DNA of 64,000 nt, taken from IMG/VR virus record IMGVR_UViG_3300044472_000055, positions 32,001 to 96,000 of that record; one strand, written 5' to 3'. A model generated the notes under the pieces. The model was not told the origin of the DNA and did no database searches. It was given only the letters and a program-made list of their open reading frames with translations. The translations under genes and the position numbers were made by a program. Each line of letters opens with the position of its first letter. Within the stretch, counting starts at the first letter, position 1. This stretch comes from a virus. This document shows positions 1 through 64,000 of this stretch, in pieces.

Positions 1-293
1 GCGCCCGCCCGCAGCACCTCGACTTGCTCCTCGATGGACAACGACGCGATGAATTCAGGCGGAGGCGCAGGAGGAGGCGTCATCTCCGGATCGATCTCGA
101 CCTCAGGAATGGCGAACCTCGGGTTGGTCTTCGTACGTGCACCTTGAGAGGCACGCTCGACATCACCTGCGATACTTCCGGCTCGTCTCTTGTCGGTCAT
201 TGGCAGAGGCTCCGGTGCAGGGAAACCACATCATCTGCACGCCACACTCTGCCGTTGAGTCTACACGAATCGATTGCGCCGATCGCCGGTTAG

Positions 294-653
294 CTATCGT
301 CCGGCGGTAGCTGCCTCTACCAACACGTCGTAAATCTCGCCGTCATCGAGGCTTCCCTCATGTTTCGAGGATCCTCGTCCACGTGTGATCAGCACCGTCG
401 TTGGCATTCCACTCACACCATATTGGTCGGCGAGCGCTTGAATCCCTTGATCTGTACTCGTGGCATCGTAGATGAGGACGGGGATCGTCTTCGGGGCAAT
501 CGGCTTGCCAGTAGAATGGTAGACGAAGCGATGACCCAGACGTTGGAAGCCCTCCAGCTGACGCTGGAATCGCGGTAGGTAATCTTCACAGGCGCCACAT
601 CCTGGCATCGCGAAGACGATCAGCACTGCGTTGACGCGCGACAGGTCGCTCAT
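294..653 (-). CDS. Thioredoxin-like protein
   Basis: VFAMPGCGACEDY CxxC motif and LADQYGVSGMPTTVLI cis-Pro loop. Confidence 0.8.
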   Translation of the reverse strand: MSDLSRVNAVLIVFAMPGCGACEDYLPRFQRQLEGFQRLGHRFVYHSTGKPIAPKTIPVLIYDATSTDQGIQALADQYGVSGMPTTVLITRGRGSSKHEGSLDDGEIYDVLVEAATAGR

Positions 654-1567
654 GCTGCAGTCGTATCAGATTCGGGCAACGAGAGGAGTGGTTTGCCATC
701 ACGATGGCGCTGCCACAGCTTCCAAGCGACGATCGCCCCGAACCCCGCGAGAACGGTGAAACCCGTCCATTGCAGAAGCCCCCACGTACCGTTGGCTTCC
801 CACGACGTCTTGATGTTGGGCTTGTCGATGAGCTTGGCGCAGCGATCGAGGCAGACCTCATTGGTGCCACCCTGTTGCACACAGGTCTGATAGCAAGCAA
901 GCCGTGACGCCGTGTAATTCGCGAAGGCATCGGCCTGCAGCTTCACCTGCTTGACGTTGGCCTCCTGAATCGCATTGGTCTCCAGATACTTCAAGATCGC
1001 AGAGACGACCGCACCGACGACAACGATGCTGATTACCGCGATCACGATGAGCACACCCGCGCCAATCCCGAGACCCGCGATCTGCTGCTGCTTCTCGTTC
1101 TCGCGATGTGCTTGCAGCTCCATCAGCATCTTGAAGCTCGGGGCAGACTCTGGGTTGTACACCCACTGATCTGTCGTCGAGATATCGATGTCGTTCGTCG
1201 ACAAGTACTGCGTGTTCTCGTCGGGACCGCGCAGCGCCGTGCCCATGAGGCCCGACAGTGGCTGGTTCTGCCCATCGCAGTTGATCTTCCAGGCCTCAGA
1301 ACCTTGGATACCCTTCCACGTGAACAACGTCGGCATCGGGGGCTCCGACGGAACATTCTGCCCCGCCGCCTTGAGTGTCGACAGCATGCCGCGTTGCGCA
1401 TTCCAGATCATCAACGCGAACACGTTGTAGGTCTTGACCTCAGCACACGTCGCGCGTCCGAGCTGCAAGAGCCCGCTGATCTGTGCCGCTGACTTCCGCA
1501 GGCTCTCGTACGTCTGCTGCAGTGCGTCCGCGATATTTTTCAAACGTTGCTCTTCACTCGTCGCCAT
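650..1567 (-). CDS. Putative virion membrane protein (2 TM, Cys-containing)
   Basis: Two hydrophobic helices, LSGLMG and IAGLG motifs, TAGACT-N6-ATG upstream. Confidence 0.6.
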   Translation of the reverse strand: MATSEEQRLKNIADALQQTYESLRKSAAQISGLLQLGRATCAEVKTYNVFALMIWNAQRGMLSTLKAAGQNVPSEPPMPTLFTWKGIQGSEAWKINCDGQNQPLSGLMGTALRGPDENTQYLSTNDIDISTTDQWVYNPESAPSFKMLMELQAHRENEKQQQIAGLGIGAGVLIVIAVISIVVVGAVVSAILKYLETNAIQEANVKQVKLQADAFANYTASRLACYQTCVQQGGTNEVCLDRCAKLIDKPNIKTSWEANGTWGLLQWTGFTVLAGFGAIVAWKLWQRHRDGKPLLSLPESDTTAA

Positions 1568-1922
1568 GCCTGAAGTCTAAACTAAATGAATGTCCTTGGA
1601 GTGGCGTGCTTTGCGGAGCTTCACGTAGGAGTGCCGCAGCTGGCCAAGCGTTGCGTCGCAGCGCCAGACAGTGGCTTGCCAGGCCCGACAGTGCTTCGCA
1701 TCGTAGTGCGGCTATAGCACAACAAAAACAAGGCGTGCTACAAGCGCCGTCCGCTATGCCCGTGACCCCCGAAGAGAAGACCGAACGCGCTCTCTGCACC
1801 CTCGCCGATTGGGCCTTCGAGTGTCGAGATCTGCTCGAAGCAAAGCCCGCCGTGAGGGTCGAATCTCTCGACGTGTTGCTTCGGCCGGGTGTGCTTCGGA
1901 GGCGTCGTGACGAGCGCGAGCG

Positions 1923-2888
1923 CTAGTCTTCGAGACCGACGGTCCAACCGCTGATACGACCGTTGCCACTGGTTTCTGCGTACAGCATGAGATACGCCGC
2001 CGCTGGATTGCAGATGTGGAACCGGACACTCGCCAAGCCACCGGCATCTGCCGTCTCGGTTCGCTCACCGACAGTCTCTTCCTGTACGGTGGCGCTGTAG
2101 TTCATCGTCCGCAGAACTGCTGCACGGAACGTGAACGTGTCGCCACCTGCTGCGTTGTTGCCGCGCATTTTGACGACAACATTCTTGCGCCCGTAGATCG
2201 GCACCTGCTGAATCAGCACTTCACCGAGACCTGCTAGCGCCGTCGTCGCATTGTCGACGTTGCCGAAGATCTGCGGCATGCGTTTGGTAGAAACCAAAAT
2301 GTCCGGGCGCAGCAACAGACGCAGCTGCAACGTCGGTGGAATCCACTTGGCATTGATACCCGGTGGGATCGGGTTCAACGTGACAACGGTGCCATCCTCC
2401 TTCAGATACGAAGGCGGCACTTCCGTCGACGTGATATTCGACGCGCCTTGCCGCTGGATGTTCGCGACCACATACATGAGCCCCTGCGACTGCGCGAGCC
2501 ACGGGTTGTTCACGTTGGTGGGAGTGTATGGCGAGATCGTATTCGAAAGGGACGGAGCCCTCTTCGCGGCCTGCGTGAACAGCAAAGGCTGTTCAACACT
2601 GATCCCGCGCACGAGATCGGCCGTACGGTTCAGCTGCGCGACATCCTTGCTCGGGTTTGTCGAGATCCAGCAACGATCGACCATGCTCTCGGGACCGATG
2701 GCAATACCGGCCAACGAGTTCGGCAACCCGGGCTGGGTGAAGTACGGGTACGAATCGATGCCGAGCAACGAAGGCAGGTTGTTGACGTCGATGCGTGTGC
2801 CCCAGTAGTGCACCCACACGTCGTAAACGTCTGCCTGACGCGCGATCGCGTCCTGGAGGCTCAGCGACGGTGTTTCGATAATTGCCAT
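1923..2888 (-). CDS. Putative structural protein (beta-rich C-terminus)
   Basis: 321-aa ORF in the same minus-strand run as capsid-like genes. Confidence 0.5.
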   Translation of the reverse strand: MAIIETPSLSLQDAIARQADVYDVWVHYWGTRIDVNNLPSLLGIDSYPYFTQPGLPNSLAGIAIGPESMVDRCWISTNPSKDVAQLNRTADLVRGISVEQPLLFTQAAKRAPSLSNTISPYTPTNVNNPWLAQSQGLMYVVANIQRQGASNITSTEVPPSYLKEDGTVVTLNPIPPGINAKWIPPTLQLRLLLRPDILVSTKRMPQIFGNVDNATTALAGLGEVLIQQVPIYGRKNVVVKMRGNNAAGGDTFTFRAAVLRTMNYSATVQEETVGERTETADAGGLASVRFHICNPAAAYLMLYAETSGNGRISGWTVGLED

Positions 2889-2891
2889 GGC

Positions 2892-3215
2892 CTAGGACTC
2901 CATCTGCCCCTGAGACAGCGCCTCAGAGACCGCGATCGAGGCGAACCCGCCAGCGCCGATACACGCCGCGTAAATGCCCTGCTTCGGCATCAGCACGAAG
3001 ACCTCGGAGGCGCCCGCTGGCAGGCGGAAGCATCCTGCCAACGGGTTGTCGTTCTGCAGCACCGTTGTCTCGTGTGCGATGATCATCAGCGCACCACCCG
3101 AATTGCGCACGACGATACGCATCGGAACGTCATTCGCCTTGAACAAGGTGGCCGGATCATTGCCTTGCGCAGGCACGAGCAGCGTGTTGATGAAGCTATC
3201 GGTCGGCTTACGCAT
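2892..3215 (-). CDS. Small beta-sandwich protein, possible vertex/minor capsid protein
   Basis: Alternating beta-strand pattern (MRIVVRNSGG, FRLPAGASEVFVL, GIYAAC); position among structural genes. Confidence 0.45.
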   Translation of the reverse strand: MRKPTDSFINTLLVPAQGNDPATLFKANDVPMRIVVRNSGGALMIIAHETTVLQNDNPLAGCFRLPAGASEVFVLMPKQGIYAACIGAGGFASIAVSEALSQGQMES

Positions 3216-3247
3216 GACTGTCACCCCCAGCGCTTACGGTGAAGGTG

Positions 3248-3757
3248 TTAGCGGCTCTCCGACGCGGGGGCCACGACGATGAGGAACCCTTGGAACGAGA
3301 TCTCCAGCCGCAGCCCGTTCAGATCATCGATCGGCGCGGGATTCACCGGGAACGTCAGCGCATCAGCGACGATCTGGATCAGCTCGGTGCGGATGAGGTA
3401 GTAGGGTTCGGCCCACTCCCACGTACGCTCGCTCGAACCCTTCGTGAGCAGGTTCAGGAGCGTCGGCGACTTCGTGAGTGGCGTGTTCTTGCCGAGGTCG
3501 GTGATCGCCACGCGCAGCAACGACTGCATGAGATCCTGATCCGGCTGCGTGGCCAGCGCGACACCCGTGCTGTCGAGCGCCGTGACGCGCGGGATCATGC
3601 GATGGATCTCGAACGGCTTGTCGATGTTGTTCGCGAAGGTCGCGTCCGGGAACTGCTGTCCCGTTGCACCCGACGTCAGCGTCAGCTCCCCGTCCATCTC
3701 GTAGGGGATGCGCATCGTGATGAGCTTTTCAGCCCAGTGGCTTGGCAGACGACCCAT
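3248..3757 (-). CDS. Candidate single jelly-roll capsid protein (small MCP or penton)
   Basis: 169 aa, beta pattern (PFEIHRM, LRVAITD, WAEPYYL, IQIV, LEISFQG) resembling SJR proteins of tailless viruses; inference. Confidence 0.5.
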   Translation of the reverse strand: MGRLPSHWAEKLITMRIPYEMDGELTLTSGATGQQFPDATFANNIDKPFEIHRMIPRVTALDSTGVALATQPDQDLMQSLLRVAITDLGKNTPLTKSPTLLNLLTKGSSERTWEWAEPYYLIRTELIQIVADALTFPVNPAPIDDLNGLRLEISFQGFLIVVAPASESR

Positions 3758-3864
3758 TGTGTAGCTCCTGTCGCCGTTTGAACTTGATGGCGACGGAAGT
3801 GAGCGTACCAGAAGCGAAACCCAACGTCATGATTTGCACACACCCCACTACGCAAGCACCGAAC

Positions 3865-4200
3865 ATGAGCAGCGGAGTCTCTTACACAGCCCCGACAATC
3901 GGTCCGAAGGTCTACGTCACGCGTGGCCCCTCAGGCTGGCCCGAGACCTTTCAGCGCAAGGAAGCCGATGCCAAGCTGCTCGACTTCGTAGGGCCCGTAC
4001 CGCTCGAAGACCTCATCTTGACGTTCATCCGGCAGCGCACCCTCGCGGACGAACCCGAGCCGACAACGTGGGCGCACATCACGCACTACCTCGCTCGCAA
4101 CCTCAGCGTCCCTGTCACCACAATCCCTGATGCGGTAGGCGTCGCTTTCTGGGCGCACGTCGTCACGGCAATGGCCGCACACGGCCAGGCGTTGAACTAA
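3865..4200 (+). CDS. Hypothetical protein
   Basis: ORF coupled (TAATG) to the next gene. Confidence 0.5.
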   Translation: MSSGVSYTAPTIGPKVYVTRGPSGWPETFQRKEADAKLLDFVGPVPLEDLILTFIRQRTLADEPEPTTWAHITHYLARNLSVPVTTIPDAVGVAFWAHVVTAMAAHGQALN

Positions 4201-4586
4201 TGTCAAAGTTTTGGATCGAGGCGATTGGCATCGCTGCGTTCGCCACGAACGTCTGGGCCAACATTCTCATCGCGCGAAAGAGCGAGACCGGCTGGGTCGT
4301 CCGCTTGGTCTCGAATGCCTTCTGGCTTGCCTTCGGCATCGTCGCATTCAGCTTTGCTAACATCCTCAACGCAGTCGTGTTCGCGGGAATCAACGTCTAC
4401 GGCCTACTTCGTTGGCGAAAGGAACGACTGATGCCGAAAAAGTGCGACGATCATTTTCGAATCGACTGCCGCTTCTGTAGCAACATCGTGAAGCAATGTG
4501 GCTGCCACATTGGTACGGACAAGCCGATCACACACGACGGCGTTTGTGGCCCGTGTGGGCGACAGATGCCGCCTATTCGACGTTGA
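4200..4586 (+). CDS. PnuC-like small membrane protein with C-terminal Cys cluster
   Basis: 3 TM helices, GW..LVSN..W and NVYGLLRWRK motifs as in PnuC-like proteins. Confidence 0.55.
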   Translation: MSKFWIEAIGIAAFATNVWANILIARKSETGWVVRLVSNAFWLAFGIVAFSFANILNAVVFAGINVYGLLRWRKERLMPKKCDDHFRIDCRFCSNIVKQCGCHIGTDKPITHDGVCGPCGRQMPPIRR

Positions 4587-5109
4587 GCACGTTCTTGAGG
4601 ATCGTCTTCACCGCAGCATCGTCCGTCTCGTAGTGATCCGCGAGCGCCGTGAAGATCGAACGCTCCGTACCTGCGACGATGATCCAACGATCAGCCTCGG
4701 ATGGAATCGGCGCACCCTGCGAGCGCATCTGCTCGACGAATGCCTGCATCGCGAGGATGTAGCCGAATTCGACGGGCGCCCCGTCGGTGTACACACCCTT
4801 CGGCGGCAGCAGATAAAGGAAGATCGACGACTGCGAGACCTCGTGCAGATCGACTGCCGACCACATCGCACGTTGATCACGATCCGCTGTCATCAGGTTC
4901 GCGTCACCGACCTTCCTGATCACGTCGACCCACGTCGATGTCACGAGCATGCCGTTCGCGCGTAGCTGCGCCATTACAGCTTCGGCACGATCGATTTCAC
5001 GTGATGCCGCCGCGACATAGATCGCACGAGGAAAGTCATTGGGCGAGACTTGCTTGAGCTGCGGCACCTTGACGTCGTTGCTGGGTTCTTTGTTGACGAG
5101 ACCAAACAT
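4573..5109 (-). CDS. Nucleoside 2-deoxyribosyltransferase-like protein
   Basis: IYVAA start strand, TSTW, DLHEVSQS, GAPVEFGY motifs. Confidence 0.6.
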   Translation of the reverse strand: MFGLVNKEPSNDVKVPQLKQVSPNDFPRAIYVAAASREIDRAEAVMAQLRANGMLVTSTWVDVIRKVGDANLMTADRDQRAMWSAVDLHEVSQSSIFLYLLPPKGVYTDGAPVEFGYILAMQAFVEQMRSQGAPIPSEADRWIIVAGTERSIFTALADHYETDDAAVKTILKNVLNVE

Positions 5110-5381
5110 TACTTTTTCTCCTGGGTAGCGATGAGCAAACGTTCATGCGTTTCGTCTAGGATTCGTGTGAGCACGTCGCGCAACGCACGGGTTCGATTCA
5201 AATCGAGATGCTGTGATGCCAGCAAACGATCGCCGCTTTCGAGCACCATGATTTGCGTGCCACCGTCAGCGGGAAACAACCGCAACATGCCTTCGTTGTC
5301 GCCGCACTCTGTGATCACATCAGCACGCTTCAAGTGCCCCGTCTTGTCGCAGACGTTTTGCAAAACGATGATCTTCGCCAT
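5109..5381 (-). CDS. Hypothetical protein
   Basis: ORF directly behind a box promoter, coupled to the next gene. Confidence 0.55.
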   Translation of the reverse strand: MAKIIVLQNVCDKTGHLKRADVITECGDNEGMLRLFPADGGTQIMVLESGDRLLASQHLDLNRTRALRDVLTRILDETHERLLIATQEKK

Positions 5382-5452
5382 CCAGCGGAACCTAACCGCT
5401 GGGGATGACAGTCATGCACCTGCAAGACACTCCCATGTGGTACGCCCGACCC

Positions 5453-5977
5453 ATGTCGCTACTACTCTTCCTGTGGGCTCTCGTCGGCACCGACGCCATC
5501 TACGCCAATAACGTGCATGCCCTCGTGCCGCACATCGATCGCTCTGTCGTCGATGATCACGTGCGTGCCGCACGCCTCGCCGCCACAGAGCATGGCTTCG
5601 ATGTGGAGCTGCTCCTTGCTGTCGCGTACGTCGAAAGCCGCTTCGAGGGGAATGCCATCGGCCGCATGGAGGATGGGCGTCGTCGTGGTGGGGCGTGGAT
5701 CCACGAACACGCGCCTGGCACCGGTCCTCGTTTCTGCGGCGTCATGCAGGTGGGCACGCGTCACGATTGGAAGGCTTGCGCCGCCCTGCGAGACCTGACG
5801 GCGGGCTATGCGGCGGGGGCTCGCCTGCTCAAAGACTGGCTCAAGCTCAGCCGTGGCGACGTCTCAGACGCGTTGAACGGGTACGGTTGCGGGATGTGGG
5901 GGCTCAAGAACGGCTGCAAGCGTTACGCGAACCGCGTACTGGCCTACAGGCGCCACATCGCACGTACATCGAGCTGA
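5453..5977 (+). CDS. Lytic transglycosylase (SLT domain) with hydrophobic N-terminus
   Basis: AVAYVESRF (catalytic Glu), CGVMQV, ALNGYG, YANRVL motifs. Confidence 0.8.
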   Translation: MSLLLFLWALVGTDAIYANNVHALVPHIDRSVVDDHVRAARLAATEHGFDVELLLAVAYVESRFEGNAIGRMEDGRRRGGAWIHEHAPGTGPRFCGVMQVGTRHDWKACAALRDLTAGYAAGARLLKDWLKLSRGDVSDALNGYGCGMWGLKNGCKRYANRVLAYRRHIARTSS

Positions 5978-6039
5978 TCACGTTCCCCGGCTTGAGGTCG
6001 CGATCGGCAACGTCAGCCCCAGCGCCTAAGGTCGAGCCC

Positions 6040-6575
6040 ATGGCCCACAACCTCGAACCTACTTCGTTCCAACTCACCATCGTGTCGCAAAGCCCTGCAG
6101 TCGATGACCTGAGCGTCATGTTCGACCGCATCTTCGTACCGCCCGCTGATCACGCTATGCCATGGCAAGCGCAGATGATGGTTGCTGTGCGTGCGAAGAC
6201 GCCTGCCGATACCAAGGCGCTTCTCGTCAGGCGGCTACGCGAAGTGGCCGACGACATCGAGCATGCGGAGATCGTGGGCCCATGAGCGCCAAAGAAGCGA
6301 ACGACCTCTACAAGCGCCTCGTCCGTGAGGCAGCAGCTGCCAAGAACATCCCCACTGAAAAGATCGCGATCATTGAATGGGGCATCGATGAGGTCGTCGC
6401 GATTCAAGGGCTGCCGATCGACAAAAGCAGCAAGCGCATCCTCGAAGTTGCCGTAGCGATCGAAGCCTTACGGCGCGCAACAGGACTGTCCCACATCACG
6501 TACGAAGATGTTCGCGAACACATCCTCAACGGGCGCTTTACGTTCTTGAGCCCATTCGTCGACGAGAAGGCATAG
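6040..6575 (+). CDS. Two coupled hypothetical genes (6040-6285, 6282-6575)
   Basis: Box promoter 6013-6032 then ATG 6040; ATGA overlap. Confidence 0.55.
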
Positions 6576-6589
6576 CCTCCCGAAAACGG

Positions 6590-6615
6590 CGAAAGCCGCC
6601 CGAAGGCGGCTCTCG
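6590..6615 (-). terminator. Rho-independent terminator after the putative capsid gene
   Basis: GAGCCGCC-TTCG-GGCGGCTT hairpin followed by TCGCCGTTTT on the minus strand. Confidence 0.7.
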
Positions 6616-6650
6616 TTGACGAACCAGCGCGTTTCGCGCTGCGTGACTGC

Positions 6651-7358
6651 TTAGGTCACGTTACGGCGGACGAGGCCGTAGAGGTACGTCTTGCAGTCGG
6701 CGAACGTGAGGGCGGTCGAGCCGTCCGACGCAACCTGGTTGATCACCAGGGCGGCTTCGGGCGAGAACGCCATCTTGTAGCCGAGGTTCTCGCGCAGCCA
6801 GATCGGCAGCACGAGCGCGTTGCGATCACGCGGCGACGGGACGCCGTTCTGCGCCAGCTCGAAGTTCGAGTTGGTCGAGAACACGTTGAAGCCGTGACCC
6901 TGCGGGTAGTCCTGCATCACGCCGAACGTGTAGCGCTTCGCGTTGTACTCGAAGAACAGGAACGTCACGCGGTCGATGTTGAACAGCGTGCGGAGCGTCG
7001 GCGGATCCGACAGCGCGCCCGAGCCGTCCGCGAGGACCGGCTGCGACGCACCCGTCGCCGGGCGACACGCACGCGTGATCTTCACGCCGATGCCGTAGAT
7101 GTACATCTCCCACGACATCGGGAGACCCGTGTCACCGTTGCGGGGGACGTTCGTATCCACGTTCGTCATCGTGCGCGTGCCACCGGGGATCTGCTGCGAG
7201 CGACCGGCGGTGAACGCCTCGACCGGCGTGGTCTGGCCGTTCGCGAACTGCACCGTCGAGTACAGCTTGTCGTCGATCCAGTCCTCGATCGCGATCGTCT
7301 GACCGCTCGGGAGCGTGAGAGTGGAAGTACCAGGAGCAACACCAACAGTTCCAGCCAT
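6651..7358 (-). CDS. Candidate major capsid protein (single jelly-roll type)
   Basis: Strong codon bias, AAGGA RBS, own terminator; LYSTV, DTN..GLP..WEMYIYGIGV, LPIWLRENLGY, YLYGLVRR beta pattern; fold is inference. Confidence 0.6.
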   Translation of the reverse strand: MAGTVGVAPGTSTLTLPSGQTIAIEDWIDDKLYSTVQFANGQTTPVEAFTAGRSQQIPGGTRTMTNVDTNVPRNGDTGLPMSWEMYIYGIGVKITRACRPATGASQPVLADGSGALSDPPTLRTLFNIDRVTFLFFEYNAKRYTFGVMQDYPQGHGFNVFSTNSNFELAQNGVPSPRDRNALVLPIWLRENLGYKMAFSPEAALVINQVASDGSTALTFADCKTYLYGLVRRNVT

Positions 7359-7467
7359 TGTCTTTTCCTTGCGAGGGTTGTCGTTTTGCTCTTGGTCGGG
7401 GTCGTCCCCAGTCCGCGAGCGGTGATGGAATCAAGGCGCGATCACCGCGCCGGGAAGAGAGTGAGGG

Positions 7468-8085
7468 TTAGCGACCGCCGCCGAGCAGCGTGGCACCGTA
7501 CGAAGCCGAGAGGCCGTGGACCTGCGGACCGCCCATGCCGAGCAGCTGCGCCGCCATCGGACCCGGGTTGCCGAGCAGGCTCACCGGAGGACCGGAGAGG
7601 TGGCCAGCCATGCCGACCTGGTTGCCGGCGACACCCGGGATCGTGCCGACGGGCGGACGAACCTGGTTGATCGACGGAACACCGAGGCTGACACCACTGA
7701 GCGAGCGGATCTGCGGCATGCCGAGACCACCGTTCAGATCACGGATCTGCGGGATGCCCATGCCCGAGACGCCTGCTGCGGCCTTGCCGCCGAAGAGCAG
7801 CCCCTCGACCCAGCGGAGACCCGCTGCGATGAGTGCACCGAACGCAACGCCCGCCGCCGCATGACGCGTCGACTTCATCGCGTAGAAGGTGCCGGCGGTC
7901 GCGAGACCGAGACCGAGACCGATCAGCTCGCGGTGCTTCGCCTGCGACGTATGAGCCGCCGCGAGCGAACCAACGAACGAGACGCCACCACCGATGAGAG
8001 CACCAGTGAGAGGGGAGATGCCGCCACCGAAGTCGCTGAGACCGAGGAGGTCGACCTTGCCGAGCATGCCGCGCTTACGAGCCAT
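7468..8085 (-). CDS. Gly-rich membrane virion protein
   Basis: 3 TM segments, repeated LxG/LG motifs (VSGMG, LNGGLG, LSGVSLG), directly upstream of the capsid candidate. Confidence 0.6.
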   Translation of the reverse strand: MARKRGMLGKVDLLGLSDFGGGISPLTGALIGGGVSFVGSLAAAHTSQAKHRELIGLGLGLATAGTFYAMKSTRHAAAGVAFGALIAAGLRWVEGLLFGGKAAAGVSGMGIPQIRDLNGGLGMPQIRSLSGVSLGVPSINQVRPPVGTIPGVAGNQVGMAGHLSGPPVSLLGNPGPMAAQLLGMGGPQVHGLSASYGATLLGGGR

Positions 8086-8112
8086 TTTCTTGTTCTCCGT
8101 TGAGGAAGGGGG

Positions 8113-8298
8113 TTATCGGCGGCAGAGCCCGTGAAGGTCCTTCTTGAAGGCCTTACCGCTTCGAGATTGCGAGCGAGGAACGGTGCAGAGGAGGACGGAC
8201 TTCTTCGTGCGCGGGTTGTAGACGCACTTGCATTCGTCCGTTGCGCCGAGCGAGCGGCGCTCCTTGGCCGAACCGGCGAGCGTCATGATCTGCGCCAT
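8113..8298 (-). CDS. Small basic Cys-containing protein
   Basis: 61 aa, TLAG and RSLG motifs, capsid operon. Confidence 0.55.
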   Translation of the reverse strand: MAQIMTLAGSAKERRSLGATDECKCVYNPRTKKSVLLCTVPRSQSRSGKAFKKDLHGLCRR

Positions 8299-8301
8299 GC
8301 G

Positions 8302-8769
8302 TTAGCCCGCCCAGTAGAGGGACGCCGCGCGACGCGCCGCCATCACATCCGCTGCCTCGCGGATCGTGTAGTCACGGCGCATGCCGGGGTTGCCGACGAG
8401 CATGAACACGGCCTTCGCACGACCCGCCATCTCGGGCGAGAGCACGCCTGCGGCTGCAGACGCCGTCGGGCCTGGGGCCTGCGCGATCGGCGGGCCCGAC
8501 ACCGGAGCCGCCGACGCCATGAACTTCGCCGCCTTCTTTGCCGCGATGCGCGCCTTGAGCGTCGCCCACCACTGCGAGAGACGACCACCGCTCGCGCCGA
8601 GACCGGACAGCTGCATGCCACTCGGGGGACCGAGTGTGAATGCGGCAGCAACGGCCTGCACGTCTGCCTGCGGCTGATAGCCGACGATCGACGTGAGGAC
8701 GCCCGTGCGATAAACGCGATCGGGCCGAACAACGTGCGCTTCGCCGCCGTGACGCAGGATGGTTGTCAT
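8302..8769 (-). CDS. Putative virion protein
   Basis: QLSGLG motif, Ala/Pro-rich, first gene of the capsid operon. Confidence 0.55.
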   Translation of the reverse strand: MTTILRHGGEAHVVRPDRVYRTGVLTSIVGYQPQADVQAVAAAFTLGPPSGMQLSGLGASGGRLSQWWATLKARIAAKKAAKFMASAAPVSGPPIAQAPGPTASAAAGVLSPEMAGRAKAVFMLVGNPGMRRDYTIREAADVMAARRAASLYWAG

Positions 8770-8962
8770 GGAAAGAACGATGCACCACGTAGGCATTGTT
8801 CGTCAACGATTCTAAATACTTAGACACTACAGCGAAGATCGACACCTGCAAGATCCTGATTAGTAACCAACTGGCGATCTGCCGAATTGATCAATTCAGA
8901 TCAGGAAGTGCTAGTGTCTTCGCAGAGCTGGGGGCAGCTCGAACCGAAATCGCTGCCCATCT

Positions 8963-9502
8963 ATGCTCATCGTCTCCCCTTCAACCGCATCTGCTCTCGC
9001 GCCACACGCGGCCGAGCGATCGTGGGTGATGTTCGTGCAGGTCAATCCGCCCGGCGGCGGACAGGGACCGATCAAGATCGAAGCGGTGAAGGGATCGCAG
9101 ATCGGTACACGCCTCGCGACACTCGCGCGCGAGAACGCCTTCGATCCGATGCTCATCGGTTTGATCGAATCACCGACGCCACTCGAACACGCACAAGCGA
9201 TCATCGAGCAGTACGCCGCTGGCCATCTTCATCACGATTGGTACGCGCCGAGCGCAGATCTGCTCGCATACATTCAACACGTCGCTCAAGGTCCGATCCA
9301 AGCGCTACTCGCTGAAACGCATCCTGGCGGACTCTCCGAGGAGAGCGTCGAGATCGAAGAGATGGCCGACATCCTCAACGTGTCGGTGCCGACAGTGCGC
9401 CGCATGATCAAACAAGAGGTCATTCCGTACCTCAAGTTCGGCCGCATCTACCGCTTCGTTCCTGCCGACGTCATCGCCTCGCTTGCTCGACGAACACGAT
9501 AG
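8963..9502 (+). CDS. Degenerate T5orf172/GIY-YIG-like domain fused to excisionase-like HTH
   Basis: FVQ..GPIKIE..RLATL..HDWY.PS..LLAYI; C-terminal EEMADILNVSVPTVRRMIKQEVIPYLKFGRIYRF. Confidence 0.65.
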   Translation: MLIVSPSTASALAPHAAERSWVMFVQVNPPGGGQGPIKIEAVKGSQIGTRLATLARENAFDPMLIGLIESPTPLEHAQAIIEQYAAGHLHHDWYAPSADLLAYIQHVAQGPIQALLAETHPGGLSEESVEIEEMADILNVSVPTVRRMIKQEVIPYLKFGRIYRFVPADVIASLARRTR

Positions 9503-9532
9503 TCAGCCCCGGCGAGTAGTCTCAGAAGCACG

Positions 9533-10138
9533 ATGAATATTCGGCTCTGCGACTACTGCATGAAAGCCATCAACGAGAACGACACGTTGATGATCACGGT
9601 GAGCATCACGCCCAAGCTAGTGCGTGGTTTCGGCGGCGGTGTCCTCGATGCTCCATTCAATAGTGTCGACGTCGTTCCGCTCCCGTTTCCCATGCCGCTG
9701 TCACGAACCGAGAGCAAGCATTTCGATATGTGTATCGAGTGCGCTAAAGGCAAAGGGCTCGTCGAGACCGAGACGACAGTGAAAGCTATCGTTGGGCAGC
9801 TCACTCCCGAGGAGATCGAGAAGATCGAAAAAGGCACGTTCTGATAGGCTGCGGGCGTGAGCTGCAAGCACAACAACGTCGTCGCCGTGTTCACGCAAAG
9901 TGCAATCTGCGTCGATTGTGGGACGCCTGTGTGCCGCATTTGTCGAGGACAAACCGCGAAACCGACTTTGCCCTCGAATGAGATCTGCAACGTGTTTTCG
10001 TGGCAACACGCCCTCGAAACGAACACATGGCAGGGGCGTGCACTCAGCTACGAAGATGCGGCGCGTGCCTTGGGCAGCGCGCAGCTTCTATGCCGATACC
10101 GATCCCGTGATCTACGGGACGTGCTCGTCAACAATTGA
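9533..10138 (+). CDS. Two small CxxC-containing hypothetical genes (9533-9844, 9857-10138)
   Basis: CxxC pairs; each has its own promoter-like motif. Confidence 0.55.
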
Positions 10139-10222
10139 CCGGCTAGCAGGCCTTCTGCTATAGCCGGTGTAACAGAGTTACTTGGGTGTCCCAAGGACTA
10201 CTACAAAGGGAAAGGGAAGAAG

Positions 10223-11089
10223 ATGAGGACAATTTTGAACTGTTTGGTACTCGCATACGCTCTGCTGGCAACGACTACGGTGGCGCATGCCACGGATGTT
10301 CCTGCGTACCGCACGCACGTAACTGCCGTCGGAAACAGTCCGACGGTGCAGATTGCTGCAGAAGCCGGTGACCTGATCGTCGTGCTCGGGATGTACAACG
10401 GTCACCTGACCAGTAGCCAGCTGCCGCAGATGTTCTCGTACAGCGACGGCGCGGGTGGGGCCTACAACGATCCGTACTGCGGTGCGCAGTGGAACCAGGG
10501 CCAGGTCTTCGTTCCAGCCGGCCACGGTAAGCCCGGTAGCGGCACGTGGTACTACACGTACGCGAAGTGGCACGCCAAGATGCGGACGCAACTCGTATCG
10601 TCGACGGGAACGCTGACGATTTCGGTGAACACCAGTGGTCGTATCGGCACCGTCGCGGTCATCGCAATCAGCGGCCTGACGGCAATCAATGGCTACCCGC
10701 CGATCAACGGCTGCGGCACGCTCAACACGCAACTTGCGACCGTACGTCAGGTGAAGGCGAACCTGTACTGCGCAAACTGCGGCAACGTGAATCCGATCCT
10801 CGCCGGAACAACGCCGCTGGTCCCCAAGAGCACGACCACGCAGCAGCAGGCGTTCCTGTCGTCGAGCCTGATCATTGCTGTCGCAATGAATGACGAAGCA
10901 GCGCCATCGCCGGCTGCACCGTCAGGATGGACGCAGCGCTTCACTGTCGGGACTACGGCCAACTCCGATACCTTCGGAATGACCGTATCGACAAGGGACG
11001 CCGGATTCTCCGGCACCACCGTCACATGGTCATCGACCACGCCGACGGATGGCAACGCAGCTGCGATCGAAATCCAAGCGATCCAGTAA
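10223..11089 (+). CDS. Secreted beta-rich protein
   Basis: Signal peptide ending AHA, purine-rich RBS, Thr/Gly-rich. Confidence 0.65.
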   Translation: MRTILNCLVLAYALLATTTVAHATDVPAYRTHVTAVGNSPTVQIAAEAGDLIVVLGMYNGHLTSSQLPQMFSYSDGAGGAYNDPYCGAQWNQGQVFVPAGHGKPGSGTWYYTYAKWHAKMRTQLVSSTGTLTISVNTSGRIGTVAVIAISGLTAINGYPPINGCGTLNTQLATVRQVKANLYCANCGNVNPILAGTTPLVPKSTTTQQQAFLSSSLIIAVAMNDEAAPSPAAPSGWTQRFTVGTTANSDTFGMTVSTRDAGFSGTTVTWSSTTPTDGNAAAIEIQAIQ

Positions 11090-11092
11090 GGA

Positions 11093-11668
11093 TCAGCGGC
11101 GACCGCAGCGGCCGACGACCTTGGTGCTCTTCGCGCCTCGGGTCATGCCCTTGGCCCACTCGATCGCCAGCTCTTTCGACGGAGCCTCGATACAGAGGCT
11201 CTGCGAGCCCTTGAGCTTGCGATGCCGCACCGACACGCGGTAACCCGCGAGCCCGTTCATCGCCGAGGGCGGGGGCGTCTTCGACAGCTTCTTGCGGATC
11301 GTGCCTGCTGCGAGTAGGCCGGCACCGACGAGAACAGCGCCGACGATCCACTTGCCGTAGCCCTTGGCCACGCTCTTCGCGTTCGTCACGATGCGCACGG
11401 GCAGCGGGCCATCATCGAGTGCCTGTAGCACTGGAATGAGGTCGTCTTCGGTCTTGTCGAAGGCTGCCGCATACGCAACTGATTCATCCGCGACGGCTTC
11501 GTTGTACGCCTCTTCGAGAAGCTCACGATTGCCGAACGGAATCGTCTCTGCATTGACACCGCTCGGGCCGAACGTCACCAGGACGTAGGTCCAGTCGGAG
11601 TTGTGCGAGCGCCGTGCGGCCTCGGTCTTGTAGTCGAAAGCTTCGCCGAGCGAACGAATGTTCATCAT
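11093..11668 (-). CDS. Membrane virion protein with basic C-terminus
   Basis: RSLG and MNGLAG motifs, one TM. Confidence 0.55.
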   Translation of the reverse strand: MMNIRSLGEAFDYKTEAARRSHNSDWTYVLVTFGPSGVNAETIPFGNRELLEEAYNEAVADESVAYAAAFDKTEDDLIPVLQALDDGPLPVRIVTNAKSVAKGYGKWIVGAVLVGAGLLAAGTIRKKLSKTPPPSAMNGLAGYRVSVRHRKLKGSQSLCIEAPSKELAIEWAKGMTRGAKSTKVVGRCGRR

Positions 11669-11862
11669 CGCAGCACCTTCCCGATGATCACGAGTGCGCC
11701 AATTCCGAGGACGCCGACGGCACTGAGCGCGATCGGCTTGCGGTTACGCCACCACCACGAATCGAACGGGTTGTTCGTCAGGAGGTCGGGCAGATCGACA
11801 AGTCCGAAGGGGCGCGGCCCCCAGAGCTGATCGGCCATCGTATGTTGACGCATGAGCATCAT
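11665..11862 (-). CDS. Small C-terminally anchored membrane protein
   Basis: WWWRNRK followed by TM. Confidence 0.55.
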   Translation of the reverse strand: MMLMRQHTMADQLWGPRPFGLVDLPDLLTNNPFDSWWWRNRKPIALSAVGVLGIGALVIIGKVLR

Positions 11863-11868
11863 GGCTCG

Positions 11869-12261
11869 TTACTTCTTCACCTTCCGCTTGCCGAAGCCCT
11901 GCGAGAAGGCGACGACCGGCGTCACGATGGGTGCGATGCTACCGAAGAAGCCCCACACGAGAGCCCAACCGATGGACTCGTTACGCTTGTAGCCATGATA
12001 CGTGCTGAGCGCGCCCGACACGATGCTGAGCGCCGCCCAGATCTTCGACGCCACGCTCGACTCCCCGAGGCCGTTCAAGCCGTTCATGCCCGAGAAGTAC
12101 GGCCCGAGAGGCTGCACCGTCGTCTGGAAGACGCCCTCAGGGAACTTCACGAATGGGTTGATCTTCGGATTGACGGCAGGATCCATCGAGAACTGCCACG
12201 ACGGGATCAGTCCGAGACCTGCGATACCCGCCGGCTTGGCGGAGTTGCGTGCGATCATCAT
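11869..12261 (-). CDS. Membrane protein, paralog A (YHGYKRN.SIGW)
   Basis: TM hairpin, IAGLG and MNGLNGLG motifs. Confidence 0.65.
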   Translation of the reverse strand: MMIARNSAKPAGIAGLGLIPSWQFSMDPAVNPKINPFVKFPEGVFQTTVQPLGPYFSGMNGLNGLGESSVASKIWAALSIVSGALSTYHGYKRNESIGWALVWGFFGSIAPIVTPVVAFSQGFGKRKVKK

Positions 12262-12264
12262 GTG

Positions 12265-12666
12265 CTATTTCTCCTCGGCAAAGCCTTGCGCGACCATGAT
12301 CGCGCTGGTGAACACGGGGAAGACGGTTCCACAGGCGAACCAAATCATCCCCCACAAGATTGAAGTGTTGCGGCGATAGCCGTGGTACGCGGCGAACGCT
12401 GCTGCAGTGAGTGTGAGTGCACCCTTGATCTGCGAGCCGCTGAGCTTGCCTGCCGTATCGATCCACGACAACGCACCCGCGACCGCCGATGCTGCAACGC
12501 CACGCTCGATGAGCCGTTGTGCGGCTTCGGTACGTTCGGCGCCGTACACCTGAAGGAACGGCACGATCTCCGTGCTCGTTGGCTTCGGCGTCTTGAGCAG
12601 GAAAGCGTCGACGGCGCGATCGAGATCATCGCCGGTCGCGCCGAGGCTGAAGACATGCGCGTTCAT
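12265..12666 (-). CDS. Membrane protein, paralog B (YHGYRRN.SILW)
   Basis: C-terminal half aligns by eye with 11869-12261. Confidence 0.65.
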   Translation of the reverse strand: MNAHVFSLGATGDDLDRAVDAFLLKTPKPTSTEIVPFLQVYGAERTEAAQRLIERGVAASAVAGALSWIDTAGKLSGSQIKGALTLTAAAFAAYHGYRRNTSILWGMIWFACGTVFPVFTSAIMVAQGFAEEK

Positions 12667-12668
12667 CG

Positions 12669-13373
12669 TTACGCCGGGAAGTCCAGGGTGTCAGCCGCAG
12701 GAACCTCGACACCGAACTTGTCGTTGCCCGGTAGTGTCGTATCGAGCGCGATGAACTTCTCGCCGCCGAACTTCGGCAGGAGCGCGCCCGGATAGATGTG
12801 GCTCCAGTCGTCCCGCTTGCGCTCCTTCATCACACGCAGGCGTGGCGTGATGCCGTTGAGCGCGAGCAGCGTCGCCGTCAGAATCGACTGGTCGTCGCAG
12901 TCGCCGCCGCCGAATTCGAGCGTGCGAGAGCCCATCTGGTAGAGGTCGACACCTTCGACAGTGCCGTCCTCCCACGCGATCGGCGCGATGTCGCCCGTGT
13001 AGCGGACATTCTGCTTCACGTAGTCGTAGATCGCCTTCGCTTCGCAAAGGCCGTCACGCTCCGGGCAGTTACGCGTGATGTCGAGCGCGAGCTTGCGCAT
13101 GCGCCCGTCCTGCACACCCTCGCGAACGTAGCGCTGGATCGTCGCCAGTCGCTGCTCGATCGGCATGTCGTCCGCCTTGCGCAGCTGCGTGCGAAATCCG
13201 CCCGCGTTGCGCTCGCTGATGACGGGCGCTTCAGGTACCTGCTTCAGCGAGAGTCGGCCGAGTGCGCCTTGCTTTTGCTGGCGTCGAAAGAGGATCGCAC
13301 CACCGATGACCAAGCCCACGCCAGTGAGGCCGGTGAGCAACATAAGGCGATTGGTCTGCACGCCTGTCAGCAT
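12669..13373 (-). CDS. Transglutaminase-like cysteine protease with N-terminal TM (candidate maturation protease)
   Basis: IYDYVKQNVRY, GDCDD (Cys), WSHIYP (His), IALDTT (Asp) triad. Confidence 0.85.
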   Translation of the reverse strand: MLTGVQTNRLMLLTGLTGVGLVIGGAILFRRQQKQGALGRLSLKQVPEAPVISERNAGGFRTQLRKADDMPIEQRLATIQRYVREGVQDGRMRKLALDITRNCPERDGLCEAKAIYDYVKQNVRYTGDIAPIAWEDGTVEGVDLYQMGSRTLEFGGGDCDDQSILTATLLALNGITPRLRVMKERKRDDWSHIYPGALLPKFGGEKFIALDTTLPGNDKFGVEVPAADTLDFPA

Positions 13374-13396
13374 ACACGAAGTGATAGGCTGACTCT

Positions 13397-15043
13397 GTGC
13401 TGACCTTCGGTCGTAAATTCTTCGGACTCGGTGCATTGGCACCTACGCGCTCCACGGAGCCCAGCAAAACATCGCTCTTTACGACGACAACGCCAACCAA
13501 TACGACTCCAGTGCCAGTCGTTGGCATGTGTACACCAGATGGAAAGTACATTTGGAGTGGCAGCGGTTGGGCAGCAAAGCGCGCCGCCCAAACGTGTCAG
13601 GGCACGTTTGATCCGAACATCAAGGTGCCCGCACCGACGGCTGCTCCGAGCTATTCGTGCTCGCCCGATGGATTGGAGTACGTCTACGACGGTGCTGCAG
13701 GCGTGTGGCAACCGACAGGCCGCACGTGCACGCCGACGGCAACCCCGACGACACCGCCAGCATCGGTGAACACGCCGACGAATCCGTACAGCGCAACGAA
13801 CCTGCCGACGAGCAGCGGTGGCGGCATCACGGTCACCGAACGTCCAAGCCTGCGCACGGTTCTTGGGAAGCGAGACGCGCTTGTCTCGAAACTCAACATC
13901 GATGCGATCGCGGAATTGATCGCGCTCGCACCGACTCTACCCGCGTGCCCAGAATCGTCTCTCGGTACCGACGGAGATTGCTACAGCCAGACACCACATC
14001 CTTCGCTTCCTTCGATGACCTTGCCGCCAGGTTCATTCGAATACTTCGGCGTGGTGTTCCACGTCAGCGAGATTCAGGCGGGCGGACGGTTCGAGAAGAA
14101 CTTCTTCGTGCCCGACGCGAATCAGAAGCTGCTGATGGATGCCGCGCTCCTCGAAGCTTCACATCGAGTCTACGCGAGCTACGACGACATCTCATTTTCG
14201 GTGAAGGCTGCATCACAGAATCGACCGGATGATTTCCGGACGGCTGTGGATGGCTTCGCGCTCAATCCCGTGCAGCCCACTGAGGAGGAGATGACTACGG
14301 GTGGCGGCTACGCACGGTGGCGGGCTCGTGGCGGATACCCCCTCTCGTTGGAGATTCTGCGTGGAGCAAAGCGCGTCAATGAAACTGGCGTGAGCTTTCC
14401 AATCTGCGCGTCCATCAAATGCGCGTGTCCCCAGGACAACGCGAAATACGATGCATGGCGCGGCGTCGGGTACATCGCGCCCGACCAGCAAGTCGTGCAG
14501 TGGCCTCGCTGCATTGGCGGTGTGATCTCAGCCAAAGGGCTTCAGACAGGCATCGGCACGGACCCGATCAGCTGGGACGTGTTCATCGCGATCGACGAGT
14601 CCAACCCGTCGCAGTACTCGATGCACCTCGTCGCGCAAAAAGACAGCTGGGTGGAAAAGGTCGGCGAGTTCATGGCCGAACAGCTGCAGAAACTGGCCGG
14701 TGTGTTCTGCGCGGCCGCGCCCTCGGTCAAGGAGCAGCTCACGACAAGCGTCTCCGAGAAGTGCGTCGACAAGCAGCAGAAGTCTTGTACGAAAGGCGCG
14801 CCTGGCTGCACATGCGTGAAGCCGACAACGTCGGCGCAGGTTGGTGTTCACGCGTTCAACGCGTGGGCATCGTATTGGTGCGGCGCATGGATGCAGGAAA
14901 ATACGGCCCCCATGCACGAGGAGCCGATGCCGCAGGTACCGCCTGAAATGCAAGCTGCGCCTTCGATGCCATGGTGGCAGTGGGGCCTTGTCGCCGCTGG
15001 TGGCGTTGGTGTCGGCGCCATGCTCTTCAATCGGAGGAAGTGA
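13397..15043 (+). CDS. Large Cys-rich, C-terminally anchored virion protein
   Basis: FFGLG start motif, two C[TS]PDG..Y.[WY] repeats, Thr/Pro linkers, terminal TM plus NRRK. Confidence 0.65.
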   Translation: MLTFGRKFFGLGALAPTRSTEPSKTSLFTTTTPTNTTPVPVVGMCTPDGKYIWSGSGWAAKRAAQTCQGTFDPNIKVPAPTAAPSYSCSPDGLEYVYDGAAGVWQPTGRTCTPTATPTTPPASVNTPTNPYSATNLPTSSGGGITVTERPSLRTVLGKRDALVSKLNIDAIAELIALAPTLPACPESSLGTDGDCYSQTPHPSLPSMTLPPGSFEYFGVVFHVSEIQAGGRFEKNFFVPDANQKLLMDAALLEASHRVYASYDDISFSVKAASQNRPDDFRTAVDGFALNPVQPTEEEMTTGGGYARWRARGGYPLSLEILRGAKRVNETGVSFPICASIKCACPQDNAKYDAWRGVGYIAPDQQVVQWPRCIGGVISAKGLQTGIGTDPISWDVFIAIDESNPSQYSMHLVAQKDSWVEKVGEFMAEQLQKLAGVFCAAAPSVKEQLTTSVSEKCVDKQQKSCTKGAPGCTCVKPTTSAQVGVHAFNAWASYWCGAWMQENTAPMHEEPMPQVPPEMQAAPSMPWWQWGLVAAGGVGVGAMLFNRRK

Positions 15044-17488
15044 TGTTGACTGCTGTGGTGCTGCCGACAACGTTCGTGCAGAAACGAGCAACAGATGCAC
15101 TCGCACCGAACGTCGGAGACCGAGCGGCACTGCTAGTGGCAACGCCGACGCCGACACCAGTGGCGACGCCGACGGCATCGAGCCTGAAGTGGTGGCACTG
15201 GGCAGCTGTGATCGGTGGTGGCGCCATTCTCGGGGCATTCCTGCTTCCTCGCAGAACGATGCTCGCCGGCACGTCCATGCTGACAACGATTGCCCAGGAA
15301 GCGCGATCGCCTGAAGAATTCGCGCGTCGCGCGGAAGCATGGAACGCGGCCGAAGCACAGCCTTTGTCGATCACGCGTCTCGTGAAGGCGTATCGTGGCG
15401 CAAGCCCGGGAACGACAGCACGCCTGATCCGTGAAGCCCGTGAAGCACGTCTCGTGAAGCGCGAGCGGCTGTGGTCGGGTATGTCTAAGGGCTTGCGATA
15501 GCGCGCTCGCGCAGCGCAAACGATAGATGGTAGGCTCAGCAGCAATGCTGATCCCCGTCGTGCTTTCTGGTCCGCCCGCGCATCTCATGGGGTCGGCAGC
15601 TATCGAACAGCTGCAGACCGCACTGACGAGCCTCGCGAAGGTTCGTAATCGTCCCGCGATCAATCCCGGTGGTGTGACCGGCGAGCTGAACGATCAGACG
15701 ATGGTCGCGCTCAACGCTGCTCTCGGCATTCTCGCCGAAGAACTTCCGAGCTGGCTCTACCTCGCACTGCAGGGTGCATTCATCGCGGGCGGCACGTCCG
15801 ACACCGCGAAGAAGTACACCGCGCAATACGCGCCACAGCTCACGATTGCCATCAACACGGCAGTCACGAAGTACCGCATGAGTCATCCGACGGCGCCCGT
15901 TGTCGTCGCGGATCCTGTGGTCGCTGTGAGTCCATGGGACGGCTGGTACAAGAAGCCGTGGGGCATCGGTCTCATCGTCATCGGCGTGCTCGGAGTGGGT
16001 TACTTCATGTTCTCGCCCAAGAAGGCAGCTGCGTAAGCTCGTCCCATGTTCTTCGGTGTCATCGAAGACGTTCAGGCGATCGTCCACAAGGCAGGTCCGT
16101 ACCTGAACACGATCGTCAAGGTCGTCAACGACCCGGCGCTTCCGCAGTTCATTGCGCGAGTCGAAGCGATCGACGCGCTCGATTCAGGCGGGAGTCCGAG
16201 TAGCTCGTCGACCGCAAATGCTGATCGCAGTGGCGTCGGGCTCAAGAATTTCTTGATGCCTCTCGACGCATACATCTACGTTCGAAAGAATCCGTGGGTG
16301 CCGTGGGCGCTCGGTGGCGCGTTTGTGCTCCTCGTCGGCGGAATCGGGTATGGCATCGGAAAACGAAGGGCCGTACGATAGCCGCATGCATACTGTCGGC
16401 GTCGCGCCTGGAACCATCACGATGCAGCTCGGGCAGTGCCCGGCCGACCCGCCGTGGCAGTACTTCACGCCGCCGTATCCAGGCTACGGCATGAAGCGGC
16501 CCGTTGCTGCGGCCGGTCCGACGGTCAAGCCGATCGAAACGACGTTCGAGCCCTACGGCACGGAGAGCAAGCTAATGGGGTTGCGCGCCGCCGATCCGCT
16601 GGCGACGCGCTGGGACATCGTCGCTATGGCAGCCGGCGGTACGCTGCTCGCGGCCGTCGTACTTGCAGCCATTGCTACGCGATGAGCACGCCGCCCATTA
16701 CGGCGCTCCTGTGTGAGCGCTGCGGGCGAGACGGCAACGCGAACGCCGTGGCAAACGCCGAAGAGTACGCAAAGCAAGCATCGACACCGAAGCAGGCTGC
16801 GGAACGCTTCAGAGGCTACATTCGGCGGCATCCGTACCTGCAACGATGTGGTAAGTGCTCGACGGTGTACTGCACCCGAGAAGGCTGCACGTGCCGATGC
16901 TAGTGCTATGCATGGGCTGATTGAGGTCGTGGTAGCGTAGTGTCCATGAGCCTCGGCATCATCCTCACGCCCTACGGCCAGATTCCTGGCGCGTACCCGT
17001 CGGCGATCAACTACAGCTACGGCGGCAACGGGCAGTATCTTTGCCCGCCCGATCCGCAGTTCAACACGCGTGGCGAGCAGGGGCTCTACTTCGACACGCA
17101 GCTCGGCAACGGTCAGAAGCTATCGTTCTGGCAGCGAATGAAGCTGCGCCGTCAGCTCGGACAGATCCCGACTGACGCCGAGTTGTCGACGGTGTATCAG
17201 TACACGCCTGTCGCTTCGGGATGGGTTGCCTCGAAGGAGGCCTACTACCCGAACCCGTGGCTGCCGCCGAATGGGTGGAATCAGGCCGGAGCATACGGCC
17301 CGCAGCCGCAGCTACGTGGTCTTGCCGAGGGCGAGGTCTCTGCTGATGCACACGATGTCATCGCGGCGCTTAATGCCCACAATGCACGCGTGTTCGCGCT
17401 GACGTTGGTGTCGACGGCAGCCGTCGCGATCTCGGCGACTCTTGGCGCGTACCGCACGCTCAAGCTACTGCGCGAACGCAAGAAGTAG
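15043..17488 (+). CDS. Run of small, mostly TM-anchored putative virion genes (15043-15501, 15545-16036, 16046-16381, 16386-16685, 16682-16903, 16940-17488)
   Basis: Tightly packed; Trp-led TM anchors with basic ends; LxG/LG motifs; 16682-16903 is a small CxxC protein. Confidence 0.6.
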
Positions 17489-17615
17489 TGTTCTCCGAGG
17501 ACGAATATCGAACAGACACTGAGCGCGTGATCGCATACGCGATCGCTACTGGTCGAGCAGTTGTCACGAGAGCCGATGGGACACCGAGAGTTGTTATCTT
17601 GATCCCGAAAGTAGA

Positions 17616-17652
17616 AATCCCCGCCCCGAGAGAATTCTCAGGACGGGGGATT
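17616..17652. terminator. Hairpin between convergent genes
   Basis: AATCCCCG...CGGGGGATT imperfect inverted repeat. Confidence 0.45.
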
Positions 17653-17689
17653 GTCGACGAGTAATTCGGCGTGAACCCCGTCGACGAAA

Positions 17690-18430
17690 CTACGTCTTCT
17701 CGATGATGACCTCTTCGCCGCCTGCGTAGAGGATAGAGAACGGGCGCGAGAGATGCGCGGTCCGCACGCGGCCGTCGACGAGGATCTTGCCGCCTTCTTC
17801 CTTCACCTTGTGACAGAAGTATAGATCCTCGCTCAGCTCGTCGGTGAACTTGAAGTTCAGGTGGCCTGCCTTCTTGATGTTCACCGCGAAGATCGCTGTC
17901 GCGAGCGCGTCACACGATGTGAGCTTGCGTGGAAGCTCGCTCGGCGCCAATGCGACGAGCTTGCCTTCGGCAGGCGTAGCTTCGTGTTCGCCATATCCCG
18001 CATAGGCGATGCCTGCCGGTTTGGTTTCGTGCCAGTCGTAGACCATCAGCTCCGACGTCGGAGGCTTGAAACGATCGTGCCCGCTGTAGCGACGGATCAC
18101 GGGAGCACCGACGATCGTCGCTCCTTCTTTGTCGGCTTGCGAGATCATGCGCAGCAGTTGCACGCCCGCGTCCTCGTCACCGTTATTCACGGCCCACGTA
18201 TCGGCGTCGATCATCAGGAGCCAATCGGCGCCCGCATCGAGCGCTTCACGCAGTAGCCGATTGCGTGCCTTCTCGATGCCGCAATTGTCGATCATGAACC
18301 ATCCTGCAAGCTGGAAGCGTTCGTGACTCAGGGCCAGCGTGTGACCCAATTCGAGGAACATGAGAGTGTGTTCGGCAGAGACCTTGCCGCCGTACGCGGG
18401 CAGCCCGAAGGCGATTTTAAGGATGCTCAC
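17690..18430 (-). CDS. GT-A fold (family 2-like) glycosyltransferase
   Basis: ARNRL, LLMIDAD (DxD), SEDLYFC, H at C-terminus. Confidence 0.75.
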   Translation of the reverse strand: MSILKIAFGLPAYGGKVSAEHTLMFLELGHTLALSHERFQLAGWFMIDNCGIEKARNRLLREALDAGADWLLMIDADTWAVNNGDEDAGVQLLRMISQADKEGATIVGAPVIRRYSGHDRFKPPTSELMVYDWHETKPAGIAYAGYGEHEATPAEGKLVALAPSELPRKLTSCDALATAIFAVNIKKAGHLNFKFTDELSEDLYFCHKVKEEGGKILVDGRVRTAHLSRPFSILYAGGEEVIIEKT

Positions 18431-18618
18431 AGGTGTCCTTGGTTGAGGGCCCAGACAGCAATCGTTGCCGTCAGAAGCGTCAGGAAGAGGCAGACAGCAA
18501 GGATCAGGCGCCAATACTCACCGTTGTCATCGATGTGATCACCGACGAGCACGAGGGCCATGAGAGTCAAAAAGCCGAGAAAGATGATCATTGGATTCAA
18601 CCTTGGTAGGCTCGATGC

Positions 18619-18918
18619 ATGGCCGAGGCCCGTCTCCCGACGTACAAGACTGCCGCAAGCGTTCTCGAACGAGACAAGGGCTCGGGCCTACGCCTCGCCG
18701 GATGGACGGTCGCACGCACGCTGCTGATCGCACCGCCAATGATGGTTGTCGGCGTTCCAGCGCGGCAGGCATTCATGGGTGCCGGCATTGCGTCGTTCTT
18801 CATCTCGATGCTCACGGTGCTTCGCGTGTTCGATGCGAGGTCTACGAACCTTGCCGGATTGAAGTACGGGAAGCGGCAGCACGCGCTCGCCGCTGGCCGA
18901 CGCCCCAAGCGACGATAA
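18619..18918 (+). CDS. Small membrane protein with LAG motif and basic tail
   Basis: TAGGCT-N6-ATG; ends NLAGLKYG...LAAGRRPKRR. Confidence 0.6.
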   Translation: MAEARLPTYKTAASVLERDKGSGLRLAGWTVARTLLIAPPMMVVGVPARQAFMGAGIASFFISMLTVLRVFDARSTNLAGLKYGKRQHALAAGRRPKRR

Positions 18919-19429
18919 TCGGCAGCGCCGGCCATAGTGCGCCGAGAAGCGCCCCAGAACCCGCCGCGATCGCGAGATCGCGCCATGCAAACCCATGCAC
19001 GCCTTCGTCCACGTCGAGGTCTTGCTTGCCAGGCACTGCCAGCAGACAGCCTGTGATAACCATCGCTGCGAGCACGGCGCCGATGATGTAGACGTCGACA
19101 CCAAGGAACCACGCACTACCGAGCGATAGTGCGATGGAGAAGATGAGCTGCACGATGAACGTGATCACAGGCGCTCCTTGCAGACCGGATGCGTGTACTG
19201 CCAGTGCTTGGAGTCCGCCGGACGGTACTGCCACCGTCCGATGCGCTCGTTAACCGAACGGATCACGATCCGACGCATTTTGCCGTCGCGTCCTCTGGTC
19301 GAACGACGCCGGCACTTACAGCGAAGACATTTCGCTGGACGTCCAGATCGGATCAACCCGTACTTGTGCGTACGGTAATACTTGAATCCGTCGTGTGCGT
19401 GGTCACCTTCGCGATCGCCCTCGTCGATA

Positions 19430-20110
19430 TCACTCACGGTTCTTCAGCTCCTGTTCAGCGGTTTCCATCGCCGCATTCAATTCACTCGCGCGAGCATCAC
19501 TGCCGCCGACATCTGGATGCGCTTCGGCGATCAAGATCCGATGACGAGCTTTCGCGACAGCGAGTAGCTCTGACGGTTCGAGGCCTTCCGGCCATGCACG
19601 CCCGCATGAAAGCACCGTGCGCCAATCGCTATGTGGCTGTTGCGGTACGATCTCTTGCCCACTACCGGGCGGGAGCGCAGCGAAGCCGGCAAACGCTTGC
19701 TCGACGGTAACCGCACCCCAGCGTTCCATGCCTCGCATCGCGTTGATCGACAGTGCGATCGCGTGGAGGTTGTCGGCAATGGAGTTGTACTTGTCGCAAG
19801 GAATGCAGTACGGCACGTGCATCCACCTGCCGCCGCGTTTCTCTTGTCGCGTCCAGTACACGGCGACGCCCGGATCTCCGTTGGGCGCTACGCCCTGCCG
19901 CGCGTAAGGGGCAGAGTTGTCGCCATTCAGTGCCAGGTTCGACGAGATGACGATCGTCTTGGCTCCTGCCAAACGCAGCTCGTTGCGAATGCGCTCGTAT
20001 TCGGTCACCACCGAAGGCTTATCGAATGCGCTGACACGCCGGTATCGTGTGCGAACGACGCCTTGTGGCCACGTCAGTGGGTGCGCGCTCTTGGGTACGA
20101 TGATCGACAC
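19430..20110 (-). CDS. Phage protein with C-terminal J-domain
   Basis: PLTWP, DPGVAVYW, CDKY, RGMERWG, AFAGFAALP, HPDVGG. Confidence 0.8.
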   Translation of the reverse strand: MSIIVPKSAHPLTWPQGVVRTRYRRVSAFDKPSVVTEYERIRNELRLAGAKTIVISSNLALNGDNSAPYARQGVAPNGDPGVAVYWTRQEKRGGRWMHVPYCIPCDKYNSIADNLHAIALSINAMRGMERWGAVTVEQAFAGFAALPPGSGQEIVPQQPHSDWRTVLSCGRAWPEGLEPSELLAVAKARHRILIAEAHPDVGGSDARASELNAAMETAEQELKNRE

Positions 20111-20223
20111 GCAAGCGTTGTACGCGCTGGGGCTGACGATGCCGTCAACTGGCCGAAAAAATTCGAGGCCGTCATCCTGCGCACGATGACGGCCCCGACG
20201 GTGTTTCTCGTGATGTGGTGGCG

Positions 20224-22413
20224 CTAGTGTGTCACAGGCCGCTTGCCGTTGCGAGCGTTTCGCGCAGGCGGCGGCTGCATCTGAACGACCTTGCCGTCGT
20301 TTTCGTCGTTCTCCGGATCGGCGTCGTCGTTGTCGTCATCCTCGTCGTCGTCGTCGTCATCATCGTCGTCATCATCAGGCGACGTGTTACCGGGCTTGCT
20401 CTGTCCGACGGCCGGCTTGTCGATACCGATCGTCTTCAGCTTGGCGATGACTGCCGTAACGACATCATCACGGAAGGCCTGCGTCGCATCGGGAAGCAGG
20501 ACATCCATGAAGTCTGCGTAGCGCTGCTGGTTGAGCAAATCGACCATCGCCGGAATCGGCAGGTTCTGCTGCATGACGATCTGCATCGCGGTCACGACGC
20601 CCGTCGCAGCCGTATCGACATCGATGCCTTGTTCGATTGGCGGCTCCTGGCGCAGACCGATGAGGTATGCCGTCGTGCCTTCACGCAGCTGCATCACTTC
20701 GCCGAGGAGGGGGCCGAACCATTCGAAGTCGGTACGCCCGAAACGCTTGGGCGAAAGCGGATCGGAATTGTCGACTGCCGGTGTCTGTGCGGCTGCGTTG
20801 CGCTTCCGCCGACGTCCGACGGGCGGGCCTGCGAGCTGTGCTTCGACGCGTGGAGGGGGCGGTGCATGCGTCTGTGCCTGCGGGTTGCGCATGGCTGCCT
20901 CGACCTCCATCGCGCGCACCTGCTGCTTGGTCATCTCGACCTGAGCCTGTGCGGCGACGGTGGCCTTCGCCTGCTGCGCGCCAACGTAGCGTTCCGCGAG
21001 ATCCTTGATGCCGGTCATGCCGTCACGGATCAGCTCGGCCGCGCCGCCGCCCTGCGGCTGCAGCTGAAGCGCCTGCTCCATCACGCGCGTCTGCATGTCG
21101 AGCACACCCGTCATATGACGGCTCATGCGCTCGGTGACCTGATCGACGGAGCTTTGTGACTCCTTCGTCAGCATCAGCAGATCGGTGGGCTTCATCATGA
21201 GGCCTTGCATGCGCTCGGCCTGCAGTTGGTGCTGATGCGCCAGATCCTTCTGAGACTGCGTCGTCTGCGCGATGATCTCCTTCACGAGAGTGAAGGCCGG
21301 ATCAGGGCCACGAGTCTCCGACGCCTTCGCGAGCGCCCCAAGCTGCGCTTCGAGACGACGATCGAGCGCCTCCATCTGACGCTTCGTGTCTTCTTGCTGC
21401 GCCTTGATCATGTCCCGAAGCGCTTGGTCACGGCGCTCCGATTCACGCTCACGACGCTCCTGCTCGCGCTCGCGCTGCTCGCGTTCGAGACGTGCCTCGG
21501 TCTGGCGCTGCTGCTCACGCAGGGCTTCCAGCTCGGGGTTCTTGGCCGACTGCGAGGCCTGCGCCGTCTGCGCCGTCGCCATGTTGGCGATCATCTGACG
21601 CAGCTCGGTCATCTGATTCTCGAACGTCTTGATCTTCTCGTTCGAGGCCGAACGCTCGCGTTCGAGCTGAGCCTCGTACTCGCGGCGCATGGCAGCTTCA
21701 CGTGCAGCCTGCAGCTCGGCTTCGAGCTTGCGCTGACGTTCTTCCATCGCCTTCTTTTCGTCCTCGGCCTTCCGCCGCTCGTCTTCGGTACGACGACGCT
21801 CGGCCTCGGCCTGCCATGCCTGTGCAGACTGCTGCGCCTGCTGGGCCTGGCCGTAGCCGCCTCCGTATACATTCGCGCCACCGCCGTAATACGGCGGGTA
21901 GGCTCCACCGCCGAAGAAGGCCTGCGGGGAGGGCGCCGGCTGCGCGGCCGGTTGAGGAGGGAGGCCGGGCGGGAATCCGCCGGGGAACGCGGGCGTGGTC
22001 ATCTGGCGCACCTGAGGGGGGCTGGGGGTGGGGGTAGGGCGAGATTGGGATGCCGCCGCTTCAGCGAGCGGCGGAGGAGTCTTCTCGGGGTACTCGGTGG
22101 GATTCCAGAACGGCTCCCACTTCATCACGATCGCAGGCGTCGACGAATCGGTGACGGTGACCTCGTAGTAGCCACCACCCGCCCATTCGTTGACGAGCCA
22201 TTGTTCGAGCCCGCGCACGTCCTCTTGCGTGAGGCCTGTGCCGGGCGGGCGCCCATCATCCGAGGGCGGCATTGGAATCGGCGTGCGTGTCGATCCCTTC
22301 CGCTTCTCGATGCGGACGGTAAGGGGCTCCGTCATGGAACCCAGTTTGGCGTCGTCGAACGTGCGTGCACCTTGCGGGGAGGGTCGGCCGGCCATTGGCG
22401 ACATACTGATCAC
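20224..22413 (-). CDS. Large Pro-rich/coiled-coil protein with poly-Asp tail
   Basis: 729 aa, long E/Q/R heptad region, DDDDDDDDDDEDDDN near C-terminus. Confidence 0.7.
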   Translation of the reverse strand: MISMSPMAGRPSPQGARTFDDAKLGSMTEPLTVRIEKRKGSTRTPIPMPPSDDGRPPGTGLTQEDVRGLEQWLVNEWAGGGYYEVTVTDSSTPAIVMKWEPFWNPTEYPEKTPPPLAEAAASQSRPTPTPSPPQVRQMTTPAFPGGFPPGLPPQPAAQPAPSPQAFFGGGAYPPYYGGGANVYGGGYGQAQQAQQSAQAWQAEAERRRTEDERRKAEDEKKAMEERQRKLEAELQAAREAAMRREYEAQLERERSASNEKIKTFENQMTELRQMIANMATAQTAQASQSAKNPELEALREQQRQTEARLEREQREREQERRERESERRDQALRDMIKAQQEDTKRQMEALDRRLEAQLGALAKASETRGPDPAFTLVKEIIAQTTQSQKDLAHQHQLQAERMQGLMMKPTDLLMLTKESQSSVDQVTERMSRHMTGVLDMQTRVMEQALQLQPQGGGAAELIRDGMTGIKDLAERYVGAQQAKATVAAQAQVEMTKQQVRAMEVEAAMRNPQAQTHAPPPPRVEAQLAGPPVGRRRKRNAAAQTPAVDNSDPLSPKRFGRTDFEWFGPLLGEVMQLREGTTAYLIGLRQEPPIEQGIDVDTAATGVVTAMQIVMQQNLPIPAMVDLLNQQRYADFMDVLLPDATQAFRDDVVTAVIAKLKTIGIDKPAVGQSKPGNTSPDDDDDDDDDDDEDDDNDDADPENDENDGKVVQMQPPPARNARNGKRPVTH

Positions 22414-22515
22414 TTATTGGATGGTCGGCAACAAATCCGTATACCAAGTCGCAACTCGTGGATAAGCGGGATCACTTTTCGCCGGATTATTTGACCGATC
22501 GGATTGTAGGGATTA

Positions 22516-24499
22516 GTGATCAACGACATGGGGAATCCACCAAACCACGACAACGACGACCCCGATAAGGTCGCGCTGTTCGATGGCCGCACCTTCGAGC
22601 GCACCCAAGGGTGCTGGAACTGCAAGCACTGGAGCGTCAAAGGTGCCGTCGATCGCTGGAGCGATCAGCGTCAGATGAACCTTCAGCGAGCGCTCACGAT
22701 CGCGCTCGAATCACCGCAGGGTGAAGACGACGAACGCGTCAAGAATATCAAGGGCATGGTCAACAAGCTCGACCACGAGATCGCGCGTGGATCGGCGGGA
22801 ACGTGCTCGGGAGGCGGCAAGACCGCTAACAACGACCCCGTCGGCGAGTACGTCGTCCACAACTTCCTTTGCGGGCAGTGGTCCGGCGCGTCCGGCGCAT
22901 CGATCGCACGTGGGGGTGCCAAAGCCGACAAGCTCCCCGAGGAGTTGCAGGAGCGGCTGGATGGTCCGAGGTCGACCAACAACACCAAGATGCCTCTCAT
23001 CCCCGGCGGCTCTCTCGTACGAAAGGGTGTGAGCTGATGGCCACTACAGGCACCCCAACCACCGACGAACACCCTGACGGCCCACGCTGGTCGGCTACCC
23101 CAGAAACCGGTTGGCTCATCGAGCTGAACGATCCGAGCGGTAGTCCAGGCGCATTATGGTGGAAGCCCGGCTGCTGGACCGCCGACTCCACAATCGCCGT
23201 GCGTTTCTCGCGCAAGTGCGACGCTGAAGCAGTCATTCGCGGCATGGGCTTCAAGAAAGCCATCGCAACGGAGCACCAATGGGGGTGAGCGAACGTTTCA
23301 CGTGGAGCCACGTAAGCCCAAACTGCGACAACAACTGCGATTGCTACGAAAAAGCAGCAGCAGCTGCGAGAGCACGTGAAGCCCTCAAGCAGATGACGAA
23401 GAAAGATCGCGCCGCTCGTGATGTTCGTCGCCCCAGGAGCCCACGCCGATGACAATTCTGCTGCTCTACCCCCTTCTCACGGCCGCGCTGTATTACCTCG
23501 GTAGTCGCGCGAAGATCACTTCGTGGTTATGGTCCAAGTATCCGCCTGCGTTGGCGTCTTTCATGGACTGTGCGGCCTGCACGGGTTTCTGGTACGGCTT
23601 CCTCGTCGAGTGTGTATACGGCGGGGCTGAGCCGATGTTCGCGCCCTACGCGTTGACCGAACCCTTCCGCGTCGGGTTGTCGGCGATCACCGTCGGCCTC
23701 TGCTCGTTAGTGCTGACACCAATCGTCGCAAACGTCATGCAGAACAGCCTGTTCATGCTCGGAACACCCTTACCCGAGACCCCTGGCGACACGACTGTCA
23801 GCCCCAGCGGTGATGGTACGAATCCATGAGCATCACAGGTGGCAGCATCACCCTCACGATCGACGATTACAACGGGCTGCAAAACGCGAAGAGCACGGCC
23901 GAGAACGAAGCTGCCAGCCTGAAGCGGCAGCTGATCGAGACGCGTCTCAATGCCGATCCTGCCGGGACCATTCGTGCTCTCACGGCAAGCCAGCGCCGCA
24001 TGCTGCACATCATTCGCTTCGCAGTCGGCAACCTGCCGCCCGAGAGCGTTCGCGGCTGGCCGACAGACGTACTCACGCAGGTGAGTGCAGACATCCTTCA
24101 GCTCGCAGACGCGACGACTGACGATGCCGCGTTTGCTGCTGAACTTCTCGTGTTCGTCGAGGACTGCAAGAAGGTCGATCGTTTTCGCGCCGCGCGCGAC
24201 GCAACCAAGCAGGTCGAAATCGTCGACATGCGTGCCGCTAAGCTGGAGAGTCCGACATGAGCATGGTCGCCGGAGTCGAAACCATTCGTGGGTTCTGTCC
24301 GATTCGTTGGGTCGGACGCAAAGGCCTCAGCGTCAAAGCGATCACCTACTGCAACGACGAAGTGAACGTTGCCGACGGTGTTCTTCAGGTGCCAGCGACG
24401 CTGCTCAAAGAAGGCGTCACAGCGTCGGTGCGCGATCACGGCAAGCTGATCAGCTGTTGCCCGAAATGCAAACAAGGGCTGCCTGCAGCGATGACGTAG
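22516..24499 (+). CDS. Hypothetical gene run (22516-23037, 23037-23288, 23449-23829, 23826-24260, 24257-24499)
   Basis: Coupled ORFs; 23449-23829 is a membrane protein with CAACTGFW. Confidence 0.55.
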
Positions 24500-24655
24500 C
24501 TGCGCAGAAAATTTGATCCGCAGAAACGCATCGTGGTACGACAACATCAAGATCGCGAGCTGACCCGACCGGCAGACGATCCTAGGCACCCTCCTCCTTG
24601 CCCCCAAGTCGTAGGAGGGTGCCCCACTACCTTTCAAATCGGGTAGCATCGTGGC

Positions 24656-24919
24656 GTGAGTTTCCCAAACGCAGGCCCACAGCTTCCCTCGCCGCAGCTT
24701 CCCGTCGGTCCGACGCCTGACGTGATGACGATGCCCCCTGCCGTCGCAAATCTCGGCTGCATGGGTTGCGGCCCAACGCTGCCGATGCTCGGTGAAGTCG
24801 TGAAACCGCCGATGCCGTTGTGGCTCAAGATCTTCGGCGTCATGCTCTTCTTCGGTGGCGTGTTCGGCCTCATGGCGATCACGAGCCGCAAGCAGCCTCG
24901 GTTCCCCACGCGCCCATGA
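24656..24919 (+). CDS. Small TM-anchored putative virion protein
   Basis: NLGCMG and PMLG motifs, PLWLK plus TM plus basic end. Confidence 0.55.
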   Translation: MSFPNAGPQLPSPQLPVGPTPDVMTMPPAVANLGCMGCGPTLPMLGEVVKPPMPLWLKIFGVMLFFGGVFGLMAITSRKQPRFPTRP

Positions 24920-25645
24920 AGTACGGCGAATCCAAATTCTCCGTCGGTGTCGGAAGCCAAGCCTTCCGCGATAACTACGAACGCATGTTCGGCACCGATC
25001 CGACGACTGATCTAGAACGCAATCTCATCAGAGCTGGCGTACGCACGCGCACCGAGGAATTCGCGCTGTGGGCGACGTTCGCGCAGCGCGTGTCGCTGAC
25101 GTTTCCATTTCAGGTCGACGTGCTTGTTTCCGAGAGCGATCGCGATCGCGTGAAGATGGGCGTCCAGTTGCACGTTCTCGATCGCGACACACGCGAACCG
25201 ATTACGGTACTCACACAACGTCACTGCGCTGCGTGGACGAACGACGCCGATGCGATCGAGATGCTGCGTGACCTCTTGGAGATCGCGCTCAAGCACGAGA
25301 CGAATGAATCACTCCGTCTCGACGGCAAGCTCGTCAATGACGTACACAGCATGCGTTAGTTCGTCTGACGCCGGTTGGCTTCCGTCTCGTGGTGCGCATC
25401 GGCGATGATCGATTCGAGTGCACTACGAATCAGCTCGTCGGGTAGACCATCCTCGATGCACATCTGCACGCCAAGACCGAACGTCGCCTCAGAGAGTAAC
25501 GTGACGACGAAGTCGGCTGCGAGATCAGGTGGCACCGATGCCGGTACGCGTGCGAGTAGCTCGTCGATCAACTCTTTGTGAGCCGCTTTGAGGCGCGTCG
25601 TGATGATCGCTGAGAGCTTCGCGATTTCTTCGAGAGCTGCCATTT

Positions 25646-26338
25646 CTAGTCGCCCCCAAAGATTTCATCCGCTGCTGCATCATCGATTCCGATCGGTTTG
25701 GGCTCCGCATTCCTCGTCGGAGCGACGGGCGTCGTGACCTCGTGCCTGGATAGCGCGAAGATCTCATCGTAGGTGCCGGCGTTGAGCGCGTGCTTCTTGA
25801 TCTCCTCGATGAGCTGCGCATCGGTGCCCTTGAACGGCGTACCAAGCTCACCTTTGCGCCAGCGCTCCATCTCGATCTCCAGCTCGCCGTACGGCAGCCC
25901 ATTGCTGAGGTAGTGCTCGCGACGACGCCACGCGGCCTCCTCAGCCGACGGGAACGTGCCGATCGAATGCATGCTCTCGCCGCTGGTCACCATCGCGCGG
26001 AAGCCCTTGCCGTTGGCGTACACGCCGACGAAACCGCTCTTCGTTTTGGTGCTGCGGTGCAGGAGGCTGAGGTTGATCGGCTTGGCCTCGTTGAGCATGC
26101 CGAAGTTCTTCTCTCGCGCGCTCGTGACAGCACGTTCGAAGTCGCCCGAGAGGAACCCAACGTCGAACTTGAGGATCCGCTGATCCACCTGAAGGAGGAG
26201 CATTCGGAAGGCGACCTCGGGCTTCACCCCCAAATCGGAAGCGAGCTGGACGCAGACCTTCCACGTAGCAAGTGGAACGTCCACTCGAAGGGCTACCGAA
26301 CCACTAGGAAGTGAGGTCAGCCGGGGGGCTTTGGGCAT
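25646..26338 (-). CDS. AP2-domain DNA-binding protein
   Basis: SGFVGVY..GKGFRAMV...SIGTFPSAEEAAWRR is the AP2 signature; no HNH domain seen; start codon uncertain. Confidence 0.7.
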   Translation of the reverse strand: MPKAPRLTSLPSGSVALRVDVPLATWKVCVQLASDLGVKPEVAFRMLLLQVDQRILKFDVGFLSGDFERAVTSAREKNFGMLNEAKPINLSLLHRSTKTKSGFVGVYANGKGFRAMVTSGESMHSIGTFPSAEEAAWRRREHYLSNGLPYGELEIEMERWRKGELGTPFKGTDAQLIEEIKKHALNAGTYDEIFALSRHEVTTPVAPTRNAEPKPIGIDDAAADEIFGGD

Positions 26339-26689
26339 GCTTTACGTTAACAATCGACCCTTACACTTACTAGAGGATCGCCCCGAACAATGGGCTAGAT
26401 TACCGATCCGCAAGGCGTCTCCGAAAGTGGATCCGCCAAACGTAGCCCATCACACGTTAGACCCCCTTACTCCGCCGAAAATTTTTGTGAGATTCCGACG
26501 TTTCCCGTGTACAGCGCGGCTATATTCTTTTTAGGACATAGCGTTTGTACTTCTTGATATCAAGAAGTTCAAAAGGGGTAAGGGTCTAAAGAATAGAACA
26601 GTTGCTTATCACCGTTTTCCGGAAGATAAGTCAGGCCCCTTACGTTTGAAGGAGCGTTCAGTCTAGACGCCTAACCGCGCGAAAGATCT
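26339..26689. promoter_or_regulatory. AT-rich non-coding region with CCCTTAC repeats and 20-bp palindrome
   Basis: CCCTTAC at 26358, 26464, 26637 and inverted at 26578; ACTTCTTGATATCAAGAAGT 26549-26568. Confidence 0.55.
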
Positions 26690-27577
26690 TCAGCTGCCCG
26701 TTGTCGACCGTTTGTGCGCGGCCGCGCCGAACATGATGCCGATCGCGCCCGCACTCAGGAGATCGCCGCGCTTGTACCACCGCTTCGCCGGGGGCGACGA
26801 CATTGGCCATGTCCCGCCGGCCACATCGTAGGCCATGAGCGTGTTGGTGGTCTGGTCCTTGATGATCTGCAGGCAGCGCGCGATCGCTTGGTCGGAGAGC
26901 GCAGAGAGCGTGACACGCGTTGCCCAGTCCCAACCCGAGACGGGCAGCTCGGCCTTGAGCTTGAAGATGGCTCCGTCTTGCGCGCGATCAGCGCCAGGAA
27001 CGGCGCCAGGTGCCCCTAGGAGCACGTCAAGCCAGATGACGGGGATGGCGAGGTCTCGCACGATTTTGAGCGCGGCTGCGCGGACGTATGGATGGCCGTC
27101 GTTGCCGATGGCATGGGCAAGCCCACCACCACCGAGCGTCGATCCGATCAACGTTGCTTGCAGCCACGACGCGATACCTGATGGATCAGAGGCGCTGAAG
27201 AAACCACCCGTTGCTGCCTTGTGGATGCCTTCGAGCATGATCAGGCGTGGTGGCTTGTTGTCGAACTTGCTGAACATGGCCTGCGCCGTCGCGCTGATCA
27301 CGTTGTTGCCCAGCTGACCCGAATTCTTGAGCAGCCAATCGGTGTAGCCCGTCGACTCGTTGAACAGCGCTCGCGAGAAAATGGGCGACTCCGCCCATAC
27401 CGTCTGCCGCGTGTATGGGTTCGCCGCGCATTGCGCGACCAATTCGGTCATCGCCATCGCAGCCGTGTACAGCCGCCGTGGCCCCTCGCCTGCGCGATAT
27501 ACCGCGTTGTCACGGTACTTGTTCGCATGGTCCCAGTAGGCGAGGAGGGTCTGAACATTCTCGGCAGGCGTTGCCAT
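26690..27577 (-). CDS. C-terminally anchored putative virion protein
   Basis: TAGGCT-N7-ATG; RWYKR plus TM plus basic end. Confidence 0.6.
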   Translation of the reverse strand: MATPAENVQTLLAYWDHANKYRDNAVYRAGEGPRRLYTAAMAMTELVAQCAANPYTRQTVWAESPIFSRALFNESTGYTDWLLKNSGQLGNNVISATAQAMFSKFDNKPPRLIMLEGIHKAATGGFFSASDPSGIASWLQATLIGSTLGGGGLAHAIGNDGHPYVRAAALKIVRDLAIPVIWLDVLLGAPGAVPGADRAQDGAIFKLKAELPVSGWDWATRVTLSALSDQAIARCLQIIKDQTTNTLMAYDVAGGTWPMSSPPAKRWYKRGDLLSAGAIGIMFGAAAHKRSTTGS

Positions 27578-27601
27578 GCCTCCGAGCCTATCAGGTTCGC
27601 A

Positions 27602-28351
27602 TTACGCCAGCGTTGCGATGATCAAATCCTTCGCGGCGTCGACGAGAAGACCGTCCGTTTTCGACTGATCCTTGAAGACAACCTGGAGGCGAATCAACCC
27701 TTCCGGATCGGCTTTCGTTCCATCTGTATCCATCTGGACGATGCACTGTCCTTTGTCGCTGATGACAAACAATGCCCGAAGCAAATCGTCGTCGTGCGTG
27801 ACCTTGAACACCTTGAGACTGGAGATCGGCCCGAGCCAATCGTAGCGCAGCACAGCAAGCTCGCTATGAAGCGCCACTGCATCAAGCTCTGCCGGATCGA
27901 TCTCGGCTTCTTCGCGAGTCTTGCCGGCAGGACGTCCCCAGAGATCAGGGATTTGCCTGTGGTCTTGCTCGAACGACGTCGGCTTCTGATTTTGAAGCAT
28001 AGGCGTTACGCGTTGAACGACGCGCTCGGCGACGACATCGACAATCTTGTCGAGGAAATCACCGACGATCTTTCCGATCGTTTCGACCTCTTTTTTCACG
28101 TCGCCTTCGACGACGAAGTTCGCGCCCGCCGCCTTGGTCGCGCTCTCGTTATGCAACGGGCAAAATCCTTTGCCGCCTGAGCACGGACCGCAAAGCTGTT
28201 GCGTGCCCGGTAGTGTTGTTGCTGGTTGGCCCGGCGGCAAAATCACCGAACCAGCGATGACCGAGGAGCCGTAGGCAGTATCAAACGGGAGACGTGTTCC
28301 TTCCATTCCGCGAACAGTAGTCACTTGCCGTTGATATGGGAAGCCCCGCAT
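27602..28351 (-). CDS. Hypothetical protein
   Basis: 249-aa ORF behind a box promoter. Confidence 0.55.
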   Translation of the reverse strand: MRGFPYQRQVTTVRGMEGTRLPFDTAYGSSVIAGSVILPPGQPATTLPGTQQLCGPCSGGKGFCPLHNESATKAAGANFVVEGDVKKEVETIGKIVGDFLDKIVDVVAERVVQRVTPMLQNQKPTSFEQDHRQIPDLWGRPAGKTREEAEIDPAELDAVALHSELAVLRYDWLGPISSLKVFKVTHDDDLLRALFVISDKGQCIVQMDTDGTKADPEGLIRLQVVFKDQSKTDGLLVDAAKDLIIATLA

Positions 28352-28399
28352 GAGCAGGGCCCCGTCCAGCGACTCTAGTCGCTGGGGCTGACGCTTACG

Positions 28400-29878
28400 T
28401 TACGGTGTCACGGGGCAGCATTCGAGCTGCACACGAGCCACTACAGAGACGTTCGCGGTGGCAGCGTCCGCTCCCGTGGCGAATTGAATCTGAAGGCCGA
28501 GACCACCGGTCGGGTTCGCCGTGATCGTCCACTGTGCAACGGGCGTCGCATGACCGATGATTGACTGCGCACCAGACGCGATGAGAACCGTCGATCCCGC
28601 TGTCGTACGCACGATGAATTGACGCTGAATCGCAGCGCTGATCGCACCCGCTGCACCGCCACCGGCAACCGCCGTCACCGTGACGGTGTACGCGCGGTCA
28701 TCAACGAGGGCGATAGCGGTACTTCCACCACCATCACCAAAGTTGAGCGACGTCGCAGCGATCGGAGCGTTGGAAGGCCCGAGCTTCATGACGATCATGG
28801 TGCTCTGCGCATCACCGTCAGCGAGGAAGCGGCCAGACGCGTGAGCACGTTCGCCATCATTGGTGGCGCGTGCACGCACACCCGTGGCACTGGAGAAGCT
28901 CGCGCTCGCCGTGTTCGATCCGCCCTCGGCGTGGCTCGCGTAGCCGCTCGCGACCGTGCTGTCACCTTCGGCGTGCGAGCGCTGACCGCTTGCGAGTGTG
29001 CCAACGCCTTCAGCGTGCGCTCCCGTAGCAGTCGCCTGCGTGGTCTGCCCCTCCGCGTGAGATGCACTGCCCGACGCTGTCGTGCCGTTACCTTCGGCGT
29101 GCGCCGTTTGATTCGAGGCAGTCGTGCTCAGACCTTCGGCGTGCGCGTAGTTCGCGGTGGCCTGCGAGCTTTGGCCTTCGGCGTGCGAGTAGTCACCTTG
29201 TGCAACCGTGTTACGGCCTACGGCATGCGCAGCTGCTCCGCTTGCCTGTGCACCATCGCCAGTGGCGAACGCAGCACTGCCTGACGCCACGTTGTCGTAG
29301 CCGCCCGGAATCGACGCGCCGTCACCGGACGCCGTGTTGCCGTAGCCGCCCGCAACCGTCGCGTATTCGTCCGTCGCAGCGTTGTCATCGCCGCCGCCGA
29401 TGGTCGAGTAGTTCGCGGTGGCACCGGGCGCCGCACCGCCCGTATTGCTGCCGAGGTTAGTGATACCCGCCTGAGTGTTGTCGATGGGTGACTGATCCGA
29501 AGCACGATCGCTACGGATGTTGACCTTATCGGCTGCGACAGCGTCATCGAAGATGACAGCCGGATCACCGCCGCCGCTACCAGCGCTGCCAGTAGAGGCC
29601 GCGAAGGGCACCGGGCTCAGTGTGGCGCTCGTGCTACCGAGCGCACGTTCGACAGAATGCTCGCGCTTGACCCACACACGAATGGTTGCCTGCGCGCCGC
29701 TGTTGTTGGTCACACTGACATTCGTCGCGTCAGCTGTGATCCCGAATCCTGCGACGTCGCCCGCAAGATAGTCGGGTGTCGTCGCAGTACCGTTGATGTT
29801 GATGTCGTGGGCTTGCGCGACGGTTGCGCCATCTGCAACGTCCGTGAACGTGAGGATCTGAACCAGACGAGTTGCCAT
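28400..29878 (-). CDS. Spike/fibre protein with beta-helix repeats
   Basis: Tandem 14-aa [SA]HAEG..T.A.G repeats and IGGG..N.A repeats (YadA/Hep_Hag-like). Confidence 0.75.
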   Translation of the reverse strand: MATRLVQILTFTDVADGATVAQAHDININGTATTPDYLAGDVAGFGITADATNVSVTNNSGAQATIRVWVKREHSVERALGSTSATLSPVPFAASTGSAGSGGGDPAVIFDDAVAADKVNIRSDRASDQSPIDNTQAGITNLGSNTGGAAPGATANYSTIGGGDDNAATDEYATVAGGYGNTASGDGASIPGGYDNVASGSAAFATGDGAQASGAAAHAVGRNTVAQGDYSHAEGQSSQATANYAHAEGLSTTASNQTAHAEGNGTTASGSASHAEGQTTQATATGAHAEGVGTLASGQRSHAEGDSTVASGYASHAEGGSNTASASFSSATGVRARATNDGERAHASGRFLADGDAQSTMIVMKLGPSNAPIAATSLNFGDGGGSTAIALVDDRAYTVTVTAVAGGGAAGAISAAIQRQFIVRTTAGSTVLIASGAQSIIGHATPVAQWTITANPTGGLGLQIQFATGADAATANVSVVARVQLECCPVTP

Positions 29879-29920
29879 GTAGCAACTCTACTAGAATCGA
29901 TTGCACTGCATCTAACTTTG

Positions 29921-29993
29921 CGCGCGCTGTCGGATTCGAACCGACGACCCACGGATTATAAAGTCCGCAGCTCTACCGCTGAGCTAAACGCGC
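29921..29993 (-). tRNA. tRNA with 8-nt anticodon loop CUUUAUAA (Ile-UAU-like plus one U)
   Basis: Acceptor GCGCGTT/AGCGCGC, D arm GCTC-AGCGGTA-GAGC, anticodon stem GCGGA/TCCGT, T arm GTCGG-TTCGAAT-CCGAC. Confidence 0.85.
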
Positions 29994-29994
29994 A

Positions 29995-30064
29995 TGGTCT
30001 TGTGAAAGCCGGTAGTACTCGCTCCGTTGAACGCCTGCCGATGCGTCTGGCGCACTTTCACAAG
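29995..30064 (-). ncRNA. tRNA-sized structured RNA ending ACCA
   Basis: 10-bp closing stem CTTGTGAAAG/CTTTCACAAG plus ACCA, internal hairpins. Confidence 0.5.
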
Positions 30065-30139
30065 GTGCAGAAGGATGGGCTCGAACCACCGACCATCGTG
30101 CCTTTTGGGCCCGACGCTCTACCACTGAGCTACTTCTGC
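30064..30139 (-). tRNA. tRNA-like RNA with aberrant 19-nt anticodon arm
   Basis: Acceptor GCAGAAG/CTTCTGC, canonical D and T arms, arm TCGGGCCCAAAAGGCACGA lacks U33. Confidence 0.7.
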
Positions 30140-30140
30140 A

Positions 30141-30216
30141 TGGCGGCGCGGCTGGGTCGCGGGCTCCAGCTAAACGGCCTACGGGGATTCGCGATGATCT
30201 CCCCCACCGACGCGCC
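30141..30216 (-). ncRNA. Degenerate tRNA-like RNA ending GCCA
   Basis: GGCGCG/CGCGCC acceptor-like stem plus GCCA, GCTGG/CCAGC T-like stem. Confidence 0.5.
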
Positions 30217-30223
30217 ATAAGCG

Positions 30224-41127: not shown

Positions 41128-41673
41128 ATGTCCCAAGAGTTTGCAGATTTCACCATCGAGCAGGATTACACCGACGTTCCGGAGATGTCGGGAGAGTTTG
41201 CGACGCTCCCCGTCGGCGACTACGTCTTCGACATCGTCCATCTGGAGCAGAAGGCGTCGAGCACCGGCAACCCCGGCGTCAACGTGACGTTCCAGGTTGC
41301 GCCGGCCGAGGCGCAGCTCACCGACGAGGCGCGTGCGTTCGCGGGTCAGAAGGCGTGGAACCTCTACTCGCTCCTGCCGCAGTCGGCGGGTCGCATCAAG
41401 AAGCTGATGGTCGCGTGTGGTGCGAACCTCGCGAAGTTCACGGCGAGCGAGATCATGAACTCGCGCATCGTCGCGTCGATCACGCACCGCAAGGGCGAGG
41501 CGAAGCCGGATGCCGATGGCAACCTGCAGGAAGCCCGCACGTTCGCCAACGTCGTCAACGAGCGCCCGCTCGAAGCGACGGAGGTGTCGGCCCCGACCCC
41601 GGCGAAGGCACCGCCGCCGCCCGTGAAGGCCGCGACGAAGCCGGCGACGAACGGCGCCGCACGCCGCGCGTAA
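41128..41673 (+). CDS. DUF669-like ssDNA-binding protein
   Basis: FATLPVGDY, SSTGNP, strong codon bias, follows the Sak4-like gene. Confidence 0.7.
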   Translation: MSQEFADFTIEQDYTDVPEMSGEFATLPVGDYVFDIVHLEQKASSTGNPGVNVTFQVAPAEAQLTDEARAFAGQKAWNLYSLLPQSAGRIKKLMVACGANLAKFTASEIMNSRIVASITHRKGEAKPDADGNLQEARTFANVVNERPLEATEVSAPTPAKAPPPPVKAATKPATNGAARRA

Positions 41674-41985
41674 GCTCCGCAACCCGGGACAAGGCTCTCG
41701 CATCGAGGCTATCCTCCTCGATGCGTCAGCTCGGGCGATGAGCCCTACGTTGCCTCGCTAGAGAACCGGCAACCCGAAGCGACGGAAGCGTGCTCTGTGA
41801 GAGACCGTAACAGCGCGGGACTGTGCACGCGTGCTGTGACGATGGGGAGAGACCCATTTTTCGCCAAGCGAAACTCGCGATGCGAGGGCGGCGTGCTCAC
41901 GCCGATCGTCGGTGTATTTTGTCGTACCGTTTGAGCAGGACGATGTGACATCGATCGTGGTGAGAGCCCACGTCACTTGGCACTT
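41674..41985 (+). ncRNA. Candidate structured non-coding RNA
   Basis: Chain of hairpins, three with GAGA-containing loops; no convincing ORF. Confidence 0.4.
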
Positions 41986-41988
41986 TTT

Positions 41989-42064
41989 GTAACCGATAGC
42001 TCAACAGGAAGAGCGGGCGCCACTTGTGCGCTGGTCATTGGAGGTTCGAATCCTCCCGGTTGCG
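41989..42064 (+). tRNA. Non-canonical tRNA-like gene (loop CACTTGT, nominal anticodon CTT)
   Basis: GTAACCG/CGGTTGC acceptor, GCTC/GAGC D arm, GGAGG-TTCGAAT-CCTCC T arm; A33, extra linker nt. Confidence 0.7.
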
Positions 42065-42409
42065 CGATGAAACTGAGCGCCCACTCCGCACGTCTCGCTG
42101 TCGAGATCGCCGATCGCGTCGTGCCCGAGTACCGCGACGGCAAGCGGAGCTACTCGTGTACCGGGACAGTCGCGAAGCGCTGGCAGGCCGCGTACGATGG
42201 TGCCTGCATCGCGTTCGTGCGGAGTCAGCGCACGGTCATCGCAGCCTCTCGCAAGCGCTGACGCTCGAAGTTTTTGTGGTCTGCCGTCGCTGTTGGGATG
42301 CGAAAAGACGTCCGCCAGCGACGGCGGGCTGCGCCTTCCGGAGCGGGCGGAGAGATCTCGCTCAGGTTTTTTTCTGATGTGCGCGGGAGCGCAGGGTGGT
42401 GTCGCAGGG

Positions 42410-42551
42410 GCTTGTGGATAACCGGTGGACGACGCATTTTCCCAAAAATATTTTCTGTGGATCGCGTCTTCGAAGTAGTTGGCGCACCAACGAAAGATCT
42501 CCCTGTGGATCCCTGTGGAGAGAAAACATCCGCAAAAAAGTTGAATCCACA
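42410..42551. promoter_or_regulatory. Cluster of DnaA-box-like motifs
   Basis: TGTGGATAA 42413 (perfect), TGTGGATCG 42456, TGTGGATCC 42504, TGTGGAGAG 42514, GAATCCACA 42543, with an AT-rich tract. Confidence 0.55.
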
Positions 42552-42681
42552 GATCAGCCTCCGTTAGAGAGTGGGCTCACACGTCACACCGAGCGTCGGT
42601 GCATCGGTTGACGGTCAAACCGCTAGCGACTCCCGTGCACGAATTCAGTTCGTGGGGAGATCTCCAGGGGGCTGGATAGGT

Positions 42682-43158
42682 ATGTCCAAGGCTGGGAATT
42701 GTCCGATCATCGTCGATGGTCGTGAGGTCGATCCGCGTTGCATTTGCCGGGAAGAGCACTGTGACCGCGTAGGCGTTCACCTCGCTCATGGTGTCGTCCC
42801 GCCACCCAAGAAAGAGCGCCCGCCCACGCCAGGACGTGCGCTGTGGAAGCGTCCGTCGAGCAAAGCGCTCGACAACGCGATCGCGAAGGCGACGTCGAAG
42901 TATTGGGCCACGCACTTCGGTGCGATCCTGCGCGAAGTCAGGAACGACTACGGCACCGCCGAGTCGGAGCACTCGCTCGAACGTGCCGTTTATCGGCACC
43001 TGAAGAAGCTCGTCGCTCGTGGGCACATCGTGAAGCTCGACCTCGGGCTCTCGTTCGCCGCGTATCTGCGTCCCGGCAGCAAGCTGCTCAACGACATCGA
43101 CTATCTGCGCGAGCAGATGGTGGATCAGCTTGAAGTGCACGGGCAGTACGCGGCATGA
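42682..43158 (+). CDS. Putative Zn-binding plus winged-helix protein
   Basis: C/H cluster then ERAVYRHLKKLVARGHIVK. Confidence 0.55.
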   Translation: MSKAGNCPIIVDGREVDPRCICREEHCDRVGVHLAHGVVPPPKKERPPTPGRALWKRPSSKALDNAIAKATSKYWATHFGAILREVRNDYGTAESEHSLERAVYRHLKKLVARGHIVKLDLGLSFAAYLRPGSKLLNDIDYLREQMVDQLEVHGQYAA

Positions 43159-43483
43159 CACGACTCGATCGGTTCGAGGCGCAGCAGATCGGTGAGGAAT
43201 GGGCGCGAGAGACTCTCGCCAGGATCGACGAAGCGCTCAAAAAGCTTCCGAAGGCAGCGCAGCTCGACAGCGTGATGTGCTGCCCGCTGTGCCATCGTCC
43301 GCTGGTCACGCGGTACCGCGTGCTCAAGAAGTACAGTCGTCGAGGATACATCACAGCGTATCATCCGTTGTGGTACTGCGAGACCCACGACTTCACCGTC
43401 GAGATCAATCACTCGAACAAGAAGCTCGTCAAGCACAAGCCAAACGTGCGGCGAAAACGATCGCTAGGTAGCGCCTCCAACAC

Positions 43484-46400
43484 ATGACCGTCACGCTGCC
43501 CGTGTTTCGTGGCGACGCCGAGGGCGCCAACTGCATCGAGTGCCCATTCTCGATGGGTGGCTTGCCGCGTCAGCCGGTGTTCTCGGAGTTTCCCGAGAAC
43601 CCGTTGTGGCTGCTGTGTGGCGAAGGCCCTGGGCGTACGGAGGTCATCACGAAGCGCCCATTCATGGGCCCGACGGGTCAAGTCGTTGCGCAGGTGTTGC
43701 ACAAGATCGGGCGTCCTCGTCAGGAGCTAGGCATCCTCAACGCGACGCTCTGCATGCCGACGACGAACTCGACGGAAGCGGATCGCCACAAAGCCGCTGA
43801 ATGCTGCAAGCCGCGCCTGCAACGCGAGCTGGCGATGTTTCCAGGCAAGCCGGTGTTGACCCTCGGTGCCGTTGCGGCCCGTACGATCATTCCCAAGGCA
43901 ACGCTCGATGCAATCGATCCTCCCGAGGCTCCGAAGGAGGTCAAGAAGCAGCAGAAGCTCAAGCAGCAGCCGACGCGCAAGCGTGAGCTACAGAAGGCGA
44001 AAAAGATCGAAAAGCTCGCAGAGAAGCGGCTGAAGAAGATCCTGACCTATCGCAAAAAGCAGCTCGTCGCCGAGTACCGCAAGGTCCGCAAGAAGAAACC
44101 AGACCAGATATGGCTCGATCACGAGCTGGGCCGCAATCGAGCGCAGCTAGAGCTGAAGGCACGGCGTGATGCCGTGATGGAGTACGAAGTCTGGGTCAAA
44201 GAGGCCCAGTTTCGAAAGCTCGCGAAGGAGGCGCAGCAGGCCGCGAATCCGAAGCCGAAGAAAGCCAAGCCGATCAAGATCACGGACATCGTCGGTACGA
44301 CGTTCAAGGTCGATGTCGACGGCTCTGGCGATCGCTGTGTCATTCCCGCGATTCATCCGGCTGCGTTGCTCCGTGGTGGTGGCGCATCGATCGGTGGCTC
44401 GCACACGCCCGATCTTGCCTTCATCAACATCGTCTACGACGCAGTCAAGGTCGATGCGATCGGTCGTGGCAAAGACATCTGGCTCAATTTTCCTGTCGAG
44501 GTCGAGTGGCAGAACGCCGATCGAGCGGCACGACTCTTCGTCGAGATCGTTCACGAGGCGTTAGTAGAGGGCACCGCCGCGCTCGACTTGGAGACCTACG
44601 TCGACGATCCCGATCGTCACTCCGCCCTCATGGCGTACGTCGCGAAAATTCGCGCCATCGGCCTGTCGACGTCGACACGTGCGGTCTCGGTCTACTGGGA
44701 TTTGTTGCCGCCATGGTGCCTCACGTATCTGCAGCTGCTTCTTTCGCGGGTGCGGCTCATCACGCACAACGGGCTCTACGATCGTACGGTGCTGCGCAAC
44801 AAGCACTACGGGTTCATCATCCCGAGCGAGCTGATGGAAGATACGCTGCTCGCACACCACGCAGCCTTTCCTGGTAATGCGCACCGCCTGCAGGTCGTCA
44901 CTTCACAACTCTACGCCGTCGAACCATGGAAGAGCGAGTTTCGTAACGCGGAGGAGACACCGGACAAACTCACCGTTTACAACGCGAAAGACACGTACTC
45001 GACATACAAGCTTCATACGCCGCTGGCAATCCACGTCAAGCGCAGCAAGACCGAGGAGGTCTACGCGCTCGACAAAAAGATGGCCGAGATTGCCTGCAAG
45101 ATGCACCTCGCGGGCATGCCGGTCGATCGCGAGATCAACTCGCACTTGCTCAACACGTTCAGCAAGAACGTCAAAGAAGCGCGGCGTGCGGTCGAGGACA
45201 AGGCGCACGATCCGAAGCTGCGTGAGCAGATTCAACACCACCTCGCGCTGCAGCAGGCGCAGAAGAAACGCAAGCTCGACCCCGAAGACTTCGAGGCCCG
45301 CTACAACGTTCGCCTCGGAATGATCCAACAGGATCCCGATTGGCGATGGAAGATTTCCGCCGGCAAGGACATCGCAGCGCTCCTACTCGCGATGGGCGTC
45401 GGCCTCTATCAGACGACCGAGTCGGGCTCGATCTCGACGAAGAAGGACGTCCTCGAATCGCTCGTTGACGTCCCCATCGTTCGCGAGATTCTCAACTTCC
45501 GCGAGAACGACAAGCTTCTTTCGACGTTCATCTGGCAGATCTTCGATCGCTTCGGGCCAAACGGCGACATCATCCAGTACGGCTACGCCGACGACGATGA
45601 TCGTATTCACCCGATCTGGTCGGTGCACAAGATCACGGGTCGTTGGGCGTCCCGCTGGCCGGTGGTCTCGAACGTTCCGAAGGACAAGTGGAAAAAGCTC
45701 GTCATGGAGGCCGTCGCTCGCGAGATCGGCGTGCCGATTCCCGACAAGGGCATCTTCACCGGCATCACCGGGCAGCAGTACCGCGTCAACAAGGATGGCT
45801 CGATCTCGAAGATGACGCGGCCGAACCTGCGTGCGCAGATTCGTGCTCGTCACGGACGCATGCTCGTCGGGTTCGATTTTTCACAGCTCGAAGCGCGTGG
45901 CATTGCGCTCGTATCTGGCGATCCGTTCCTCCTCGATGTGTTCGCCTCGAACCTCGACATTCACCGCGAATGTGCTCGCGTGATCTTCGCCGGGTTCGAT
46001 CAGATGGACCCGGACAGCCAGAAGCAGGTCCGCGAGCAAACCAAGCCGATGGAGTACGGCGCCTTCTACGGTGGCTCTGTCGAGACGTTGCACAAGCAGA
46101 TGCTGAAGGAAGGCTACAACGTCAAGCTCGTCGATGTCGCGAAGGCCGTCGAGACGTTGATGCGCAAGATGGCTGGCGTCGTGAAGTGGCAGCGCGACAC
46201 GGTCGCGAAGGCTTCGCAGCCGCCCTACATGATCAAGGATCTGATTCTCGGCCGTACGCGCGTCTGGCCGATGGGCAACGTCGAGCCGTCGGAAGCCATG
46301 AACTTCGGCATCCAAGCGCTCGGTGCGTCGATCATGAATCAGGGCATGGCTCGCATGGATGAGCGCATCATCAAGTACCGGGAGGCATTTCCGATCGCGC

Positions 46401-46558
46401 AGATCCATGATGCTGCCGTGTTCGAGTGCTGGGAGGACGATGCCGAAGCCATCGCGGCCGACATCAACGAGTGCTTCCCGCAGGAACGTGAGCGCGAAGG
46501 CCGCGTGATCAAGTTCCCTGTCGAGACCAAGATCGCGAAGAGCTGGGACAAGGTCTGA
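43484..46558 (+). CDS. polA: Family A DNA polymerase with N-terminal uracil-DNA glycosylase (family 4-like) and 3'-5' exonuclease domains
   Basis: UDG: CIEC, GEGPG..E, PF.GPTG, HPAALLR; Exo: DLET, HNGLYD, YNAKD; Pol: DFSQLE, R...K...YG..YG, IHD. Confidence 0.92.
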   Translation: MTVTLPVFRGDAEGANCIECPFSMGGLPRQPVFSEFPENPLWLLCGEGPGRTEVITKRPFMGPTGQVVAQVLHKIGRPRQELGILNATLCMPTTNSTEADRHKAAECCKPRLQRELAMFPGKPVLTLGAVAARTIIPKATLDAIDPPEAPKEVKKQQKLKQQPTRKRELQKAKKIEKLAEKRLKKILTYRKKQLVAEYRKVRKKKPDQIWLDHELGRNRAQLELKARRDAVMEYEVWVKEAQFRKLAKEAQQAANPKPKKAKPIKITDIVGTTFKVDVDGSGDRCVIPAIHPAALLRGGGASIGGSHTPDLAFINIVYDAVKVDAIGRGKDIWLNFPVEVEWQNADRAARLFVEIVHEALVEGTAALDLETYVDDPDRHSALMAYVAKIRAIGLSTSTRAVSVYWDLLPPWCLTYLQLLLSRVRLITHNGLYDRTVLRNKHYGFIIPSELMEDTLLAHHAAFPGNAHRLQVVTSQLYAVEPWKSEFRNAEETPDKLTVYNAKDTYSTYKLHTPLAIHVKRSKTEEVYALDKKMAEIACKMHLAGMPVDREINSHLLNTFSKNVKEARRAVEDKAHDPKLREQIQHHLALQQAQKKRKLDPEDFEARYNVRLGMIQQDPDWRWKISAGKDIAALLLAMGVGLYQTTESGSISTKKDVLESLVDVPIVREILNFRENDKLLSTFIWQIFDRFGPNGDIIQYGYADDDDRIHPIWSVHKITGRWASRWPVVSNVPKDKWKKLVMEAVAREIGVPIPDKGIFTGITGQQYRVNKDGSISKMTRPNLRAQIRARHGRMLVGFDFSQLEARGIALVSGDPFLLDVFASNLDIHRECARVIFAGFDQMDPDSQKQVREQTKPMEYGAFYGGSVETLHKQMLKEGYNVKLVDVAKAVETLMRKMAGVVKWQRDTVAKASQPPYMIKDLILGRTRVWPMGNVEPSEAMNFGIQALGASIMNQGMARMDERIIKYREAFPIAQIHDAAVFECWEDDAEAIAADINECFPQEREREGRVIKFPVETKIAKSWDKV

Positions 46559-49084
46559 TGCCGATCTACTGGTGGTTTCGTCAGTTCGTGCTGAAGCGTG
46601 GCGTGTACGTCGAAGAGCCGATCGATCAATCGAGCAGCCTCTTCAGGCGCATGCGCAAACCGCCGTGGCTAGACGTGAAGGCCTACGTCTTTATCAACAC
46701 GGGTGAAAGAAAGACGTACCGTCTCATCACCGTAGGCGGAAAGACCAGGCTCGTCGAGCAGTAGCACGAGTGTCAGCCCCAGCGTTTAGAACCACTGCGT
46801 GACCACGGATCGCGAAACCGCGCTGGAGAACACGCTTCGGCTGTACCACAACGCGCTTCTGAACATCTCGCGGCAGCGCGACTGCGATTACTGCGACATG
46901 CCGCGTGAGCAGCGGCCAACTCCATGCCCATGCCCGACGTGTGAGGCAAAGGCTGTACTCGAACAGGCCGTAGGCTGGCGCTACATCGGGGCGCATTTTG
47001 ATCGCGTGGTGAACGGTTTCAATCCTCGCGAGACGCGTATGCATCTCGCATGGAAGCAGGAAGCCGATGATCGTGTGCTAGGGCTGCTGCTCAACCCGGA
47101 GCCACCGACGGTGTCCTCTTTCAATCGAGGCCACTACGTCATTCCGACGGTGCGCGATTGGTACGTCGCGACCACTGTCGTGCAGTGGCTCGCCACCAAC
47201 GTCGGCATGGGCGTGCTCGAAGCCGCCGGGTTCAAGTATCAGCACTGGGACGAGGATCGAAAAACGCTCGAAGAGAAGCGCAAGGAGCAGACACCGTGAA
47301 CAAGAAGAAAAAGAGGCGTGGTGTCCCCACGAAAACGACGTCGCCGACAGAATCGCCGACAGAATTGACCACGTTTCTCGCTGGCGGGCCTACGTTGCGC
47401 ATCGTCATCGAAAAGGATCCGTTTCCGTCGCAATTCGGCTCACCAAATATCGTGAAGTACCTCGTGGACGACAAGCAGGTCAGCGGAGAAGTGTACGGAC
47501 TCGTTGTCGCTACGTGGCATGCGCGTGCGATGGAGAGGCTGGTAGGGCTGTGAGTCATCCCCTCTGTCGTCCACCAAAAGGCGTCGGCAAGCCTGATGGC
47601 GCCAAGTACGGCGACGACAAGCCGTTCCGTCTCGGTGACGACGGCAGGTGGCGCCCCGACAACGGAGTCGCTGCACGCGCATTCCTCGGCAAGCTCGATG
47701 GCGAGAACGTCGCCTTCATTGCCGATTGTAGGTGCCCCTACACCAACGGCTGTCCTCTCGGGCTCGCGCTCACCAAAGCAGACGATCTCGGTATCTCGGC
47801 AACGATGGTGCATCGGCGTACGCCTATCGGCATCGGCACGATCGCGTCGCGTGGGGCGACACGGAAGGTGCTGAAGCGCAAGAAGAAGCGATGAAGCCTT
47901 CTCTCCTGTTGTTAGCCATCGCTTCGATAGAGGCCGCGTCTGCGCTGCGTAATGACATCGATTCGTTTCTCATCGAGATGCAAGGGATGCGTAAGCGTCT
48001 CGGGCGCCGTGGGCGATGGGTCATTGTCTACACGATCGAGGATGGTTCGGTTCGAGGCGTACGGTGTCGACGAAAGTCCAAAGCACGTGCGATTGCGCGC
48101 GAGCTGAAGGGAAAGGTTCGTCGGTGGCGCTCGCGTGATTGGGGCTTTGCAGTGGAGGACTACTCGTGAACATCGATCCAGCACAATGGAAGCTCTTCGA
48201 GCAGGCGTATCAAATCGGGCAACAGGTCGCCGACATGGTGAAGAACCATAAGGCGGACGCAGCTCTCCTCGGTTTGCTTGCCGCCACGGCCATGCTTCGC
48301 CGCAAGACGTCATTCACCATCGACGATGTCTTGCAGCGCATGCGTTCGATCGATTCGGTCGTCGACTTGCTCAAGATGATGGCGCCGCAGAAAGCGCCAA
48401 CCGATGGCTGAGGTTACGCAGTTCGAAAGTCACCTTGAATTCGTGTGCCCGTTCTGTGGCGGCATGTTGATGGCGGGCTACGTGCAGCCCGTCAACCTGC
48501 CGACGGTGATCCACTCGGATCCGATGTGCAAAGAGTTTGAAGAGATCGACGACCCTACCGACTTCTTGAAGAAGAGCCGCAAGAAGATGGGCATCCCGGA
48601 CGCGCCCGACGAGAACAACTGATGCTGATCACCGTCGACTTGTTGAAGCTGATCTTCCTGGGCCTTCTTATCCCGCTCGTTGTTGCGCTGAAGATCGAAA
48701 GCTGGCTGTTCAATCGACGTCTTCAGCAGAGAAAAAACCATGAAGAAGAAAAAGCTCAAGAGGCTGCTCGCAGAGACTGAAGGCAAGCTGGCGATTCAGA
48801 CCACGGAAGTCACGCACCTCAATGAAGATTTGAACTACACGCGAGCGCAGGTGCGCAAGCTTGAAGTGGACGCCGAACATCTTCGTAAGGCGTGTGCTGA
48901 CACTAGGAGCATCGAATGGACCCTGAAAGGCACTGAACAACGCCTCCAAGCGATGACGGCTGATCGCGACAACTGGCGCAAGGAAGCTGAACTGCATCAA
49001 ACCAACAGCACTCGGCTTCAGCAAGAGATCGATCGTCTCACCCAAGAGATCAATCGGCTCACGTACGAAATGCGTGCACGATGA
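46558..49084 (+). CDS. Run of small hypothetical genes
   Basis: Mostly coupled ORFs (e.g. 46799-47299 behind a box promoter, 48404-48622, 48740-49084 coiled coil). Confidence 0.5.
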
Positions 49085-49596
49085 GAATCACGATCATCAC
49101 GGGCGGACAGACAGGTGTCGATCGTGGCGCGTTTCGTGGCGCCATCGATTCTGGTCTCGATGTTGGCGGCTACATGCCGAAGAATCGTCGTGACGAGCTT
49201 GGGCTTATCCCATTCAGCGTACGATCGAAGCTTGTCGAGTGCCCTGTCGACGGACTGTCTGCGCGCACGACAGCGAATGTCGAGATGGCGCAGGCGCTGC
49301 TGATCGTTGCCGAAGACAGAGAGCAACCATTCGTTACGCCAGGCACACGCCACACATGGGAGATGGCGCTCAAACGCAAGCTTCCATGGGTAGCAGTTGA
49401 TGCAATGAACCCGCGCGCCGTATTCGAATGGCTAGCGCGACATCTTGTCCCCCACGTCAAGATGACTCGTGAAGGCCCGAAGCTTGCGATCATGGTTGCT
49501 GGGCCTCGTGCATCGCATTGGACGCGAGGCGAAAGCGTGGCAGCAGAGGCCGTGTACGACCTCGGGCATCGAGTTTCTTACTACAAGGACGCGTGA
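49081..49596 (+). CDS. SLOG-superfamily (YpsA/'molybdenum carrier'-like) protein
   Basis: ITGGQTGVDRGA, GGYMPK, RT.ANV, GT..T, VAGPRAS. Confidence 0.8.
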   Translation: MRITIITGGQTGVDRGAFRGAIDSGLDVGGYMPKNRRDELGLIPFSVRSKLVECPVDGLSARTTANVEMAQALLIVAEDREQPFVTPGTRHTWEMALKRKLPWVAVDAMNPRAVFEWLARHLVPHVKMTREGPKLAIMVAGPRASHWTRGESVAAEAVYDLGHRVSYYKDA

Positions 49597-51404
49597 ACGT
49601 GCAGCTCACCCCGGAACAGCGGCGCATCAAGGATGCGGTTGCCTCGACAAACGATCACCTCGTCATCGATGCGAAGGCGGGCTCGGGCAAGACGACGGCG
49701 CTCATCATGGCGCTCGAAGTCATCCCCGCTGTGAGCACGCTCGTGCTCGCGTTCAACAAGCGCATCGCTATCGAGATGGAAGAGAAGCTGCCACCGATTC
49801 CACCGGGGCGGGCCGTCGTCGTCAAGACGCTGCACTCCATCGGCTTGGCCACGCTGCGCTATCACTTCCCGCACCTCGCCGTCGACGACAACGCGAGCGA
49901 AGATCTCATCACAGAGGCCAGCCAGAAGCTCATCACCGAGCGCAAGGTCGGAACGCTCACGATGAAGATGCGCAAGAGCGCTGTGCGTCTTCTGGAAACG
50001 CTCAAGGAAACCATCACCGATGCAGAGCCGTCTACCGAGCTGATTCTCAGGACTGCAGTCGACTTCGACTGCTTCGGTGGGCTCGATCAGACAGAAAGTG
50101 TGTTCGTCGTCGATGTTGTGAAGCTCGCGTACACGAACAGCCTCATGTTCAAGCGGCGCAGGACGATCGCCTACAGCGACATGGTCTGGGGGCCTGTTGC
50201 GGCACAGCTCGCTCCGCGCGGTCGCTTCAAAGCCGTGTGCGTCGACGAAGCGCAAGACGTGTCTGCGCCGCAATTCGCCCTCGTTCAAAAGCTTGTCGCA
50301 CCCAGCGGACGGCTCATCCTCGTTGGTGACCCGTTGCAGGGCATCTACGCGTGGCGTGGCGCCGCAGGGCACGTCGTGTGGGAGGTGATGGCCTCGACGT
50401 ACAAGGCCATCAACCTGCCGCTGACTGTGACATGGCGTTGCCCGAAGGCAGTTGTCGCCGAAGCCAACAAGGTTTTCATCGCGATGGGAATTCGCGATCG
50501 GCTGCACGCACGGCCAGACGCCCCCGAGGGTGCGGTACGCCCACTTCACTTCGAGAAACTCGCGGCGGAATTGCGTGGCGTGCGGCAATCGACGTTCGTA
50601 CTCTCACGCACCAACCAGGGGCTGCTTCGCGTGGCGCTGGAGTTGTGGAAGCTCGGCGTCCGCTTCTCGCTCAACGGTGGCGGCGAGGTCATCAACCCGT
50701 TGTTTTGGACGCTCGAAAAACTCGACATGTCGAGCATCGATGCGTTCAAAGCGAGCGCGGAGCGTTGGCACAAGCAAGAGCAGGCGCGTGCGGAGCTGGC
50801 GCAGTCGAGCGCATGGTCAGATCGTGCGGAGCAGCAATACAGCATGCTCCTCGTCGCACTCGACTACGCGGGGCAACCGACCAGGATCGCGAAGCTGCTG
50901 CGTGACGTCCTCGGTATCGAGCGCAAGACCAACATCACACTGTCGAGCGTGCACAAGGTCAAAGGCCTTGAAGCGGATCGCGTCTACCTCATCAAAGAGA
51001 CGTTTCATCGGCATCGGAAGCCCAAGCCCGAATGGAAGGACTGGCGTCCGCCGATTCCGCCTGAAGAGCTGCACATCGAGTACGTCGCCATCACGCGCGC
51101 GAAGGACACGTTGACGTGGGTCGAGCTGCCCGAGAACGCGCTCACCAAGATCATCCGGCAACGGATGAACGATCGTGACGAACTGCTCGCCATGGATCCG
51201 CAGGGTCAACCCGACGAAGATCCGGCTGAACATCCCGACGAAGATGGGTTCGAGGGGGCGCGGCTTCTTGCCGAAGAAATCTATGGCCCTGGAACGACGA
51301 TCGACTTCGTCGGCCGCGTCCATCAGCCCGGTGAGGACAACACGTCCCGTATCGTTGACCCCCTGAAAGACCTCCAGCGCATGAATGTCACCCGCATGAA
51401 GTAG
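49593..51404 (+). CDS. UvrD/Rep-like SF1 helicase
   Basis: AKAGSGKT, LAFN, VDEAQD, VGDPLQGIYAWRGA, HKVKGLE, YVAITRAK. Confidence 0.9.
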   Translation: MNVQLTPEQRRIKDAVASTNDHLVIDAKAGSGKTTALIMALEVIPAVSTLVLAFNKRIAIEMEEKLPPIPPGRAVVVKTLHSIGLATLRYHFPHLAVDDNASEDLITEASQKLITERKVGTLTMKMRKSAVRLLETLKETITDAEPSTELILRTAVDFDCFGGLDQTESVFVVDVVKLAYTNSLMFKRRRTIAYSDMVWGPVAAQLAPRGRFKAVCVDEAQDVSAPQFALVQKLVAPSGRLILVGDPLQGIYAWRGAAGHVVWEVMASTYKAINLPLTVTWRCPKAVVAEANKVFIAMGIRDRLHARPDAPEGAVRPLHFEKLAAELRGVRQSTFVLSRTNQGLLRVALELWKLGVRFSLNGGGEVINPLFWTLEKLDMSSIDAFKASAERWHKQEQARAELAQSSAWSDRAEQQYSMLLVALDYAGQPTRIAKLLRDVLGIERKTNITLSSVHKVKGLEADRVYLIKETFHRHRKPKPEWKDWRPPIPPEELHIEYVAITRAKDTLTWVELPENALTKIIRQRMNDRDELLAMDPQGQPDEDPAEHPDEDGFEGARLLAEEIYGPGTTIDFVGRVHQPGEDNTSRIVDPLKDLQRMNVTRMK

Positions 51405-52417
51405 AACTATGGCCGAAGATGTCCGACGACGTACACGACTCGCGCTACGAGCAACTCGTCGCCCGCTACAACGCGGTGGTTTCCGAGCGCGATCGCCTCG
51501 TCACGGCGCTCGATGGGGCTAATGCCGCAAACGCTCGTCTTGAAGAGGCTCTGCGGATGGCCCGCGCCCCAACAGAGACACCGGGCCTGCTGTGTGACGG
51601 GCGTTGTGGGCGCGCCATCGTCGGTGAATCCGAGCAAGCCATCCGGGCACATGCCGTCACCCTCGGGTGGAAGGGCGATTCTTGCCCCGAATGTAACGCT
51701 CGATCGAAGTAAATGCCACCCAATGACATCAAGGTGTACGGTACGCTGATCGAATTCAGTCCCTACCGTCCTCGACGTGAACATGTGAAAGACCTCTCGT
51801 TCATTCTGCCGGTTCTCGACCATCACTGGATGGGCTTGACGGTGCGCCCGTCGTTGACGGGCAACGTAGTCACGCGTGTCTCGAAGCACCTCGTGGTGGA
51901 TGCAGAGACCAAAGAGGTCGCGTATGTGTGGTGGCAGGTCGAGTTGGGACACGTGCCGTGGAACATTCGGCCTACGCATCCCGTCGACGCATGGCTGCTC
52001 GAAGTAGCGACGAGGCACTCATGACAAGTTTTTGCCCGCACTGCATGAAGACAGATCATGTGTTCGCGCTGAAGGGCGAGAGCGAAGGCTCGCTTCAGTG
52101 TTCGCAGTGCTTGCTCGTGTTTAGGCCAGACGACGGCATCCGTGTGTTCTCCGATCTTGATGTTCGTCAGCCTCCGATGACGAAGGTCGAATTTCCGCTC
52201 GTGTATGTGCAACTCGTTAGCACCGATGGCGACAACATCACGATGACACGGGGCCTGACCGACGCAGAGGCGCTCAAGTTCGCAGGCGAATTGATCGAAA
52301 CCGTGCGGAGGCATCAGCGATGAGCAAGCGGGCATGGAATGCCGGCGACGTTGCCATCATTGTGGCGTGCCTTGCGACGATCACGATCTGGATTCTGCTC
52401 GCCTTCGGTGATCGTCG

Positions 52418-53248
52418 ATGAAGCCGCCGCTGAAATGGGTCGGCGGGAAGGGCAAGCTGCTTCCCGAGCTACGTAAGCGTATGCCCGAGAAGATCGGTCG
52501 CTACTTCGAGCCGTTCTTCGGTGGCGGTGCGTTGTTCTTCGACGCGTTGCCGCAGGTCGCGTCGATCAACGACATCAACGCGGATCTCGTGAACGTGTAT
52601 CGACAGCTGGTGGATCAGCTCGACGACGTTCTGTGGTTACTCGGCGAACACAAGAAGTGTCACGTCGATCCTGGCTTCTACGATCTGATGCGTGCCCGTT
52701 TCAACGAGAACGATTTTCACGGCTCGCCCAAAAAGATTCTGGCGTGTCGTGCGGCCGCGTTCATCTACCTCAACAAGACCTGCTTCAACGGGCTCTATCG
52801 CGTCAACCTCGACGGCAAATTCAACGTGCCGAAGGGCAAGTACAAGAACCCGGCGATCTGCAACGAGAAGGCTCTTCGAGCGGCATCCGAGGCCCTGGTC
52901 GGCGCGCAGCTGACGGGCTCTTCGTTCGAAGAGTCATCGTGCTACGCGACACGCGGAGACTTCGTCTACTTCGATCCGCCGTATGTGCCGGTGAGCAGGA
53001 CGAGCAGCTTCACAAGCTACACCGATGGCGGCTTCGGCATCACCGAGCAACATCTGCTCGCCGACCACGCACGCACGCTCAAGCGGCGTGGCGTCAAAGT
53101 CATGCTCTCGAACAGCGACACGCAGATCGTTCGCGAGCTGTACCAGGACGACTTCGTCATCGAGACGGTGATGGCCGGTCGCGCGATCAACAGCAAGGCA
53201 ACCGCACGCGGCAAGGTCCGCGAGGTCATCATCAGGAGCTATTCATGA
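52418..53248 (+). CDS. dam: Dam-family DNA adenine methyltransferase
   Basis: KWVGGK, YFEPFFGGG, DIN, FNGLYRVN, YFDPPY. Confidence 0.9.
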   Translation: MKPPLKWVGGKGKLLPELRKRMPEKIGRYFEPFFGGGALFFDALPQVASINDINADLVNVYRQLVDQLDDVLWLLGEHKKCHVDPGFYDLMRARFNENDFHGSPKKILACRAAAFIYLNKTCFNGLYRVNLDGKFNVPKGKYKNPAICNEKALRAASEALVGAQLTGSSFEESSCYATRGDFVYFDPPYVPVSRTSSFTSYTDGGFGITEQHLLADHARTLKRRGVKVMLSNSDTQIVRELYQDDFVIETVMAGRAINSKATARGKVREVIIRSYS

Positions 53249-53734
53249 GGGATGCGAGAGGAAAGCTGAAGGCGCTAGCGACTGGACTTGCGACGGGATC
53301 CTTTGTGCTTATGGTGCTCGGGGTTCTTTGGCTCATCGTCAACGCTGACTATCAATGGCGTGAACATGCCGCTGAACATGCTCTCGGAGCTGGCGCGGTT
53401 TGCGGCGAACACGATGATGGCGTCATGCAATGCGTTCGTTTGGGGACGCTCCACGTCTGTGTAGTGTCCGCCGACGATCGCGCGCCTCGTGTCGCGTGCG
53501 CAGAGGTATCGAAGTGAAAGTCTGGACGCTGTGGCATTGTGGCGATGACAGTGATGCACCGTGGATCGTTGATGCAGTCGACGAGTACACGCTCGAAAAT
53601 CACGGTGACTTTCCGCCGCAATACGAGACGTACCGAAAAGATCCGCTCATTCGTGAGCTGATCATCGATGTTCCCGAGGACAAAGTGCGCGCCCTCTTCG
53701 AGGCGCCCGCTGTTCAAGCCACGGTGGTTGAAAA

Positions 53735-54013
53735 ATGACTCGTCTCGGCGTCTACAAACATTACAGCGGCAGCCGCTATCGCGTTCTGTTCGTGACGATC
53801 AATTCGACGAACGGTCCTGACGACGGCAAGACGATGGTTAACTACATCGCGCTCTACGGTGACGGCACGATGTGGACTCGTGATGAGAAACAATTTCATG
53901 AACAGTTGTTCGTGAACTTGACGACAGGCGTCGCTCAATCCGAAGAGCCTGATTTCAGATTCACCAACGACGTGTTTCGCACGGTCACCCGTTTTACATA
54001 CGAGGGCCCGTGA
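53735..54013 (+). CDS. DUF1653 family protein
   Basis: GVYKHYSG..Y.V, V.Y.ALYG...W.R...F. Confidence 0.75.
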   Translation: MTRLGVYKHYSGSRYRVLFVTINSTNGPDDGKTMVNYIALYGDGTMWTRDEKQFHEQLFVNLTTGVAQSEEPDFRFTNDVFRTVTRFTYEGP

Positions 54014-54205
54014 TCTTCGCGCTTGTGTTGATGTGCCTGTGGGCGGGTGGCGCGACGGTGGCTGCGTACAACTGGCACCACACGTGCCTGATGTGGCAAG
54101 CCAACTCTGAGGGCTGGAAGAAGCTCGCCGAAGATAACGCGAAGCTATGCACAGACGTGCTCATCGCCGCACGTCGCTTCAAGGCGATGGCCGAAGGGAA
54201 AAAAG

Positions 54206-54634
54206 ATGTTCGAGATTGGCAGTGACAAGTGGCCGGGCATCTCCAAGCTCATCGAAGAGAGTGGAGAGGTGCTGCAGGTGTGCGGCAAGCTCATGGGTGC
54301 GCAGGGCGAGATCATGCATTGGGACGGCACGAATCTTCGTGAGCGCCTGATGGAAGAGCTGGGGGACGTGATCGCAGCCGCGCAGTTCGTGACCGCGTAT
54401 TGCGATCTCGATCCGGTCTTCATCAGCGAACGCGCCGACGCGAAGCTCGCGTTGTTCGAGCAGTGGCATCGTGAACAAACGCGGCCCCCTAAGGCGCCCG
54501 TCGTGCCAAAAACGGTGCAATGCAGTGTGTGCCATGGCAGCGGGCAAGCCGTTGCGCCCATCAGTCGGTACGGCGCGCCCTCGCGTTGCTATCAGTGCGG
54601 CGGACGTGGATACGAGACGACGAATGCAACGTAA
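54206..54634 (+). CDS. MazG-like NTP pyrophosphohydrolase with DnaJ-type Zn finger
   Basis: KLIEESGEV..K, EELGDV; CSVCHGSG and CYQCGGRG. Confidence 0.7.
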   Translation: MFEIGSDKWPGISKLIEESGEVLQVCGKLMGAQGEIMHWDGTNLRERLMEELGDVIAAAQFVTAYCDLDPVFISERADAKLALFEQWHREQTRPPKAPVVPKTVQCSVCHGSGQAVAPISRYGAPSRCYQCGGRGYETTNAT

Positions 54635-55093
54635 GATCGATCCATCGCTGCTCTGGCTCGTCGCGATCAAAGACAAGGAGATGGCGAACGAGCCGCACAT
54701 TGCCTTCGCGGTCATCGAAGCGCTGACAAGCGACGCCGCCATCAAGGCGATGGATCCGGCGATCGAAGAGCTGCGCAAAGCAAACCGCTGCCGCTGCGTG
54801 CCTGTTCTGATCGGTACGGAGCATGCTCCGTTTCAGATCAACCGCGTCTATTCGTGGCACTGGATCGACAAGAGCGGCCCATTCGTCTTCGATACGAAGA
54901 CGGACTTGAAGGCCTGCCAGCATCTAAGCGTGCATCAAGGTAAGAACGCGCCTCGTCGCTACGGCTCGTATCGCACCGAAGTTTGCAACGACTGCGGGAT
55001 GTTTCGCCTCACCGGGCACAACCCACGGAAGCCGATGAGCGGATGGAAGCCTGCGAGCGAATACGCGGCCGCGATTTCAGAGGACGATGACTG

Positions 55094-55534
55094 ATGAATC
55101 GACCAACAACCGTCATCAACATGAACACCGCCCGCTCCGCCGTGCAGGAGGCCAAGCGAGAGGGCCGCTACGTGCCGATCGATCGCACGACGATCTGGGG
55201 CAATCCGTTCTATCTCGGCACCGATGGAAACCGTGACGAGGTGATCAAGAAGTTCGAGGCGTACCTGCTCGGCAACGAGGTGTTGATGCGTCAGGTGTGG
55301 ACGCTACGTGGCAAGGTGCTCGGCTGCCACTGCGCACCGATGCGATGCCATGGCGAAGTGCTCGCACGTCTCGCTGACGCGACGAGCGTGTCGACGGCGT
55401 CCGATAGTGGAACCGTCTCGACAAAGATCCCGCACGAGTACCTATCGGCCGGTGATGCGCCCGGCGCCGACGGTGATCGACCATTCACCGGTTGCTACAT
55501 CTGCGGCGGCTCGCGGAAGGATCATGTGAAGTAG
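55094..55534 (+). CDS. DUF4326 family protein
   Basis: IDR..IWGNPF, LRGKVLGCHCAP..CHGEVL. Confidence 0.85.
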   Translation: MNRPTTVINMNTARSAVQEAKREGRYVPIDRTTIWGNPFYLGTDGNRDEVIKKFEAYLLGNEVLMRQVWTLRGKVLGCHCAPMRCHGEVLARLADATSVSTASDSGTVSTKIPHEYLSAGDAPGADGDRPFTGCYICGGSRKDHVK

Positions 55535-55720
55535 TCGACTACGATCTCGTCATTGCGTAGCGATGCCCTGCGCGGCTTTGCGACGCTATGCCTAGCACTG
55601 TGTGGCACTGCGCTGCGCTGCTCGGCATTCCACTCCAAGGTCACCCTCGTCTAGCTAACTTGACGAGCTGTTTCGCCTATGGGACGCTCTCCTCATCCCA
55701 ATCACTACGGGAGAGGAAAT

Positions 55721-55813
55721 ATGGCAAAGAAGAAGCACTGCAAGTTCGGCAAGGTCTCGCGCGGTCGCCGCAAGGGCCAGTGTCGCAAGTCGCGCAAGAC
55801 CAAGCGCAAGTAA
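55721..55813 (+). CDS. 30-aa protamine-like peptide
   Basis: GAGAGGAA RBS; MAKKKHCKFGKVSRGRRKGQCRKSRKTKRK (16 of 30 K/R). Confidence 0.7.
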   Translation: MAKKKHCKFGKVSRGRRKGQCRKSRKTKRK

Positions 55814-55906
55814 GGTCGACGCGAACGTGATCGCCGTCGAGTGCATCTCCCGTAGGTAGCGCTCGGCGGCGATTTCGTTTCAACCACCCTAAGACGAGGT
55901 CATCTC

Positions 55907-58900
55907 ATGCAGGTCTTGAAAACGTTCGAGCAGACTTGGCAATTCAAGCCCGGTGACCCGAACCAGTATCAGCGCGAAGCTTACGTCGGCGTTCCCGGCG
56001 GCTACGGCTCCTTCTACTTCGACCGCGTCCCGAACACCGCGACCCTCGGCAACGTTCGTGGCCTCGGCTTCTGGTCGAGCATCCCTTCGCTCGGTCAGGC
56101 CGCGATCGTCGCGGTGCTCGCCACGGCAGCGGGCTACCTCGGCATGAAGCATCTCGGCCCGACGGTGAAGCAGAAGTTCGGTCTCTCGGGCGCCCGGCGC
56201 CGTCGGCGGTAACCGCCATGGCCCTCATCATGGGTCTGGAAGGGCTGCGCGGAAACCGACTCCTCGGTGTTCGCGGGCTCGGGCTCATTCCGCCGGCACG
56301 TGCGACGACGCTCGCCGGCCTCTACGGCACGTTCGATATCATCAAGCGCCACCCACTTTTGATCCTTACCGGCATCATCGCAGGTGGCTGGTGGGCAGCT
56401 TCAAAGCTCGACGGCCCCAAGGGCTCGGCAGACGCGTGGGGCTCGCAGCGTATGGCGCAGTCACGCGCCCGTGCCCTCAGTGGAGCGCAACAGACGAAGA
56501 TCGGGAGCGTGACGGTGGTTCGTGATGGTCGTCGCGTGTACACCATGCGCAACGGCAAGGTCCGCACTGACCGTACGCACGACGATGAGGCCACGGCACG
56601 CCACGATTACAAAGCGACAATCGACTACTACGCGGAGCCGTAATGAGCAAAAGCAGCAAGCGCACTGAAGCCTCTCGTCTCGCGACTCGTCGTCGCTTCG
56701 AGGAAGCGGCGCCTCCACGCCACACGTCGATCATCGTGCGCGGCCCCAAGAAGAGCGCGAAGCGCGCGGCCGCTCGCCATGGCATCTCGACCGAGAGCTG
56801 CTACGAGCAGGGCAAGGACGTGCAGTGCTTCGTCCCCTGCACCCCGAGCACGAGCGATCGCCTCGACAAGTGGTACGGCAAGGGTCCTCGCAATCGCAGC
56901 ACGACGCGGACGTGGGCCGCGCCCGGCACGCTGCTCTACGTCGGCCGCTGTCCGGCACCGGGGCTCAGCGGCGCACGTCGTCGCAAGCGCAGGTAGCCCG
57001 CGCATCCGGCTTTCAAGCCGTGTAGGCTCGGAGCATGGCGAAAACACGCGCATGCGCAGCACCCGGAACAGTCTATGAAATGCACGGCGGGCGTCTGCAA
57101 AAGACCTCAATCGACAAGACGTACTGCGGCAGTATCGAGAAGGTCACTAGCATCAAACATGGTGATTTCCGCGTGTCACAGCATGTTGTCGTGATCTCCG
57201 CTGGTGGCCGAAAGTTGTGGGTGCCCGTCAGCCGTATCAAGGCTGGGAAGGCACGCCACAAGCGCTGAGCGTAGGTAGCTCGCGCATCCGGCTTTCAAGC
57301 CGTGTAGGCTTGAGGGTATGGCAAAGCGCAGCTGGAAGAGGGTCCACAAGTCGAGTGGAGCCACGGTTATCGAGCGGGGCCCCAAGGGCGCTGCACGCTG
57401 GGCTGTGTCCTGCAACGGTGATCATGATCGTGGTTCTTCGACGAGCGTTGCTCGCGCAAAGACCGCAGCAACCCGCGCCGCGAAACGCATGAAGAAGGGC
57501 TAGTTCAATGAAGGCGATCCAAACGAAGTATTCCGGCCCGACGAACACGCGCGGCTCGCGCGTTGTCGCGACCGATGGTGATGGACACCGCGTGTCTGTG
57601 CCGTTCGATGATTCGACCGGCGGAACGCAAGGCGCGCATCGTAGGGCTGCGCTTGCTCTGTGCAAGAAGCTGGACTGGAACGGCTGCGAACGTCTCGTCG
57701 GTGGTGCACTCGCGAAGGGTTACGCCTTCGTGTTCGTACCGTCTGATTGCAGGTGCGCACGGCCGCTCGAAGGCTTGCGCGGAACACGAGGTCGTCGTCA
57801 GAAAGGACGTCGCTAGCCATGGCCACGCCGAAGAAGAACATCGAGTGGAACAAGGTGCCCGCGACCGCGTGCATCGAAGATCGCGGCAAGTACTACGTCG
57901 CGCACATGGGCCGTACGTCGGCCGTCGTGTTCTGGGGCAGCCAGGATGCGCGTCAGGCGCAGGCCACGCTCTGGGCGCTCGCGCAGGGCAGCAAGAACCA
58001 GCGCATCTGCGGTGATCTCTTCCGCAAGACGCGGCCGCTTCCCGGCCTGCGTGGTGCGCGCCGTCGTCGGAGGAAGTGATCATGGCGAAACAACGTTTTC
58101 GAGCAATCGGTCCCAACGAAGATCATCACGCCGGTTCTTTTCAGCGTGCGCTTCATCTCGCGACGGAGCGCTCGCTCGCGCTACGCAGCACGTATGAGGT
58201 GGTTCGCTGCGTCCCCGACAAGCGCCATCCTGAAGGAGAGTCGTGCACGGGGTTGGCTCGCGTGACGGTGCGGCGCACGGGGGAAGCACGTCCCGCCAAG
58301 CGCCGCCGCCGTGAGGGAGACGAATAGTCGTGGCGAAGAAATGCAAACCGACTGCACGTCAGATCTGCTCGGCGTCTACCGCCGACAGTCGTGGCGTCTT
58401 CATGCGTGGTGACGTTCGTACGGCAGCTGGTTCGGTGTGCATCGCCGACTGGATGCTTCGCCACGGTCACTTCGAGAAAGCTGGTCGTGCGGCTGGCGGG
58501 CGTCCACTGTACATCATGACGCGCAAGGGTCGCCGTATGTCCGAGAAGGCGTGCGAGACGGTCTACGGACGTCGCGGAAGGAAGTAGCTCGTGCCGAAGA
58601 AGCCCAAGTTCGAGAAGCTCTCGATCAACATGGAGCGTCGCGGTGAGCTGCGCTACGCCACGGCGTACAACGCACGTGACGCCGCGAAGATCGCGACGAA
58701 AGCTGCAAAGCAGGGCTGGGATACGACGGTGCAGTCGTTCAGCAGCCTCGGCACGAAGCGCGGCATTTACATGGAGTGCCACTCGTCGAAGGTCAGCGCC
58801 GGACGTGATCCGGGTTTTCTTGCGAAGGCTGTCGCACGCTGCAAGCTGAGCCCCGCATTCAAGAAGCGCCTGCGAGGTCGCTGATGCGTAAGGGTCCGCT

Positions 58901-59738
58901 GACCAACCGCGAGGTCAAAGCCGTGACCAGCGCAGTTCTAGACGAAGTCCTGATGGGCTCGAAATCGAAGGTGGTAGGCTCGGGCATGGCGAAGAAGCGG
59001 AAGAGGGTTGGTCTCGGTTCGATGAAGCTGGTTGATGCCATTCGTCCGGGCTGCCGCGTGACGATCGTCAACCGCTTCGGTCAACAGCGCACCGGTACGG
59101 CCGTCATGCGTGGCCCACACGGTTGGGTGTTGAACATGGGCGGCAAGCACGGCACACCGGGCATCGCGACCGACGACAACACCAACCGCGTCGTCTGCAA
59201 GAAGAGGTAGGTCATGGCGAAGAGGAAGAAGACCCCACATCACGGCACGTGTTACTGCGCAGCTCAGCGCGATGCGGCGGGCGTCACCAACATGGTGTGC
59301 GCTCGCTCAAAGAAACACGTGCGTCGTCTCGCGTCGCGCCTCGGGCGTGGCTACGACAAGAAGCACGGGCGCTATGGCAAGGTCTTCCGCGCCGTCCCCA
59401 CCAACTGCTAGGAGATCGTCATCATGCCTCGCAAGCCGCTACCGAAGAGTCCGTGTGATTGGGATCAGGGCTCTACTCGCCGTATCTATGAAGCACTCGG
59501 GCTCAACAGCACGGGCGCGAACAAGATCCCCAAGAACATGCATGGTCGCTACAAGGTCGACGGTTACACTGTCATCGTGAAGCGGTCGGCCCCCGGTCAA
59601 CGCGGAACCGGCAAGCATCGCGTCTTCGTCGACATCGGCGGGCGAGATATTCCGGCTGGACGCGTGTATCAAGCCGCGTGTCAGCGGTACAAGCTGCGTC
59701 AGAAGCGTCGTCGCGCCGCTCGCGCCGCTCGCCGCTAG
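55907..59738 (+). CDS. Cluster of small basic Cys-containing genes (55907-56212, 56218-56643, 56643-56996, 57035-57268, 57318-57503, 57508-57816, 57819-58079, 58076-58327, 58330-58587, 58591-58884, 58986-59210, 59214-59411, 59424-59738)
   Basis: Tightly packed ORFs, basic termini, recurrent L[SR]G-[AT]-R-rich tails. Confidence 0.7.
56991..57310 (+). repeat. 38-bp direct repeat (56991-57028, 57273-57310) carrying a promoter-like TAGGCT
   Basis: AGGTAGC[CT]CGCGCATCCGGCTTTCAAGCCGTGTAGGCT, one mismatch, 6-7 nt before ATG in both copies. Confidence 0.85.
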
Positions 59739-60095
59739 TCCTTGTAGCGCCCGCCGCTGGGCACTACCGGCTCCTCGCGCTCACGGATGTTGATCGTGAT
59801 GCCATCGGGAGGCTCACCGCTTACGGTGACGGCCTTCCCTTGTGTGAGCTGCGGGTATGTCTTCATGGCCCACTCGTGCAAGATCGAGCGGATGTCATGC
59901 GCGGACAGCTTGATCTCGTGCTTCATGTGTCGTTAGGCGGGACGTAGAAGTCCGACGAGGAATGGGGTTGTGGCGGCACTTCGTCGATACGCGATGGTGT
60001 CACGCACCGTCCGCACTTGAGGCGCTGGTCGCCGACGAGCGCGAACCACGTCTTGAACACGCGGCGCCCACATACTTCGCAAGTAGTCGTCAGTG

Positions 60096-60818
60096 TCATC
60101 GCGTCGACACCGTTTCAGGCACGGGGGTCCATGCTGTGATGGCGCGTTCGAGCGGTAGATGCACGACTTCGATGCCGTACTTGCTCGCAAGATCGTTGAT
60201 GTCGATCTGCTTGCCGCCGACGTACACGGCGCCGTAGACGATGCGCTTGATGCCGACTTGCAGTACAGCCATGAAGCAGTCGCGGCACGTACTCGCCGTC
60301 GTGTAGAGCGTGCTGCCTTCGAGACGAACGCCGTGACGCGCTGCCGTGATGATCGCGTTCTTCTCGGCGTGGATTGTTCGTACGCAGCTCTGGCGCCCGT
60401 TGATCTCGACGAGGTCATGGCCGACTTCGTCACACGATGGTAGACCGCTCGGTGCACCGCCGTAGCCCGTCGACAGGATGCGATGATCGGGTGAGACCAC
60501 GACCGCGCCGATGCGGGCGCGATCGCAGCTCATGCGCAGTGACACGGCGTCGGCGATGACCATGAAGTACGTGTCCCATTCGGGACGTGTACGAGGCTTG
60601 GGGTCGGGCTTGCGCCCGAGCAGCTCGATCAGTTTCGGCCGATTCGGGATGTCTCCGGCTAGGATCTCACGACAGAGCTTCAGCAACTCAGGTACGTCTG
60701 AGAAACGGATCGATTCACCCTGCAGCGCGCACACGCCGCAGAGCAGTCGGCCACCATCACCGACGTAGCGAGGGTAGTTACCGGTTCGATCGCCACAGCC
60801 ATCACAGTAGGTCGCCAT
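60096..60818 (-). CDS. dCMP deaminase (ComEB-like) with N-terminal Zn ribbon
   Basis: RPEWDTYFM, SCDR..IGAV, TGY.G.P, HAEKNA, TC.DC. Confidence 0.88.
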   Translation of the reverse strand: MATYCDGCGDRTGNYPRYVGDGGRLLCGVCALQGESIRFSDVPELLKLCREILAGDIPNRPKLIELLGRKPDPKPRTRPEWDTYFMVIADAVSLRMSCDRARIGAVVVSPDHRILSTGYGGAPSGLPSCDEVGHDLVEINGRQSCVRTIHAEKNAIITAARHGVRLEGSTLYTTASTCRDCFMAVLQVGIKRIVYGAVYVGGKQIDINDLASKYGIEVVHLPLERAITAWTPVPETVSTR

Positions 60819-61160
60819 CGATAGCAGGCTATATGCTGGGGCTGACACTCAGGTGCCCGGGGGCGGAAGCGGGTTTTTGGGCATCATCCGCCACAGCTCA
60901 CCGTACGTAATCTCGCCGTCGTAGTAGAGCACCGTGAGGAAATCGAGGGCCTCGTTCTGCTCGTCGGTGAGCTTGTGGCAGCCCTCGTTGCTCATATCAG
61001 CCGTTGACAGGATCTGCCGGCAATACTCGATAGCGACAGCGGTCTTGAGGCGAGCTAGTTCATCGAATCGCATGCCTCGTAAGTCGTTCGAGGCTCAACG
61101 GTTGTGACAGGAGCCGAAACGCCAACGATTTCGCCATTCAGCTCTGGTAGGCTCGGGGGC

Positions 61161-62366
61161 ATGCCCTACGCCATTATCGACCCTTCGGGGGCTGTGCGAA
61201 CCGTCGTCGACGGCGATGCACAGGAGGCTGTCCACGTTGCTTCGCAGTTCAGCCCATTCGTGCAGGTCGAGGATGACCTTCGCCACGATGCCGAAGCGCT
61301 CGGTGGCGCGTTGGGTGACATCGATCTTGGTCGCGTCGGCTTCGAGAATCGCCCGCGTCTTGCTTTTGAACGCTCGGGCTTGCCGCATATCGATTACGCC
61401 GAGGCGATGGCGATGAGCGCGGCCGAAGCACACCAACGGCTGCTGCCTTTCTTCCCCACCGAGCGGTTCCGGAAGTCGGGCGAGCGCATTGCGGTCAACA
61501 CCTACGCGACCCCGCGTAGCATGGCCGACGCACTGCTCGGTCAGAACTACAAAACGGCGAAGAAGGACTCCGATCAACGGCCTGCTGACGTGCAGGGACT
61601 CAGCCTTGTCCCACAGCGCTACATGCACGACTTGCGGCCGGGCTCGATCCCGAACCACATCAATCTGTGCGTCGGCGCCAGCAAGGCGTGCGTGCAGTCG
61701 TGCCTCGTGTATTCGGGACACAACACGATCGATCCGTACAACCTCGTCGTGAAGATCGCTCGCACGCAGGCGCTGATCGGCGAGCCGCTCGCGTTTGTTC
61801 GTCTGCTCGGTGAGAGCATCACACGCTTCCAGGCCTCTGCGAAGCGGGCCAGCTACGAGCCCTACGTGCGGCTCAACGTGTTCTCGGACATCCCGTGGGA
61901 GCTGGTGTGCCCCGGCCTGTTTGCGGCATTCTCAAACCTTCAGTTCTACGATTACACGAAGGTCGAGGGGCGCAATCCGCCGAGTAACTACGACATCACG
62001 TTCTCGTTCAGCGGCGTGAACCAAGAGCAGGTCAACTTCGAGATTGGCCGTGGGCGTCGTATCGCTGTCGTGTTCATTCCGCCCGAACGCATCCCTGCCG
62101 AAGGACGTCCACGCGGCGCAGGGTTGCCGACGTCGTTCTTGGGCCTTCCGGTCATCGATGGTGATGTCAGTGACGTGCGTCCTCGTGATGCAGCGCCTGC
62201 CATCGTTGGCCTGCGCTGGAAGGTCCCGATGGGGCGCCAGAAGGAATCGATCGCGATGGCCAAGCAGCTGGCGTTTGCCGTGCCTGTTACAGTAGTGGAC
62301 GGGCAGCTGATCGCCGCCACGAGTGCGCGGCAGGAGCCCATCGCTGACGCGGATGAGGAGAACTGA
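61161..62366 (+). CDS. Gp88-like (radical-SAM-related) protein
   Basis: NLCVGASKACVQSCL, VRLNVFSDI, QFYDYTK, NYDITFS, DGD.SD.R..D, IVGLRWK. Confidence 0.75.
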   Translation: MPYAIIDPSGAVRTVVDGDAQEAVHVASQFSPFVQVEDDLRHDAEALGGALGDIDLGRVGFENRPRLAFERSGLPHIDYAEAMAMSAAEAHQRLLPFFPTERFRKSGERIAVNTYATPRSMADALLGQNYKTAKKDSDQRPADVQGLSLVPQRYMHDLRPGSIPNHINLCVGASKACVQSCLVYSGHNTIDPYNLVVKIARTQALIGEPLAFVRLLGESITRFQASAKRASYEPYVRLNVFSDIPWELVCPGLFAAFSNLQFYDYTKVEGRNPPSNYDITFSFSGVNQEQVNFEIGRGRRIAVVFIPPERIPAEGRPRGAGLPTSFLGLPVIDGDVSDVRPRDAAPAIVGLRWKVPMGRQKESIAMAKQLAFAVPVTVVDGQLIAATSARQEPIADADEEN

Positions 62367-62368
62367 TC

Positions 62369-62596
62369 ATGGCGAAGTGCCGTCGAATGACCACCAAAGA
62401 GCTTGCCAAGCAGCTAGGCGAGAAGAAGGGCCGCAAGCTCTCCGCTGAGGAACTGGCAAGCATCAAAGTGATGCCGCCGCAGTTCATCTGTGAAGGCGCC
62501 GCACCCGAAGGGATGGCGCTTCCTGACGCGCCCGCTCGTCCGGCAGGCAAGGTCGGCTTCGACCTATCTGGTGCGAAGAAACGCCGTGCCAGCTAG
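62369..62596 (+). CDS. Small protein with LSG-basic tail
   Basis: Ends FDLSGAKKRRAS. Confidence 0.6.
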   Translation: MAKCRRMTTKELAKQLGEKKGRKLSAEELASIKVMPPQFICEGAAPEGMALPDAPARPAGKVGFDLSGAKKRRAS

Positions 62597-63047
62597 CTGC
62601 CCACGTCTCGTCTTCAAGACGATCAAGTACGGACGCGAGGACGTCCGTGCGCGTCGCATCGAAGCACGAGACACGAACAAGCAATTCATGGGCGCCGTGA
62701 CGGTAACATCGTGGGGCAACGGGCTCGCGCCACGCGTCACGCACATCGAGGTCAACGAAGACGCCCGCAAGTGCGGCATCGGCACCAAGCTCTACGAGCA
62801 AGCCGCGAAGGTCTCGTGCAAGACGTTCAAACAGCCGCTGCACAGCGACATCGAACGATCGAAGGCTGCCGACGGGTTCTGGCAGAAGCAGGTGCGGAAG
62901 GGCCGCGCAACGTGCGTGAAGCCTCAAGTGCCTTTCAACGAAGACGCCTTCGACGAGACACCTACGCAAGGCCGCAGTGGTTGCTACCAGTACGCCCTCA
63001 AACAGTGCCCGGCACCGGCTTCGCTTGCGGGTCGTCGCCGCCGCTGA
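62586..63047 (+). CDS. GNAT acetyltransferase with LAG-RRRR tail
   Basis: VTHIEVNEDARKCGIGTKLYE motif A, A.GFWQK motif B. Confidence 0.75.
   Translation: MPASCPRLVFKTIKYGREDVRARRIEARDTNKQFMGAVTVTSWGNGLAPRVTHIEVNEDARKCGIGTKLYEQAAKVSCKTFKQPLHSDIERSKAADGFWQKQVRKGRATCVKPQVPFNEDAFDETPTQGRSGCYQYALKQCPAPASLAGRRRR

Positions 63048-64000: not shown

What the first reader, a model, noticed from the sequence alone, without database searches (positions are those of the whole stretch)
55721..63047. Unrelated small proteins share a C-terminal L-x-G plus poly-Arg/Lys tail: candidate cleavable virion-loading tag
Seen C-termini: FGLSG-ARRRRR (56212), PGLSG-ARRRKRR (56996), EGLRG-TRGRRQKGRR (57816), PGLRG-ARRRRRK (58079), RLRG-R (58884), FDLSG-AKKRRAS (62596), SLAG-RRRR (63047, GNAT), also LAAG-RRPKRR (18918). 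An N-terminal version is MAKKRKRVGLG- (58986). The bodies are unrelated, so the tail behaves as a modular add-on. Established: adenovirus protease cleaves (M/I/L)xGx-G or (M/I/L)xGG-x in basic core proteins. Inference: the basic tail tethers cargo to DNA or membrane during assembly, the viral cysteine protease removes it, and effectors are delivered with the genome. This would be a generic and potentially engineerable protein-packaging address.
Basis: partly seen in the sequence, partly recalled or inferred. Interest (0 to 1): 0.86.

Follow-up and report, generated by a model that had tools for sequence, protein, structure and literature searches.

The report
Portable arginine tails on phage proteins
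A block of small, very basic proteins in an uncultured bacterial virus shares a short, conserved end piece (Leu-x-Gly followed by a run of arginines) that behaves like a movable address label, but whether it is cut off or loads proteins into virus particles is still unproven.

Summary
In my own gene call of the 121-kb virus record, 7 of 209 proteins end in [LMI]-x-G plus a basic tail. Six of them lie at 55.9-63.0 kb. Only 2 of 1010 uncalled ORFs do. Codons differ between tails, so the conservation is at protein level. A syntenic metagenome fragment (L009) keeps the cassette and has five tagged genes in a row. One body (phrog_3199-like) lacks the tail in 75 of 78 homologs. Two other families keep it down to about 40% identity. 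The GNAT-like body belongs to a family of 945 clusters. That family mostly carries the tail, and some members are fused to SLT, M23 and ART-PolyVal domains, as in phage polyvalent proteins. My reading: a portable nucleic-acid or packaging address on effector-type modules. Cleavage is not shown. No clan CE, C39 or prohead protease was found. The proposed protease could equally be a lysis enzyme. In the GNAT-like fold, Leu-x-Gly is part of the domain. This scan earlier noted Gly-Gly plus basic tags in giant viruses. Verdict: real, a new variant of a known kind, mechanism open.

The parts
55721..55813 (+). 30-aa peptide, 53% Lys/Arg, two Cys (MAKKKHCKFG...); first gene of the basic cassette
   Evidence: An ortholog, MAKRKCKFGIVKRGKRKGQC..., is read in frame 3 at the start of L009.
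55907..56212 (+). 101-aa protein with a hydrophobic segment, ending GLSGARRRRR (LSG at 56183-56191)
   Evidence: The L009 ortholog is 57% identical but ends KIARLRR without LxG.
56218..56643 (+). 141-aa protein with an internal ALSGA (56476-56484) followed by an extra 52 residues
   Evidence: In L009 the ortholog stops at this point with SLHGLRRRRRR*, and a separate gene follows.
56643..56996 (+). 117-aa basic protein ending CPAPGLSGARRRKRR
   Evidence: In family A5, 7 of 7 members keep [LI]xG[ATL] plus a basic run. P0033 keeps it after a 44-aa insertion.
57035..57268 (+). Small basic protein (77 aa from 57035, or 62 aa from 57080) ending KAGKARHKR, preceded by a 43-nt promoter-like repeat
57318..57503 (+). 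61-aa basic protein (MAKRSWKRVHK...), no LxG tail
   Evidence: Ortholog in L009 at 1274-1534. Preceded by the second copy of the 43-nt repeat.
57508..57816 (+). 102-aa phrog_3199-like domain plus the add-on SDCRCARPLEGLRGTRGRRQKGRR
   Evidence: phrog_3199 at E 6.7e-12. Homologs P0002 and P0003 (L009) and L010 keep the tail; 75 of 78 complete metagenome homologs lack it.
57819..58079 (+). 86-aa basic protein ending RPLPGLRGARRRRRK
   Evidence: The L009 ortholog is 61 aa and ends KRRAQKGCKK without LxG.
58330..58587 (+). 85-aa basic protein ending YGRRGRK
   Evidence: coding score low (5.2-6.9).
58591..58884 (+). 97-aa basic protein ending KKRLRGR
58884..59210 (+). 108-aa protein: a portable 26-aa N-terminal leader (MRKGPLTNREVKA...LMGS), then VVGSG-MAKKRKRVGLGS, then the body, ending VCKKR
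   Evidence: The leader is shared with L009:3130-3423 and with P0111, where it precedes a GNAT-like module.
59214..59411 (+). 65-aa basic protein (MAKRKKTPHH...)
59424..59738 (+). 104-aa basic protein ending KLRQKRRRAARAARR; last gene of the run of 13
62369..62596 (+). 75-aa protein with an HTH-like N-terminus, ending FDLSGAKKRRAS; overlaps the start of the next gene by 11 nt
   Evidence: HARE-HTH E 0.094, weak.
62586..63047 (+). 153-aa GNAT-like module ending CPAPASLAGRRRR
   Evidence: Weak Pfam GNAT hits. AF2 with a 116-row alignment gives pLDDT 93.7. Foldseek finds GNATs at E 8e-5 and TM about 0.5. The family has 945 clusters at E <= 1e-3.
18619..18918 (+). Possible 99-aa two-TM protein ending ALAAGRRPKRR, in the structural-looking region
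   Evidence: Coding score 7.2. Not chosen by my caller because it overlaps 18842-19168 (-).
12669..13373 (-).
   Evidence: PF01841 at E 2.7e-6, above the cut-off. Sequence. No PHROG, NCBIfam or PDB sequence match. The single-sequence fold failed (pLDDT 35).

Best explanation
The tail is a real, portable and selectively maintained C-terminal module: a hydrophobic residue (nearly always Leu), any residue, Gly, often Ala or Thr, then 4-8 Arg/Lys. It marks the ends of polypeptides in a conserved cassette of 13 consecutive small basic proteins plus two more. The virus is an uncultured one of at least 121 kb, and a relative sits in a Gemmatimonadota MAG. I read the cassette as a polyvalent-protein-like array of effector or DNA-associated modules that has been broken into separate genes. 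Gene fusions and fissions between relatives fall exactly at the tags. The same end signature closes a very large family of phage GNAT-like modules, which elsewhere are strung together with SLT, M23 and ART-PolyVal domains. The most likely role of the polybasic run is to tether each polypeptide to nucleic acid, most plausibly the viral genome. The polypeptide would then travel with that genome into the particle and/or the next cell. This would be a C-terminal positively charged address of the kind used by VirB/D4 type IV secretion substrates. Leu-x-Gly is the module boundary. Shown: existence, enrichment, protein-level conservation, portability, and fusion and fission at the tags. Inferred: nucleic-acid binding, packaging and delivery. 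Open: whether the tail is clipped.
For: Enrichment and clustering. Different codons encode the same residues. The L009 fragment is syntenic with 55.7-59.2 kb and has tags on 5 of 53 ORFs of 40 aa or more, against 14 of 4971 in the other 79 loci. Add-on behaviour: 75 of 78 complete phrog_3199-like homologs end just after the YAFVF core without a tail. Retention: A5 7 of 7, with Gly invariant. In A4, 15 of 15 have basic ends and 10 of 15 have LxG. Of the 128 single-module proteins (<=200 aa) among the 150 listed best hits of the exhaustive search, 111 have a basic end, 68 of them with [LIMV]x[GA]. Only 4 of 745 tail residues are acidic. Fusion and fission at tags: 56218-56643 against two genes in L009; the GNAT-like module in L089 continues after CPAPSDLSG into a further ~190 aa; connectors of the form LxG-basic-xLG in P0144, P0131 and P0174. 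Link to virion-delivered architectures: P0035 is three GNAT-like modules + TM + SLT, P0174 is GNAT-like + TM + M23, and P0158 is GNAT-like + ART-PolyVal. Passages of PMC5512222 describe GNATs next to ARTs in polyvalent proteins predicted to be packaged. In L089 the GNAT-like gene lies beside an M23 gene and homologs of window genes 20224-24260. Positively charged C-terminal signals of VirB/D4 substrates: PMC10025392, passages.
Against: There is no direct evidence for DNA binding, packaging or delivery. In this genome the cassette lies among replication and nucleotide-metabolism genes, not in the structural-looking region. The bodies are basic even without tails, so the tail may only extend a general nucleic-acid-binding character. 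Two L009 orthologs have basic ends without LxG, and 5 of 15 A4 members lack the Gly. The motif is therefore looser than a strict recognition site. Only 3-4 of about 12 multi-domain relatives whose last domain is not GNAT-like end in a basic tail. The virion type is unknown: Terminase_6N, Phage_capsid and Pox_A32 were not found, and the record is estimated 88% complete. The more distant MAG relative shows no tagged cassette within +/-50 kb.
Confidence: 0.42

Rival explanations
1. One reading: the tail is a clip-off tag. A viral cysteine protease (12669-13373 or another) cuts at or just after Leu-x-Gly during maturation. This frees the cargo and an oligo-arginine peptide, as adenovirus protease frees the basic peptide pVIc from pVI.
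For: A specific short motif precedes the basic run on unrelated bodies. In fused proteins the motif sits at junctions, and basic spacers are fenced on both sides (LxG-basic-xLG in P0144, P0131 and P0174). N-terminal mirror leaders (basic run + GLG) occur in roughly 17 of the 116 aligned family members, by my own count of the printed leaders. The record encodes a Transglut_core protein with Cys, His and Asp motifs in order. In L089 the GNAT-like module is followed by a domain with GACYY...HHGW...VDLT motifs that I read as papain- or transglutaminase-like. The adenovirus analogy, IVGL|G releasing GVQSLKRRRCF, comes from PMC4246237 passages. P2 Gly with a small P1 is typical of papain-like viral proteases and C39 leader peptidases (recalled, no call).
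Against: No cleavage data exist. C5, C48, C39, S77, S78 and MPTase-PolyVal were not found in the record. The L089 second domain has no Pfam, NCBIfam or PDB-sequence support as a peptidase, and BLASTP against 12669-13373 gives E 2.7. In the GNAT-like model CPAPASLAG has pLDDT 93, so it is part of the fold. That explains its retention at internal junctions without a protease. The Gly is missing in 35 of 116 aligned members. 12669-13373 has a Gly-rich N-terminal TM segment and may be a lysis enzyme (my reading, recalled concept). Its homolog was not found in the MAG relative. The [LMI]xG[LMAV]G motif in structural-region proteins is only weakly enriched: 11 against 6.2, with 13 of 300 shuffles reaching it.
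Confidence: 0.2
2. The cassette encodes intracellular nucleic-acid-binding proteins (nucleoid, RNA or ribosome binders, host take-over factors). They are never packaged, and the tails are uncleaved extensions that raise affinity for polyanions.
For: All 13 consecutive proteins have pI 10.4-12.0, and the bodies stay net positive without the tails. The cassette follows the helicase, polymerase and methylase block on the same strand. 62369-62596 has an HTH-like N-terminus (weak). Two genes have their own promoter-like element with TAGGCT 6-7 nt before the ATG.
Against: This does not explain why a specific Leu-x-Gly-Ala/Thr precedes the run on unrelated bodies. It also does not explain why an enzyme-like GNAT module with the same end is fused elsewhere to SLT or M23 domains behind TM segments.
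Confidence: 0.28
3. There is no shared function. The pattern is a by-product of GC-rich coding (Arg codons), of Shine-Dalgarno sequences for downstream genes lying in gene ends, of positive-inside rules after TM segments, or of local gene conversion among neighbours.
For: 58079 ends CGG AGG AAG TGA just before the next ATG, and 57816 ends AAA GGA CGT CGC TAG. 55907-56212 has a hydrophobic segment before the tail. Neighbours share near-identical tails: RPLEGLRGT against RPLPGLRGA, and GLSGARRR twice.
Against: Only 2 of 1010 uncalled ORFs in the same GC-rich DNA end this way. Most tail codons are CGN, not SD-like, and 56996 and 63047 have no coupled downstream gene. Most tagged proteins have no TM segment. 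The tails are kept across about 40% identity in two families.
Confidence: 0.07

Closest known systems
T4 internal proteins with their capsid targeting sequence (CTS)
   Same: A locus of diverse, small, basic proteins shares only a short terminal peptide that addresses them to the capsid, and that peptide can carry foreign proteins. [quoted passage not shown]
   Different: The CTS is N-terminal and not polybasic. It is removed by the T4 prohead protease at Leu/Ile-x-Glu (recalled). Here the tag is C-terminal (with an N-terminal mirror in some homologs) and polybasic after Leu-x-Gly. No S77 or S78 prohead protease was found (the S77 search rang in no control genome, so it is uninformative).
Adenovirus maturation: AVP substrates, especially pVI and its C-terminal peptide pVIc, and the basic core proteins
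   Same: A basic C-terminal peptide lies behind a hydrophobic-x-Gly-x site (IVGL|G releasing GVQSLKRRRCF) and binds DNA. Basic core proteins are processed next to basic runs. Source: PMC4246237 passages.
   Different: Adenain is a clan CE enzyme. Peptidase_C5 and C48 were not found here. None of the window tails has Gly at P1'; two tails in L009 (LSGL-G and IGGV-G) fit the type-1 pattern. The host here is bacterial.
Phage and plasmid polyvalent proteins (Iyer et al. 2017, PMC5512222)
   Same: Multi-domain arrays of effector-type modules (GNAT, ART, peptidoglycan hydrolases, peptidases) are predicted to be packaged or transferred with DNA and processed by built-in peptidases. Solo versions of the modules exist. 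Relatives of the window's GNAT-like protein carry ART-PolyVal, SLT and M23.
   Different: The paper's main text has no occurrence of 'linker', 'arginine-rich', 'basic residues', 'papain-like' or 'transglutaminase' (its supplements are closed). A shared Leu-x-Gly plus polybasic end signature is therefore not described in what I could read. MPTase-PolyVal was not found here. Here the modules are mostly separate small genes.
C-terminal positively charged translocation signals of VirB/D4 type IV secretion substrates
   Same: A short, uncleaved, Arg-rich C-terminal signal is found on unrelated effectors that travel with or alongside DNA. Source: PMC10025392 passages.
   Different: That signal is read by a coupling protein of a conjugation-type machine. 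No such machine or coupling ATPase was identified in this record, and the spacing of arginines differs.
Gly-Gly plus basic tags noted earlier by this scan in uncultured giant viruses (e1-5586726, e1-5547491 and others)
   Same: Unrelated proteins end (or begin) in a Lys/Arg-rich peptide joined through a small-residue motif. The notes read this as a portable DNA-directed label that is possibly clipped (AI notes, unchecked by me).
   Different: Those viruses infect eukaryotes, use an exact Gly-Gly and encode clan CE proteases. Here the virus is bacterial, the joint is Leu-x-Gly, and no clan CE enzyme was found.

Membership tests
   Window tails read L-S-G-A-R, L-R-G-A-R, L-R-G-T-R, L-S-G-A-K and L-A-G-R-R. 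Leu at P4 and Gly at P2 fit, but none of the window's tagged proteins has Gly at P1' or Gly-Gly. Two L009 tails fit.
Adenovirus-type (clan CE) maturation substrates | A clan CE cysteine protease (Peptidase_C5 or C48-like) encoded by the virus | tested here: not met
   PF00770 and PF02902 gave 0 matches at E <= 0.1 in the six-frame search of the record, which is estimated 88% complete.
Adenovirus-type (clan CE) maturation substrates | Demonstrated cleavage in particles | not testable with these tools
   Needs proteomics or terminomics.
T4-type CTS-addressed internal proteins | N-terminal targeting peptide removed by a prohead protease (S77) | tested here: inconclusive
   The tag here is C-terminal. 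A portable 26-aa N-terminal leader ending LMG-S exists on 58884-59210, L009:3130-3423 and P0111. PF03420 was not found, but it rang in no control genome either.
Polyvalent-protein module set (PMC5512222) | The module occurs in multi-domain proteins together with hallmark domains (ART-PolyVal, MPTase, lytic domains) | tested here: met
   This holds for the GNAT-like module only. P0158 has ART-PolyVal (E 4.2e-8), P0035 has SLT (E 7.5e-23) and P0174 has M23 (E 8.9e-13). It was not tested for the other cassette bodies.
Polyvalent-protein module set (PMC5512222) | Encoded among late or virion genes, or shown to be packaged | tested here: inconclusive
   In L089 the GNAT-like gene lies beside M23 and homologs of window genes 20224-24260. 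In the window it lies at 62.6 kb, away from the structural-looking region. No expression or virion data exist.
GNAT acetyltransferases | GNAT fold | tested here: met
   AF2 pLDDT 93.7. Foldseek PDB best hits are GNATs (SpeG, GCN5 and others) at E 8e-5 and TM 0.47-0.55. Pfam hits in the window protein are below cut-offs, but relatives pass them. Catalytic competence was not assessed.
Transglutaminase-like cysteine proteases (Pfam PF01841), for 12669-13373 | Profile match and an ordered Cys, His, Asp triad | tested here: met
   PF01841 at E 2.7e-6 and 28.1 bits, against a cut-off of 23. GDCDD, SHIY and LDTT are read in order; the triad assignment is by eye.
Transglutaminase-like cysteine proteases (Pfam PF01841), for 12669-13373 | Acts on the tagged proteins | not testable with these tools
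   The fold attempt failed (pLDDT 35). No complex prediction was sent.

The most novel reading that the evidence does not exclude
A bacterial-virus counterpart of adenovirus and giant-virus core processing. Unrelated effector modules are written as beads separated by oligo-arginine spacers that are fenced by Leu-x-Gly on one side and (G)LG on the other. A viral papain- or transglutaminase-like protease would excise the spacers inside the particle. That would release both the effectors and free oligo-Arg peptides that condense or slide on the genome. The system would be modular, transferable to any cargo, and widespread in environmental phages, since the GNAT-like module alone has at least 945 clusters at 50% identity.
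Probability: 0.18. Interest if true: 0.85.

Novelty: new variant of a known kind. Interest (0 to 1): 0.62.

Why it matters
If the tail is an address label, it gives a simple, sequence-defined handle of about 10 residues for loading arbitrary proteins onto a phage genome or into phage particles. It would apply in a lineage unrelated to T4, where the only well-used phage cargo tag comes from. It would also give a way to recognise delivered effectors in dark-matter phage genomes by their ends alone. It links three things so far treated apart. These are the polyvalent proteins of phages and plasmids, the positively charged C-terminal signals of DNA-coupled secretion, and the basic clip-off peptides of adenovirus-like maturation. 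The virus itself matters too. It is a record of at least 121 kb whose structural-looking half has no Pfam or PHROG match in any protein I tested, and it has a relative in a Gemmatimonadota genome.

Tried and rejected
The co-occurrence of tails with a protease therefore remains untested.

IMG/VR scans. UvrD, alignment A2 and alignment A4 found no relative. The Gp88-like query found only distant loci with no tagged ORFs. A genome-contig scan with A2 found nothing.

GenBank phages. The DNA polymerase matched nothing above 28% identity.

ESM Atlas. No usable lead for 57819-58079 or 56643-56996.

Pfam and PHROG on the cassette bodies. Only phrog_3199 and weak GNAT hits appeared.

Protease fold. The single-sequence AF2 model of 12669-13373 (residues 40-234) had pLDDT 35 and was unusable. 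I sent no fold search on it.

Peptidase reading of the L089 second domain and of the N-terminal parts of P0043, P0131 and P0087. There was no Pfam, NCBIfam or PDB-sequence support. I keep this only as a motif-level impression.

Ubiquitin-like idea. I considered Leu-Arg-Gly as a Ubl-type end processed by a JAB peptidase from the E1/Ubl set noted in e1-6141113. PF14464 was not found in the record and the bodies are not shown to be beta-grasp, so I dropped the idea.

Lipobox, sortase or CTERM sorting signals. Rejected because no Cys follows Leu-x-Gly and no TM segment lies between the motif and the basic run.

Structural-protein motif [LMI]xG[LMAV]G (note e1-6141094). It is only weakly enriched.

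'One polypeptide, one tail' rule. 12 of 22 long relatives have at least 3 R/K in the last 8 residues, against 31 of 193 background proteins. Only 3-4 of about 12 long relatives with a foreign last domain do. This is too weak to use.

Sequencing runs. No RNA holder was listed. Contigs of four other sediment runs carry near-identical pieces with no informative rearrangement.

Complex prediction was not used. A protease without an alignment against a disordered tail is the kind of enzyme-substrate job the tool advises against.

Rows dropped. For alignment A6 (116 rows) I left out the 22 proteins over 200 aa and about 25 single-module hits chosen by eye, many of them with odd ends. The A6 counts (Gly in 81 of 116; at least 3 R/K in 96 of 116) therefore lean high. 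The unselected count is 111 of 128.

Literature. Searches turned up no description of this tail. Supplements of PMC5512222 are closed and may hold alignments that show it.

Full report
What the record is. The window is bases 32001-96000 of a single 121,351-bp, 61% GC virus record. The record is classed linear, with CheckV completeness 88%. It encodes the following:
- a family A DNA polymerase with a UDG domain, plus SNF2 and UvrD helicases, dCMP deaminase and a Gp88-like protein;
- rIIA and rIIB;
- three tRNA-like genes.
Nothing in GenBank phages is close; the polymerase is at most 28% identical. Ten of ten proteins tested from the structural-looking half gave no credible Pfam hit. Six-frame searches found no Terminase_6N, Phage_capsid or Pox_A32, so the particle type is unknown. 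A relative lies in a Gemmatimonadota MAG chromosome (L089 and its flanks). It has homologs of the polymerase, the SNF2 helicase, 33354-34970, 38164-39231, 40186-41091, 20224-24260, 28400-29878 and 30224-30430. That makes Gemmatimonadota the probable host phylum. This is an inference, because I did not test whether the element is integrated.

The observation. I called genes with a home-made codon log-odds caller and obtained 209 genes. At 55721-59738 there are 13 consecutive + strand genes of 30-141 aa, with pI 10.4-12.0. Two more basic genes lie at 62369-63047.
- The loose motif occurs in 7 of 209 called proteins, six of them at 55.9-63.0 kb, against 2 of 1010 uncalled ORFs of 60 aa or more.
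- The strict motif L[SR]G[AT][RK] occurs in 5 of 209 against 0 of 1010.
- Within the 16 + strand proteins of the block, L[SAR]G[AT] occurs 6 times against 0.4 expected, and none of 300 shuffles reaches 6.
- The tails are encoded by different codons.
- The bodies show no BLASTP similarity to one another.
The pattern is therefore real, non-random and kept at the protein level.

Relatives keep it. The protein 57508-57816 matches phrog_3199 (E 6.7e-12). Its close homologs keep ...CxCxxPLEG plus a basic run: P0002 at 85% identity, P0003 (L009) at 69%, and L010. In contrast, 75 of 78 complete metagenome homologs stop right after the YAFVF core.

L009, a 3.4-kb metagenome contig, is syntenic with 55.7-59.2 kb. 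It has orthologs of the 30-aa peptide and of 55907, 56218, 56643, 57318, 57508, 57819 and the leader of 58884. Five consecutive ORFs there end in a tag: SLHGLRRRRRR, DLSGLGRKRRRR, PLEGPRRKRSRR, SIGGVGARKRRR and SLAGSKRRRK. That is 5 of 53 ORFs, against 14 of 4971 in the other 79 loci. Two orthologs in L009 have basic ends without Leu-x-Gly, so the motif turns over.

The 56643 family keeps [LI]xG[ATL] plus RRRKRR in 7 of 7 members down to 42% identity. One member keeps it after a 44-aa insertion.

The GNAT-like family. The first 15 homologs of 62586-63047 all end in CPAPxSL(A/S)(G)+basic, and 10 of 15 have the Gly. An exhaustive profile search found 945 clusters at 50% identity with E <= 1e-3, and 662 with E <= 1e-10.

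Of the best 150 hits, 128 are single modules of 200 aa or less:
- 68 end in [LIMV]x[GA] plus a basic run;
- 43 end in a basic run only;
- 17 end in neither.

In a 116-row alignment (selected rows; see Tried and rejected):
- Leu147 is kept in 115 rows, Cys141 in 115 and Gly149 in 81;
- the tails have a median length of 6 and are 70% Arg/Lys;
- only 4 of 745 tail residues are acidic.

By my count of the N-terminal leaders printed, about 17 of the 116 also have an N-terminal mirror: Met, a basic run, then (G)LG.

The 22 longer hits are tandem modules or fusions:
- P0035 is three modules + TM + SLT;
- P0174 is a module + SLEG-SRRRP-LG + TM + M23;
- P0158 is a module + SLRGLG + ART-PolyVal, and it has further RGLGA-type junctions;
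- P0144 has GLRG-RRMKKTRRKKR-GLG between two domains;
- P0131 has LEG-ARRRP-LG.

In L089 the module runs on after CPAPSDLSG into about 190 further residues, and it sits next to an M23 gene. In the window itself, 56218-56643 has ALSGA exactly where the L009 ortholog ends in SLHGLRRRRRR* and a new gene begins. The 26-aa leader of 58884-59210 is found on a different body in L009 and on a GNAT-like module in P0111. Gene fusion and fission in this lineage therefore happen at the tags.

What this argues for. These architectures match the polyvalent proteins of phages and conjugative elements. GNATs next to ART domains, solo versions among late genes, and predicted packaging and processing are described in passages of PMC5512222. 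I therefore read the cassette as a polyvalent-type array written as separate genes, with the tail as a per-polypeptide, positively charged C-terminal address. The nearest functional precedents are three:
- the T4 capsid targeting sequence on otherwise unrelated internal proteins (PMC3012670 passages);
- the Arg-rich C-terminal signals of VirB/D4 substrates (PMC10025392 passages);
- adenovirus pVIc (PMC4246237 passages).

What argues against the clip-off model as stated.
- With the 116-row alignment, AF2 models the GNAT-like protein at pLDDT 93.7. The CPAPASLAG segment scores about 93 and only the last three residues drop to 75. Foldseek confirms a GNAT-like fold. In this family Leu-x-Gly is therefore the structural end of the domain. 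Its retention at internal junctions is no evidence of a protease site.
- No clan CE, C39, S78 or MPTase family was found. The S77 search was uninformative.
- The proposed protease 12669-13373 is a credible Transglut_core protein with Cys, His and Asp motifs. Its Gly-rich N-terminal TM segment fits a lysis enzyme just as well (my reading). Its fold could not be obtained. It has no detectable homolog in the MAG relative.
- My peptidase reading of the L089 second domain has no profile support.
- The cassette bodies are basic on their own, and the cassette lies in the replication half of the genome.

Verdict. My probabilities are:
- uncleaved or cleavage-agnostic nucleic-acid or packaging address, 0.42;
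- intracellular nucleic-acid binders, 0.28;
- clip-off tag, 0.20;
- by-product, 0.07.
This scan has already noted Gly-Gly plus basic tags in several giant viruses (unchecked notes). This would be the bacterial-virus variant, with a Leu-x-Gly joint.

Noticed in passing
window 56986-57028 and 57268-57310: Two copies (95% identical) of a 43-nt intergenic element that ends in GTGTAGGCT 6-7 nt before the ATG of 57035 and of 57318. It looks like an extended -10 promoter giving leaderless or near-leaderless mRNAs. There are only two copies in the 121-kb record. Similar TGnTAGGCT or TAGCGT boxes lie just upstream of 61161, 16940, 68893 and others.
   Followed up: partly
window, upstream of 6040, 9560 and 33354(-); contig genes at window -15101 and 65987(-): A recurring GTCAGCCCC(N)GCG box lies about 17-25 nt before a TA-rich hexamer upstream of several genes. 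It may be a second promoter class.
   Followed up: no
window 58884-59210; L009:3130-3423; P0111: A 26-aa N-terminal leader (MRKGPLTNREVKA..LDE.LMG-S) is attached to three different bodies, one of them a GNAT-like module. It resembles double-glycine-type leader peptides (recalled) and may be a second portable tag.
   Followed up: partly
L002:254-6639 (contig 20254-26639, upstream of the window): Six to seven tandem paralogs of about 113-444 aa, many ending in ..AGTF or ..GSF, with 28-60% identity between copies. No Pfam or PHROG match for the two tested.
   Followed up: no
L090 about 3584-7831 (MAG relative): The homolog of the window's DNA polymerase matches in four separate tblastn pieces with gaps between them. 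It may hold inteins, introns or frameshifts.
   Followed up: no
window 29920-29993 (-): ARAGORN reports a tRNA-like gene with a four-letter anticodon call (ttat).
   Followed up: no
window 1-30000 and contig 8704-10689: The structural-looking half has no credible Pfam hit in 10 of 10 proteins tested. There is also no PHROG or Pfam hit for the 661-aa, 723-aa and 548-aa proteins. Many small proteins there end in a TM segment plus a basic stub.
   Followed up: partly
window 55500-63300: Contigs from four other sediment metagenome runs, from four other studies (coded X2-X5), carry pieces of this stretch with 0-1 differences per piece. The same virus strain is therefore widespread at low coverage.
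   Followed up: partly
A six-frame search with PF14464 (Prok-JAB) found nothing in the record at E <= 0.1, so the JAB part is unconfirmed by that family.
   Followed up: partly
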